This document shows, in pieces, positions 1 to 63,863 of a stretch of DNA of 63,863 nucleotides. Position 1 is the first letter of the stretch. Each line of letters starts with the position of its first letter. Under the pieces are notes generated by a model, which saw nothing but the letters and a program-made list of their open reading frames with translations, did no database searches and had not been told where the DNA came from. The stretch covers positions 408,084,138-408,148,000 of the forward strand of contig CM097883.1 of assembly GCA_044892505.1 (NCBI GenBank), given 5' to 3'. Made by a program: the position numbers and the translations under genes. This DNA is from Schmidtea nova (lineage: Eukaryota).

Positions 1-79
1 TTTTTTATTATTGTTTAGTCGATGCAAATTTATTTCAAAATTATTTTTTTATTATTTCGTTATTTCAATCATGTATTTT

Positions 80-285
80 NNNNNNNNNNNNNNNNNNNNN
101 NNNNNNNNNNNNNNNNNNNNNNNNNNNNNNNNNNNNNNNNNNNNNNNNNNNNNNNNNNNNNNNNNNNNNNNNNNNNNNNNNNNNNNNNNNNNNNNNNNNN
201 NNNNNNNNNNNNNNNNNNNNNNNNNNNNNNNNNNNNNNNNNNNNNNNNNNNNNNNNNNNNNNNNNNNNNNNNNNNNNNNNNNNNN
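80..285. other. Assembly gap (N run)
   Basis: Run of N from 80 to 285. Confidence 0.99.
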
Positions 286-766
286 ACGTTCTTCAATTAT
301 TTTAGCCAATTCTTGGGGAAATGCTTTAGCTGCATCCTCATCTGCAGATGCAATTTCACCCCTACTTTTTATATTATGAAGCGAGTGCTTTTGCATATAA
401 CCTGTCATCCAACCTGTACTTGCAGAAAATTCAAATTTTTTATCTTTCTGGCCTGATGTTTGTGGTTCCATTTCTTTCATCTGCTTTATGCCATTCCCGT
501 CAACAGGTATCCGTTTTTGTGAGCAATCCTCCATCCATATTACAAGAGCCTTCTCCATTTTCTCTTTTACAGTGTCTCTTGTGAATGAAGTTGTATGAGC
601 GCTCATATTTGTTGATTTGTTTTTTTATAGTTCTTATGGTTGATTCTTTTAAATTAAAATATTTCCCTACAGAAGTGGCACCTTCTCCAGTGGCTAGTCT
701 ATCCAAAATTTTGATTTTAATTTCCAAAGAAACAGCTTTTCTATTCGTTTGTTTTTTAGCTGACAT
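286..766 (-). mobile_element. Tigger/pogo-family (Tc1/mariner superfamily) transposase N-terminus, frameshifted, running into the gap
   Basis: The 766-500 frame begins MSAKKQTNRKAVSLEIKIKILDRLATGEGATSVGKYFNLKESTIRTIKK (CENP-B N-terminal HTH). The 606 frame continues EKMEKALVIWMEDCSQKRIPVDG...FSASTGWMTGYMQKHSLHNIKSRGEIASADEDAAKAFPQELAKIIEE (HTH_Tnp_Tc5-like). A degenerate terminal-repeat candidate lies at about 905-950. Confidence 0.88.
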
Positions 767-2199
767 TATTAATTGTAATGAGCTTCCTATAAAAAAGATT
801 TATTTGCATGTAATAAATGAATGGACTTAAAATTATAAATTACCTTTAACTTTAATTGAATTTATATTTGAATTTTTTTGCTAAAATGAAATTTTTTGCA
901 TCACGTTAAATCAAATCAAATCGCGTAAAAACAGAATTAGGTGCACAGTATATAAATCGGTTTATTGAGCACAACGAGAAAGAGTAGTTAATACGGTCAT
1001 TAGGACGAACGATCTCGATATATAATGAGGGAATACTGAATCTTGTAAATGAAGACAGCTCAAAAAAGCACGAAATTAAATTTCATAAAGAAACTGATGA
1101 TAAAAATCCGATAAATTATACAATTATTGTGATCGAAATGAATTTATTGAACTATCACTATTTTAAATCACATCACATTATCTGTGATTTTATTGCTATT
1201 TGCTCACCATTTTGGTTTTTATGATAATGATACCGAACAGTGTTTGTCTGAACACCAAAAGTTAGTAAAGATTCTACACCAGCAGTAATTAAGGGTCACA
1301 AAGACATTTATTACAGACAGTTAGCGAGTAATAACTATTTATTATTATTTTTAAATAATATTTAAAGCTATTTTATTATTTTTTAATTTAATTACATATT
1401 TAATTTAATGTTTTAAGTTAAATATCTATTTATTTTATAAATATATTTTTTAGATATTTATGAAATACTGAAAAAGGTAAGTCATTATAATTTTTATTCG
1501 GCAATTAAATTACATGTGCTTATTTACATGTCCCCGAAAATTTCCTCTTTGAATAAAGACTTTAGGAAGAACCTTTTTACATGACCATAATAATTTTTCA
1601 AATGAAAATATGATCCTTTTTCTTATCCTTCCCCCAGAAACCTTTCGACTGATCCCATTCGAATTTTTAATTAATGGTATTCCATCCTTTTGATGAGTAT
1701 TCGCTTGTTTTGGTTCGTGGACACATGGTTATTGCTGGTAAAGAGAATGTATGTCGCACGCACCCTCAGCATAAAAAACTCTTCTTTACTCGCACACCCA
1801 TGGCAACTCCCCCTGACCGCCATGTTGGAACTGTGTACGACGGTGACAGATAAGAGAACAGGTGAGCTCCTTTGCAAGAACTACTCTTCACTTACCCCTC
1901 CACTTCGGGTTCCTGCTGACGTTAGAAAGACTTACGCTCTGTCATTAATCATAAGGTTTCCTTTTAACACTCGTGTAGTCAATTTTATAAATAGGACTTT
2001 ACTAACTTAGCTGACTTTCTTAGTAAATCCTAAAAAGGCAATCGCTATCCGAACCTAGAATACCTTCACTGGCTTATAATAATACTTTATTTCGCCAAAC
2101 TTTCACTTTCTATTACCAAGGTGGGCTTAACTAGATTAAATTACTTTACTGTTATTGATTATGAAGAAAAAAACTGAAAAATCCAATACATGTATTTCA

Positions 2200-2647
2200 T
2201 TCAAACATAATAAAATCACCGGAAATCGGAATAATTTCTGACAGCAAGTCCAGCTCGGATAGCTCGTCTAGGTAGTCAACTTGCTGTTGCAGCTGTTGCG
2301 CAAACAATTTCTTCTGGCGCCTCCGTTTGGAGCCAATTCGCTTCCGCTGGACGGCTTCGAGACTGGTTCCTTCGGCGTGTCTGGATTGGTAATAAGTGTT
2401 ATTTCCAGGCCTTTAATGTCGGTACCAACCGAGCACGCTGGTCTCTGCTCTCCTGCCCAATGTTGGTAGGTGAGGTGCCTGATTTGCGCTTTCAACTCTG
2501 TTTCAATGAAAGATTTTATTTCGGAATGGAGACATTTCCGTAACTTTGATTTCAGCTTTGATTTTCTTTGCCACTCGTTGGGCGCGTTCAGTGCGAGTGA
2601 TTTGGTCCTTCATGCGTGTAGGAGCAAACCAGCTCTCCCCCTTCATT
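2200..2647 (-). pseudogene. Decayed GC-richer ORF, possibly a distant member of the orphan ORF family (copy D)
   Basis: Frameshifted reading ...KPSSGS../SKRRRQKKLFAQQLQQQ... loosely parallels KPNKGVRARRRRRQEARLLG in the 5787-6341 ORF. No conserved downstream element was found. Confidence 0.3.
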
Positions 2648-3539
2648 GAATATTCACCGGAAAAATCATTGCCAACAATATCTAACGATGTGTAGGGATT
2701 CCCTGAGGCGGTATTTAATCATAGATAGAAACTCCGGCTGATAATACACCATGCATACTCTAGCTCACTGGATTTCCAAGAAATGCCCTAAAACTTTGAA
2801 TTGAACTCCCCAGTGTTCTCTTTACTAATAATTTACTAAATAAAAAAAACTTTCTACGGGGTTTAGAAAGGGGCTATATGGCGGCAAGCATTTTATACCG
2901 TTTCACCCCGTTTCATTACTTATATTAGTAAATTTTTGTCATGTTCTCTATCTATGAAATTTGAGTTAAAAATTAAAAAATCAAATTTATTTTACGTTTT
3001 TCGACGTTTCCCTTCTACAGATCCTGCTGGTTGAGGCATAATAACTTCATTTCCTGCATTTCTAAAAATATTTTTTATTTTTTTAATATAATTGTAAATT
3101 TCCATTTCTCTTGATCTTTACAAATAAATGGCATGGTTGATTCTGGCGAAGCTTCTGAAATGTCTTCGAAAATCATTTATTTTTTAATTTTAAAATCCCT
3201 TAATTAAAGATTGTTACTTAATTTATGTCCACGTGTTTGTATTTTTATTATAGGGTTTTTCTGTGTTGTATAAGTGTGTTTTTGACCTAATTTATTTTTC
3301 TTTTCTTTAGTAAAGACCCGTAATTTATGCCCTTTGGTGTATTAGAATGAACGGAAAATCTGTTAAATTTTGAATTGGGGTAAACATAATTTTATAAATC
3401 GAAATATTTTAATAAATAAACGTTGCGGAAATTTAAAAAAATTATACTATATAGTAGAAACATGTAGACTCGTTGCCTCTCCATCTGCATGGGTTCTGCA
3501 GGGGTTCCCGAAACTAAGGGGCCGATAAATATGAAGTTT

Positions 3540-3735
3540 TGGGTTGTTGATCGTCAATATGACCTTGACGTTGCTATGTCTCACATCAACAACTCATCAT
3601 ACAAAACATTAGCTAACCCGTCACAATGTAACGTTGATAATGCAACAAATGGGAGGGTATTCGCAATCAGTGAGCGTTGATAATTCGAAACTATGATTGA
3701 CCTAATATCTCCTGGGTCCAAGGGCTACCGATTTT
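3540..3735 (-). repeat. Conserved ~200-nt stem-loop-rich element, copy A (downstream of orphan ORF copy A)
   Basis: Aligns by eye with 5345-5550 (direct) and 45214-45410 (inverted). Stem GTTGTTGAT (3543-3551) / ATCAACAAC (3585-3593) encloses a CGTCAA/TTGACG hairpin. Confidence 0.9.
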
Positions 3736-4006
3736 GTCCGATTTTGTCCCTAAATGTCTCAACATTAACCCTACAAGCTGCTGTTGAAGCTCTAGACGAC
3801 GACTACAAGAAGGAAAAATCATGTCACCGTAATTTAATTCACGATCTATAACGAGGTATTAACAGACAGTTTAACTGCAAATATCGGAGCAAAAAGGTCT
3901 TTGTCGCATGTTAAAGTTGAATTAACTCGTTAAAATGTAATACATAAAAATTACTTAGAAATACAAATTACAATATATATATATATATATACAAATGTTA
4001 ATATAG

Positions 4007-4548
4007 TTAATCAGTGATGGAAAGTTCGATTGTTTCGACAGATACCTTGCGGAGCTGCCCCAGGAGTCGAGCCTCCTGACGTCGCTTCCGACGGGCAGGA
4101 ACTCCTTTACTGGGATGCCATTTCTTTGGACGATCGGTAGAAGGCGCGCCATCCGTTTGTCGAGATGGTACCACCCCATTTGTCCGAACGGGGAACAATT
4201 CCATTGTAAGGAACTCTGCTTTCGGTAGAACCGCTGCAACGATGCCGGCGTCGATCTTCAGCTGTGTAACTTCGGCATCCCGCTGCCTCAATGGCGTCTT
4301 CACGGCCTGCAGTTGGAGCGCGTCCTCAGCCGGATCTGTTTCCGCATCTTCTCGGTGCCTTCCACGTTCGCCCAGGTGGATTCCACCTTACGGCACCGAT
4401 AACGGAATTTCTCCATTTATTCCATTGTCCCTCGGAGCTCGGCGTACATTAGCTTCTTCTCTTCTTCCATCTCGAACACGCGGCCTGTCAAATGACGCAT
4501 GCTTCGATGAACTCCCGTCAACTGCCCCAGTACCTGGTCAATTTTCAT
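4007..4548 (-). pseudogene. Orphan coiled-coil/Arg-rich ORF family, copy A (one stop, one frameshift)
   Basis: Reads MKIDQVLGQLTGVHRSMRHLTGRVFEMEEEKKLMYAELRGTME*MEKFRYRCRKVESTWANVEGTEKMRKQIR / AEDALQLQAVKTPLRQRDAEVTQLKIDAGIVAAVLPK...WHPSKGVPARRKRRQEARLLGQ. It is colinear with 5787-6341. Confidence 0.85.
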
Positions 4549-5344
4549 TTACAATCTTAAATATATACATGTTCATTTTAATGATAATTAAATCCTAAAA
4601 CCCTCAAACATTCATATAAGTAAATACAAATCATTCACTCGAATTTACCACTCAATTCGGCAATCAATCATTCCGCTAAAAAACATATTTTCGGGGGTAT
4701 TCGACAACCATTAACTTCATCCAAATGATTAATGTTTTCTTTTTTTCGAAATTATTGTTCTTATTAATTAGAAACTCAAGCTAACTATAATTATCCAACC
4801 CTATTGTCTATTTTGCTATATTAATAGGTTTTAATGATTTTCTAGGAATTTTATATTTTAATTTTTTGAAATTTTGCAGCGTCCCTAGCAACAGGTAACG
4901 ATCCAAAATTTTCTCTAAATTCAGTCTGATTTATTAATATTTTGTCATGAATTTGACGTGCTTTATTGTTATTTTTGGATATAGAATTATATTTCAATTT
5001 GGGAAATAAAATTTCATTTGTCCTGTCGTGGGAATTACCTACGTTCCCTCGATGCAAGAATTTACTATATAAATGAGAATGTAAATTTAAAGAACTCTGA
5101 TATATTATGGGAATTTAAATCCTATTATACGTTTATCGATTTCTGAATCCAAATATAGAAAAAGAATTTCCCCTTATTCTAACTGCATCTATCAGTAAGT
5201 TAATTTAATTTTTCCCTTTTAAGTGTTTCATTTATGGTTTAGACCCAGCTCCAACTCCAGCTGTCTTTCGAATTTCTATTAAACTCAGCTATATATAAAT
5301 TGTCATATATTTTATCATTACTATCTAATTTTTTTATCACTGGT

Positions 5345-5550
5345 GGGTTGTTGATCGTCAATATGACCTTGACGTTACTATGGCTCGCATCAACAACTCA
5401 ACACATAAAACATTGAAATAACCATCTTGTTACCCGTCACTATGTAACGTTGGTACTGTAACAAGTGGGTGGGTATTCGCAATCAGTGAGCGTCGTCAAT
5501 ACGAAACTATGATTGACCGAATATCTCCTGGGTCCAAGGGCTACCGATAG
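5345..5550 (-). repeat. Conserved ~200-nt stem-loop-rich element, copy B
   Basis: Stem 5347-5355 / 5389-5397 with inner hairpin 5356-5361 / 5369-5374. A second stem CTTGTTAC/GTAACAAG encloses CGTTAC-ATA-GTGACG (read on the minus strand). Confidence 0.9.
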
Positions 5551-5786
5551 AAGGTTTCTCGCCCCTTTTTGTCCCTCCTATGCATTATTTACTTCAGAAA
5601 ACTTCATATACTTCATTTACTATTGAACCTCAGTTGCTTTTAATCAATTTATTCTATACATTGCTTTATTTCATTCAATCATTCAACCCAAAAAAAATAA
5701 AAACAAGAGAACACTTTAATTAAAAAAAACAACACAAACTACAAAAAACAAATAAATACACGATGGGATATTAGTTGTCTATTAAA

Positions 5787-6341
5787 TCACAAAGCAGTAA
5801 TGTCTATTATGTCTACAGATTCTTTGCGGACTCGTCCCAGCAGTCTCGCTTCCTGCCGACGTCTTCGGCGAGCCCTCACCCCTTTATTGGGCTTCTGCCT
5901 GGCCGTCTTGGCGGGAGCAGGAGGTGCCAATATCTGTTCCTCGACCCTCACTGGGAACAACTCTTGAGACAGACAGGGTGGTTTTGGCTGGACGGCGGCA
6001 ATGATACCACTGTCCAATCTTAGCCGTTCATTTTGTGTTTCCAAGTCCCTGATTGTGACTCGGCACGCCCGCAATTTCATTGCGTCGTCCGCAGCCTGCT
6101 GCAACAACATCTGGATTTGCTTGTGGAGTTTGTCGACGGTCTCTTTGTTCGACCACGTCGACTCCATCTCCCGGCATCGCGCTCTGAACTTCTCCATCCG
6201 AGACGTCATGATCTGTAATGCATCCGTATTTGAAGTTTTCGCCCTCTCCATCTCGGCGAAACACTGGTCTACCCGGCGATTATGGCGGGCATTTTCCACA
6301 ATCAGCTTGTGTATTTCTTCGAATTTCTGTTCAATATTCAT
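5787..6341 (-). CDS. Orphan 184-aa coiled-coil protein with Arg-rich C-terminal segment (family copy B, intact)
   Basis: Uninterrupted, GC-richer ORF. Amino-acid motifs MEKFR..C..MESTW.N.E, SGIIAAV.PK, ELFP.R and RARRRRRQEARLLG are shared with two diverged paralogues in the window. No known family recognised. Confidence 0.65.
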   Translation of the reverse strand: MNIEQKFEEIHKLIVENARHNRRVDQCFAEMERAKTSNTDALQIMTSRMEKFRARCREMESTWSNKETVDKLHKQIQMLLQQAADDAMKLRACRVTIRDLETQNERLRLDSGIIAAVQPKPPCLSQELFPVRVEEQILAPPAPAKTARQKPNKGVRARRRRRQEARLLGRVRKESVDIIDITAL

Positions 6342-9300
6342 CTAAAAATTATACAAGAATAACCCATTCCCGTCGTCACTCAACATTCAATTTTAAATAT
6401 TCATTTTAAATCAATAAAAATAAAATCATTTTGATCTAAGAACATTTATCAATTTTTTATAACCAACACAAAATTATCTCAATTCACGCATTCATTAATG
6501 TTTACCCTCAAATATACCATCGCCAACTCAATTCGGGGATCAATTCTTCCTATAAAAGACATATATTCGGGGACTTCCAATCGCTGTGAAAATTATCAAA
6601 TTGACTATTATATTCAAAGTTGTATAAATTTTTGTGTTTTTCATATTTAAAATTTGGAGAAACTTGATTTATATATTAATCCTATTGTCTATCTTGCTTT
6701 ATAAGTTTAATTATATTTTTATTAAGATTTTATGAGTTTAACATTTGAATTCTCGCCGAGGCATTGGCAACGGTATCAATATAAACTGCCTAAATATCAA
6801 GTAAATTTTATTTTATTAATATCTTTTAATTCCGAATATTTCCCTTATTTTCTAATTCTAAATTTAATTTTATTTTAGGAAGTTCTACTCAAATCAGGAT
6901 ATCCCAAAAAACGACGCCGTTCCCCCGCAAAAAGGAAAAACTATATAAACGCCAAGTAAAAATTCCAGGATTTTAATTGGTTAGTTATATTATATCATTT
7001 TCAATTTCACTATTACAAATATTGATTTCAGCGATGCTAATTTTAGAAGGAGATTCCTCCCAATTTTGATTTTTCAATTTAGTAAGTTATATTCAAATTT
7101 TGTGTTTGCAATTATCATTTTCACCTTTTAGTGTCTCAAATCTCCTGAGGTGGATGGTTGCTTCTACCCAGAACCGTAGCAAGCGGTAACATAAGTCGCT
7201 GCTCCTCCATGACAGAAGAGAAAAGAAGGAAAAAGAAATTTTCAATTTTTAACGATTACCGAATTAAAGTAATTTTAATATTGATTCATTTTATTTATTG
7301 ACATAATCCTGATCTTTCAGCCCAACTTATTATGAAAATTTTCCCATATCTGCTGGATTTCAATTGGAGATTTTCCATGATGTTTCTCGTTTGGATTTTA
7401 ATCTACCCTTGCTGATGGATTTTTATGCTTTTCTTCGCATCCCTGACAAATTCCAGCTCAATTTCATTCACTCAATACGGAATTTTTATGCCTCTGGATT
7501 TCATGATGCCTTTTATCTGACTACATTCAGGTGCTAAAAAATGTGAGTAAATTTTCGGTGTACAATTTTTCTTTCGAAATAAAAAATTGGTCTTTATTTA
7601 TTTTGATTTTTAAGATTCCATAACTTTTTTGAAGGAAAACAAAAAATTTTTTTTGGTCTTTAAGTAATGATTTTTTAACGCGTCTAAAGATGTTTTCAAC
7701 TGAAATTTAAGCACTATTGTTCGAACTTGTCCAATCCCTTATGATAATTTTTGAAAATGATTTGTTACTAATGTATCGATCCTGTTTCTTACGATTTATT
7801 TTAGGGATGGTAAATTATTATATAGAAAATTCTGTGGGTTTGTTAGAAAACTCGTTCCCCAATAAAAGGACAAAAAAAAGGTTAAAGTATTACAGTCTAC
7901 AAACAGTGTTATAGGATCTTACTGAAGGAATTTTTTGATTTCCTATGTAGATGGGTCGATTTTCCGAATGTTGATGGTTAGTTGATATAATTTGTTCGGG
8001 AGTGGATGTAGCGTTCCTAAGTTTGCATGTATGTATATGTTATTGTAAGTCTGAAATACATATCGTATTGTTATAATTTTTTGTGATTTGCGTGTGTTTG
8101 TATGTTGGGAATGATACGGTGGTAATATGCTATAAACAATGGGTGGGATTATATGAATATTTGTGGGGATCATCTGGATGTATGTCGCTAGTGGATATTG
8201 TGAGATGAAATCATGTCGTGTATGTTGGTGAGTGAATGTATTGTTTATGTATTGTCCAATATAGCAGATCCTATTGATCGAAATGTGGTAGTGTGTGTGT
8301 GTGTTGGTAACTGAATGTATTTTGTATTGTATTGAGTATAGGTGTTACTATTGAATGAAATGGATGTAAGTTTTTGCAAATAGGAATACAATATGATTTT
8401 GAGATATCGTGGGGGTTTTTAATAAAAATAATATATAATATACGTAAAATATTTTCCAAATTAAAATAATACTAATAATTTTATAATGATTTTTATAACT
8501 TTTTTAAATTTATAATTTTATGAAAATAGTAAGATTCCTAAATTTTTATACTTTATATTTTGAATTCAAATTTTTATATTTTAATATTAATCGTAAAATT
8601 TTCTGTAAAATCTCGAATTTGGAATTTTTTAAGATGATAAAATTTCTAGTATAATAATAATATTCTCGATTTATAAATTTTTTGGGTTTCATTATAAGTT
8701 CTTAGGGATTTTATAAAATAACAAAATCTTTTATATTTTTTATTATAAAAGTTTTTCAATGTAACAAAAAGTAAATTTTTATTTTTTGATCAAAACGAAA
8801 TCCACATAACAATAAAATTTTTATCCATAAATTTAGAAATCCAAATAAGCATTTAATCAAAAAAAAACTTTTATATGCTAAATAAAAAAAATAAAAATGA
8901 AATAAGTTATAAATTTTTCAACGAATATTTTTAACATCAAGTAAAGTAAATTTCGGTTTCGTCCGAACATGAATTTCCCAATCAAAGTGCGCGCGAATTT
9001 TTCGGGACACTTCACTTAGGAACTTCAGGCTCCCGAAAACAAGATTCACCAGAGAAAAATTATTTATATAATGAATGAGTTTTAATTCAGATCAATCAAT
9101 ACTTGTCCTAAATTCATTTCATTTCATGATCATTATATCCGTTTTGAGCATTATTTCATATGATTCTTTTCCAACATTAACTTCCATTTACTTCGGATAA
9201 GACGACAGTTGTTGTGAGAGTGAAGGCGACGACGAGTAAAATGATCTTGTACAATTATTTTTCCTAATGGAAAAGACATTGCTGGAGAGATTCGTCTTTA

Positions 9301-11710
9301 CGTTTACATGTGGTATTAATTTAAATGATAAATATGTCAGAAATTATAGATTCAAATAAACTACATTTATTATAAATTAAATATCATTAATATAACAACT
9401 TGCTTTTGGCCAAGCCACTGTTCCCCAGTTGGGATGAAGTGATCATGGATGGTTAGGCTATTCACCTGGACTCGGAAATATGGGCTGATCAATTTACGTT
9501 TCGAACCAGCGATCCGCTCAGGCTACTTCCACCCGATCGGCACAAGGCCAGACACAGGCTTCAGGGGGTACGGAAGAAAAAAATTTTTTTATTTATTTAT
9601 TTAATAGTTTGGACTTGAATTACTAATATTTTTTCTTTTTAATCATGAGAATTTGTAAAAAAAAAAATTTAACAAAATAAAAACAAATTCGTTAGCAAGT
9701 TATCCTATATTATTAGGATACAATTTAAGACATAAAATAAAATGAATATAATAAAATGAATTAAATAATAAATAAATAAAAATGGTGTCGATATGGGATG
9801 TCCAAAGGGCATGACTTTTTGGACTTCCCATGCCGATAACGCATATATAATGAGATAAAAAATAAAATAAAGCAAAAACCTTACGCTTAGTGTGGCTCCT
9901 GATCTTCTCAAAAAAATTTTTAATTCAAAATTCTATAGTAAAATTCTGGAACGAAACAAAACAACAAAAAAATATTCACTAATTCTGATTCTTGCCATTT
10001 TGATGGCGGTATATATACCATCGATTTTGCGTTACCTTCAGTAGTGTAATAAAACAAATTGTTCTAGAATTTTCCGTTTAATTTTCCTAAATTAATTCTA
10101 ATGATTTTCCGAAAATTAAATCCATATTTTTGTGTAATAATTTTTTATAAAACACAAATAATTTATTTTAATCCAAAATTTTTATTTTTGAATCGAAATT
10201 TGTTCGATTTAAATTAATTTACGATATTTCGATCAATATTAATTCTTTTTGTTGTTAATGTGAAATATTTTGATAAAATCACAGTTTTCGGCTAAAATTT
10301 TGTCAATTTTTCTCTGCATGAAGGTTTTATAACACAATTCCGTTTTTTATGGGTATTTTCAATGGGTTTTTCGCCTATTCCAACTTTTAAACGTTCTTCT
10401 TTTGATGGCATTTGATTTTTCTCGAGGTTTCAATGTAAGGGCTTTCAGACTCACAGCTAGCGCGTTCTCTACTGGTTGATGTGTTTTGAGTTCACTTCAC
10501 CTTTTGTTGTTTTTCACTTAATCGTTTGGATTTCTAATGGATGTTTGGGTTAAAACTGAATCTTGCGCGCTTTCTACCTATGGGGTTATCGCTTTATTAA
10601 AACAGTTTGTGGTTTTTGCCCAACAATACCTTTCTTCAAATATGACATTCTAAGGATGAAAAGAGTCAAAATTATCACACTGCATATAAAATATATCGAA
10701 AGGCAATTCATTAAACGAGCATTGCGAAGCTACAATTGCATGATGTATCAAATTTGATGCAATATTAAAAATAGCAATTTCAGTATCAAAAAACAATAAT
10801 TTTAAATTTATTTATATTTTAATTTAAAAATAACTTATTTGGCTGTTTCTTAAAATTTTTTTCTTCGTCAAAATCGCTTCAAAAATGTCTAAAACTCGAA
10901 TCTCAAATTGCTGAAATTCACCGACTGACAGTTCGTCTTCGAGTGACAAGTGAGGTTAATATTTTGGCGGTAACAGCGCCTCTAGGGGTTAAATTATGAA
11001 TTATATATATGCGTTATGAATGTATCTAATAAGTAAAACCATGAAATGATAGCTTATACTTTTTAAAGTACGTTTTTACATACAATTTCAGTGTTGAGGT
11101 CTCAAATATGTGTATTTGAAATCTTAACTGGGGGTGGCGATTCTTATATAAATAACGAAGGCAATAAGAGGTTTGCTTGAAAAATTTATTAAATAATAAT
11201 ATTTTTACCAATAAAAGTTGCACACAGATAAACGTTTTACAATTCAACACTTTAAATTCAATTTCAAAGTTCTGTTTGATTTTATATATTTTTGACCAAC
11301 TGGTCTATTTTAAATGCTCTACAGGATTTGTACATGAGAAAGCGAAATTTATTAGCAAAATTTTACACTGAATTTTATGGCAATCTGACTAAATTGTCAT
11401 TGCCTTATATACTAAAATTTATCATGCATTAAAATTTGATATTTATTTTTATGTACATTTTCAATTTAAAATTTGATATTTACAACTACTGAAAATTCCG
11501 CAATGGGAAAATTTGACATTTACAAACTGAACCAATTATTGAAAATTGAAATTATAATTATCGAAAATTCCCAAATATGATATTTATATAAAATACATTG
11601 TAAATTCCTAATAATCAATAAAATCAAGCATGCTCAGAAATAAAAATTAATAAAATAATTAAAGTCAAGCATGCTCAAAAGTAAATAATGAAATAGTCAT
11701 GTTAATCAGT

Positions 11711-12169
11711 TCAAATGTTGGATTTGCTTTGCATTGACAGACAATTTGATTTTGGGATAGACGATTTCAGATGATTTTTTCGTTGGACATTTTTTCTTCT
11801 CAGAAATGATTTTATGTGTTTCAGCATCTCTTCGCTAATTGGCAGTAAGTTGATTTCTTCCTCGTTTGATAGAATTTTCTCCATTATTGGCATTGTTGAA
11901 TCTTTTGATCGACATTCCAGCACCACCCTAGCGACGCCGTTCGCCGCTCTCATCCTTTTCACCTAGATTTCCTTTGAAATTTTCCACGAAGAGTTATTTT
12001 GAATTTCCTTGAATATTGTTCCGTCGTTTTCCAGAATCTCCACCAATCCTCTAAAAACCTGAATCTCCCATATTTCTTTTTTCTTTCTTATTAAAAATTC
12101 GGACAATTTGACGTTTGCGCAGCAACACATAAATAACCCCTGTATGTCGTATGCGGACGATTCATACAA
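11711..12169 (-). pseudogene. Unidentified ~150-codon reading frame with one premature stop
   Basis: ORFs 11963-12169 and 11711-11962 abut in the same frame, separated only by a TAG. Composition is coding-like. No family recognised. Confidence 0.45.
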
Positions 12170-12281
12170 TTCTTCAAAATTAAATACAAATTAAAATAAT
12201 AAAAATTAAAACAACCAAAAAAACATTTAAGTTAATGAAAAATCATCTAGTAGACTCAATTTTTAGACTCGAGATTTAATT

Positions 12282-12514
12282 GTGCGACAATTGCGCAAAG
12301 GTAGATAAGCACAGTTGCTTTTCCGTATCCACCAACAGCACGTCCTACTCTATCGACCAAGTCGCGATATTTATTGAATACAGGATGTTGCTTGTATGAA
12401 TTAGGTCTTCTGTGTCTGACTATCTTTCTTCAGCCCTTCAATTATCAACCATAGTGAAGGATGAGTGCACATGAAGAGTGATTGGATGCCATTATGCAAG
12501 CCTTCCACTGTTTG
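12282..12514 (-). mobile_element. MULE (Mutator-like) transposase C-terminal fragment
   Basis: Manual translation gives QTVEGLHNGIQSLFMCTHPSLWLIIEGLKKDSQTQK...KYRDLVDRVGRAVGGYGKATVLIYLCAIVAH, matching the typical invertebrate MULE tail (N..EGWHN....F...HP..W.FI..L.K....YL.AIA). Confidence 0.7.
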
Positions 12515-13717
12515 ATATAAAAATTATGATATAAAAAATTTTAATAATTATCTAAAAAACTTCATGTTTGCTTTTAAATTGAAATGTCAAACTCTTTTAA
12601 ACAGCTGTATTAAAAATTCCATTCCATTGTTTTCTTGGGCCGAGCAGGTCACCTAAAATGGAAAAAAAGAATTGAAATAATTAAAACCATAAATTAAGTA
12701 ATAATAAAATGAATCCAGAACGATCCAACGAAAACTGTAAAGATAACTAAAGATAACATAATATAAAAGAGAAACAAATTACTGATTAAGAATTAATGCC
12801 CGGAGAATTAGGAGGCCCCTCAGAATAGCACAATCTAGAACAAAATTATGAAAATAACTAGAAATAAGAAAATAATAGTACATTTTAATAATTCATTGAT
12901 CGAATTTTGACATATAATGCAGGATATTGCGATCTGTCGATCAAAAAATTAGAATAGATAAAATAAAAAGCTCATTTACCTTGAAAGGCCATTGGGTAGA
13001 CTCGATTAGTATAAATACTGAATCGAAAATCAGTAATAGCAGCATAATATTTTCAGACTAGTTTTAGATCGACTTCACTGATTCTAAACTATCATTAAAA
13101 CTTCTTCAGAACAAATTTGTTATTTAAAGTAATTTTGTATATTCCCATGATTTCATTCATAATATATTTTAATTCATTATGTATTTTGAAAGTTTATATT
13201 AAATATTATCGAAATACATCGTTCTCTGTAGCGAAAGCTGCGAGGGTGACTTCCGTCTACGTGGGGCTTTTTATCTCCACGAGATGGTAGGAAATATTAG
13301 ATTTGAATTCTTAAGAAGTTGCCGCAGGCTAGTAAAGATAACTTTGAAAGGTTTTTGCGAGCTCAAGTAATGTAAACTAGTTTTTTGTGTCTAATGTGGG
13401 ATGATACTGCAAGTATAAGACAAGTGAAAATATTTTTGATGTTCCATTGTAGAAGTAGTAAGGGGAAAGTGAACGGCTTTGCCAGAGTAGTTAAGTCGAG
13501 ATGTAGAATCAATTATGTCTATTCCATCAAGTCAGTGAGAAAGGGATACACGGGAGATATTTGTCCGGGGTAAAAGACACGAGTGGTCTAGGGTTTAAAT
13601 TATTATCTGTTATGGCTTTAGGGTGTTATAAACTTCGGCAAATTTGGGCTATGGCTTGAAAACTTGTTATTAATTTCAATTTGCGATTCTGGTTCATATC
13701 ACTATACTAGTTTAAAA

Positions 13718-14285
13718 TTATTGTAAAGTAAATGAAAACAAGGTTAAGAGATCAAAACACAGAATGAGTTCGACTATTCGTATTCGCACACCAATAAAGA
13801 AAATAATCATGGGCACAATACTCCTTCGACTCGGTAGGACTGAGAGGGAATCCGTAACTTCATCTTGTCTTGTCGGCTGGAACACCAACTTGCCCATTCC
13901 AATGAGGTCAGACATCGGGAGTCACTCTTTAAAAGCACATTATTGCATCCCGGTACCTTTCTTGGAGGGTCCACGAAGTATTTTGGATAGGTGGATGGCT
14001 AGACAAAGTCCACATCAATGGGTCATTCGGCACTGCCATGCTAGATGATTTTGTCCGGACTATCCCGATGGAGAGTAAATTTCGGTTCCAGTCCCTCCCC
14101 AGGAACATGTTCCGATGCTCTTCAAATATCTCCTGGGCTGGATCTGCTGGAAATTTCTTCAATGGCATTGCTATAAATAAATAATTGTCGTAGCTGGGTT
14201 CGGCTAATTCATCGTTATACTTCGATGGTTGACGAATCTTTCCACCTCTCGTTCTATCGAAAATTTGAGTATCGAAGTTGAACAT
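13718..14285 (-). pseudogene. Unidentified ~190-codon decayed ORF
   Basis: ORF 13929-14285 joins 13718-13915 through a 1-nt frameshift and one stop near 13925. It is a GC-richer island. No family recognised. Confidence 0.4.
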
Positions 14286-14449
14286 ATTGATGCTTATCTA
14301 GAGGTAAATCAAATTTTTATATGCAAACAAAACGGTATGTCCTTTCAGCTTTAATTCACGCCATTAAGAATTATTTAAATTTAGGACAATGAAAAAATCT
14401 TTAATCATTTTTTAATCCCATTTAAGCTTGTTATTAAAGATTTCAACAT

Positions 14450-14750
14450 TTTGGGCTAACAAAATGATATTTTTGACTTACAGTCTTGTGATAATAATCA
14501 TAATCTCTTTTTAATGCAGTGTAGGATTTTAAATCATTTCTGTGAATTATTGAACCTTCACGTATAACATTTGCAATTATAGGAGCATTGTTCAGCTGGT
14601 CTTATCAGATATGACAGTAGAAAATTCACGAAGTATGAATGACGTATCTACTAAACACAACACTCAAATTTGAATATTTGTTGATCTACAACGACATGCT
14701 TTGACCTTATGGCTGATCATTGTTTCGTCCACATGGACCTGGACCCCCAG
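14450..14750 (-). mobile_element. Merlin (IS1016/ISXO2-like) transposase catalytic-domain fragment
   Basis: Manual translation gives LGVQVHVDETMISHKVKACRCR...VLCLVDT...VISDKTS*TMLL / IANVIREGSIIHRNDLKSYTALKRDYDYYHKTVSQKYHFVSP, matching the ISXO2 pattern (VEIDES...I.PGSII.SD.W.AY..L...Y.H.TVNHS..FVDP). Confidence 0.75.
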
Positions 14751-15647
14751 TTTAATTTGATTTTGATCAAAATAAAATTTTACTTTTTTGATCATCTCCA
14801 TCCTCATTAAACCCAAAAAACCCTACTTTCGTCAACAAATTGCAGAATGTCATTCCATAGCTCTAACAGATAATTATGTTATAAATATCATTGGTTAATA
14901 TTCTGTATAATGATAATCAAACGATAATCAACTTGCATTTCTAATAGATTTTGTATTTTGGTAATTTACGAATTCATAATACATACACATACATTTATAT
15001 CCATGTATATTTATCTTTAAATATTTTTAGATTCATATTTTGATTGCAGTCAGTAATCACATTTCTGTTCATTGAATATGAATCCATTACAGGTTTTTCC
15101 TAAATGTTTAATCATTATTTCAAATTGTTTTATCATTTCAAATATTTAATCAATTTTACGAAATGTTTAATCATTAATCTTTTAATTATTTATAATTATT
15201 AATGAAGTCGTACCTGTAAAAAATAAGGATTTTGTTTGTTATAAAAATTGAAATATTAACAATAAAAAACACACACAAATAATTTATTAACACAGTTCCC
15301 TATCAATAGCTCTTCCAAGAAACTCTTGGATGTGTGAATAGAGACTTAAACAATGTCCAACAGTTATTTGGTGTTTATTTGCAATACAAACTAATAAGTC
15401 TTGTTTTCAATTAACATTTGAAGATTTTATCATTCCTTGTCGAATTGTCTAGGTTATTAGATCTTCTTACATTATTTGTGTCAGCTTGGTCTTCAGAGAT
15501 TTCGATGTTACATTCGTATTTTGGTTTTAAGTAGCTGGGTTCATATACTGCAATGATTTTTTCATTTTTAAATAATTATTTGTAATTTGTAATTATAATT
15601 TGCATAAATATATCTAATAATATAATTTTTATAAATAAATAACATGT

Positions 15648-15650
<3 letters not shown>

Positions 15651-15702
<52 letters not shown>
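15651..15702. repeat. (TA)n microsatellite attached to AT-rich module
   Basis: Perfect TA run. Confidence 0.97.
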
Positions 15703-15705
<3 letters not shown>

Positions 15706-16463
15706 GTAGATTTTCGAAGAGCCAAACCTGCGTATATGGCCATTGGGATCAATTGGTTCGGAACAGTCCCAACCACTTTGACTTTCATTGATCTTGGAGA
15801 TAGACATGTTACTTCTACGGCATGCATCCAGAAATGTAGATGCCGAGTAAGGAGATCTGTTGGATATGCAGAGGTCATGTCATGTATATAGTTGGAGTAG
15901 GAATCTTTTACTCCGATTTCTTCATCACCTTTAACAATGCGAATTGCGTCGTCGGCTACTCTTGTGTCCATAATGTATCCTAATACCTCTGTAGGTAATC
16001 GTCATGTTGCCTTTCCTATGTCAGAACGGCCTGTTATTATTGTGCAAGCACGTTGTCGGGACGGCACAGTTGAGATTCTAGCGGCAGCGTAAATGTTATT
16101 GGGAAATTTAGATAGAAACACAATCAACACTGCTATCAGTTTAGTATAGTTTGAGGGATTAGACAAACTACTTCTGAGTTTGGCAAATTGTATAAATTCA
16201 GAAATATCCATACTGAAGGGTGGTGACTTGAATACTACTAACACTGCGTCCGCTACTTTCACAATATACTGCTGATCGCCACTTTGGCGGACGAGCATCA
16301 CCCTATACATTGTTATTAAACCCTAAAAAAGACCCCACCTGGCCTTCTTACTATCCTCTACTTTCCCTATTGAGCCTCCAATCACTGATTTATAATATTC
16401 AATATCGAGTAGAGACAAAGGATTTATCTTATCCTCTTTTTCCGATAAGTATACCGTGGGGCC

Positions 16464-16468
<5 letters not shown>

Positions 16469-16552
<84 letters not shown>
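16469..16552. repeat. (TA)n microsatellite attached to AT-rich module
   Basis: Perfect TA run. Confidence 0.97.
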
Positions 16553-16555
<3 letters not shown>

Positions 16556-17719
16556 AAATAATTTATAATATAATTTATATACATAAATATATAGATGTAT
16601 ATAGATATATTTAATAAAATAATTATAATATAATTTGCATAAATATATCTAATAATATAATTTATATTGTAAATGCCTATGGAGGATGTAATAGGATATT
16701 TCAGCTATGTTATTTATGTAGTTATGTTTTTATTGGAAAACTGAAATGCCCAGCCGAGTCACCGGTAGAAAAACTGTCTTGGGACAGCTGGGGGTACGTG
16801 TTATGTATTTTTGTGCCTGTGTGCATGTGTATGTAGGTGAATGTAATCTGATAACCAACAACAAACTTTTAACCAATTAGTTTATTTAAAATATAACAGT
16901 AAAATTCAACAAAAGCTAAAAACGGGTACTCACGTATAATAATAGAATGTCAAAACAAAAGTCTGCGTTGTTTCTTTCTTTTCTAAAGTTTTCCAGATTT
17001 TTCAATTGGTAGGATCAAAAATTTCAGTTAATGTAGAATAATAGACGGTTAATACAAAAAGGGATGTGTCGTTTCTTTGTTTTGCCTGCTTTATGGAAAA
17101 ATCGGCGAAATCAGTTTTCTTTAATTCCAATAGTTCGTTTCTTTTTAATCTAAAATTTTCTGTCAATATCTTCTTCTTAATCGTTTTTATAATTATTTTG
17201 CAATTTTGTATATGCTGTATTTGTCTATATCACTCTTCAGTTATTAATTTCGATTGTCTATTTTCCATTCAATTCCAATTTAAGTTTATCAAATTGTCAT
17301 TGACAATTGATTTTTTGTTTTTATTGAAATTTTTAAATTATTATTTTTAATTTTTGTGTAATTTACCCGGCCCAACATAAATAAACAACATGTCAATTTA
17401 TATAGATTTATATATAGATGTATATAGATATATTTAATAAAATAATTTATAATATAATTTGCATAAATATATCTAATAATATAACATGTCAATTTATGTA
17501 GCATTTATAAATTCCCTAATATTAAATATATAGAAACTGAATCGAAATTAATAAATTTGGCTGAATAATTTTTCAATTTTTTAAAATAATTTTCAGAATT
17601 TGTATGAATGATGTAGAAATGACTTCTTCGTTTTGTTTATGACCATAGAATTGTTATAATACAATCATCTTAATAAAAATGATTTTATAATAGCAGATAT
17701 TCATCAAATCTTAAATAAG

Positions 17720-18500
17720 TCAAAATACAATTTCATAAGTATTTATATAAAAATGTCGAGATGTGAACTTGATGATACTCATTGTTTCCTACAACCTTGT
17801 TTCTCGCTGTGGACAGGGTTTGTCTACGGATTAATATGAACAACTTTGGTCACACTCAAATGTTAAAGGTAAAAGGCGTTCAATAGTATGGTTTTCATAA
17901 TGAGCTGCGATCTTTGAGCGATATAAGTAGTTGTGGAGCATTTTACATTGATCGAAGCATTGATTCAAGAGAAAAATTACTGAAGTTGTTTTGACAATTG
18001 CTGTGCACAAAACACGTTTGTAGCAGTGGCATGATTTTTACGTTGAAGTATTGTTTAAATTCTAGTTTGGACGCGACCATATTATGCATTCATAATACTT
18101 ACATAATCATTGTCTCCCTAGCTTAATCTCTTTCTGTGTTTTCAAAGTACGGTCTGTAAAAGAAGCTACACCTAACTGCATTTCCACATTCAATAAAGAT
18201 TCACATTTTCCACATTTCAAATTCCAATGAATATATTTCATCTATTATCATCTTTTTTGCAACGTCGCCATGTCGGTAACTTAGTATTAATTGAATTTAT
18301 TATTGAAGAGGAATGGAATTGTTCCTCTTTTGCCAGGTCATCCAGTTCGTCTGTCGTCTCGTCTTCCAAGAAAAAATACCAAGGGACATCTGGTGTTTTT
18401 TACTCTTCATTACATCCTCACGTACAATGTTAGCCACCAGCTTGATAATTACGCTATGTAATTCCAGAAAAGGATAGCTGGCGCTTTCACTTCTTTTCAA
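17720..18500 (-). pseudogene. Heavily decayed coding remnant, probably DNA-transposon derived
   Basis: Fragmented frames with an acidic tract (FLEDETTDELDDLAKEE), a CxxC (WNLKCGKCESLL) and ENHTIERLLPLTFECDQSC. Superfamily not assignable. Confidence 0.3.
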
Positions 18501-18763
18501 AGAGTGAATTCAAATAAGAATTAATTGTTTCATCCTTACATATTTTTCTCACTCTAACTATTTCCACACTCACTTTTCCAACTCATTTTCAATTTGGCGC
18601 TTAAAATTAAAACAAAAATAATTAAAATATCATTTAACTGAATTAAAATTTAGAAATGGCGGTTAAAAATTAAAATTTGAGAGCTAAAATTAAATAAAAA
18701 ATAACATTGACCTTTGACCTATATTACATCATAGTATGGTATGTGATATATAAAACCAAGGAT

Positions 18764-18811
<48 letters not shown>
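18764..18811. repeat. (CA)n(TA)n compound microsatellite
   Basis: Direct reading. Confidence 0.95.
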
Positions 18812-18815
<4 letters not shown>

Positions 18816-20675
18816 CCACGTGAAAAAAAGAGGTCCGTCTGTTCACTTTGTCTTACTTACGTTCACTCTGTATTTTTCTTTCCCTAATATGTAGTACTTG
18901 TTCAGCTTACAAACGTCAACTTTATTGGCCGTATCTGACCTTATTTAAAACTTTTGAAACTAAATATCTTGACATCGTTTTCAATTTGAATATGCTATAA
19001 GCAGATAATTTGTGCGTCATACTCATGTGATTTATAAAACCTCATTTCATAATTAAAACTATTGGGTACCCTTTGCCATACAACGTTGAAATTGTCTATA
19101 AGAAAGCAATTATTGTCAATTTTCTTACATTCATCGATCTTTGACAACATTTGTAGCTTATAAAAATTTATACAAATTACAATTATTTTGAAGAAATCAA
19201 ATATGAAAATGAAGGTCTTTAAAATAAGGAAATTTTACGAATTTCAGGAATTTTTATTTGTCAAACAATCTATTAGTTGAAATTTTGAAATCACGTTTCC
19301 GATCAAATTTTAATTGTAGAATATATTTTGAAATTTGAAATTTTGTTTAATTATATTCTTTTCATAGGACTTTGAGTCTATTGAGACTAACGTGATCGTA
19401 CCAATGAATTTAGCTTATCTTTACGTGAGACACTTACATTTATTTTAAAACTACTGTAATTAAGCTCTCATTTTGAAAAAGATTTGCACAAATTCATGGT
19501 TTAGTGTATAACTTTCCATATAAAACTTTGTGTGTATAATTCAAATGGCAAATTATAACATACTGAAATTATAATTACAATACAAATTTCAACAGTTTTA
19601 AACATAAATTTCATCTTAGCTGCGGGTATAAACACAGTTAAAAATTCGTAACATCTATGCATGCGATCCGCATCTAAGTGGTTAAATTCTAATATAATTG
19701 ATAACTTAAAACATTTTAAATTATCTCTTAAAATAAATTTCAACTTAAGTTACAAATTTTATTCGCTGCAAACTATGTGATATCATAACAACTCGGTAAA
19801 TTTTGTGTTTTATTTTGTTTTAACTATTATAGCCAATTTAAGTATCAGTTTTCTTTTTGAACATCTGAAATATATTAATTTGTGGAATACAGACTGAACT
19901 CCATTCTAATTATATTATGAGTTAAAATACTTTAAACATATTGAATATTTAGTCGAAGATAAATAATGAATGTTTAAAGGATCTGATGACGATCAAAGAT
20001 TGTGAATTATTAGCTTAATGTTTTTGTTGTTTTTATATTTTTATTTATGTTGTGAATGTATATAAAGAAGTTGGTTAGAACCCGAGAGTCTTCCAAGAAA
20101 AAAATAGTGTGGAGACACTCGGGGTGTGTGCTTATATAATGCAGGTTTACACAAGATTCAAATAACACTAGCTAATAATTAATAAAATTCAAGTAACAAA
20201 CAAATTATTACACAAAAGTTGTATTTATCAAATTAAAGGTATTAAATCCAACTCTAACAATCACGAAAAATTACTTGTAATATAAGTGGAACTATTTCTT
20301 TTGGCATAAAAAAAATCGGGTTTCAATCAATCCAGTTTAGACTTCTTTTCTTTTAGTAAAATTCTTCTTATAGTTTGTGATTAGTCTCCTTAGCTTCTTT
20401 GGAATTGTATTTTTTGTTTCTTTAGTTTTTCTTATTTGTGGCTTCTCACTATAGTTATTTTTTGCTTTGGTTGGTTCGTTTTCTTTTCCTTGACGCTGTT
20501 TTTAAATTTATATGGGTTGCTAATTTGTCAATTTGGCTTTTTGAATTTTCTTTTGCTTCTATCGTTGCTGCAATTGGATTTTGAATTTTTCTAGTAATAT
20601 TTATTTCCAGTAGTTTCTGTAGTTTGTTAATTGTTAGCTGTTTTTTTAATTAGGCTTTTAATTTTTAATATTTCT

Positions 20676-20715
20676 AATTTGGCTTACTATAGCATTTGCT
20701 ATAGTAAGCCAAATT
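20676..20715. repeat. Perfect 19-bp-arm inverted repeat with 2-nt loop
   Basis: AATTTGGCTTACTATAGCA-TT-TGCTATAGTAAGCCAAATT. Confidence 0.95.
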
Positions 20716-21378
20716 CAAATTTTAAACTAAAATTATAATTAGACGAAAAAATAAAATCTACATGCACGCAAATAAAAAAAAGGGGGTCCCCGGTGACCGC
20801 AAGGACACCGACCATAATAATGCCGCGCTAACAATGACAATCACGATAATAACAATAATAATCATAAAAATATCAACTAGGTATTATCAGTCGTAACTAG
20901 GAAAACGGGCCTAATTATTTTAAGAGTTTGTATAAGAGATCGTTTAATTCATCCCGTTATTTCGGTATCTCATGCCGCTAAAATATATATTTTTTAAAAT
21001 TAATTGTAAGAATACCAGTATGTCTTTGGCGAAAATATTAAGATACAGCATGTAGAGCCTCAAGGGATTACAATTACTGTATATTGCCTGTTATTTTACG
21101 TTTTCATATTATAAATTTCCTCATCGATGTATTCTACATCAGATTTTGATCACCCAAAATAATTAAAATAATAATTAAAATAATATTAGAAAAACTATAC
21201 TGATAATTTTTATTCTGATAAAAATTTAATTTTAAATATATTTCAAAAATTGCCCTCATACATCAATCTATACAATAAACAAAAACAGCTTTAACACTTT
21301 AATTACTCCAAAGCTTACCATCATTCTTTAAAGAGTTCGCTCTTCTAGATTTTACCACGCTCTGCTACCAATGGTTCT

Positions 21379-21640
21379 CCCAACGATTTCCTTTCTTTTT
21401 GGAGGCGTCCTTTCTCCATAGCTTTTAGCTTCCAAATTAATTCAATTTCCAAAATTCGAAAAGACGCTAAAAAACCAATCACGCTAAGCAATAATTACCA
21501 ATTAAATTTTTAAAAAACATATCCGCCAATATTAATTTAATTAACTCCGCTAAACAAAATCAAAACGCCCAAAATTAATTCACACAGCAAAAAAATTAAA
21601 TTCAAAATATTTTTAAAATTAATTAAATAATAATTAAAAT
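21379..21640 (-). repeat. Inverted, internally deleted copy of the repeat carrying the PSMA6 fragment
   Basis: The reverse complement of 21379-21435 matches 22898-22954 at 53/57 nt. About 21470-21520 matches about 22195-22235 (TTGCT.AGCGTGATT block). Confidence 0.8.
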
Positions 21641-21708
21641 AATTAATGGGGTGCTTGATCGCTGTGAGAGATTGTGGGGCGAGCCTGGAAGCCGTTAGAC
21701 GGTCTTAT

Positions 21709-21865
21709 TACGAACTCTAATAAATTTATGTTCTTCTCAATTGTAAATGGCCAACACTTTCTAAACACCATCTAGATCCATATGTTCCATTAAATGATGA
21801 AAGAACCACTACGAGTTATGCTAATAGCTGATACACATTTATTAGGCATACAAAAAGGCCACTAA
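21709..21865 (+). pseudogene. MPPE1: Metallophosphoesterase 1 (PGAP5) N-terminal gene fragment
   Basis: Reads YEL**IYVLLNCKWPTL... then, after a frameshift, KEPLRVMLIADTHLLGIQKGH*. This matches MPPE1 (EFLIYYLAIFQCNWP...LKAMFLADTHLLGE..GHW). Confidence 0.8.
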
Positions 21866-22414
21866 AGCAGTTGCAAATAAATTGCAAATAATCCGCCAAT
21901 GCCCATCATCCACACATTATTAAACACCTAGCGGTTTATACCCAGGTGAGAACTGGATTATTATGTCTGTGTGCGCGATGGTGATGGTGTAATGATTTTC
22001 TTGGCGTGCGCACACAGACGCAAGGATCTTCGAATCGCGATTAAAAGAATAATTGGGCAGTGAAACTCAATCGATGAGATTTATGGATTGAAATTTGATT
22101 TGTTAAAATGATTTTTTTTGGAAATTATTAAAAACATTTCAGATAATGGATATTTGTTTATCTGAATTAATTGATTTATTTAGGGCAGAATTAATTTTTA
22201 ATTTGTTAATTGCTGAGCGTGATTTGTATTGGAGTTTTTATGAATTATTTGGCGAACTGATGGCATTGTAGATTGATTTTGTTTATACGGATTTATTTTG
22301 GAGTGAATTTATGAATTAGAATGGAACTTTTGATTTAGCTTCGAATTTGGAATTGTAATTTATAGAATTAAATAGAATCTTCGACACTTGGAATTGTTAT
22401 TTTGAATTTTAAAT

Positions 22415-22925
22415 ATGAATAGTGAAATGTTTTTGGGCGCATTATTTCAGGTCGAATATGCATTTAAAGCGATTGCGTTAGATGGATTACTTTCTGTTGG
22501 TTTTCGAGGTAATGATTGTGGCGTAGTTGCTACACAAAGAAAAGTCCCAGATAAAATGAACGAAAAGAGTTCAGCTACAAGATTATTTAACATAACTGAA
22601 AGTACCGGTTGCGTTAGGACCGGAATGATTCCTGATTGCGAATCGCAAGTATGCCGTGCACAAATGGAAGCTGCACGATGTGAATGTAACTTTGATTTCG
22701 AAATGTCCTGTGACAGGATTTGTCGATGTATTGCCGATATTAATCAATTGTACACTCAATCAGCTGCAATGAGGCCATTAGGCTGTTCAATGATTCGATT
22801 TTCTTACGATAAGGAGATGGAGAAGCCACTTTTATTCAAAACCGATCCAAGTGGATTTGTAGCTGGTCGTCGAGCTGTTGCGGGCGGTGGAAAACAGTTG
22901 GAAGCTAAAAGCTTTTGAGAAAGGA
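22415..22925 (+). pseudogene. PSMA6: 20S proteasome subunit alpha type-6 (alpha1) fragment, intronless, truncated at both ends
   Basis: GALFQVEYAFKAI..G..SV..RG.DC.VV.TQ.KVPDK....RLF.ITE..GCV.TGM..D..SQV.RA...IADI.Q.YTQ.A.MRPLGC.MI...DPSG...KQLEAKSF matches PSMA6. It lacks the N-terminal FSPEG region and the last ~60 aa, and carries many Cys substitutions. Confidence 0.92.
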
Positions 22926-22991
22926 CGCCTCCTAAAAGAAAGGAAATCGGTGGGCGAATGATTCTTGTGAAATGATTCTTTTGCTTTTAAA

Positions 22992-23198
22992 TCAAATAGT
23001 AGTCTTTTTTTCAATAGACATCAAGGCTAACCCGTGAAGACGTTCTTGTGACATTGTATTACGAGAAAAACTTTTAATTCGTTTCAATGCTGAAAAACTT
23101 CGTTCTAGTGGAACTGTAGTTGATAGCATTGACAAAATTAAGTCTGCATGCTTACTCGTTTCGGAAAATACCTGGCACATAGTATATTGCAATGTCAC
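22992..23198 (-). mobile_element. hAT transposase C-terminal dimerisation-domain fragment
   Basis: STTVPLERSFSALKRIKSFSRNTMSQERLHGLALMSIEK is the canonical hAT/ZMYM-type dimerisation motif. Confidence 0.88.
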
Positions 23199-23608
23199 AA
23201 AGCATAAATACAGTGGTTTAGAGTGATGGTTAAATTGTTTTACATATTATTGTTTTATTACAATGCAGATTCTATTTACAATGATAAAAATTAATTAGAA
23301 TTTATTATAAGAAAATCATATCCTTATTATCTTCGTTAATTCCGTTAAAAACTAAAACTAAAAATATAATTAATATTTCTTTATTTAATTAACAAGTTTG
23401 TTATACTTATATTCTAAATCATTAATTAAATTTGAAAAGGGTTAAACTTTCAAAAATGCAAATTAGATTTTTAACAATTTCTAATTATCTAATTACTTAA
23501 AACTTCTCTTAAATTTAGACGTCGAATATTATGAAATCAGAACAAATATTGACAAAAAAAATACTTCACTAAAATCATATATAACAATCCCACAAATGAC
23601 ACAATTAA

Positions 23609-23838
23609 CCCGTTATAGCTCAGCGTCCTATTTATAAGACGCCAGGATTTTATTTTTTTAAGCAATTAAATAATGTTCAAATTCAATATAAAAAATATTA
23701 TTTTGTCCTTTAGTCTACACTGAACTAAGGATAATTTTTTTTATCTCAGTTCTTAAAATAGTCTTAAAATAGTTTCTGAGTAATCTATGTTTATAAAACA
23801 TAAATTATCAGAAAATTTTTAAATTGGGCGTTAACGGG
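23609..23838. mobile_element. piggyBac-type MITE (230 bp)
   Basis: TTAA (23605-08) CCCGTTATAGCTCA ... TGGGCGTTAACGGG TTAA (23839-42). Subterminal palindrome GCGTCCTATTTATAAGACGC. Confidence 0.8.
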
Positions 23839-24598
23839 TTAAATATGCAGGATAAGTTATATAAAAAATTATTAAATTATATTTGACCCAATGAATAAAA
23901 TTAGGATTTTAGTGGTTTAATTAAATATTGATATAATTCTACATTATTTTTCTTACAAAACATATTCATTTTCCCTTTATTTTCTATTTTTTGCAGCTCA
24001 ACATTTTGGGTATGTACTAAGCTAATCGGGTCAACGAAATTATATTTGTACTAGACAGTTTTATGGAAATATCCTTACTTGTTTAGTGATGAATAATTTT
24101 TATGCTCATCAGTAGTAATGATTGATCCAACAATTATACCATCTTTTATTACTGTAATTACTGTCATGGCATTATTATCCAGTGCCGCTCTTATAATGAT
24201 TTGTAAAAAAACAAATGAATCGCTTTTAACGTGTAGACTAAGACCTCGATGAGACGTACATTTATAATTTAGCATTGTCTTATCCAACTGATTAGTTTTG
24301 GTCACAACTATTTTTTATCCATATTTTAAAATATGCATTTCCTTTTTAATATATTCATTATACATACTTTAATCCGATATTTCTTTTTCATTCATTTTGA
24401 TAATAATTTCGGTTCTTCTGAAATTAAAAAATTAAAAACTCAACTATAGTTTTTAGTAAAAATACTTGCATATAAGCATGATTTTGTACTTGTTCCGGAA
24501 TTGGTGATATGAGGTTTATTTTTGTTTATTTGCATTTGATGCATGAAGGATCCGGTAAAATATTGGGATAACCATTCAAATATTTAATAACAATTGAT

Positions 24599-24880
24599 GT
24601 GATCTATCCTGCATATGGAAATATTTATCACAGCCAAACAATAACATATTATAATTGTCCTGATGCTGCAGAATTGAGAAAACTATCATATGAAAGACAT
24701 GCTGGTATTTGGTTCTGTTACTTATTTACTATCCCAATCAATTTACTAGCAATAAAAAGTGAAAGTGCGAATCAAATTGAAAGTGAAATCGAGGATAATA
24801 ATGAATATAAAATTGAATATATGATAAATAAAATTAAATATCTCAATAAAACACTTGACGAATTGCCGTTGCCGATTTGA
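24599..24880 (+). other. Unidentified 93-codon ORF/exon-like segment (second copy 32636-32917)
   Basis: Open frame with non-random-looking sequence (IYPAYGNIYH..YYNCPDAAELRKLSYERHAGIWFCYLF). No family recognised, and no ATG start. Confidence 0.25.
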
Positions 24881-26626
24881 TTAAATATGACTGCAGTTTG
24901 TATTACCGATTAACTCCTAGCAGTAATATGTCGCCTGTTTTCATTTGTATTAAATTGTATCTTTTCAAATTAACCAGTCTATTTAAATTATTAATAATAC
25001 GAAAAACATTTTTTACATTTAATGCACACGTACTTTTTGATTTTTTCAATTTTTACTTTTTTACCAAATTATTGGTTAGGAAATAAATAATTCTCCAATA
25101 AAAATTATCAAGATTAAAAGAAAATTAGTAAATGTAAAATTTGCTGAAGTTTCTTAGTTAATCAATGAAAGTCTATCACGATTTTTAGACATGAAAGAAT
25201 AAATAAAGTTTAAATAAAATAATTTCCTCTCCAATGGCTTCAGCATGTTATAATTAATTCCAAATCTAACAATTAATTTCATAGCCAGGTGTTATTTCGT
25301 AGATTTTCGAGCATTGCAAACAAATTTACTAAAGAAAAAATATATAGGATTATTTTATCAACGATATACAATCAAAAGAATCTGGGATCAGTAACCATAT
25401 TCATTATGTAATCAAATGAATTTCATGTATTACTGACAACCAATTATTATTTTTAATCAATAATAAAACTAAATTTTGTGTAAATTTTACGTTTGATAAA
25501 TTAAAGCACCATCACATAAATGAAATTAAAATCAAAAATTTCAACAACACAAACCAAAAAATTTGGAATCTAATAAAATGCACCTTATATTCTATAATGT
25601 AACTAATAATCTAAATGTATAATTAGAAATTCATATTATATTAATAATATATAAAATAAAATTCAAAATGCATAAATAAATTTTATACTTATAACTAATA
25701 ATCAAAATAAACCTTAACTAATGATCATGATTATTCAAATTCCAAATCGACAATATTCGATCATATAACAGAATTGAGCTGATAAATAGAAATGGTTAGA
25801 GTTCATTACATAACTAACATATCAAAAGTAGTAACATGTGACCCCTTAACACTATAGGAAAATGCCGTCCGTTCGAAGAACCCAACACTTTTTAATTTTT
25901 TTGTCAACCGTTGATTGATTTAAAGGATCGATATTCCGTTCGTTTTGAAATTTTCTAATCTACAATCTGATACTAGAACTTTGTACAAAATGATTTTATT
26001 AATATTTTTTATTATTTGTCATCAAGCTCCTTGGCGTATTTCCAACATCAATATCTCAGCGCATTTAAAATAATCTTAAGTTGACAACAAACTACAAATA
26101 AAACATCAACTAAGTTTTAACAAACAACTGTTTTACACATTTTCAAAAAGTGCCTCATTAGTTAAGGTGTGTACAAATAAAACTAAAGACATACTTACAA
26201 ATATTTACTTTGCAAATTCAAAATTTGTTGACTGCGAGAAATTACTATATTCCGATTTGAGGTCAGAAATTTGAGGTTAAAATTTTATTTTCTGTTAATC
26301 TGATATATTGATTAGTATTAATAATACTAAAAAAATTCAAATGACTTTTCTATTTACCGACAAAAACACAAATGGCTAGGAGAGAAGTCTTGTATTTCAA
26401 AATGAATAATTGAAAATGTATTCTTACAAATTAATGAAACGGAAATGTATTGTTTTGTTTTGTCATGTTGAAATAGTGTTAAACGTATATTTACTCTAAT
26501 CAATTTTTGAAGGCCATATCAATGGAATTGAAAAAGAATTTTAAATTGGATCGAATAAAATCGAGAATTATTTATTAATCTTTATTTATAAATCTTTTTT
26601 TTTTATAAATTATTTATTTACAAAAA

Positions 26627-26695
26627 GTTCGCAGAACCCCTGCTATCAGTCCACGGAACCCCAGGGTTTCGCGGAACAAACTTTGGGAAACGCTG
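26627..26695 (-). mobile_element. hAT (Charlie-like) element terminus (second copy 34664-34732)
   Basis: Reverse complement CAGCGTTTCCCAAAGTTTGTTCCGCGAAACCCTGGGGTTCCGTGG is a typical hAT end. Partner end not found. Confidence 0.6.
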
Positions 26696-28354
26696 AATTA
26701 GAATAACAACTATAAACCAAGATGAAGGATATGTATGAATCTTGTATTAACAAATCAAATATACATTAGTCTTGCATAAAGATATTGATTAACCAGTTAA
26801 TGAATTAAGTGTAAATCAACCTATTATTTTGTAATCATCTAAAATTTTAAAGGGTAATTGATATTTTATATATATTATTTTTCATCTTCTAGAATATCCA
26901 TGTGATTAAACTCTTCGTCTGATAAACTTCTTCCATTTTTCCTTCTAAAATATTCATACTAGAAAATAAACAAGATAAGTATGACTTTTCTCAGTGCACG
27001 ATATTCTTTAAAAAGATTCAATTTTTTTATAATTGATTTTATCGTCATCTTTTTCGTTTTTGTAATCAAGCAATTTTTAAATAAACGTTGCTCATCTCAA
27101 AGAAAGAAAATAAATAAATGTTATAAATGAGAAAGCTTAACAAGTGTTGGGCAAAAACTAAATCCATTTAATTTGAAAGCGAGCGAGGACATATAGCACG
27201 TAGAGACCATACAAGAAGTATGTGTAAATAGCTGAGCAAACACCAAATAAACAAAATTAATTAAAAAAAACTTTTTAATTGAACAAAAGCAAGAAATAAC
27301 CACGAACAAACACAAATATAACAAATAACAAGATATTCTTTAAAAATTAGAGAAATAAAGAAATTCTATAATTAATTATCTTAATTTTGATACCACAAAT
27401 CTAAAAATCTAAAAGTAAATTGTAAATATTAAAATTAAGTAGCTAAAATTTATGTAAAATATAAAGTTTTGATAAAAAAATTGATAAAATTGTACGTAAA
27501 AATTTATTTTTAGTAAAAATAAAATAAATTGAAAAAGCATTCAAGAAGTTTTTGTTTTACTGCATCAATTTAATTAAATGCTGGGAAAATGGTATAAATA
27601 GAGATGCCATTTTTATTTATTTTAACACTTGAGAATTGGAGAAATTTTCGCAAATAATTAAGATTCTTTCCGAAAATTTTTAAAATTATTTTAACAAAAG
27701 AGAAAAACCTCTCACCAACTGAGAAGTAAAATTCGGAGGCGCAAAGCTGTTCAAATTTTTGGAGAGACGGTATCATTCTGATAATACAGGGTATGCCAGT
27801 TTGATGTTTTGCTCGTGCCGTCATTTTATTCTGCATCGGCTCATGGCACGGTTATTAATTTTTTTATTTGTTCATGCTACTCAATAATATTCAATAAATG
27901 TTTTTCAACAATTGATGTATTCTAAATCAAGGCGCAAAATCAATGCATGAATTAAAATGATTTTTTGCTTGTTTTTTGACCTTTGGACTATTTAACTCGT
28001 TGTGAATATCTCCAGGATGGTTTAGAGTTAGGGTGGAGAGTGTATTCTCTCAAACTTCCCAACCCCATGCTGTCGACTCGACATCAAATTCCAGATTCAT
28101 ACTTACGTAGATGTAAGATAACGGCCGGAGGATCATACGCGATGTTATAATAAAAATTTTGCTCCCTTAAAATAATTATTATTTTGTTTAAAATAAATCT
28201 GCTAAATAAAAATATCATTTATTTAATATATAACTAAACACAATATATAAACACAATATATAAACACAATATATAACTAAACACAAATTCAGTCACGATA
28301 TTCTATTTTGGATGAAGTTCTTTTGAGTGTGATTAATCATATATAAATAAGTTA

Positions 28355-29230
28355 ATGCAAAAAAGAACAGAACAAAGTATTGTGAGCGAGGAATCAAAAA
28401 CATCGGAAGGTGAATCGCCTTGGGAAAAGAAGAGTTTAAATCGATTGCAGAAAATAAAAATTCCTATTTTCGATTGGAAAGTGGTCGAGTTTGAGAAGTG
28501 GAAAGCTGCTTTTAATCAGGGAATAGACAAGACAGATGGAACAGCAGAGGATAAAATGCTGCATCTTAGGCAATATTTGGTTGACGAACCTCTGCGAATG
28601 ATAGAGACACTGGGTTATACAGCCGAAGGTTATAAAATGGCGAAAGGAGTTACGGATGTGAAGAACGTAGTTACCTGACTATGTTAGAAACTGTGGATAA
28701 ATTTCGGCCGGTACGCATAGGAGAAATAAAAGATTTGGATATTCTCGTTGGATTGTTGGAATCAATGGAGGTACGGCTTAAAGCAATTGGAAGAGAAGAG
28801 GACCTACATAGAGGCCGTTGTTGAAGAAATTGTTATAGAAATTGTTAATGAAATTACCAGCTTCTTTACTTATTCGATGACAAAGAGAGCAAACGAAAGA
28901 GGAAGGTGAGGAATGGAGTGGTTTCAAAATGAAGCTGACCTAATACGATCGACAAATGAAATATTATATGGTTTTGGTTGTAAAAAGGATTTCAATTGAC
29001 AATATGGGCAGAAATACTTCAAGGCTTCTGAAAAGATTGACAATAGAAGGTACTCACGCTTTACAAACCCTTGCAATGATGTAAAACAAAACTCAAATAA
29101 AGGTGGAGAAGGATTAATCATGCAACAATATCAAAGCAGGTTGATTTGTTTCAAATGCCAAGGGGCGCATTATCTAGATCAATGCCCACAATTAAAATTA
29201 TTGACAGTAAATGACAGGAAAATTAATTTT
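28355..29230 (+). mobile_element. BEL/Pao LTR retrotransposon gag remnant (copy 1)
   Basis: LQKIKIPIFDWKVVEFEKWKAAF...EDKMLHLRQYL..EPLRMIETLGYT..GY (DUF1759-like), and a downstream knuckle CFKCQGAHYLDQCPQLKLLTVNDR. Frameshifts and stops present. Confidence 0.8.
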
Positions 29231-29719
29231 CATTTAATAAAATTTAATTATGCGATGAAATCCCAGCGAGCAGGCTCCGTCGAAATAAGGTCGCTGTTGG
29301 CAAGCTGTAAACTGAATATAAAAAAACCAAAGACGCAAAATTTCTAGATTGTGCAAGGAATCATTTGTCTTATTGATTGAAATAAAATCAACTCAATTTA
29401 CAAATGTAAGAAAGCTAAATTAATAACTAATAGACCAAACTCACCGATTCAGTGATCACTTATCGCAGCATATAATTGTTACGGTGTTCGCCATATTCAC
29501 TACAACAAATAAACTAAACCCATTGAGCGCAAATTGATTTTTACCACCATGAAAATAATTCTAAAATCAATTATGATCATAAAAAGATACATTTAATAAA
29601 AACAATTAATAAATACAATCCTGAAAACAAAAGTCCTATTGATTACTATATTCTATACAAAATAAACATTATTACGTAATGAACAAGATATTTATTGAAT
29701 CTACAAAAATAAACTCATT

Positions 29720-30130
29720 TAATCTACAGCGGTGTTCGATTATTCGGGTTCTGGTTGTGGGTAGTTTGTTCCCTCAATTTCAGACAAATGAATTGGAATT
29801 TCGCAATAATCGTTTTTCCTTTCTATGCCATTGGCGACGTGTTCGCTTCCCTGACTTGTTCTTACTTTTCTTGGCAAATTTAAGGATCTCTTCAAGCTGT
29901 TATGGTGTGTTCGATTTTTGTCTTTGTACTTTCCATTCATCTTAACACCAACTGCGTTCGATTTCGGTTCCGTTGGTTCTCGCCTTTTGATGAATAGTTT
30001 CGAATTTGATTGAAATTGATAGAGTTCCACGAGAATTAGGTACTCTTCTTCCCACTGTACGATCACGTGAAATCCGCGTTCATAAACCATTTCCTTCGTC
30101 GACGGCAGAGGCAGGAGTGCGTTCATTACC
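29720..30130 (-). mobile_element. Gypsy-like integrase remnant, internally deleted (second copy 37757-38167)
   Basis: LLPLP...YERGFHVIVQW..EYLILVE resembles the integrase start (P..PW.RVH.D.....YLI.VD). TTRTRIIEHRCRLN resembles the pol C-terminal TRSGR.IKPP.RL tail. Confidence 0.45.
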
Positions 30131-31739
30131 TCTGAAAAAAATATTTTTCATAATATTTTCATAATTATAAACAACAGTATAATTGAAGACCAAACCCATT
30201 ATCATCAATTGACAATGCTCTAAATCTCGAGTACAGAGAAGACGACCAATCTTCTCCAAGGTACGTAGCATTTATTTCACGACATTTTAAAAGTGAAACG
30301 AGTTTAATATAAAGATCAGAAGAAAAATATAAGTATTGCTAACAGTCACACCAGTTAATTTAATTTTCGCAAATATTGAACTAAATACAATTTGAATAAA
30401 CGATATGTTCTATCCAAATATAACACTAGAGGATGCACACTTAAAGATTGCGAGAAGCTTCTTTTCAAATTTAAACATCACACCAAAATCCTATGAAAAT
30501 TTACGAGTCCATATCCCAATAACTCTTTTTGACAGTCAATACGCCTGGTTGCTGAGATAATGTCCAACCTCACTTCAATCTCGTTACACAGGTCTCTTTC
30601 AAGTAATAAAGATTTATTCAGAAAATAATGCAATGATTATTATTGTATGCAAAAAAAACCAAAAACTGTCAATCTCTTTAAGGTAAAACCCTCTTTTCAC
30701 ATCAAAGAAAGCGACAATATCTGAAATAAATAAAATGTGCTTAAAAAATGTGCTTAAATAAAATGTGGTGGGGCTTTCAGATAGTTTGATTAAATGTGTA
30801 AATGTAAATATTGTTTTATTGAAAAAAGAATTAATGTTAGCCTGGATAATAAAATAATTAGTTTCTATTGATTATTCTACAGTGCATTATATAATTGAAA
30901 ATACTTAATTATAATCATTATTATAATTTATAATTTTACTATTAACAATCTTAACACCAGTATACCAAGAAAGGTATTCAATAAAGTTCTTTCTTCACGT
31001 CTCCTGTATAGCACTGATGATCGTCAAAAGTTCGAAATTATTCTGTTATCAGGGATCTGCACTGGGTATCACAAAGCTTTTATTGTAATTCTTTAAAATT
31101 AAAAATTAAATTTTTAATAAAATTAAGATTATTTCGACAATAATCAAAAGTTTAGATACAAATAAAGAATTATTAAAAAATAAAATGAAAATTTAACTTT
31201 TAAATACTTTCCCCTGACATTTTTCAGGGGAAAATGTCTGTTCTACTGGATGAAAATGTTCATGTATAATGATAATATGTAAAATGATAAGCAAGGATCA
31301 TCTTTATAAAATGTCCAAACGATCGATATCGCAAATTTGTTTCATACGGATTTCTACACCAGGTAGCGATTGAAATGATCCGATTCCATAAATAATGACT
31401 AAGGAACTATAATTTGATTGCGGTTTAAATTTACAGCGAAATTAGAAGAGAACATAAAGAAATTGCACAATTGATCTTTTAAGGAAATGCTTACCGAGTA
31501 GCTGTATCACTATTACTGCCGAAAAGAAGAAAATATTCAGTAGAAGCATTAAGTTTTTTAAGGCAGTCACCAAGAGGCAACTAGAAAAAAGATGAGTAGG
31601 ATGCTGAACGGTTTTCATTGGCACACTATTTACAAAAATTGCTTATGAAATTTGCTTTCATTATCATTAGTGGGATATGTCCCCGCCAGGTACAATATTC
31701 CACAAACAGTGTTATGTAATAATTTACATTTAGCCATTT

Positions 31740-32549
31740 TACGTAATATGAGGGGCCACATTTAATATAATAGGGTTTTAATATGATTCAATAAGGTCGA
31801 TTATCAAGTAACATTGCATCATTTATGCAATATTGTTTAAATTCAAATATTACGTAACACTAGGGCTCAACCAGTTTCCTCCTAGGGTCTCAGTTGCATG
31901 GTTGGGCAATTTCACAGTACGATTTATTGACTCATACAAATTTTCCAATACTTTATTTTGCAAAGCAGTGAAAACATTAAATAATTTACCATTTACTCGA
32001 TCGGAGTTATTTACATTAACAATCATTGACAACAAATAAATATTTTCATATGATCTTGCCACCAATCAGAAAATCCTTGAAACAACAAAAGTTGCCCCCT
32101 ATTTGGGAAAGAGTTACCAATGAAGAATATCAAACAGCACAAAAACTATGATAGGAAGCATCGTGTGATATGCTAATGGTTTATATTCAAATATATATGA
32201 AGCTTGATGTGTTTTTGCTTGCTGATTTTTTCAACAATTTCCAGCACATTATGAACTCGAGCCATTTAACTTTTACGTAATCCCTGGAATATCTTGGGCA
32301 TCTGCACTCATTACTTTAAAAGAACCATTAGAATTATTAATTGATATATAGAAATGTATAATTTCTTCGATAGTGGTATTCGTCGTGGTTTTATATTTGT
32401 AAATAAACACCACGTAGTAACGGATGATGAAACAGAGTTGCTTTATATTAATATAAATAACCTGTACGGATATGTATTAAGTCAGAACTTACCATGTTGG
32501 GAATTTGAGTGAATATGTGATGAAGTACACTGCTTTAGTTCAAAACTGG
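31740..32549 (+). mobile_element. Polinton/Maverick protein-primed DNA polymerase B remnant (copy truncated by the duplication junction)
   Basis: RFIDSYKF; TNEEYQTAQKL; YMKLDVFLLADFF; YELEPFNFYVIPGISWASAL; MYNFFDSGIRRG; LLYININNLYGYVLSQNLP..EFE. These match the Polinton pPolB motif order. Confidence 0.88.
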
Positions 32550-32550
32550 T

Positions 32551-35500
32551 GTTTATTTTTGTTTATTTGCATTTGATGCATGAAGGATCCGGTAAAATAT
32601 TGGGATAACCATTCAAATATTTAATAACAATTGATGTGATCTATCCTGCATATGGAAATATTTATCACAGCCAAACAATAACATATTATAATTGTCCTGA
32701 TGCTGCAGAATTGAGAAAACTATCATATGAAAGACATGCTGGTATTTGGTTCTGTTACTTATTTACTATCCCAATCAATTTACTAGCAATAAAAAGTGAA
32801 AGTGCGAATCAAATTGAAAGTGAAATCGAGGATAATAATGAATATAAAATTGAATATATGATAAATAAAATTAAATATCTCAATAAAACACTTGACGAAT
32901 TGCCGTTGCCGATTTGATTAAATATGACTGCAGTTTGTATTACCGATTAACTCCTAGCAGTAATATGTCGCCTGTTTTCATTTGTATTAAATTGTATCTT
33001 TTCAAATTAACCAGTCTATTTAAATTATTAATAATACGAAAAACATTTTTTACATTTAATGCACACGTACTTTTTGATTTTTTCAATTTTTACTTTTTTA
33101 CCAAATTATTGGTTAGGAAATAAATAATTCTCCAATAAAAATTATCAAGATTAAAAGAAAATTAGTAAATGTAAAATTTGCTGAAGTTTCTTAGTTAATC
33201 AATGAAAGTCTATCACGATTTTTAGACATGAAAGAATAAATAAAGTTTAAATAAAATAATTTCCTCTCCAATGGCTTCAGCATGTTATAATTAATTCCAA
33301 ATCTAACAATTAATTTCATAGCCAGGTGTTATTTCGTAGATTTTCGAGCATTGCAAACAAATTTACTAAAGAAAAAATATATAGGATTATTTTATCAACG
33401 ATATACAATCAAAAGAATCTGGGATCAGTAACCATATTCATTATGTAATCAAATGAATTTCATGTATTACTGACAACCAATTATTATTTTTAATCAATAA
33501 TAAAACTAAATTTTGTGTAAATTTTACGTTTGATAAATTAAAGCACCATCACATAAATGAAATTAAAATCAAAAATTTCAACAACACAAACCAAAAAATT
33601 TGGAATCTAATAAAATGCACCTTATATTCTATAATGTAACTAATAATCTAAATGTATAATTAGAAATTCATATTATATTAATAATATATAAAATAAAATT
33701 CAAAATGCATAAATAAATTTTATACTTATAACTAATAATCAAAATAAACCTTAACTAATGATCATGATTATTCAAATTCCAAATCGACAATATTCGATCA
33801 TATAACAGAATTGAGCTGATAAATAGAAATGGTTAGAGTTCATTACATAACTAACATATCAAAAGTAGTAACATGTGACCCCTTAACACTATAGGAAAAT
33901 GCCGTCCGTTCGAAGAACCCAACACTTTTTAATTTTTTTGTCAACCGTTGATTGATTTAAAGGATCGATATTCCGTTCGTTTTGAAATTTTCTAATCTAC
34001 AATCTGATACTAGAACTTTGTACAAAATGATTTTATTAATATTTTTTATTATTTGTCATCAAGCTCCTTGGCGTATTTCCAACATCAATATCTCAGCGCA
34101 TTTAAAATAATCTTAAGTTGACAACAAACTACAAATAAAACATCAACTAAGTTTTAACAAACAACTGTTTTACACATTTTCAAAAAGTGCCTCATTAGTT
34201 AAGGTGTGTACAAATAAAACTAAAGACATACTTACAAATATTTACTTTGCAAATTCAAAATTTGTTGACTGCGAGAAATTACTATATTCCGATTTGAGGT
34301 CAGAAATTTGAGGTTAAAATTTTATTTTCTGTTAATCTGATATATTGATTAGTATTAATAATACTAAAAAAATTCAAATGACTTTTCTATTTACCGACAA
34401 AAACACAAATGGCTAGGAGAGAAGTCTTGTATTTCAAAATGAATAATTGAAAATGTATTCTTACAAATTAATGAAACGGAAATGTATTGTTTTGTTTTGT
34501 CATGTTGAAATAGTGTTAAACGTATATTTACTCTAATCAATTTTTGAAGGCCATATCAATGGAATTGAAAAAGAATTTTAAATTGGATCGAATAAAATCG
34601 AGAATTATTTATTAATCTTTATTTATAAATCTTTTTTTTTTATAAATTATTTATTTACAAAAAGTTCGCAGAACCCCTGCTATCAGTCCACGGAACCCCA
34701 GGGTTTCGCGGAACAAACTTTAGGAAACGCTGAATTAGAATAACAACTATAAACCAAGATGAAGGATATGTATGAATCTTGTATTAACAAATCAAATATA
34801 CATTAGTCTTGCATAAAGATATTGATTAACCAGTTAATGAATTAAGTGTAAATCAACCTATTATTTTGTAATCATCTAAAATTTTAAAGGGTAATTGATA
34901 TTTTATATATATTATTTTTCATCTTCTAGAATATCCATGTGATTAAACTCTTCGTCTGATAAACTTCTTCCATTTTTCCTTCTAAAATATTCATACTAGA
35001 AAATAAACAAGATAAGTATGACTTTTCTCAGTGCACGATATTCTTTAAAAAGATTCAATTTTTTTATAATTGATTTTATCGTCATCTTTTTCGTTTTTGT
35101 AATCAAGCAATTTTTAAATAAACGTTGCTCATCTCAAAGAAAGAAAATAAATAAATGTTATAAATGAGAAAGCTTAACAAGTGTTGGGCAAAAACTAAAT
35201 CCATTTAATTTGAAAGCGAGCGAGGACATATAGCACGTAGAGACCATACAAGAAGTATGTGTAAATAGCTGAGCAAACACCAAATAAACAAAATTAATTA
35301 AAAAAAACTTTTTAATTGAACAAAAGCAAGAAATAACCACGAACAAACACAAATATAACAAATAACAAGATATTCTTTAAAAATTAGAGAAATAAAGAAA
35401 TTCTATAATTAATTATCTTAATTTTGATACCACAAATCTAAAAATCTAAAAGTAAATTGTAAATATTAAAATTAAGTAGCTAAAATTTATGTAAAATATA

Positions 35501-38500
35501 AAGTTTTGATAAAAAAATTGATAAAATTGTACGTAAAAATTTATTTTTAGTAAAAATAAAATAAATTGAAAAAGCATTCAAGAAGTTTTTGTTTTACTGC
35601 ATCAATTTAATTAAATGCTGGGAAAATGGTATAAATAGAGATGCCATTTTTATTTATTTTAACACTTGAGAATTGGAGAAATTTTCGCAAATAATTAAGA
35701 TTCTTTCCGAAAATTTTTAAAATTATTTTAACAAAAGAGAAAAACCTCTCACCAACTGAGAAGTAAAATTCGGAGGCGCAAAGCTGTTCAAATTTTTGGA
35801 GAGACGGTATCATTCTGATAATACAGGGTATGCCAGTTTGATGTTTTGCTCGTGCCGTCATTTTATTCTGCATCGGCTCATGGCACGGTTATTAATTTTT
35901 TTATTTGTTCATGCTACTCAATAATATTCAATAAATGTTTTTCAACAATTGGTGTATTCTAAATCAAGGCGCAAAATCAATGCATGAATTAAAATGATTT
36001 TTTGCTTGTTTTTTGACCTTTGGACTATTTAACTCGTTGTGAATATCTCCAGGATGGTTTAGAGTTAGGGTGGAGAGTGTATTCTCTCAAACTTCCCAAC
36101 CCCATGCTGTCGACTCGACATCAAATTCCAGATTCATACTTACGTAGATGTAAGATAACGGCCGGAGGATCATACGCGATGTTATAATAAAAATTTTGCT
36201 CCCTTAAAATAATTATTATTTTGTTTAAAATAAATCTGCTAAATAAAAATATCATTTATTTAATATATAACTAAACACAATATATAAACACAATATATAA
36301 ACACAATATATAACTAAACACAAATTCAGTCACGATATTCTATTTTGGATGAAGTTCTTTTGAGTGTGATTAATCATATATAAATAAGTTAATGCAAAAA
36401 AGAACAGAACAAAGTATTGTGAGCGAGGAATCAAAAACATCGGAAGGTGAATCGCCTTGGGAAAAGAAGAGTTTAAATCGATTGCAGAAAATAAAAATTC
36501 CTATTTTCGATTGGAAAGTGGTCGAGTTTGAGAAGTGGAAAGCTGCTTTTAATCAGGGAATAGACAAGACAGATGGAACAGCAGAGGATAAAATGCTGCA
36601 TCTTAGGCAATATTTGGTTGACGAACCTCTGCGAATGATAGAGACACTGGGTTATACAGCCGAAGGTTATAAAATGGCGAAAGGAGTTACGGATGTGAAG
36701 AACGTAGTTACCTGACTATGTTAGAAACTGTGGATAAATTTCGGCCGGTACGCATAGGAGAAATAAAAGATTTGGATATTCTCGTTGGATTGTTGGAATC
36801 AATGGAGGTACGGCTTAAAGCAATTGGAAGAGAAGAGGACCTACATAGAGGCCGTTGTTGAAGAAATTGTTATAGAAATTGTTAATGAAATTACCAGCTT
36901 CTTTACTTATTCGATGACAAAGAGAGCAAACGAAAGAGGAAGGTGAGGAATGGAGTGGTTTCAAAATGAAGCTGACCTAATACGATCGACAAATGAAATA
37001 TTATATGGTTTTGGTTGTAAAAAGGATTTCAATTGACAATATGGGCAGAAATACTTCAAGGCTTCTGAAAAGATTGACAATAGAAGGTACTCACGCTTTA
37101 CAAACCCTTGCAATGATGTAAAACAAAACTCAAATAAAGGTGGAGAAGGATTAATCATGCAACAATATCAAAGCAGGTTGATTTGTTTCAAATGCCAAGG
37201 GGCGCATTATCTAGATCAATGCCCACAATTAAAATTATTGACAGTAAATGACAGGAAAATTAATTTTCATTTAATAAAATTTAATTATGCGATGAAATCC
37301 CAGCGAGCAGGCTCCGTCGAAATAAGGTCGCTGTTGGCAAGCTGTAAACTGAATATAAAAAAACCAAAGACGCAAAATTTCTAGATTGTGCAAGGAATCA
37401 TTTGTCTTATTGATTGAAATAAAATCAACTCAATTTACAAATGTAAGAAAGCTAAATTAATAACTAATAGACCAAACTCACCGATTCAGTGATCACTTAT
37501 CGCAGCATATAATTGTTACGGTGTTCGCCATATTCACTACAACAAATAAACTAAACCCATTGAGCGCAAATTGATTTTTACCACCATGAAAATAATTCTA
37601 AAATCAATTATGATCATAAAAAGATACATTTAATAAAAACAATTAATAAATACAATCCTGAAAACAAAAGTCCTATTGATTACTATATTCTATACAAAAT
37701 AAACATTATTACGTAATGAACAAGATATTTATTGAATCTACAAAAATAAACTCATTTAATCTACAGCGGTGTTCGATTATTCGGGTTCTGGTTGTGGGTA
37801 GTTTGTTCCCTCAATTTCAGACAAATGAATTGGAATTTCGCAATAATCGTTTTTCCTTTCTATGCCATTGGCGACGTGTTCGCTTCCCTGACTTGTTCTT
37901 ACTTTTCTTGGCAAATTTAAGGATCTCTTCAAGCTGTTATGGTGTGTTCGATTTTTGTCTTTGTACTTTCCATTCATCTTAACACCAACTGCGTTCGATT
38001 TCGGTTCCGTTGGTTCTCGCCTTTTGATGAATAGTTTCGAATTTGATTGAAATTGATAGAGTTCCACGAGAATTAGGTACTCTTCTTCCCACTGTACGAT
38101 CACGTGAAATCCGCGTTCATAAACCATTTCCTTCGTCGACGGCAGAGGCAGGAGTGCGTTCATTACCTCTGAAAAAAATATTTTTCATAATATTTTCATA
38201 ATTATAAACAACAGTATAATTGAAGACCAAACCCATTATCATCAATTGACAATGCTCTAAATCTCGAGTACAGAGAAGACGACCAATCTTCTCCAAGGTA
38301 CGTAGCATTTATTTCACGACATTTTAAAAGTGAAACGAGTTTAATATAAAGATCAGAAGAAAAATATAAGTATTGCTAACAGTCACACCAGTTAATTTAA
38401 TTTTCGCAAATATTGAACTAAATACAATTTGAATAAACGATATGTTCTATCCAAATATAACACTAGAGGATGCACACTTAAAGATTGCGAGAAGCTTCTT

Positions 38501-40586
38501 TTCAAATTTAAACATCACACCAAAATCCTATGAAAATTTACGAGTCCATATCCCAATAACTCTTTTTGACAGTCAATACGCCTGGTTGCTGAGATAATGT
38601 CCAACCTCACTTCAATCTCGTTACACAGGTCTCTTTCAAGTAATAAAGATTTATTCAGAAAATAATGCAATGATTATTATTGTATGCAAAAAAAACCAAA
38701 AACTGTCAATCTCTTTAAGGTAAAACCCTCTTTTCACATCAAAGAAAGCGACAATATCTGAAATAAATAAAATGTGCTTAAAAAATGTGCTTAAATAAAA
38801 TGTGGTGGGGCTTTCAGATAGTTTGATTAAATGTGTAAATGTAAATATTGTTTTATTGAAAAAAGAATTAATGTTAGCCTGGATAATAAAATAATTAGTT
38901 TCTATTGATTATTCTACAGTGCATTATATAATTGAAAATACTTAATTATAATCATTATTATAATTTATAATTTTACTATTAACAATCTTAACACCAGTAT
39001 ACCAAGAAAGGTATTCAATAAAGTTCTTTCTTCACGTCTCCTGTATAGCACTGATGATCGTCAAAAGTTCGAAATTATTCTGTTATCAGGGATCTGCACT
39101 GGGTATCACAAAGCTTTTATTGTAATTCTTTAAAATTAAAAATTAAATTTTTAATAAAATTAAGATTATTTCGACAATAATCAAAAGTTTAGATACAAAT
39201 AAAGAATTATTAAAAAATAAAATGAAAATTTAACTTTTAAATACTTTCCCCTGACATTTTTCAGGGGAAAATGTCTGTTCTACTGGATGAAAATGTTCAT
39301 GTATAATGATAATATGTAAAATGATAAGCAAGGATCATCTTTATAAAATGTCCAAACGATCGATATCGCAAATTTGTTTCATACGGATTTCTACACCAGG
39401 TAGCGATTGAAATGATCCGATTCCATAAATAATGACTAAGGAACTATAATTTGATTGCGGTTTAAATTTACAGCGAAATTAGAAGAGAACATAAAGAAAT
39501 TGCACAATTGATCTTTTAAGGAAATGCTTACCGAGTAGCTGTATCACTATTACTGCCGAAAAGAAGAAAATATTCAGTAGAAGCATTAAGTTTTTTAAGG
39601 CAGTCACCAAGAGGCAACTAGAAAAAAGATGAGTAGGATGCTGAACGGTTTTCATTGGCACACTATTTACAAAAATTGCTTATGAAATTTGCTTTCATTA
39701 TCATTAGTGGGATATGTCCCCGCCAGGTACAATATTCCACAAACAGTGTTATGTAATAATTTACATTTAGCCATTTTACGTAATATGAGGGGCCACATTT
39801 AATATAATAGGGTTTTAATATGATTCAATAAGGTCGATTATCAAGTAACATTGCATCATTTATGCAATATTGTTTAAATTCAAATATTACGTAACACTAG
39901 GGCTCAACCAGTTTCCTCCTAGGGTCTCAGTTGCATGGTTGGGCAATTTCACAGTACGATTTATTGACTCATACAAATTTTCCAATACTTTATTTTGCAA
40001 AGCAGTGAAAACATTAAATAATTTACCATTTACTCGATCGGAGTTATTTACATTAACAATCATTGACAACAAATAAATATTTTCATATGATCTTGCCACC
40101 AATCAGAAAATCCTTGAAACAACAAAAGTTGCCCCCTATTTGGGAAAGAGTTACCAATGAAGAATATCAAACAGCACAAAAACTATGATAGGAAGCATCG
40201 TGTGATATGCTAATGGTTTATATTCAAATATATATGAAGCTTGATGTGTTTTTGCTTGCTGATTTTTTCAACAATTTCCAGCACATTATGAACTCGAGCC
40301 ATTTAACTTTTACGTAATCCCTGGAATATCTTGGGCATCTGCACTCATTACTTTAAAAGAACCATTAGAATTATTAATTGATATATAGAAATGTATAATT
40401 TCTTCGATAGTGGTATTCGTCGTGGTTTTATATTTGTAAATAAACACCACGTAGTAACGGATGATGAAACAGAGTTGCTTTATATTAATATAAATAACCT
40501 GTACGGATATGTATTAAGTCAGAACTTACCATGTTGGGAATTTGAGTGAATATGTGATGAAGTACACTGCTTTAGTTCAAAACTGG
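32551..40586 (+). repeat. 8,036-bp tandem duplication, copy 2
   Basis: Near-identical to copy 1. Two substitutions noticed: TTTGGGAAA vs TTTAGGAAA near 26684/34721, and ATTGATG vs ATTGGTG near 27914/35951. Confidence 0.97.
36392..37267 (+). mobile_element. BEL/Pao gag remnant (copy 2)
   Basis: Duplicate of 28355-29230. Confidence 0.8.
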
Positions 40587-40800
40587 AATACAAATACTGG
40601 AATCTTACGAATACACCTTGGAAGTAGACTAGATGATTCCTAATGACATTCAAGATTTATTAGATGATTTTCCAGTTGCAGCTGAGAAAATGTGCTCACC
40701 AAATTTAACAGTATCGAAATTATTATTAACCCATCATCCAAAAAATAATTATGTCATTCATTGGTGACTTTTAAAAATATATAAATATTCATAAAAGAAC
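39777..40800 (+). mobile_element. Polinton/Maverick pPolB remnant (continues past the duplication end)
   Basis: Same motifs as copy 1, then YTLEVD*MIPNDIQDLLDDFPVAAEK...KLLLTHHPKNNYVIHW at 40587-40780 (consensus GYILEVDLEYP..LHD.HNDYPLAPE...KL...L..K..YV.HY). Confidence 0.9.
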
Positions 40801-42462
40801 TAAATTTCAAAGTTTAAGTTTGATTAACCCCATAAATATAATTTTTAAATTTTCAAAATCCACTTTACACTAAAACTCCGAAATTCACAACTATTTAAAT
40901 CCAAACTTCAAAATCGATTAATTTGATTTAACCAAACAAACATTTTTTAAAAGCCATCAAATTTTTTTTAAACAAATCCATCAAAAAATTTTTAAAAACC
41001 CAAACATTTTTTATTTACAAATTGAAAGGTCCCCCTAATCCAAATCCTATAAATCTTTTAATTTAATTTTAATTTTAATATAGTCGCAGCTAGGAGCGAC
41101 CATTTTCCTCCTTGACATCTCTGTGTCAACATTTCGATTCCTCCAAAAACTCACCTTAGTATCGCACCAGAAAATCACTTTTCTTGCCATCTTTAAACCT
41201 AATTATTATAATTAATTAAAAAAATTTCACTGTTGCACTTTTGTGCCTTAATGATATTAAAAATTTTATCTTGTGACTCTTATGTGCCTTAAAAGCTTCG
41301 TTTTCTTTACTTATGGCACTTCAGTGCCTCATGATTTGAAGTTTCCAAGTGAAGTGTCTCGAAAAAGTTATGTACACTTTACTTGGAGATCGAAGTTAAT
41401 TTTTGCAAAAACCAATTAATGAAAATAATGTGATGTGAAAACTCTTAAATTTAAATTATAATATATAATAATTCTAAATTTAAAAATCTTATTATTATAT
41501 AAATTTTATAAAAAATAAATTTTAAAAGTAGTTTTTTGTTTTGTTTTTTTATGTTCCGGAACATCTTCTTTTTTATTTTAAACTCTTTTACCTATCGAAT
41601 TAATTCTAATATACAAGCTGGCCAGACTCATATACCAGAATCGTTTCAATACTTGTGCTGTGCATTATTAACACTTCTCGCTCATGAAGGCGATCTCAGC
41701 CGTGTTTTAAGCACATTACCGAAAGACCGAAACAACTTCGAAAGAGGTCAGAAAGAAATTCACCGAAATTAGGGAATTAAAAGAATTCTAATTCAGGTAG
41801 AAAGATCATAAATTTTCATAATCAATATTTATTTTTCAAATAATTTCTAATATTATTTAGTATATGTTATTATGCCGTAAAATATATCTACTAAAATAAA
41901 AAAAATAATTATAAATCCCTATTTGAAAATCAAAACAACCATATTACTCATCATCTTCATCTAATGCCACACAAAAGTTCATTCATCTATAATTTCATAT
42001 AAATTATCATTTCACTCATTAGCATTCCATATGCAGCATGCCACATCCAGAAAATCCATGCAAAAAATCATTCATTTACATTCATCGTTGAGCTACCCAT
42101 TACTTCCAATATCATCTCCTACATTCAATCATCACAATGAAAAATTTGTTATTAACATATAATAATACGCGAATTACCAACTTCCAGTTACAACATCCTA
42201 CCACGTAAATTGATTGAATCACAACTTACCACATCCTAGTATTTGCAAACGATAACTTCTTTTGGTTTCAATCCTTCCGTTACAGCTCAGTACATCCTAA
42301 AGAATTAAATTGCTTATTTGCAATTCACAACATCTCATAATAAATACTTGCATCTCACAACATCTCTTTTCACAATTAATCAAATCAGTTCAGTCAACAA
42401 TCAACATCCACATTTAATACTACACACGAGAGTCTATATATCCATATATCCATGCAAATTAC

Positions 42463-42982
42463 GGTACTTCTATACTTTCCCCCCACCTTTGATTTTTGGT
42501 ATGCGTGTAAATGTTTTGGCATGTTCACTTAGATATATTTAAGCGTTTGAAAATATGGTATGCATTATTTTTGCTTCAAGAATGAATTTCATGTCGTTGA
42601 TTCAAACCTATGGAGAAAAAGAGAAGGCAATCAAATTCTTTCAAGAAAGAAACATTCTACACTCTGACCGTGATTGCGCAAATGGCCATCCAATGAAATT
42701 ATATATTAATTCAAAGGAAGAGCGATGGAGATGCAATGTGAAGGCTTATCGTTTGCAGAAACAATTGAAGGCAGATACATGGCTGCATGGAACTCATTTG
42801 GCATATGACACGATTATTTATTTCATTTATTGCTGGAGTAAGGAGTATACGACAATTGCATTTTGTCAAAGTGAGGGTACTTCTATACTTTTAGAAGCAT
42901 GCCAAAATATTATTAAGAAAATGTTGCCAAAACATTTACACGCATGCCAAAAATCAAAGGTGGAGGGAAGTATAGAAGTACC
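42463..42982 (+). mobile_element. Non-autonomous Merlin DNA transposon (520 bp) with transposase N-terminus
   Basis: About 58-bp TIRs beginning GGTACTTCTATACTT. 8-bp TSD CAAATTAC (42455-62) / CACATTAC (42983-90). ORF 42555 encodes MNFMSLIQTYG..EKAIKFFQERNILH..R.C.NGH.M...RWRC...TWL.G..L...IYCWS, a Merlin transposase N-terminus. Confidence 0.88.
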
Positions 42983-44703
42983 CACATTACATCGCCTCAT
43001 TCATTAACAACACCCACCAACAGCATGCTGCATCCAGAGAATCTATACAAAAAGTCATTCATCAATCAACTCACTCAGTAAATTACCATAAAAATTCATC
43101 CATTTATATTGTAGCAAATAACATCCCATAGCTTAACTTATCACATTCAAAACTCTCTCATCTAGCCTAACTCTTAAAAAACATTCAAATCGCGATCCCT
43201 GCGCTTTACGATGATCGGAAAAGTTTTCCTTAAAAACTGTTAAACTTGATCTAACATTGAGTATTTTATCGAATTCCGAAGCAAAATTGAGTATACTCAT
43301 TTCACCGGTGTTTAGAAATTTTTATTTATAATATAATTTTGTGCAGTATACAATACAAGTTTTACTCACTATGTCACTGTAATCTTCTAAAAATTTCGTA
43401 ATAAATCCCCAATTAACTCGTAACGAAAGACCTATATTCAGAGCGATATCAAAATTTAGACGGCATCTTGTTATATTACGAATATTTATCAAATTTATGC
43501 AAATTTATTACATTCACTATTAAAATTTCCTAAAATAAGTAATGAAAACTTAGTGCACCTTTATTAAAAAATCAATAAAATTAACCGACATAAATTTATT
43601 ATTATACACTATACTGAACATTCATCGACATTTGAAAGTTACCCATGGCACTCAAGCAATAGTCCACTTAGTTCATTTTAAGTATGGGGCATTGCTCGTA
43701 GAAAATTTATTTGATCCATTAATTGAACGATGTAACCCTTCACGTACACCAACCGAAAGTTTAAGATTTCGACCAAGTTGCTTTAACACCAAATTAAGAA
43801 AAGAATTTTTTTGTAATCCATCCATTTTTGAAACCCCAGCACCAGGTTTACTCTAAAAAGAGAGAGATATCTTTGCCTTCAACTAGGCATATCCATAAGT
43901 TCGTGTTGTTGCAAATTGTTATCCGAATTTTAATTCCAAATTTTGCGAAAAGAGAGTTTTAATTCCACCGAAGGGAGATCCACCTTCATCTCGAAAAATT
44001 TTACATGATAAGGATGGTGCTCACAAACAGAGTTTTCGCAATATAAATAAGATTTGAGCAAATAAAACGAGTTGGAGGTTGGTTTCTGAGAATATGGAAT
44101 TTTTCTTCTACGGAGAGATAAGGTTGCATGATCGATAATTACATGATCAGAAATTAAATTAAAACATTAAAATCCAACCAATCAGGTGGCATGAAATTTT
44201 TTTGAGAAGCAAATCTAATATTCCCATATATATATATATACTATATAGATTTTTGTGTGTCAATGAAATGAAGAGGAGAGGGCTACCGAAGTTTTATAGG
44301 TTTCTAAAAGTAAATTAAAATTTATTAAAGTATGGCTGTTTTAAATTTTTAAAATGTTAAAATTCCACCAAATAATTTAATAGGATTTTGTAAGAAAAAA
44401 GGGGAAAATAAAATTAGATTTTAAATAAAATTAAATTAAAATTAAAATATTGAAGTAGGAAAACTTGAAAAGTCACAAGTTAATAGATCAAAATAACTAA
44501 CAATCGAATATCCCCGAATATATATGGTTTTTTCTGAGAATTAGATTCCCTTAATTGAGAAGTGTACCGTTTTATCAAAAGATTATGTACGTAAATAATG
44601 TGTTTGCGTGGTATGATGCTGTAGGTTGAACGTTTGAAATCGTATAAATACTGAATGTATGTCAGATTAGAACAATAAAATTGATGCTTTTTGTTTAATC
44701 CAG

Positions 44704-45243
44704 ATGGAAGCTAAAATCGACGAATTGTTGAAGAAAGCTGTAGAAAATGCGCGGTGCAACTGTCGTATCGACGTCCGACTCGCCGATATGGAAGCGGAAC
44801 GAAATGTAAATGCGGACGCCCTACGCGAGATGACGATTCTAATGGAGAAGTTCCGGTCCCTCTGTCTTACCATGGAAGCGACATGGACCAACAAAGAGGG
44901 TGTAGAAAAGCTGAAGAAGCAGATTTAGTTTCTTCAAAAACAAGCAGTGGAAGACGCCACACAATTGCGGGCGAACAAAATGCTCGCGAGGAACAAGAAG
45001 TCCGAAATAGCCAGGATGCAGATGGAAAGCGGCATCATCGCCGCCGTGCTACCCAAGGACAACCGACCCGCTGTGGAACTATTTCCGGCCAGAGTTGAGG
45101 ACGAGGCGTCGGCCACACAACATCCCGAGCATCAACAACGCTGGGAACCAAGTAGAGGCGTTCGAGCACGTCTAAAACGCAGAAAGGAAGCACGTGTGTT
45201 AGGACAGGTTGATGAACCCATAGTGATGTTCGGTCAATCATAG
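44704..45243 (+). pseudogene. Orphan coiled-coil/Arg-rich ORF family, copy C (one in-frame TAG)
   Basis: ORFs 44704-44928 and 44947-45243 are in one frame: MEKFRSLCLTMEATWTNKEGVEKLKKQI*FLQKQAVEDA...MESGIIAAVLPK...ELFPAR...WEPSRGVRARLKRRKEARVLGQ. Confidence 0.88.
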
Positions 45244-45410
45244 TTTCGAATTTTTCGACACTCACTGTTTGCAGCCATCCACCTATTTGTTGCATGCCAA
45301 CGTTACATTGTGACTGACAACTAGATGATTTTAGATAATGTTTTATGTGTTGAGTTGTTGATAGAAGCCACAGCACGTCAAGGTCATATTGACGATCGAC
45401 AACCTACCAC
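45214..45410 (+). repeat. Conserved ~200-nt stem-loop-rich element, copy C
   Basis: Inverted homologue of 5345-5550. Stem GTTGTTGAT (45354-62) / ATCGACAAC (45395-403) has one T.G wobble. Confidence 0.88.
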
Positions 45411-45439
45411 CTCCAACATTAGAAAAACTTTGAAAATGT

Positions 45440-47350
45440 CTTTAAGTTTTAGCGCAATATTTGACTTTTTAGATATTTTTTGCCACAATTCTTTTTTTCA
45501 AAGACAAATACATATGACATGCTAGTATTTAAATACTATATATGTACTTCTACACATAGATTTTCTTCAAAGATATTTTATTTTTTTCAAAACCCCCCCT
45601 AGAGAAAGACTCGTGTTACTATAAATAGTTTATATATGTACTTTTAAACAGAATTTTTTCAAAATAATTTTTTCTCGACCCCCCCCCCCCCACGATAACT
45701 CATATTTATAGACTATATAGATTTTTTGACAGATTTTATTTTCAAAATATTTTTTAGAGATCCCTTTTTCCAATGAAATATTTTAATTTTTTCAAAAACC
45801 AAATAATGTGACTCATCATTTTTTTCAACGTCAATGAAAATTTTTCAATTTTTCCAGAAATCGAATAATATGACTTTCGAATTTTTTTATGTCCATTTAA
45901 CAAAGAACTTTATTTGCATTTCCATTGCACTTAGANNNNNNNNNNNNNNNNNNNNNNNNNNNNNNNNNNNNNNNNNNNNNNNNNNNNNNNNNNNNNNNNN
46001 NNNNNNNNNNNNNNNNNNNNNNNNNNNNNNNNNNNNNNNNNNNNNNNNNNNNNNNNNNNNNNNNNNNNNNNNNNNNNNNNNNNNNNNNNNNNNNNNNNNN
46101 NNNNNNNNNNNNNNNNNNNNNNNNNNNNNNNNNNNNNNNNNNNNNNNNNNNNNNNNNNNNNNNNNNNNNNNNNNNNNNNNNNNNNNNNNNNNNNNNNNNN
46201 NNNNNNNNNNNNNNNNNNNNNNNNNNNNNNNNNNNNNNNNNNNNNNNNNNNNNNNNNNNNNNNNNNNNNNNNNNNNNNNNNNNNNNNNNNNNNNNNNNNN
46301 NNNNNNNNNNNNNNNNNNNNNNNNNNNNNNNNNNNNNNNNNNNNNNNNNNNNNNNNNNNNNNNNNNNNNNNNNNNNNNNNNNNNNNNNNNNTAAGAAATA
46401 GATTTAATAATAATTAATGTCATTGAAGTTGATATTTTCTATTGATTATTGAATTGTCATTGCCATCTGATCCACATGTATATTTATCCAGTACCTTCCA
46501 TTTCTTACTGTATAATATTTTAATTTTAAAACCCTTATTCTATGCCCATCTTATAACAAAAGTACATTTATAGTCTATATATACTAACATGTTATATGTC
46601 TTTGTCTTTGAAAAAAAATCTGTGCCAAAAAATATTTAAACAATAATTCAAAAATCGCGCTAATACATAAAAATTTAAACAAAATTGCATTAAAACATTA
46701 TATTTTTTAACAAAAATAAAAATCGGCGCAAAAAATCTTTATATAATAACATGTTAGTTATCGCGCCAAGGGGGCTCTTCAAAAAATAAATTTTGGATAA
46801 AAAAAACTGTTTAAAAGTACATGAGTCATGTGTCTTTGACTAGGGGTATTTTGTAAAAAAAGGTTCTCTGTTTCAAAGTTTTTATGGATGTATCATGCAG
46901 ATTTCCGAGATTTCATGTACTTTTGGGGGTGTGAAATTTGAAAATCCTGTAGAAATTGCTTTGTTTTTGGACCCTGGACGGCTTTTCGACCAATCAGATC
47001 ACATGAAAATCGATATGTCATCGAAGATGTACAAGATTTTCTGGATGGATGTTCTCATCTGCAAAAATGAGTCATCGTGTTACTCTATATAGTACATGTC
47101 TTTGACTTGACTTACAAAGATTTTCGAAAAAATGATGAATCATGCTAGAACAAATCATATGGCTCATACAAAGAAATTTTTTTTATTCAATTTCTGGAAA
47201 AATTAAAAAGTTTTAGGGGGTATTAAAAGTTATATATATATTTTTGAAAAGTTCTTTGTTATAAAAACGATGAGTCATCGGTAATTTTGATATGACGACT
47301 TTGGCGCCATGAAAAACAAAGACAATGAGTCTTTAAGTCTGGCTCATCAT
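45440..47350. mobile_element. Long inverted-repeat (foldback/long-TIR) DNA element spanning the gap
   Basis: 45450-45550 matches the reverse complement of 46560-46660 (TTAGCGC...TTTTTTCAAAGACAAA.ACATAT.ACATG.TAGTAT). Recurring GAGTCAT..GTGTTACT/TCTTTGAC motifs. Confidence 0.5.
45936..46391. other. Assembly gap (N run)
   Basis: Run of N. Confidence 0.99.
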
Positions 47351-48228
47351 CTATCAAATCAATTACTCATTACAATGAATTATAGCTTCATCGATGAGTA
47401 ATTCTTTCTTGAGCCAAAGATCACACATCCCACTACTATTGTGTGTATTTATTTATTTTTCTCCCTTCGGTATTTTCCCTACCCGTCTTTACAATAAAGC
47501 GGAGGACCTTAACATGTTGGTGGCGACCCACCAGTTAAATTATGGTACACTAAGAGATTGAGTAGAAATTGCATTGAATGTCCCATTAAAACGCAATTTT
47601 AAAGTTAATTTCCCGACTTCATTCATTTGCCTTTTATAAAATATTTTCAAATATTTCATTTATCTTCCTAAATTTTGTTGCTTATTTTCTTTTTTCGTGG
47701 GCCATTTGGCGTTATTGATAATTAGACAAATATGATCACACATAATACTTCCTAGGAAAATTTTCTTTCGTACAAGCCTGGATATTCAAAATTACTTGTG
47801 AAATCGCAACCCAAATGGTAAGTTACTCAATTGTTAGATATTTTCAGTATTAAAAGGTATAATTTTATAAATTTAAATAATACCGCCAAAACTTCATTTA
47901 AACAAAACATTTTTAATGTTCGTCACATTTGATCTTTTTATCAATTTTATATATTTTTATTCTTTAGGCAAAACGTCAAATAGATATTTTTTTCAAAATG
48001 GCACAACTTTTCGGCACTGACTTTTTTAATTACCAATCAATTTTAAATGTAATTAATTATTACCGAAAAGACAAAATTTCATATAAAAGAAAAATATTTT
48101 CATAAAAAATCTAGATTAATTGACGCGGAAACATTTATAATCATCCCATTGCGTCATCGTTGCGTAATCATGGCTTGTTTATCACATATATAAAGCCGAG
48201 AATATATCAAATAGAGTCATTGCCAAAT

Positions 48229-50499
48229 ATGAATTTAAAAATAGATACGCTAATGTTTCTATTGTACATTTCACTTCTTGTTTCTGCGGAGAAGTATTTA
48301 AAGTTTGCTCCTAACCCCGGAGTCAAGTCTCGCATATATGACCACATCATGGAACACGATGACCTTCTCCTCGATGCATTCACCACACAACAAACCCTTG
48401 TCAAAGTGGTCAAAGATAAAGGTTTCACATTCGATTGCCGAGTTGACAAACTCAAACAACAATTTGCAATAATTAAAGCTGAGCTCTGTTGGCAGTTTCA
48501 GTTAGATAAACAAGATATTTGTAAAAAAATCAACACAAATAAACAAACAATACAACTGATGAAAAACGGATTCCGAATCGAATATAACAATCAAACGGGA
48601 TTCATCGCACGGAAATTATCGGGCGACCTCCATGGATATTATTTCTGTAGGCTGGCCAACCAATTTGACACCGCCAGCTCGAATGTTGTCGAATTTCACA
48701 ATATCAACTTTTACAAATCTTTGATTCCAGAATCCTTCATTTCCAATACAAACATTGAAGGTTCGGCTGTTCGGTTGAGTTCTGATTCTCAGGTTTTCGA
48801 TTTCGGAATCAATGTGGCGGATGACTTCCGAATGATTCCTAGATGGATTGCTCCTGCAGTAGAAGGGTCCATCCATTGGAGGATATGTCCGGTCTCATAT
48901 GAGGATTACTCATACACGTGGGCCGAATGTTTCAAGAATGAAATACTCCTCAAACGGAACGTTGATTATTTCCAATTCTCCAACTATTCCATTTATCTTT
49001 TTGACCACGTCTATGATTTGCACGATAGATTTGTTCTCGAGAGCTTCAACGTCATTGAGAACAGTCCACAGAACAAATACAAGATCAGAGGATCATTCAA
49101 TGATAAAAGGCGGTCATCAGCAAACATATATCTCTACGTTCCAGAATCGAATGAATATGTATTTAGAGAAGGAGACAATAGTTTCTTTCCAAACAGACTC
49201 ACGGCAGCATACAAGGGAGCAGTGGACCAGTACAGCTGGTCACGGGTGTTATTGCCCCTGACATCGGACTTCCGGCAAACGGAAAGAGAACTGACATTCC
49301 CATCAAAGATAATCCGTGAACACGAAGGAATTTATATTTTAAAATTGAAATCTAAACTCGGGCAAACGACAGAAATAAAATTCAAAGTAGTCGTGATTTC
49401 ATCGCCAAAGATTTCCACTGATTATGAAATGCCCCAAGTTTTGTTTAAATTATCCAACCAAATTGCAATTATAAAGTCAAGAGTAGAAGGGAATGACGTA
49501 GGTGCCTTCTTTACATTTAATAATTTCCCCTTGGTTTACACAAATAAAAAGAGCTTCGATGTAATGAAGCAGAAATTAAAAGAGAAGTTCCCCTATTTTT
49601 CAAAATCGACTTTCAAATCCTCTGTAACAAGCAAGAAGGATTATGTCGACCTTGAGGTGATTCTGGGAAAGTTAAAGAAATTATTGGACATTCGTGGCCA
49701 ACATATTATTATTGGTTTGAATGCCATGAACCCTGTGGGAGTTCTTCAGTCAAGGGTATTTATTGACGTAGTCGAATCCCCGACTTGGAGGAAAACATTG
49801 GACGACGTTACTTGTAGAGATTCGTGCTTGTCAAATCGAGATTATTCATTTATGTGCCAAATATTTGCTGAAGAATATCTGGCAAAGAACTTTCGTGTTT
49901 TCTATAATTGGAAGGTAAATGGCGAAGAAGTCTATAGTTCTAACGATCTGAGTGTTGAGAATGAGTACTACAATATTACCGCTGGCACGCTTATATTAAA
50001 AAAGAATCAAGAAAGACATACCAATAATATGAAAATAGAATGCCGGATAAGGTTGCAAGCTCCACAAATAATTTTGGGCAAAGGAATTCAATTTGAAGAC
50101 TTATATGATAGTGAGACCGATGATTCTGTCAGGCAAAGGCTGAGTAAAACATTTACTATGGTCTTTGATAAAAAACATGAAATACAAACACTCCAGCTAC
50201 CTATAATGCTCACATGTGGACTACTAGTTTCATTAACTATTGGCATGGTGATAATGCTATGCATCCTCTTCTACAACTCCTCGGGTGAATGCACAAATTT
50301 TCGAGATTTAGAAAAGTCTAAATGCTTGAATCAACAAACTGAACTTGCCGAAATGTTGCACGATGACGAGCAAGGCAACATAGAGGTTATGACACTTAGT
50401 AAAGTTACCGTCCATAAGAAACGAGAAAGGATACCTAATTACCTTCCATCGTTGGCAAATGATGATGAAACGTTTAATATGTTGACCGGTGGCTACTAA
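48229..50499 (+). CDS. Single-exon type-I membrane protein with multiple Ig-like domains (divergent L1/neuroglian-like), 756 aa from ATG 48229
   Basis: Uninterrupted 2.3-kb ORF. Signal peptide MNLKIDTLMFLLYISLLVSA. Ig-type motifs GYYFCRLANQF, HEGIYILKLKSKLG and FMC..FA....YNWKVNG...GTL...IEC. TM LPIMLTCGLLVSLTIGMVIMLCILFY, then a ~75-aa tail. Confidence 0.85.
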   Translation: MNLKIDTLMFLLYISLLVSAEKYLKFAPNPGVKSRIYDHIMEHDDLLLDAFTTQQTLVKVVKDKGFTFDCRVDKLKQQFAIIKAELCWQFQLDKQDICKKINTNKQTIQLMKNGFRIEYNNQTGFIARKLSGDLHGYYFCRLANQFDTASSNVVEFHNINFYKSLIPESFISNTNIEGSAVRLSSDSQVFDFGINVADDFRMIPRWIAPAVEGSIHWRICPVSYEDYSYTWAECFKNEILLKRNVDYFQFSNYSIYLFDHVYDLHDRFVLESFNVIENSPQNKYKIRGSFNDKRRSSANIYLYVPESNEYVFREGDNSFFPNRLTAAYKGAVDQYSWSRVLLPLTSDFRQTERELTFPSKIIREHEGIYILKLKSKLGQTTEIKFKVVVISSPKISTDYEMPQVLFKLSNQIAIIKSRVEGNDVGAFFTFNNFPLVYTNKKSFDVMKQKLKEKFPYFSKSTFKSSVTSKKDYVDLEVILGKLKKLLDIRGQHIIIGLNAMNPVGVLQSRVFIDVVESPTWRKTLDDVTCRDSCLSNRDYSFMCQIFAEEYLAKNFRVFYNWKVNGEEVYSSNDLSVENEYYNITAGTLILKKNQERHTNNMKIECRIRLQAPQIILGKGIQFEDLYDSETDDSVRQRLSKTFTMVFDKKHEIQTLQLPIMLTCGLLVSLTIGMVIMLCILFYNSSGECTNFRDLEKSKCLNQQTELAEMLHDDEQGNIEVMTLSKVTVHKKRERIPNYLPSLANDDETFNMLTGGY

Positions 50500-50580
50500 A
50501 GTTTTGTACGAAAGGGATAATTTTGTATCAGCCCGTTCAGGGCCGGTCTTTTGGTTTTCGGTGTCTTGAATCCTCTACAA

Positions 50581-50910
50581 CAGGGATATTCAACTGGCGG
50601 ACCGCGGGCCAGATCCGGCCCGCCGAAATTTGAAAATGGCCCTTTCAATATCTTCGAATATTACACATATATAAAAATATTTGGATGATATAAGCATTAA
50701 AATTATATTTATCTGGAAAATTACATAATAATATAAAAATATATAGTAAACATTATAATACTTGGTAATAGAATAACAATCACTAAAACACGTTTATATT
50801 TTGGTAAAGTGTAATCCGCTACAAAACTAACAACTTTTTAATTGATACGGCCCTCGATTGCCGTTATAAGATAAATTTGGCCCTTCATAATATTTAGTTG
50901 AATACCCATG
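50581..50910. mobile_element. hAT MITE (330 bp)
   Basis: TIRs CAGGGATATTCAACT / (rc) CATGGGTATTCAACT. Perfect 8-bp TSD CTCTACAA at 50573-80 and 50911-18. Confidence 0.92.
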
Positions 50911-51188
50911 CTCTACAAGTTTAATCTATAAATAACAATAATTCTTTCATTTGGCTAGTTTAAGGAGAGGCGCGAGTATTAGCCAGGATTGAAAACAAAT
51001 ATTGTTATTCGTTTTTTCTTTTGTATAAGAGTTTCTCTTAATAAATCTTTTAGTACTAAAACCTTTTGTGTCTGTAGTATTTTATAAAATAGAAGAGGCG
51101 CCATATGATCAAATATTTTTAAGGGAGTCGTGGTAAAATAAAATTTGGAAACCACTGACTTAATTAATTTTTTTAATATAATATATAC

Positions 51189-51244
51189 CATCCAGTATGA
51201 CTCTTCCAGTATGACCCTTCCAGTATGGCTCATCCAGTATGGCC
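51189..51244. repeat. 14-bp tandem repeat x4
   Basis: C(A/T)TCCAGTATG(A/G)C(T/C) four times. Confidence 0.9.
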
Positions 51245-51733
51245 TTTTCATATGTTTCTTTTTTTCATTAGTCAAATCAAATTTAACTTAATCTTTGTAT
51301 AGACAAAAAGTTCAAAATTGTTGTCTTGTGCCTCCCAAGGGAGGTACTGAAGTCTCAAACGAGGTAAGGGTTTATATTATTTATTAAACAATGTCATTAC
51401 ATGCGCACACGTTGTGTAATTTATTAAAAACTTAAGAATAAATTTATGTTCCAAAATATTTTTCAGAAACAAATCCATTTTTTGAAAATTTCTTTTGGCA
51501 TTTCTAACCCCACTGAAAAGGAAAATAATTGTCATTTACAAATCGACATATGCCGTTATTTGTTTTAAAGTACACCAACATTTGGAGGTGACCGACATGC
51601 CGCGGATATTACCGTTGCATGCAAATTAGTAGAATGACATATATTTTGACATATTCGTCGGTTAAGATTTTGGCAGGGTCAATTTAAATTCTAAACTCTC
51701 GTCTTTCTATATCGATAACACGGACTAACTGCA

Positions 51734-51775
51734 TTAACCCTTTGGTGGACAATGACGCGTATAAGCGTCACGCTA
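51734..51775 (+). mobile_element. piggyBac-like left terminus (partner end not found)
   Basis: TTAA-CCCTTTGGTGGACAATGACGCGTATAAGCGTCA, with a subterminal palindrome. Confidence 0.5.
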
Positions 51776-52244
51776 CACCTTACTGGTCGAAATATGAATC
51801 ACAATTTTATGATTTAATTGTTATAAACAATTAATTTCTTTCCATATGCTGTTTCCAGGATTATTTTATGTTCAATAACGTAGAAAATATGGCATATGAC
51901 TTGTGAGATATTAAAATAAAAAATATATTTCAATAATTAAAAAATTAATTAAAAATAATAAAAAAAGCCATATATATATATATATATATAAGGCTGAGTT
52001 GAATGTTATTCATGTTTTTATGCGATTATTTTATTTACACAAATTGTTATAACACTGATAATATTATTATTCGAAATACAGTTCATCATTTTCAATGACT
52101 CGCAGCCATATCTCTGTCAAATGCTTCATCAAATGGCAAAAGCACTCATGTGTCTTGGACGCGACGAATTCAGCGATTCCAGGTTTCACTTCTTCATCTG
52201 AACCAAAGCGTATGAAAGAGACTAAAACAAATGATAATGAAAAG

Positions 52245-52600
52245 AGGCAAGGTCCAGGGTTTACGCTGGGTGTAGGATGCCTTGCGTTCTTGAATTTTCT
52301 GCTTCACCCTTTAGTGATGTTTGAGCTGGGGCATTGTCATGCTGTAGAATTGCTCTGCAGCGATTCAGCAGACCTGGATGGCGTTCGATCAAAGCATCTT
52401 GAACTCACTTTAGCATAAAGATTACCATCGATTACTCGACCATCTTGAATAAGTTCCCAGTGCACAGGTCGTTCATAATCCCACCAAACACACAACATCA
52501 CCTTTTCAAAGTGACCTAAAAAACACTGTAGCCATACTTGCCTTTACTAGAATCACAAAAGAAAACCCATTTTCATCTCCTGTAATAATTCGCTTTCAAC
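52245..52600 (-). mobile_element. mariner (DD34D) transposase catalytic-domain remnant
   Basis: Manual translation across frameshifts gives RIITGDE; FEKVMLCVWWDYE.PVHWELI; AILQHDNAPAQTS; LHPA*TLD (HP.YSPDLAP-like). Confidence 0.85.
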
Positions 52601-53099
52601 ACGGCTCTCTTGGGTTATCGAGTGGTTCGAAATTACTAAAACTCAAAAAATATATATGCTGGGTTATTAATTTGTTGGTGAAGTTTAGAAATTACCAATC
52701 ATATTTCTGACTCCAAATGCGTGCTTTATTAATCAATAGATTAAAAATTAAACAGAAATCTTTATTGATATCACTGATTTCACAATTATACTGGTACACT
52801 CAATCAGTAACCTAAGGCAATTATACAGTGTTTATTATAACACTATTGTGAGGAATAGCACTCGTGTATAATTTCTATCTAACGATCACCAAATACTGAT
52901 TTAGATTTAATAATAGGTAACCAACTATTTGTTTTCTTTGCTTCGACTTGAAATTTGGCTTACAACTTTTCAATAAATTTCTCAATTATTAATTTCTAAT
53001 AAATTCTCAATAATCAGTTTCTCAATAAACTTTTCTCGGTGAATTTCTTAATAATTTATTATTGTAAAACTTCTGTTGCAAATTCTCGCATTAATACTT

Positions 53100-53420
53100 C
53101 TCCGCAAACTTCTCCACAAATTTCTCCACAAAACCTTTGTTACAAATTCGTTCTACAAAAACTTTGTCTAAAACTGTTGTCTCTCCCTTTTTATAGTTTG
53201 CCATTCTCCGACACTTGTGATGATTTGCTTGTTTCCCCATTCTTGCCACTGATATTTCCAATTTTCTTTTTTAACTCCCGTACTACACATAGCTTTTCGG
53301 CACTTGGGACAATTTACTTTTTCCTTTGTGTCGCTGGCATTTCCTAATATTTTCCCAGTTCCCGTGTTATCTTTGACAACTGTCAAGATACCGGGTTTGT
53401 CTTCGTTTTGGAATTTTGGA
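53100..53420 (-). mobile_element. Possible non-LTR retrotransposon C-terminal Cys-motif fragment
   Basis: …KPGILTVVKD…VNCPKCRKAMC…W..WG resembles the post-RT zinc-binding region of L1/Tx1-like elements. Weak. Confidence 0.3.
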
Positions 53421-53489
53421 TAATATCAATGACCTATCAGCTTTTCCCCCAAGTTATTCAAATTATTTATAATATTATTTATTATTTAA

Positions 53490-54125
53490 GTATATTTTAC
53501 TATAGAATGATGATATTTCATATATCTAATAATATTTTATGTGTCTGATCAATTTCTATGGATTTTTGATATTTTGTGTGTAATTTTAGTATAGTGTGAT
53601 GATATTTGGATTGACTATAGTCATATTAATGAGTATGAAGAATTTCTATGTATTTGTGTATATTCATGTAATTACACTATAGTATGATGATATTTCATGT
53701 ATGTAATGATATCTTTGTGTATTTTCATGCATTTGACCGACTATAACTTAATAAACTTTCATTTTATATATTTTTAATGTTTAGTGTGTATTTTGCACTA
53801 TATTGTGATGATATTTCATGTATGTAAGGATATGTTGTGATGATATTTCACATGTTATGATATTTTGTTTTTATTTTGCACTAGTGTGATGATATTTTTA
53901 TGTTTGATCAATTTCTATGTATTTTCGATATTTTATGCGTGTATTTTGCACTATGGTGTGATGATATTTCATGTTTATAATGATATTTTGTGTATAATAA
54001 ATTTCGATATATTTTGTGTGCATGTTGTGTAAGAACACTATAGTGTAAGAATTTTTTGTGTGTAATGATTTATATAGTATAGTAGGTTTTCATGTGTATT
54101 TAACCGCCCAGTCTTGTGTGATGAT
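53490..54125. repeat. Degenerate minisatellite (~55-65-bp units)
   Basis: Recurring TATTTTGCACTATAGTGTGATGATATTTCATGT-like units. Confidence 0.8.
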
Positions 54126-54839
54126 ATTCAATGCTTAACGTCATTTATTTATCATAATGACAGAAACTTTGGTAAGAGAACCTATTTTGTATTTGTTTCT
54201 GAGCTTAAAAGCGTTCCACTCAAACATATTTCTAATAAAAAATATACTGTTTTTAACAAAATGATATTAGAAAATGATATCATAAACCTTAGGTAACAGA
54301 ATCTTGATAGCATAAGGTATAGTAACAAAACCCTCTTTGTTATGATATTTAGGTGTAAAGGCTTTCCAACCGAACATAAGTATTTATCACATGTATTTAG
54401 TGTTAGCTCTTTCTCAATGTAAGAACTTGATAGTATTGCAATTGATTGGCCATCAAAATTATTGGTTATTAAAATTATTCATTTGTGCAATATAAATGTA
54501 ACCTGTAAATAGTATTCATTGATGTAAATGAATAGAAACAAATAAAGTTTGTTTTAAATATATTTAAATAAATTAAATATTTTAAACAAGGTTACAGATA
54601 ATTTCATAACTTTGGAAAAATGGAGCCAATTATTTTCAATAATTGATGACCTTTTGACATCGACTGAGAAATTCGATATCATCATTTTTTTAAATTATTC
54701 AAATCCTTTAATAATAAATTAATTAATGGTTTCATAAAGTCATTTGGACATGATCTATGATGGAATTAACTAGTTTTATTATGACTCTTGATGATATCGA
54801 TTCTGCTGAATTCAATATGAATACCATTTTCTGGTCATG

Positions 54840-55055
54840 TATCCAATTCCACATACACATCCACTTTCATATTCACATCCACTTCCACATTCACATTCAC
54901 ATACATCCAAATTCACATCCACATTCATATCCACATCCACCTCCACACCCACCTCAATATCCACCACCACCTTCACCTCCCCTCCTCCACCTCAACAATC
55001 ACATCCACGTCAAAATCCAAATCCAAATCCACATCCACATCCACTTACACCTACA
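54840..55055. repeat. (CACATY)n / CCA-rich low-complexity tract
   Basis: Hexamer repeats CACATT/CACATC and poly-CCA/CCT. Confidence 0.85.
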
Positions 55056-55519
55056 ATTAGCAACTTAAAATTATTTAGTAAATTTTATTATTATGAAATT
55101 TGATTGTTTTACCTTCCAAAACCGAGATAAATTTGTTATCATTGTTATTACACCAATTATTCAATGTGTTCTGTGTATTAATTCTATATTATTAAACGAG
55201 CGGTATATATATATATATTTATTTATTTTTCTATAAATTTTTTCTAGAAAACGGCACTATAATATTTTCTGAAAATTGGCATACTATTATTTTCCGGTGT
55301 GGAAAAACGATCTAGATAGGTCACGATCTTGGGAAAATTCGTTTAGGGCCTTAATTTTGGAAACACATTTTTCATATGAATGACGTCACAAATATTTGGA
55401 ATAGTTATAATAAATTTTGTTGAAGATGAGTGTCTGTTCTAAATATTTTAAAAAGTACATTACAATTTAATTTGATTGTTGATTCTGGGTAGAATGATAT
55501 GGTATGAACGGCACTGACA

Positions 55520-57013
55520 ATTACGAAGATGACCAAAACATGGACGTTCTAAATTCTGATGAGGTGTCTGCTACTGGAGAACGCATGTATCGGATTCTGC
55601 AAGGAAAATAGATTGAAATTGTGGAAAGTATTTTACGTGCAGCCAATGTCTCTATGTTGAAACAAAATGTTTTTTCATAGATGGGCCAGGCGATACAGGT
55701 AAAACCTTCGCGTATAAGACCTTGTATCACTTAATTTGTGGCCAAAATGCAAAGTAAAATGTATGGTATTTACTGGAATCGCATCAACTCTATTGCCTGC
55801 TGGACAAACATCACACGAGACATTTGGTCTGAAAGTTAAGCTTTCGCCAGATTCAATTTCCAGAATTAAACCTGGTTCAGTCAAAGCTAAAGAACTCGCT
55901 CAAGTTGATGTTTTCTTTATGGATAAGGCACCGATGGTTTACAAATATGGATTAGTTGTTGCGTTCCATTACAAATCGAAACTTGTCATTTGGAGGGAAA
56001 ATTTTAGTCACTGGTGGTGATTTCCGTCAGTGCTTACCTGTCCAATTCCGAAGCGACCATAGTGAAACACTCGATTTGTCGATTAAAATATTTCATCTCT
56101 GGAAGCATTTCAAGGATTTTTCGTTAAAAAAATATGCTTGTCGATAAAAATATATCCTGAAACTGGAAACTTTAATAAAATCGAATACCGAGGATATAAT
56201 TTCCAGTGGTAATTTAATCGAAGAAGTATTTGGAAATTGCCTTGCGAATCAAAATTACGATGTAATGAAGGAACGTGTTATTCTCACGCCGCTGAACAAA
56301 TAAGTCAGTAATATTAATGCTGAAATTGTCGATCGTCTCCTAGGAGAATACAAATCCTTTAAAAGTCATGATTCTGTGAAGTATAAACAGGAAGGAGGTA
56401 TTGAATTCCCGCCAGAATTTGTCAATTCGATTGAAATGGCTGATTTGCCACCTCATGAATTAAAACTAAAGAAAAATACGATAATTATGCTAATGCGTAA
56501 TTTAGATATTTTGGAGGGTATGTGCAATGGAACACGATTGATTGTTACTGAATTATGTAATAACGTAGTTAAAGCAAAAATAATAAGTGGAGGAAAAGCT
56601 GAACAAGAAGTACACATTATTCGAGTTACGTTCGACTTCAGTAAAGGTCAACTTGGATGTATAATACAACGACATCAATTTCCACTTCGGCCAACGTTTG
56701 CGATAACCTTGCATAAATCTCAAGGGCAAACGTTCGAATTTGTTGGCATCAACTTTCATACACCTGTCTTTAATCACGGTATGTTGTACGTAGCATTTTC
56801 CCGTGTTAAACGACAACATAGCTTGAAAGTTCTGTTACCACCTGAAAATGAACGTTGCACGTATAATTTTGTATGGAAAGAAGCATTGAACGCTCCTGAT
56901 GAAACTCCTATAAGTCCTGATAGTGACAGCGACAGCGACGACGGTTACCTCGGCAATATCGAAAGAGATTAAAAACTGTCTTTCTTTTCACATAGCGAAG
57001 CTCGGTCCCCTGG
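55520..57013 (+). mobile_element. Helitron RepHel Pif1-helicase remnant with 3' terminus
   Basis: FFIDGPGDTGKTF; FTGIASTLLPAGQTSH; FGGKILVTGGDFRQCLPV; LPPHELKLKKNTIIMLMRNL...GMCNGTRL; RHQFPLRPTFAITLHKSQGQT; VFNHGMLYVAFSRV. Stops and frameshifts in the 5' part. Ends AGCGAAGCTCGGTCCC-CTGG|T (CTRR at 57010-13). Confidence 0.93.
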
Positions 57014-57941
57014 TACTTCATTATATTGATGTAATCCTTGTTAAATTCAAGTTTACCTCTTACGGGTTCTTCAAATGATGTATTACTGATGCAGTTAAAC
57101 AAATTTTCACATTTATTGTTTCTTACCTTCGTCTTTGATCTTTTCGTTTTCGTTTCAAATATTTCAATTTTTAATAAAGATTATAGATCAAATTGTTTTA
57201 AGAAGATACATTTATTTTAGGATTAGCTTTTCAAATACACATTTAAAAAAGACTGAGTCGAAAATTCGAATATCTTAAAAAATATTTTAATCAGATCTTT
57301 ATAAAAATTGAAAAACTTGCAGTAACAATTTTTGGAATATTGGTTTTATGATCTGATCATTAATACTTCAGAAATTTATTACCAATAGTTACTGATGCTT
57401 TTTATGCATTTTAAAGTCAGACAACTATTTCTTTTTCATTCTATTAGGTTGGCATAGTTCATGAATTCAAGTACAGGGATAACTGTCAGTCTCCTCGATG
57501 TAAGTGGCGTTACATAAGAATTGATAAACAAAATCACAACACAAATTAAAAAGACAATTTAAAATAATTTCACTTAAAGGAAAGCGCTTGTTTTAAAATT
57601 GTATTAAAAGTGTAATCCCAAAATGTCCTAGTTTCCGGACATTTTAGCACTTTCTCTTACTTTTCATTGGTTGAATTTAGTTTTACAACTTTCTTCAATG
57701 TTATTGGGAAATTTTATTCTTAGACTTATTTTTTGAAAAAATTAAGAGAGGTCATTTCAAATTTCCAAGCAATTAATTCCAAAAATTGAAAAATATTTTA
57801 TTGAATTTTTACCAATTGTAAGCCATAACAATGTAAATGAGAGATGAATGACAAGATAATGACCAATGACCGTTCATGGAAGAGGGGTGCAAGGATGCAA
57901 GGGTTTACCGCGTTCGAATTGGAATAAGAAAATAAATGAAC

Positions 57942-58553
57942 TCATTTAATGAAACATTTTAAAATAATCGCGCCGTTTTTCATAAGTTTGCCATTGTTAA
58001 ATAGTAAATTAAGTTTTATAAATGTCGGAGTACCGTAATAATAATAATCCTCAATTTCCGTTCTCGTTGAAGGTTTGTGAAATATTACTTGGAAGTCTTT
58101 TTCAACAGATTTCAGTTTGTATTTGTCACAGATGTGAGTCTTATGCGTTACCTGATCCAGGAGTGCGATCGACACCTCTCGCTCCATCGGCCAAAATAAG
58201 GAATCGTCATGTTCTCCTTGAACTAGACTGAAGAACACCGACAAGTAAATATTCTCCGCTTTTCCGAATCCGTTCGGATTGATTCGTAGTCGTAGTTTAT
58301 AACCGTTTTTATGGGAATAAAACGGTTTGCTGTAAATGACTTTACTCATTTTTGATTTGGCTTCTTGGACACGGTTCAGGAATTCATCGATTCTCCATTC
58401 GAATGGCGCAGTTTCTTGGTTGGTAGGTAAACCTCTCAGAGAACTTGAGGAACTCAAAAACCGGCTTTGCCTTATTCCACTGATATGGGAACCCGTTTCG
58501 GAATCCGTATTCCGTAAGTTCTCTTCCTCTGTAAAGTCAATAATCGTTCCATC
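57942..58553 (-). CDS. TRAF-like gene last exon: MATH/TRAF-C domain
   Basis: FEWRIDEF...IYSKPFYSHKNGYKLRLRINPNG.G....YLSVFFSLVQGEHDDSLFWPM...SIALLDQ...YGTPTFI...GAIILKCFIK*. Confidence 0.92.
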   Translation of the reverse strand, partial: DGTIIDFTEEENLRNTDSETGSHISGIRQSRFLSSSSSLRGLPTNQETAPFEWRIDEFLNRVQEAKSKMSKVIYSKPFYSHKNGYKLRLRINPNGFGKAENIYLSVFFSLVQGEHDDSLFWPMEREVSIALLDQVTHKTHICDKYKLKSVEKDFQVIFHKPSTRTEIEDYYYYGTPTFIKLNLLFNNGKLMKNGAIILKCFIK

Positions 58554-61500
58554 CTGCACAAATTAATTAGCTGCCAAATCATGGAAATTATTCACTTGAT
58601 TAATTTGAATGGAATCTGCTGGTAAGTCATTTGGATTTTTATTTTCGTTCTGAAAATCAAAAGACAGTGAGAAAAGAGCGAGAAAAGTCCTCTCAAAATC
58701 AAAACAAATTAACAATAGACTGAAATATCTTTATTATTACAGATGCGTGACGGTGGCCTTTATAGTTACCATCCGTTTATGGTAGATTAACCCTTGTGTG
58801 ATTAGCGTTGTCAATTGACTATGAACAGTATACAATTTGTAAAACCTCAAATACTATATAGACAGCGTAAGCATCCCTTTATACAACAAAATTTAATAGG
58901 GAATTTTTATGAACCGAAACGATAGCCTGATCTGGGTTCGGGTTCCATTAAAAATGTCTGATCCAGAACGGGTCTAGAGTAAAGGTTATGATTTCGATTC
59001 GAAACCCTAAAACAAGTATTCTGGCAAATTTAATTGATAAAACTATTAATATGTTAAGTATTTAACAAAATAGAGAAGACTCCCTCGGATTGATGGCGTG
59101 TACCATTTATAGAAATAAAAGAAAGGCAGTGTAAAATCATAAATTTATGAAAAGTTTAAAAATAATATCGTAATTATCTTTTGGTTTCATCTTTGATCAC
59201 GTTTTTATTTATATCTATATTTTTCATAATTTTATGACTATAGATCATATTTTTTGGGGTTTTTTTTTGGTTAAGTAAACGATATTTCGGCACAGCCTTT
59301 ATTAAATAGCACTACTGTGTTGTGACATTAGTAAGATACCGAATATTCACAATGTATAAAAATAAATATACATATGATTGGAGATCTAAGTATTATTTTT
59401 GCATAAATGTAATAAGGAAAATGTAAGGGAAACAAAAGAAGTAGCGACTAAGAGAAATTTTGAAGCGGAGGATAAAATATTGATAAAGCGAGAACTACGA
59501 AATAAAAATAAAGATAGATAAGAAGGTTCATATACAGCAGTGATTCTTAACCGGGGTTACACGCAGCCCCAGGGGAGCGAAGTTGTAATTTTACAAATTC
59601 ACCATTGAATTTAAGTGAAGCTAGCAAAAAATATCTAAAACTAAAAGTAAAGATTATTAATTCCCCGATTTTCAAGCATAATTGAGCAAAAGCAAGAACA
59701 AAAAATTCATTAACCATAAATTTATATTTCAGATAAGAATTAATATTCACTATAAATAAATAATAAAAGTATGTTTGTTTGTTTTCAATTTATATATGTT
59801 AGATACAAGAAGAATCGTCGACACATTCAAAATTAATGATGACTACAGAATAGGAAGAAAAGATATAGAATAAATGTAATTGTGGACGGTAATCAAGGTC
59901 AAACAATGGACCGAATAATAATTAATTTTTGACAATATGATTATGACAATTTATCAATTTACAATTTGTGATCTTGCGAACATTTATTGACATTTATTAT
60001 TTTATGGTGACGGACACAATTAATGATAAAATTTTTGTGATTTTAAAAGAAAATTTTGTTTTGAAAATATTTTATGTAAATTAATTTTTTAAACTATTTG
60101 GAAAATGGTTTTTTGTTTTCATTTATATTTTAATTCAATAGAATAAATTATAACAATAATAAAAATAAATAAATAATGCTGATTGTTTAAATAAATTATA
60201 TTCATGACCTACTCCGTCAGCAAAATGAAATAATTCCAAGATTAAAAAACAATTCTGTTTTGAAAATAAGTTTAATCAACTCAAGTAAAAAAAATAACAA
60301 AAATTATTAGCAGATTAAGTGCCTTTAAAATTAGTAAATAAACTGGCTGATTTTTCAGTTAAATCACCCCAAAAAATTGTAATCTTCGAAGAGTTGCAAA
60401 TTCAGTGCAGCAATATAAATCAAGCATACAAATTTAGAAATCCTAGCTCTGGAGATCGCACACATTAACATAACACACATACATATCTTGCTAAAAGTTG
60501 TATTTTATTGAAAGTTAAATTTTATTGAGTTGTAAAATTCATTGTGATAAATAAATAAAACTTAGTAAACAGTGTCTTTGTTTTTATTTATATACAAACA
60601 ATCATGTTGAGATTCTGGGAAACTCAACAAATAATTAAATAATTCTGAGTAAGGGGTGCGAGAATATTCTTTGAAAATTTTATGGATTCCGGAAGCGAAA
60701 AAGGTTAAGAACCACTGATATACAGTAATGAAGAAGCTACATAACAGAAGTTATTTACAAGAAAACAAAGAAAATTAAACGATTATCGTGAAATATTGAG
60801 AAAATGACAGATTTTTAAAATAGGTTATTTGAGGATTTATAATTTTAAAAACTAAAAATAGAATGTAATTTAAAAATGAGAATATTTCAAGTAGAATATT
60901 TATAAAAATTATGAGAAAATTTATTTGAATATTTAAGAATAATTTTAAAAAGATAATTTGGAATTATTAAATTGGATTGTAATTTGAAATTTGTGTGATT
61001 TTAAATATTAATGGTTGATTTAAAAAACGTCTCCAGAATATGGAATGTCTGTTTTTAATAATACTTATTTTAGAAACACAGTAATTTTTGGATTGTGTTG
61101 AAATTAAAATTCATTATCGATTTAGTTTTAATGGATGCAGAAAATTAAAATACGATAGAAATTAATAATGTGTATAAGCATAAATAGAAACAGCAAAAAT
61201 CAAACGACTTGCTTTACACGCCACACCTGTTTTCGTAGTTTAAAAGCAACTATTATACAAGTAAGTGTGTACACCTATGTGTTACTCATAGTTATTTTGT
61301 TTTATTTTATAATTATTCTGTAAGTCATTTTTAAAAATGAATTTATTTATCAAGATATCTTTTTTAATCTTACAATGATATGAGATAACTATAGAAGCTC
61401 TGAAAGTTTATCTATATTATTCAATATTATTTTGATTTTACATTTATTTTGTAGAAAAATATGATTTTTTATGGAATTTTCGGAAATATTTTACATTCTC

Positions 61501-63102
61501 TGAATATTTCCATTATCTTTGTTCTATAATTTTATTTTTATTTAATTTTTAAATACTTTCTAGGAAATCATGATTTTTTAAACATGTTTTGGAAATTATT
61601 TACTATTTTTAACTAAGATTTATTATAATAATTATTATTAAATAAAAAATTTCTATTTATTTCTGAAATATATTTGTGGATATTCGAAGAAAATAATTTA
61701 ATTAAGTTTCATTTTTATTTCAAGAATTGCCAAATTCTACTGTCCTGCATTAACTGAGACTTCAGAATGATCTAAATTGCGGTGAAAATATGTTTAATTG
61801 TCTATAATTTGAAAATAATTAGACGGGATTATCTTTTTGGCTACTGAAAACGGAAAAGTTTTGCAAAATAATTTTCGGAAATATATGAAATTTTATATTA
61901 AAATTCATTAAAATAAAACTAACGACGTTATTTATACATTTTCTCGACAACTCCCTTGGGAAATATTCCAAATTTTGACCCAAAAACTCTATTTTAAAAA
62001 TAAATTTATTATAGAACTTTTAATCGCGTAAAATAATTTAACTTTTATAGTTTGCATGCAATTTTCATTGAGTGCGTGCTTGTTTGTATAATATGTTTTT
62101 TCCACTTTGTCTATCACATATAAAATATCTTAAACTACGAAATATCAAAATTTAACATTAACATAAGCTTTCTTTTGCTATTGGTAAATTTTAACTTATA
62201 TTATAGAAACTTTTAATGTACGAAAACAGGTGAAACTAAATGTGAAACAGATAGCAGTTGAGGTGCGTAATACGTCATACCAGCGCGACTGGCTAACGTT
62301 TTAAAATACTTATATATAATACTCTGCATTTATAAAAAATTATAAATAAGTAAAACCGATAAATTTAGCGCGATTTATATATAAATTTATCAAAATATTA
62401 CGTAATACCTTTGATATATTTTGCAGCAATATAATATCATTTTTCATTTTAGTCATTTCCCTGTTATGTTGATTTGTAACGTTTCTCAGTTGGTTCTGCA
62501 ATTTTCCAATTGTTTTCTGGAACCGAAAAATTACAGCTCCAATATTTACATATCGAATTCTTTACCTCTTTTTTTTGTAAATTTTCTCTTAGTATTTCAA
62601 TTTCATTTTTCATATTTTTCATAGATTCCATTAGTAATATCGTGTGAGAATAGCTTTCTTCCGTCATGTGTTCTGTAATGGCTTGACTCTTGACATTCGA
62701 GTGATTACATCCAATATCAAGGAAGGGACAATTGATACTGTGGGATTTGATGTGTTCCGTCATGTTCTTCAACTCGGTTTTCGTATCACAGGCCTTTTCC
62801 GGACATTTCACTTTGACTACCAACACATTTTTATTAGCGAAATGGTCGAATTGTAAATTGTTATCTATGTCGACACACTGTGCCCGACACTCGTCGGAGG
62901 GTCTCGGACAAAACTTGTTGCCGATATTCAGGTGCTCTTTAATGCATAAGTAACAATACCGGCAACCGCATGGGCTTTGGTAGGGCCTATTGAGGATTTT
63001 GCCGCATATCGTGCATGTCAAATCACAGTACAACAACGTATCAACCTGGAAATCGTAATCCGTTAACAATTCGTAAATTTCTTGAAATTTTGAAGTAGCC
63101 AT
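57942..63102 (-). CDS. TRAF-family protein (RING, TRAF zinc finger, coiled coil, MATH/TRAF-C), 4 predicted exons, ~436 aa
   Basis: Predicted exons 63102-62566, 62516-62409, 58649-58596 and 58553-57942. All introns are phase-0 GT-AG (49, 3759 and 42 nt) and the joined frame is open. Confidence 0.8.
58596..58649 (-). CDS. TRAF-like gene exon 3 (18 codons)
   Basis: Strong acceptor TTTTGATTTTCAG|AAC. Donor CAA|GTGAAT is inferred because it removes an in-frame TAA. Confidence 0.55.
59440..59545 (+). mobile_element. Gypsy integrase C-terminal (GPY/F) fragment inside the TRAF intron
   Basis: FEAEDKILIKRELRNKNKDR / EGSYTAV resembles F..GD.VL.K....K.D..YEGPY.V. Confidence 0.4.
60650..60717 (+). mobile_element. 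hAT (Charlie-like) right terminus
   Basis: AAGGGGTGCG...AAAAGGTTAAGAACCACTG is a typical hAT MITE end. Left end not identified. Confidence 0.5.
62409..62516 (-). CDS. TRAF-like gene exon 2 (coiled coil)
   Basis: TTCCAG|AAA...AAG|GTATTA; encodes KTIGKLQNQLRNVTNQHNREMTKMKNDIILLQNISK. Confidence 0.75.
62566..63102 (-). CDS. TRAF-like gene exon 1: RING plus TRAF-type zinc finger
   Basis: CTICGKILNRPYQSPCGCRYCYLCI...FCP; VKCPEKAC.....NMTEHI...CPFLDIGC. Donor GAG|GTAAAG at 62565. Confidence 0.9.
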
Positions 63103-63863
63103 TTTACTAAAAATAATTTGAATGATCGTAAATTTTTAATAAATTTTTTACGAAGTCGTTTTTTGATCAAATGATTTATTTACTTAAACAAATCCCAAAA
63201 ACTAGTGAGCAATAAGTAGATGTGATGAATGTTCAAAGGAGGAAAGGGTGAGCCTAGGAGGGAAATGGGAAAGTTGACAATTGTAATTGTAGGATTTCCT
63301 GTGGAAATCAGTTCGAAGTCAAACATAACACAAAATTTTTAAAAGTTTTGTGTCTATTTCTTGGTAATACTATTAAAATCAGATTTACATCCCATAATAA
63401 TCGGATAGCATATTTTAAAAGTTTTAAATCCATTTAAAATTCCCTTTTTAATTTTAATTTTTTTATGTTTCTCTAGTTTAAATTTCTAAGTTTTTTCCAA
63501 ATATTTCTATTTTTTTATTGAATCTCTGTTTCACCAAGAAAATTACTTCTAAAAGTGTGAAATAGTGAAAATTGTTTCACACGATGAAGGAATTTAAATA
63601 TTTCAACAAAAATCAGACAATAATTACATTGGCCATTTCATTCGCTTTTCCTTTCATCCCGAAATCTGGCTGGATGCCTCCAATGCGAATCGGCTTGATT
63701 CTGAGATTTGTTCAATCTTTGTTATCATCTTTTATTATTATTATTATTTCTCTTTCGCTGACAAATTTAAAGATGTTAGTGAATTAGCAGAGACGAGCAA
63801 AACAAAAATAATTAGACAGTGACAACAATCTACAAAATTCCAGAATTAAATAATTCTCATCAG

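Follow-up and report, generated by a model that had tools for sequence, protein, structure and literature searches.

The 63,863-nt stretch of Schmidtea nova DNA analysed here (the window) contains three diverged copies of a small gene together with conserved flanking DNA. Copy A (4007..4548) and copy B (5787..6341) are adjacent on the minus strand, and copy C (44704..45243) lies on the plus strand. Copy B is intact and encodes a protein of 184 aa. The other two are broken: A has an in-frame stop (4419) and changes frame near 4330, and C has an in-frame stop at 44926. The preliminary description of the region had reported three diverged copies in this orientation, with only B intact, and its coordinates hold: amino-acid identity between the copies is about 45-49%, synonymous sites are saturated, and the amino-acid motifs it had listed are present in the alignment. 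When the B protein was searched against the window with tblastn, it matched C at 44698-45210 on the plus strand (49% identity, E 5e-46) and A at 4019-4473 on the minus strand in two frames (43-47%, E 9e-28). A six-frame profile search detected no fourth copy in the window.

The gene is coding and under purifying selection, as had been suspected. Across the copies pS is 0.76-0.82 (saturated) versus a pN of 0.32-0.35. Among the variants listed for the family of B (40 of 133), 7 of the 11 located in the ORF are synonymous against an expected 22-30% (p 0.004-0.023), and none of the 11 indels listed for this family falls inside the ORF.

According to the structural model, the B protein (pI 10.0) consists of two long heptad helices (residues 3-63 and 66-117) followed by a low-confidence linker and an Arg-rich helix with 8 Arg in residues 156-170. 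This concentration of 8 Arg in 15 residues corresponds to 7-8 Arg/Lys in A and C, and is weaker (4 Arg in 15) in P0001, the one unnamed homologue (33%, E 3e-6; contigs of 549-638 nt) found among 1.84 billion representatives. The generally known leucine-rich export-signal (NES-like) pattern has three loose matches in the protein, the pattern being unspecific in a coiled coil. A profile search recovered P0001 alone and nothing among longer proteins, which is weak evidence, and none of 152 candidates was a homologue of B. No Pfam match at cut-off, PDB sequence match, fold match at E 0.001 or better, viral-structure match or related locus in metagenome, viral or prokaryote contigs was found, and the same searches gave no named relative of the protein family, no confident match to a known TE or host family and no sequence homology to Rev, Rex, Rec or CERV. 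The suggestion that the protein is capsid/Gag-like is therefore unsupported, as the model of three helices and a linker also lacks a capsid fold and a zinc knuckle (CCHC). Atlas matches were generic coiled coils. No RNA holder of the gene was listed, which has no bearing on expression.

Downstream of each gene lies a conserved end block, a candidate LTR 3' end, which was found at 3540..3770 (minus) in A, 5341..5576 (minus, about 236 nt) in B and 45205..45409 (plus) in C, the block of A being 3 nt shorter than those of B and C. A downstream element of ~200 nt had been described for all three copies, and it is indeed common to them, but the block of C adjoins the ORF, contains its stop codon and lacks the ORF-proximal part. 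Between copies the end blocks are 82-89% identical at the nucleotide level, against 59-62% for the ORFs. All three end in CA (at 45409 in C), without a poly(A) or microsatellite tail, and no terminal inverted repeat was found. None of the three ends is followed by a TGG primer site, as would be expected of solo or 3' LTRs. Three or four hairpins are predicted in the block of B, and the last 15 nt of the end are predicted to pair at 13 of 15 positions with a site 48-62 nt inside; folding of the end block as a whole is not significant and favours neither strand (z -1.6 and -1.3). The boundary at 5341 is sharp: 305, 294, 222 and 388 public contigs diverge there into unrelated flanks (agreement 0.4). 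These hundreds of dispersed junctions, together with high-depth ORF-variant contigs and several multi-copy subfamilies, bear out the mobility proposed for the unit.

A self-contained cassette of ~1.8 kb is unsupported, because the collinearity of B and C extends for 3.55-3.7 kb or more, counted from their end. The homologous upstream blocks reported for the copies stand for A and B, with a score of 76 against a shuffle maximum of 43, but not for A-C and B-C, which score 38 and 41 against maxima of 43-44 and share a motif of ~55 nt only. The upstream DNA of A (4549..5260, minus) is homologous to 6342-7147 of B; the homology reaches about A 5260 and B 7147 (equalled in 0 of 200 shuffles), and the upstream DNA of A is cut off by the end of B at 5341. 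About 200 nt upstream of the ATG of B there is a motif block (6526..6572, minus) that recurs in A (4650-4696) and weakly in C (44504-44560). Farther upstream, a C/A-rich tract of B (8095..8400, minus) is collinear with 42043-42131 of C (65%, E 0.002; weak), only one of 11 tiles of the upstream DNA of C beat all shuffles against B, and a 520-bp insert with 59-bp inverted ends (42463..42982, strand not assigned) is nested in C. No Pumilio-site trio or row of micro-genes was found upstream of B or C.

The most distant homology is a block, predicted to form an RNA hairpin, in which 50 nt of B and C are 78% identical (E 1e-6); it scores 45, and the best of 20 shuffles reached 31. In B (8950..9034, core 8978-9027, minus) the folding z is -3.9 in the sense of the gene and 0.0 on the other strand, and in C (41330..41419, plus) it is -3.6 and -1.9, respectively. 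All 19 pairs are kept in both copies, five of them by one-sided changes that all involve G-U, in a structure that is derived from these same two sequences and holds no two-sided change. No such hairpin was found for A. Immediately before the ATG of B, a T-rich tract and TAG (6342..6360, minus) resemble a 3' splice acceptor, and a YAG directly precedes the ATG in two of the three copies (TAG in B, CAG in C, none in A) versus 47 of 2276 ATGs in the window. Beyond the hairpin, a GC-rich block of high depth (9390..9575, minus) has a donor-like site at 9465 and may be the 5' part of an LTR or a separate repeat.

Sequencing depth was followed across the unit in four runs of one study, with library type not given and with summed depth not equal to copy number. 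In the end block it is very high, 3-5e4 times that of unique DNA. Single ORF-variant contigs have depths of 127-293 in run X1 and 468 in run X4, where unique DNA has about 20 and 48. Summed depth declines across the 2 kb nearest the end and rises again at the far block. In X4, bins 8777-9027 (8.6e5) and 9279-9500 (6.1e5) are comparable in magnitude to the end block (1.4e6), and the gene-bearing middle is 20-70-fold lower. In X1 the end block exceeds the hairpin bin (4.3e4) 18-fold.

Several familiar identities were considered for the unit, and most were rejected. A TRIM or a short LTR of about 230 nt does not agree with the missing PBS and second LTR, the selected ORF and the single end block per copy. 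Non-LTR derivatives that keep ORF1 alone (HAL1-like) have a poly(A) or repeat tail, a TSD and ORF1 homology, and here tail, TSD and ORF1 domain are all missing. Penelope-like elements and retrozymes were dismissed as no hammerhead was found and Rfam was blank both at gathering thresholds over the whole window and at E up to 5-10 in 3400-7300 and 8800-9900. For Helitrons and Helentrons, which have TC...CTRR termini or paired subterminal inverted repeats, the comparison covers the one defined end, which is neither TC nor CTRR, and the distal parts, where the end word has no inverted partner; such an element is less firmly set aside. An internal complementary region of the DIRS type was discarded, its predicted partner word being absent from the distal parts. 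A hammerhead, a circular-DNA-virus origin and a tRNA-like end were also dropped after inspection by hand against the known motifs. As for other boundaries, a start of transcription immediately past a TATA-like word (6941-6949) was rejected since depth drops upstream of the word, and just 2-3-fold, and a sharp end at 7153 since depth continues past it.

It seems fairly probable that the units are LTR sequence. The fuller reading, which we favour by a narrow balance, is that they are the 3' parts of multi-kilobase LTRs from three diverged, Burro-like lineages of giant Ty3/gypsy elements, with a gene whose transcript is predicted to be spliced and whose product is possibly Rev-like. That no RT, transposase or TIR is seen would be better explained if the unit belongs to the LTR of some larger element. 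The lineages probably keep the shared end because reverse transcription and integration need it, and swap the middle or let it diverge. At the three copies an LTR TG start, PBS, PPT and second LTR were looked for and not found; no TSD is convincing, the one 6-bp candidate, at 13696, being at chance level; and no gag or pol (gag-PR-RT-RH-IN) was seen beside the copies in the window. The copies may be truncated or nested. Copy A resembles the truncated end of an LTR, with a younger B directly against it, and an identical 200-nt contig spans the A-B junction in run X3.

Burro elements of planarians are >30 kb, have LTRs and accessory ORFs and reach thousands of copies (PMC6431247). The units here resemble Burro/GYPSM1 in being AT-rich, in their probably planarian host, in an apparently very high copy number, in a multi-kilobase repeat that ends in CA and in having a putative accessory ORF. 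They differ in that section 7 of PMC6431247 describes accessory ORFs but mentions none within the LTR, and in that gag-pol, PBS and an LTR pair are not linked to them, so that their membership is putative. Another flatworm element, the TRIM ta-TRIM, is described as having a pair of ~198-bp LTRs with a PBS and a PPT, and none of its ORFs exceeds 120 codons (PMC4558846). It shares a conserved unit of about 200 bp ending in CA, whereas each copy here has a single end block and no PBS, with a selected gene of 184 codons, and the unit is longer than 3.5 kb. Plant LTR retrotransposons also carry conserved additional ORFs whose role is unknown and for which a function resembling that of retroviral accessory proteins has been proposed, and the 3' ones are reported between pol and the 3' LTR and often antisense (PMC7264820), in contrast to the sense gene here, located 0.2-1 kb from the end of the element.

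Other origins of the unit have to be weighed against this LTR reading. An independent non-autonomous element outside any LTR, at least 3.7 kb long and of an undescribed type, such as a one-gene retroelement or rolling-circle cassette whose helper recognises the folded end, is rather unlikely. It would agree with the missing LTR start, PBS and TSD in three copies, with the head-to-tail position of A and B, with the 13/15 pairing, which is as in self-priming ends, and with the fall in depth over the first 2 kb. However, poly(A) or microsatellite tail, hammerhead, other Rfam families and TIR were not found, the end word has no second copy near the distal part, the rise in depth at the far block is unlike 5' truncation, and a joint of the upstream DNA of B back to the end block is absent among the 15 of 196 that were listed. 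A host multigene family beside unrelated repeats, or a segmental duplication, is largely excluded and has very little probability left. While intron-like signals and purifying selection are host-gene traits too, gene and end block always occur together in the window (three of three each way), the ORF is much less conserved than the non-coding ends, two of the three copies are broken, and the hundreds of dispersed junctions at a sharp end, with several multi-copy subfamilies, speak against it. It is equally improbable that the unit is an endogenised virus segment or satellite with a small capsid-like protein: the basic tail and the rhabdovirus-like relics elsewhere in the window could suggest this, but viral contigs and viral structures gave no match, a single weak PHROG match (E 0.001) appeared in one of six rows, and the capsid fold is missing while dispersed copy number is high.

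Within the LTR reading, the role of the protein can be seen in more than one way. It is possible, and we propose it tentatively, that an intron of the element RNA holds the far hairpin and ends at the YAG preceding the ATG, and that the accessory protein would be made from the spliced mRNA. The protein would oligomerise through its coiled coil, its Arg-rich helix would bind structured element RNA, and binding would favour export or stability of the unspliced form. With the same LTR anatomy, the protein might instead be an activator like Tat or Tas, serve in packaging or as a chaperone, or suppress host silencing, a minority possibility that we take seriously. A coiled coil with a basic tail suits many nucleic-acid-binding roles, homology to Rev, Rex, Rec or CERV is missing, and the accessory ORFs of LTR retrotransposons are mostly of unknown role in the account of PMC7264820. 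In contrast, the conserved hairpin is strand-biased, and its position within the predicted intron, upstream of the acceptor, is that from which a response element would work.

The proposed RNA-export regulator has parallels. Like Rev, Rex, Rec and Rem, it would be a small protein with an Arg-rich motif, from a predicted spliced mRNA, with a predicted structured RNA in the same transcript (PMC2661877). It differs in having no sequence similarity to them and about 115 residues of coiled coil, and its binding and export are predicted. In MMTV the response element spans the env-3' LTR junction (PMC2661877), whereas here gene and hairpin would both sit inside the LTR. A proven parallel on an LTR retrotransposon is CERV of Cer1 in C. 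elegans, a spliced regulator needed to export unspliced RNA (PMC10309623). It is comparable to the predicted spliced regulator on a presumed LTR retrotransposon here, but CERV, as portrayed in that source, is a large protein built of three structured domains plus a cysteine loop, and no similarity to the 184-aa helical protein was found.

More doubtful still is that a Rev/RRE-like switch has evolved wholly inside a gypsy-type LTR, in which a spliced, Arg-rich coiled-coil protein of a new family would bind a conserved hairpin in an intron of that same LTR; many lineages with saturated synonymous sites would exchange the gene between common ends, and gene-bearing LTRs may act in trans on other copies. 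Hairpin and gene alike are of a size that suits direct binding and reporter assays. If the proposal is true, a retrotransposon outside the retroviruses would have independently reached the style of RNA control of complex retroviruses, and, with protein and RNA parts both inside the LTR, solo LTRs would disperse a regulatory gene through the genome.

Copy B (5787-6341, minus strand) is an intact ORF of 184 codons. In the window, tblastn with its product retrieved copy C (44704-45243, plus strand) at 49% (E 5e-46) and copy A (4007-4548, minus strand) in two frames at 43-47% (E 9e-28), and a profile search over the window's six frames gave no fourth copy. Copies A and C are broken, A by a stop codon (4419) together with a shift of frame near 4330 and C by a stop codon at 44926, in agreement with the preliminary description of three diverged copies with B intact and the others disabled. 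Purifying selection on the gene, proposed there from amino-acid conservation, was evident in the pairwise codon counts: pN was 0.32-0.35 and pS 0.76-0.82, so synonymous sites are saturated, and pN/pS was 0.39-0.47 (upper bootstrap bounds 0.49-0.58), not near 1. Among the 40 variants listed of 133, 11 fall in the B-family ORF, seven of these being synonymous (p 0.004-0.023), and none of the 11 indels listed lies within the ORF (p 0.026, a generous value because AT-rich flanks are more prone to indels). The downstream element said to be common to all copies is indeed so, at 82-89% nucleotide identity versus 59-62% for the ORFs. Homologous upstream blocks had been claimed for each copy and are significant only for the pair A-B, C having a short motif in common.

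Four public runs contain the window's sequence; they come from a single study with at most three samples and unrecorded library type, and one may itself be the assembly's source. They were taken as DNA because intergenic DNA is evenly covered. At 5341, the sharp boundary of the end block (the element downstream of the gene) in B, hundreds of contigs depart from the element into unrelated flanks (305, 294, 222 and 388 in the four runs; agreement 0.4, median 255 letters). Over the end block the depths add up to 0.5-1.4 million, versus 4,000-28,000 over the B ORF, sums that are not copy numbers. Contig depth over unique DNA was 13-48, and single ORF-variant contigs reached 127-293 in run X1 and 468 in run X4, that is, 6-15 times unique DNA, which indicates several subfamilies with near-identical copies. 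The suggestion that the unit behaves as mobile was thus well founded: this is a mobile, multi-copy family. Some public contigs join 5482 back to 5341, so at other sites the end block also forms short head-to-tail repeats; it is further joined to 8127 and 9270. The end block is predicted to fold into three or four hairpins, not above shuffles and with no strand preference, and matched no Rfam family.

The unit, formerly put at about 1.8 kb, is longer. A 50-nt stretch of B (8978-9027) is 78% identical to C 41337-41386, both having the same orientation (E 1e-6; score 45, 20 shuffles reaching at most 31), and this second block is collinear in the two copies, 3.69 kb (B) and 3.55 kb (C) from the element end after discounting a 520-bp insert in C. 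A weakly matching C/A-rich tract lies 2.84 kb (B) and 2.85 kb (C) from the end. In the gene's sense the far block has a predicted hairpin fold (z -3.9 in B and -3.6 in C; 0.0 and -1.9 on the opposite strand). All 19 pairs are retained in both copies, two sequences only, five of them via one-sided changes involving G-U and none via two-sided changes. Copy A has no far hairpin in the window. B and C cannot be aligned in the stretch from hairpin to gene (one of 11 tiles significant). Depth recovers to the order of the end block in X4, at 8777-9027 and 9279-9500, and in X1 it remains 5-18-fold lower there. The layout is a conserved far part, a lineage-specific middle with the gene and a conserved end. 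A high-depth GC-rich block at 9390-9575, with a B-box-like word, a donor-like site and no Rfam match, may be the LTR start or a separate repeat. A splice-acceptor-like YAG stands immediately 5' of the ATG in B and C, not in A, against 47 of 2276 window ATGs (excess p 0.001, for a pattern not chosen blind), and candidate donor-like sites occur upstream of the hairpin at 9465 and 9049 in B and 40764 in C.

The modelled B protein (6-row alignment, mean pLDDT 78, pTM 0.31) has helices at 3-63, 66-117 and 153-182, with a low-confidence linker before the last, and hydrophobic residues at 12 of 17 and 11 of 14 heptad positions. Its pI is 10.0 and residues 156-170 include eight Arg. The capsid/Gag-like identity suggested earlier found no backing, the model having neither capsid fold nor zinc knuckle. 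The lone homologue, P0001, is unnamed and from short contigs (E 3e-6, 33% over 121 residues); beyond it, protein, profile, Pfam, PDB-sequence and fold searches gave none.

The surrounding animal DNA is AT-rich (22-39% GC) and abundant in transposon relics. Remnants of a Pif1 helicase (56436-56972), a hAT transposase (22992-23246) and a Tc5/pogo transposase (286-606) are present. Three inverted-end elements lie at 45441-46671, 42463-42982 and 21375-22958, the last enclosing a proteasome-alpha-like frame. An 8037-bp tandem duplication (24514-40586, 99.98% identity), either very recent or an assembly artefact, truncates the DNA upstream of copy C. A rhabdovirus nucleocapsid-like relic (15576-16322, minus; PF00945, two frames, E 6e-7 and 1e-3) has (TA)n tracts on either side. 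Pfam matched none of the GC-rich orphan frames at 13929-14297 (minus, 122 aa), 2268-2609 (minus; diverged relatives in public contigs, 31-51 differences) and 1675-2010 (plus). An intronless 756-aa ORF (48229-50499, plus) has a hydrophobic start, a membrane-like stretch close to its end, one weak, sub-cut-off Ig-like Pfam match and no match in the searched protein collection. Intronless TRAF-type RING/zinc-finger and MATH frames lie at 62464-63102 and 57942-58349 (both minus); MATH-TRAF is a cargo described for Burro elements (PMC6431247).

Most likely, the copies belong to a giant retrotransposon of gypsy type and represent 3' portions of its long LTRs, a reading we favour with some reserve. 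The rival explanations are a free-standing one-gene element, a host gene family and a viral segment. All three end blocks terminate in CA without a tail, and a primer site directly after it is absent in all three. Alignment of flanks to define ends and TSDs had been proposed; around the copies in the window we found no LTR start, PPT or convincing TSD. A ta-TRIM identity was rejected, as the copies fail on LTR pair, PBS and ORF as outlined for that group (PMC4558846). Burro/GYPSM1 elements exceed 30 kb and have thousands of copies; they carry accessory ORFs, and section 7 of PMC6431247 names no gene within the LTR, whereas the gene here is read as LTR-borne. Literature searches gave no LTR-borne arginine-rich gene in planarian elements, and the original Burro paper, its supplements or Repbase may describe one.

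Within the LTR reading, a tentative and rather doubtful mechanism is that splicing of element RNA into the acceptor next to the ATG would yield the protein's message, unspliced RNA retaining the predicted hairpin. The protein may oligomerize via its coiled coil, its Arg-rich helix could bind structured element RNA, and the bound protein would help unspliced RNA to be exported or to remain stable. An arginine-rich motif is also a feature of Rev, Rex, Rec and Rem, to which the protein has no sequence similarity; Rem is made from spliced RNA, with a response element straddling the env-LTR junction (PMC2661877). An LTR retrotransposon with a proven spliced regulator of RNA export is Cer1, whose CERV is a large protein, different from the B product (PMC10309623). 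The rival here is another accessory role for the protein in the same LTR. Under either role, the unnamed selected gene in this mobile repeat is probably an accessory gene inside a giant retrotransposon's LTR.

Follow-up and report, generated by a model that had tools for sequence, protein, structure and literature searches.

What keeps a block of about 200 nt more constant than the open reading frames (ORFs) beside it is the question raised by the window, the whole 63,863-nt stretch of Schmidtea nova DNA analysed here. Three copies of the block, A, B and C, were found at about the positions given in a preliminary description, and the block is indeed more alike than the adjacent ORFs, with identities of 88.4% (A/B), 81.8% (A/C) and 81.9% (B/C) vs 62.4, 56.9 and 58.5% for the ORFs. 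The boundaries had to be moved: the 5' side starts earlier, with a conserved motif at 5554, and the 3' end is sharp at 5341. In addition, a fourth homologue, copy D, had been missed. Substitutions between A and B fall, as described, mostly at codon positions 1 and 2 of the plus frame (9/8/2 at positions 1/2/3), but this frame, which is antisense to the LTR identified below, is not open as had been claimed: it holds one stop in B and two in A, and these stops rule out the block as a coding sequence in the plus frame.

Table 1 Features of the window, with strands of the block copies in LTR sense.
Feature	Position	Strand
Conserved U5 (or R-U5) block, copy B; the feature under study	5341-5554	-
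Whole solo LTR of copy B, 5,285 bp, TGTTGGG...CCCACCA	5341-10625	-
U5 att end; short inverted repeat, 6/7 complementary to the U3 end at 10619-10625	5341-5347	-
Helix P3; base closed in 5' LTRs by pairing to the LTR end and the primer-side spacer	5341-5414	-
Inner CGUCAA hairpin, family-specific	5356-5374	-
Helix P2; two stems, lower and upper, separated by a conserved bulge; strongest covariation	5422-5467	-
Helix P1; long hairpin whose internal loops carry conserved motifs	5471-5528	-
Near-invariant 5' motif common to sister families, unpaired in the model	5540-5554	-
184-aa ORF inside the LTR, coiled-coil-like, basic C-terminus	5787-6341	-
Copy A; older, decayed U5 block with a mutated end and a 12-nt deletion on the 3' side of P2	3537-3738	-
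Copy A frameshifted ORF remnant	about 4007-4548	-
Copy C; older, decayed U5 block without the 5' motif	45214-45409	+
Copy C ORF remnant, internal stop	44704-45225	+
Copy D; P1-P2 of a divergent sister family, P3 apparently truncated, possible end near 1733	1784-1929	-

A genome search with the block returned 1,107 candidates, of which 40 were scored (99-100% identity) and 30 loci were kept. All 30 of these B-type loci share an identical CCCACCA terminus at the base matching window position 5341, beyond which lie differing flanks or, in 5 of the 30, a common primer site. When ten-kb stretches were compared, a second common end appeared 1.9-6.4 kb away, at window position 10625 in copy B, and the whole unit reads TG...CA on the minus strand in that copy. 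The outermost 7 bp of an LTR are the integrase site. The tally covers 18 units: an exact 4-bp target duplication flanks 9, an internal region adjoins one side of 6, and the remaining 3, including copy B, show neither (3 of the 20 fetched loci, without a co-oriented far end, are excluded from this tally). Of the 12 units that do not run into an internal region, the apparent solo LTRs, 9 carry the duplication. The flanks of the copy B LTR, TCAC and ATAC, are imperfect as a target duplication. Furthermore, 4-bp duplications surround two two-LTR elements, and in two-LTR elements the block is repeated in direct orientation at the two ends, with LTR identities of 99.78, 99.77, 99.03 and 99.95%. These results demonstrate that the block is the U5 terminus, a label assigned by position, of the 2-6.4 kb LTR of a giant Gypsy element with Burro architecture, not a stand-alone RNA. 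The copies in the window are remnants, either solo LTRs or partial, broken ones; the far LTR end was not found for copy A or copy C. A DNA transposon with short TIRs and a Helitron end were also considered as identities of the unit, and both were rejected by the primer site, the paired LTRs and gag-pol. A scan of viral contigs gave one match, to the 15-mer alone, which was read as chance, and a metagenome scan gave none.

The primer site lies 10 nt beyond the LTR end and corresponds to tRNA-Pro(TGG)+CCA, with an 18/18 match to the 3' end of the genomic tRNA. Exact junctions of LTR end and primer site number 2,037 (0 in the reversed control), and the tRNA-Pro 3' pattern has 1,106 matches genome-wide. 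A tandem array with a 308-bp period at G000:C1 459.61-459.66 Mb also carries this pattern, and one of its units was confirmed as tRNA-Pro(TGG). A pattern search uncovered sister families that share the primer site and have a 6-nt spacer and a block that is homologous though diverged. One full two-LTR copy measures 29.5 kb, with 4.1-kb LTRs that are 99.95% identical and a 4-bp duplication, and contains a single frame of 5,006 aa (stop to stop) in the order gag, CCHC, MATH, fusion-type env, PR, RT, RH, IN and ANK, in which the PR-RT-RH-IN domain order of Gypsy (Metaviridae) is present. Other family members without pol carry TRAF, IAP and coiled-coil ORFs. BIR and RING motifs were detected above the cut-off in family members, and BCL2 below it (E 7.7e-6) in another copy; BCL2 and dUTPase were not found in the 5,006-aa frame at E 0.01. 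Following six sister-family primer sites downstream led to env-pol polyproteins at two, to TRAF/IAP remnants with an opposite-oriented pol at one, and to little or nothing recognisable at three. Young pol-less two-LTR derivatives were noted at G000:C1 575.43-575.46, 497.94-497.99 and 105.38-105.40 Mb, and these retain intact protease-ankyrin, TRAF, IAP and membrane-protein ORFs. MATH and RING/zf-TRAF pieces on the minus strand of the window (57942-58562 and 62464-63135) are 25-32% like the element TRAF and are either host gene exons or part of another family. The window further holds a proteasome alpha-subunit frame (22406-22918), a near-identical tandem duplication with an 8,037-bp period (about 24500-40500), inverted-repeat arms around an N stretch that are likely a DNA-transposon remnant (45441-46822), a 791-aa frame of no family (48124-50499) and a Pif1-type, Helitron-like helicase fragment (56304-56972).

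The ORF that accompanies the block in the window belongs to the LTR itself. It matches no Pfam family and only unnamed entries of the Atlas; a further family member was seen at L034 8624-9259. In all three window copies the ORF is preceded by a T-rich, acceptor-like AG and by a conserved block (6508-6773, 4650-4898). Genome-wide, the ORF occurs within 1.5 kb of the block in 22 of 147 loci (6/29, 8/29, 5/29, 3/30 and 0/30 in five sets), showing that it is an optional cassette within a multi-kb LTR. The unit had been described as an ORF plus a 3' element, which does not hold: the ORF is optional and the block is the LTR end. The block is more conserved than the ORF because every replicating copy, whether autonomous or not, needs the LTR end, while the LTR interior and the ORF cassette turn over.

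We then consider whether the block is a conserved RNA structure. From a sequence-only alignment of 18 hand-picked sister-family copies, with truncated ones left out, three helices (P1, P2 and P3) were predicted. In this alignment 17 of 37 pairs are compensated and 94.3% of cells are paired, none of 500 shuffles was as good and slid controls reached 31-43%, counts that are to be read with the structure having been predicted from the same alignment and with shuffles that ignore relatedness. In a held-out test, a P1-P2 model built from 17 sister copies gave a full-length match to copy B (38 bits, E 2e-11); this sister-only model also matches copy D, with 96 bits. Copies A and C were not found by this model with default filters; with filters off, A scored 10 bits and C gave nothing on the right strand. 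In a fitted 34-row alignment, 22 of 30 pairs are compensated. Covariation across copies, which had been expected of a structured signal, is seen between sister families. Within the copy B family, RNAalifold applied to 67 copies was uninformative and missed the structure, with compensation at 1 of 20 pairs and an energy of -6 kcal/mol. Folded singly, the copies are no more stable than shuffled sequences, with sense z values of -0.15 (A), -1.21 (B) and -0.22 (C) and similar antisense values. A distal complement of the near-invariant 5' motif was sought in three elements, and none was better than 4 mismatches apart from one perfect match, which we read as an inverted nested LTR end.

The evidence is strongest for P2. 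In motif-anchored comparisons all 9 representatives form 5/5 pairs in its upper stem, for which they have six different sequences (non-cognate mean 3.2), and 7 of the 9 form 7/7 pairs in its lower stem. Duplex tests were less clean for the other helices, the cognate arms being the best in their row in 5/9 (P1 lower) and 4/9 (P3), a shortfall that comes partly from ties, one mis-anchored row and one invalid row. Even within the family, one pair of P1 (A-U in 37 and G-C in 25 of 67 copies) and one of P2 (G-C in 53, A-U in 7) are compensated. The hairpins highlighted in the preliminary description take their place in this model unevenly. The 9-bp stem is present (5389-5397 with 5347-5355) as part of P3, and the GUUAC/GUGAC hairpin (5435-5449) lies within P2. 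The inner CGUCAA hairpin exists in the sequence, but it shows no compensatory change and is absent from the sister families; within the family it only decays, without strand bias (outer pair CA in 6 vs TG in 4 of 67). The structural proposal was right, then, in that the block is structured, although the conserved structure consists of three long helices rather than the hairpins singled out. In the sisters (L173, L176, L178, L181 and L244) the P2 loop GGGA and a P3 bulge UCCC are complementary and could form a kissing or pseudoknot pair.

When the primer site was blocked in the folding, P3 extended past the LTR end into the spacer. This boundary helix closes just before the primer site, with 9/9 pairs in 35 of 37 anchored copies with a 10-nt spacer (3 unanchored copies excluded) and 6-7 of 7 pairs in 29 of 30 sister copies with a 6-nt spacer (1 unanchored copy excluded), so that a longer spacer is accompanied by a longer complementary P3 arm. 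The helix is A/U-rich and nearly invariant and shows little covariation of its own. Because the spacer must adjoin the LTR end, this helix can form in the 5' LTR copy only. A stem enclosing the primer site was rejected for the copy B family, where shuffles were as good in 48-89% of cases (6 family copies); 4 of 14 sister copies fell under 5%.

A related arrangement was seen on the 3' LTR side, in elements outside the window. No polypurine tract precedes the 3' LTR in the elements examined, which is atypical yet outweighed by the other LTR features. The site instead carries a conserved 7-bp hairpin followed by a G/C palindrome (e.g. G000:C1 about 3.392 Mb, L283; L292-L321), the C-run of which resembles the tRNA-Pro 3' end. 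From the palindrome to the 3' LTR the distance is 10 nt in the copy B family and 6 nt in the sisters, mirroring the primer-side spacer; the 6-nt value comes from 312 matches to a pattern admitting short spacers alone. We tentatively suggest that Burro-like elements might set both cDNA ends by an undescribed structure-guided scheme, in which a lineage-wide three-helix leader and a 6- or 10-nt spacer precede the tRNA-Pro site at one end, and a hairpin and a tRNA-like C-run stand the same 6 or 10 nt from the LTR at the other, which has no purine tract. Such a scheme, which we hold to be possible but doubtful, would imply non-canonical plus-strand priming and the removal of long end extensions. 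If mirrored spacers and a missing purine tract do mean distinct priming, it would extend the known ways in which LTR elements set their ends.

Taken together, our data suggest, with a probability of roughly 0.7, that the block is the U5 end of a giant Burro-architecture Gypsy LTR and that its covarying helices P1-P3 likely form in the leader RNA; a likely role there is to position the tRNA-Pro primer site, and packaging may be another. The block would be transcribed into the leader of the element RNA, P1-P3 would fold there with the base of P3 closing across the LTR boundary onto the spacer and adjoining the primer site, and this fold would hold the primer site in place for reverse transcription to begin and probably also serve Gag recognition or packaging. 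The tests run here fit priming and packaging alike. The pol-less derivatives keep the block intact, as expected of a cis signal. The earlier proposal of a cis-acting structured RNA or RT-recognition signal at an element terminus agrees with an LTR end that lies beside a tRNA primer site and has helices covarying across families, but the signal is not a 3' one, since the boundary helix acts in the 5' LTR.

The best-placed alternative, which we nevertheless consider unlikely, keeps the same LTR block and RNA fold but gives them RNA processing as the main job, namely a control of polyadenylation or splicing that differs between the 5' and 3' LTR, as is reportedly exerted by the R regions of HTLV-1 and foamy viruses. 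It would account for a conserved U/GU-rich run in the P3 5' arm that resembles a downstream poly(A) element, and the formation of the P3 base in the 5' copy only could act as an RNA-processing switch; yet no conserved AAUAAA lies in or near the block across families. In the sisters a GCGTAAG(T/A) resembling a splice donor also sits directly 5' of the block, 8 nt before the conserved motif (at 1930-1937 in the window), but it is replaced in the copy B family.

Which strand folds bears on a second alternative, in which the functional fold is one of single-stranded DNA (minus strong-stop DNA), or is a signal for processing the unusually long 6/10-nt extensions beyond the att ends. The consensus energy is better for the sense (-29.7) than for the antisense strand (-18.2), although 14 of 30 pairs covary in the antisense alignment as well. 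G.U and A.C cells stand at 18:17 in the unfitted alignment and at 46:17 in the fitted alignment alone, and two positions opposite spacer U's carry A or G and no other base, in 65/65 ungapped and 67/67 copies; these inherited G.U states fit sense RNA, a weak argument since both states are transitions. The U.G pair of copy C, formerly offered as strand evidence, is a private state, seen in 1 of the 67 aligned copies, and is given no weight here. The antisense compensation, a DNA fold z of -2.4 for the LTR-sense strand of B and spacers that covary in length at both ends of the internal region (10/10 vs 6/6) agree with action at the DNA level, which we regard as improbable. Sense RNA is favoured as the folded form, though not proven, and we infer that the fold acts as RNA rather than as single-stranded DNA.

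A new self-cleaving ribozyme forming an RNA end, also raised earlier, found no support and appears very improbable. Near-invariant unpaired motifs among freely covarying stems and the possible GGGA/UCCC loop-loop pairing in sisters would suit one; against this, both loop-loop motifs are missing in the copy B family, and Rfam 15 gave no match over 5341-5554 at E 10 or in 6 loci at E 1. LTR replication, moreover, needs no cleavage just upstream of the primer site. These three alternatives rank in the order RNA processing, DNA level, ribozyme. Despite the high copy number and loose ORF linkage, there is a negligible chance that the block is a short mobile element in its own right (MITE/SINE) or the 3' signal of a unit that bears the ORF, for the target duplications flank the whole 2-6 kb unit and not 200 nt, one end alone is sharp, the primer site and gag-pol follow the block, and the two-LTR elements refute this reading.

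The leader fold that we favour has relatives among LTR elements. Retroviral U5-IR and U5-primer-site hairpins and their Tf1 equivalent, which are reportedly needed for priming, likewise place a U5 hairpin against the primer site. Unlike those hairpins, the structure found here comprises three long helices over about 215-260 nt, the 6-10 nt between the att end and the primer site are paired inside the hairpin, and no supported stem encloses the primer site in the copy B family. For Ty1 and Ty3, a compact structured 5' region is tied to priming, dimerisation and packaging, and the Ty1 cis-elements are located largely in GAG and use a bipartite tRNAiMet site (PMC4974528); the tRNA-Pro site here is a contiguous 18 nt and the structure lies inside the LTR. 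In a general treatment of LTRs, TG...CA short inverted repeats of about 7 bp form the integrase site, and R/U5 is more conserved than U3, partly via stem-loops (PMC3601003); the present block differs from the consensus given there in having no clear AATAAA, and its elements in having no purine tract before the 3' LTR.

Burro (GYPSM1), the giant Gypsy of planarians, exceeds 30 kb, has multi-kb LTRs and thousands of copies, and encodes a single ORF1 of about 4,900-5,100 aa with gag, CCHC, MATH-TRAF, an in-frame env before PR-RT-RH-IN, and ankyrin (PMC6431247); the section of that paper on these elements is silent on LTR anatomy, primer tRNA and RNA structure. The element described here resembles it in a size of about 30 kb, multi-kb LTRs, thousands of copies and one long ORF of the same domain order (5,006 aa), as well as in BIR, RING and BCL2-like accessory motifs of family members; it differs in its length of 29.5 kb, measured on one full autonomous-type copy, and in that many copies are pol-less derivatives. 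It is called Burro-like here on the basis of its architecture, which also points to a planarian host. We found no description of a Burro LTR RNA structure or primer in the literature searched, although the original Burro paper may describe LTR ends or a primer site. Conserved, folded LTR ends are of a known kind, and Burro itself was already known; what is new is a covariation-backed model of leader RNA structure for one of the largest known LTR retrotransposon types. The many natural families amount to a built-in mutational scan of this leader, a marker is gained for decayed copies that BLAST overlooks, and priming and packaging in env-bearing elements become testable on a short RNA.
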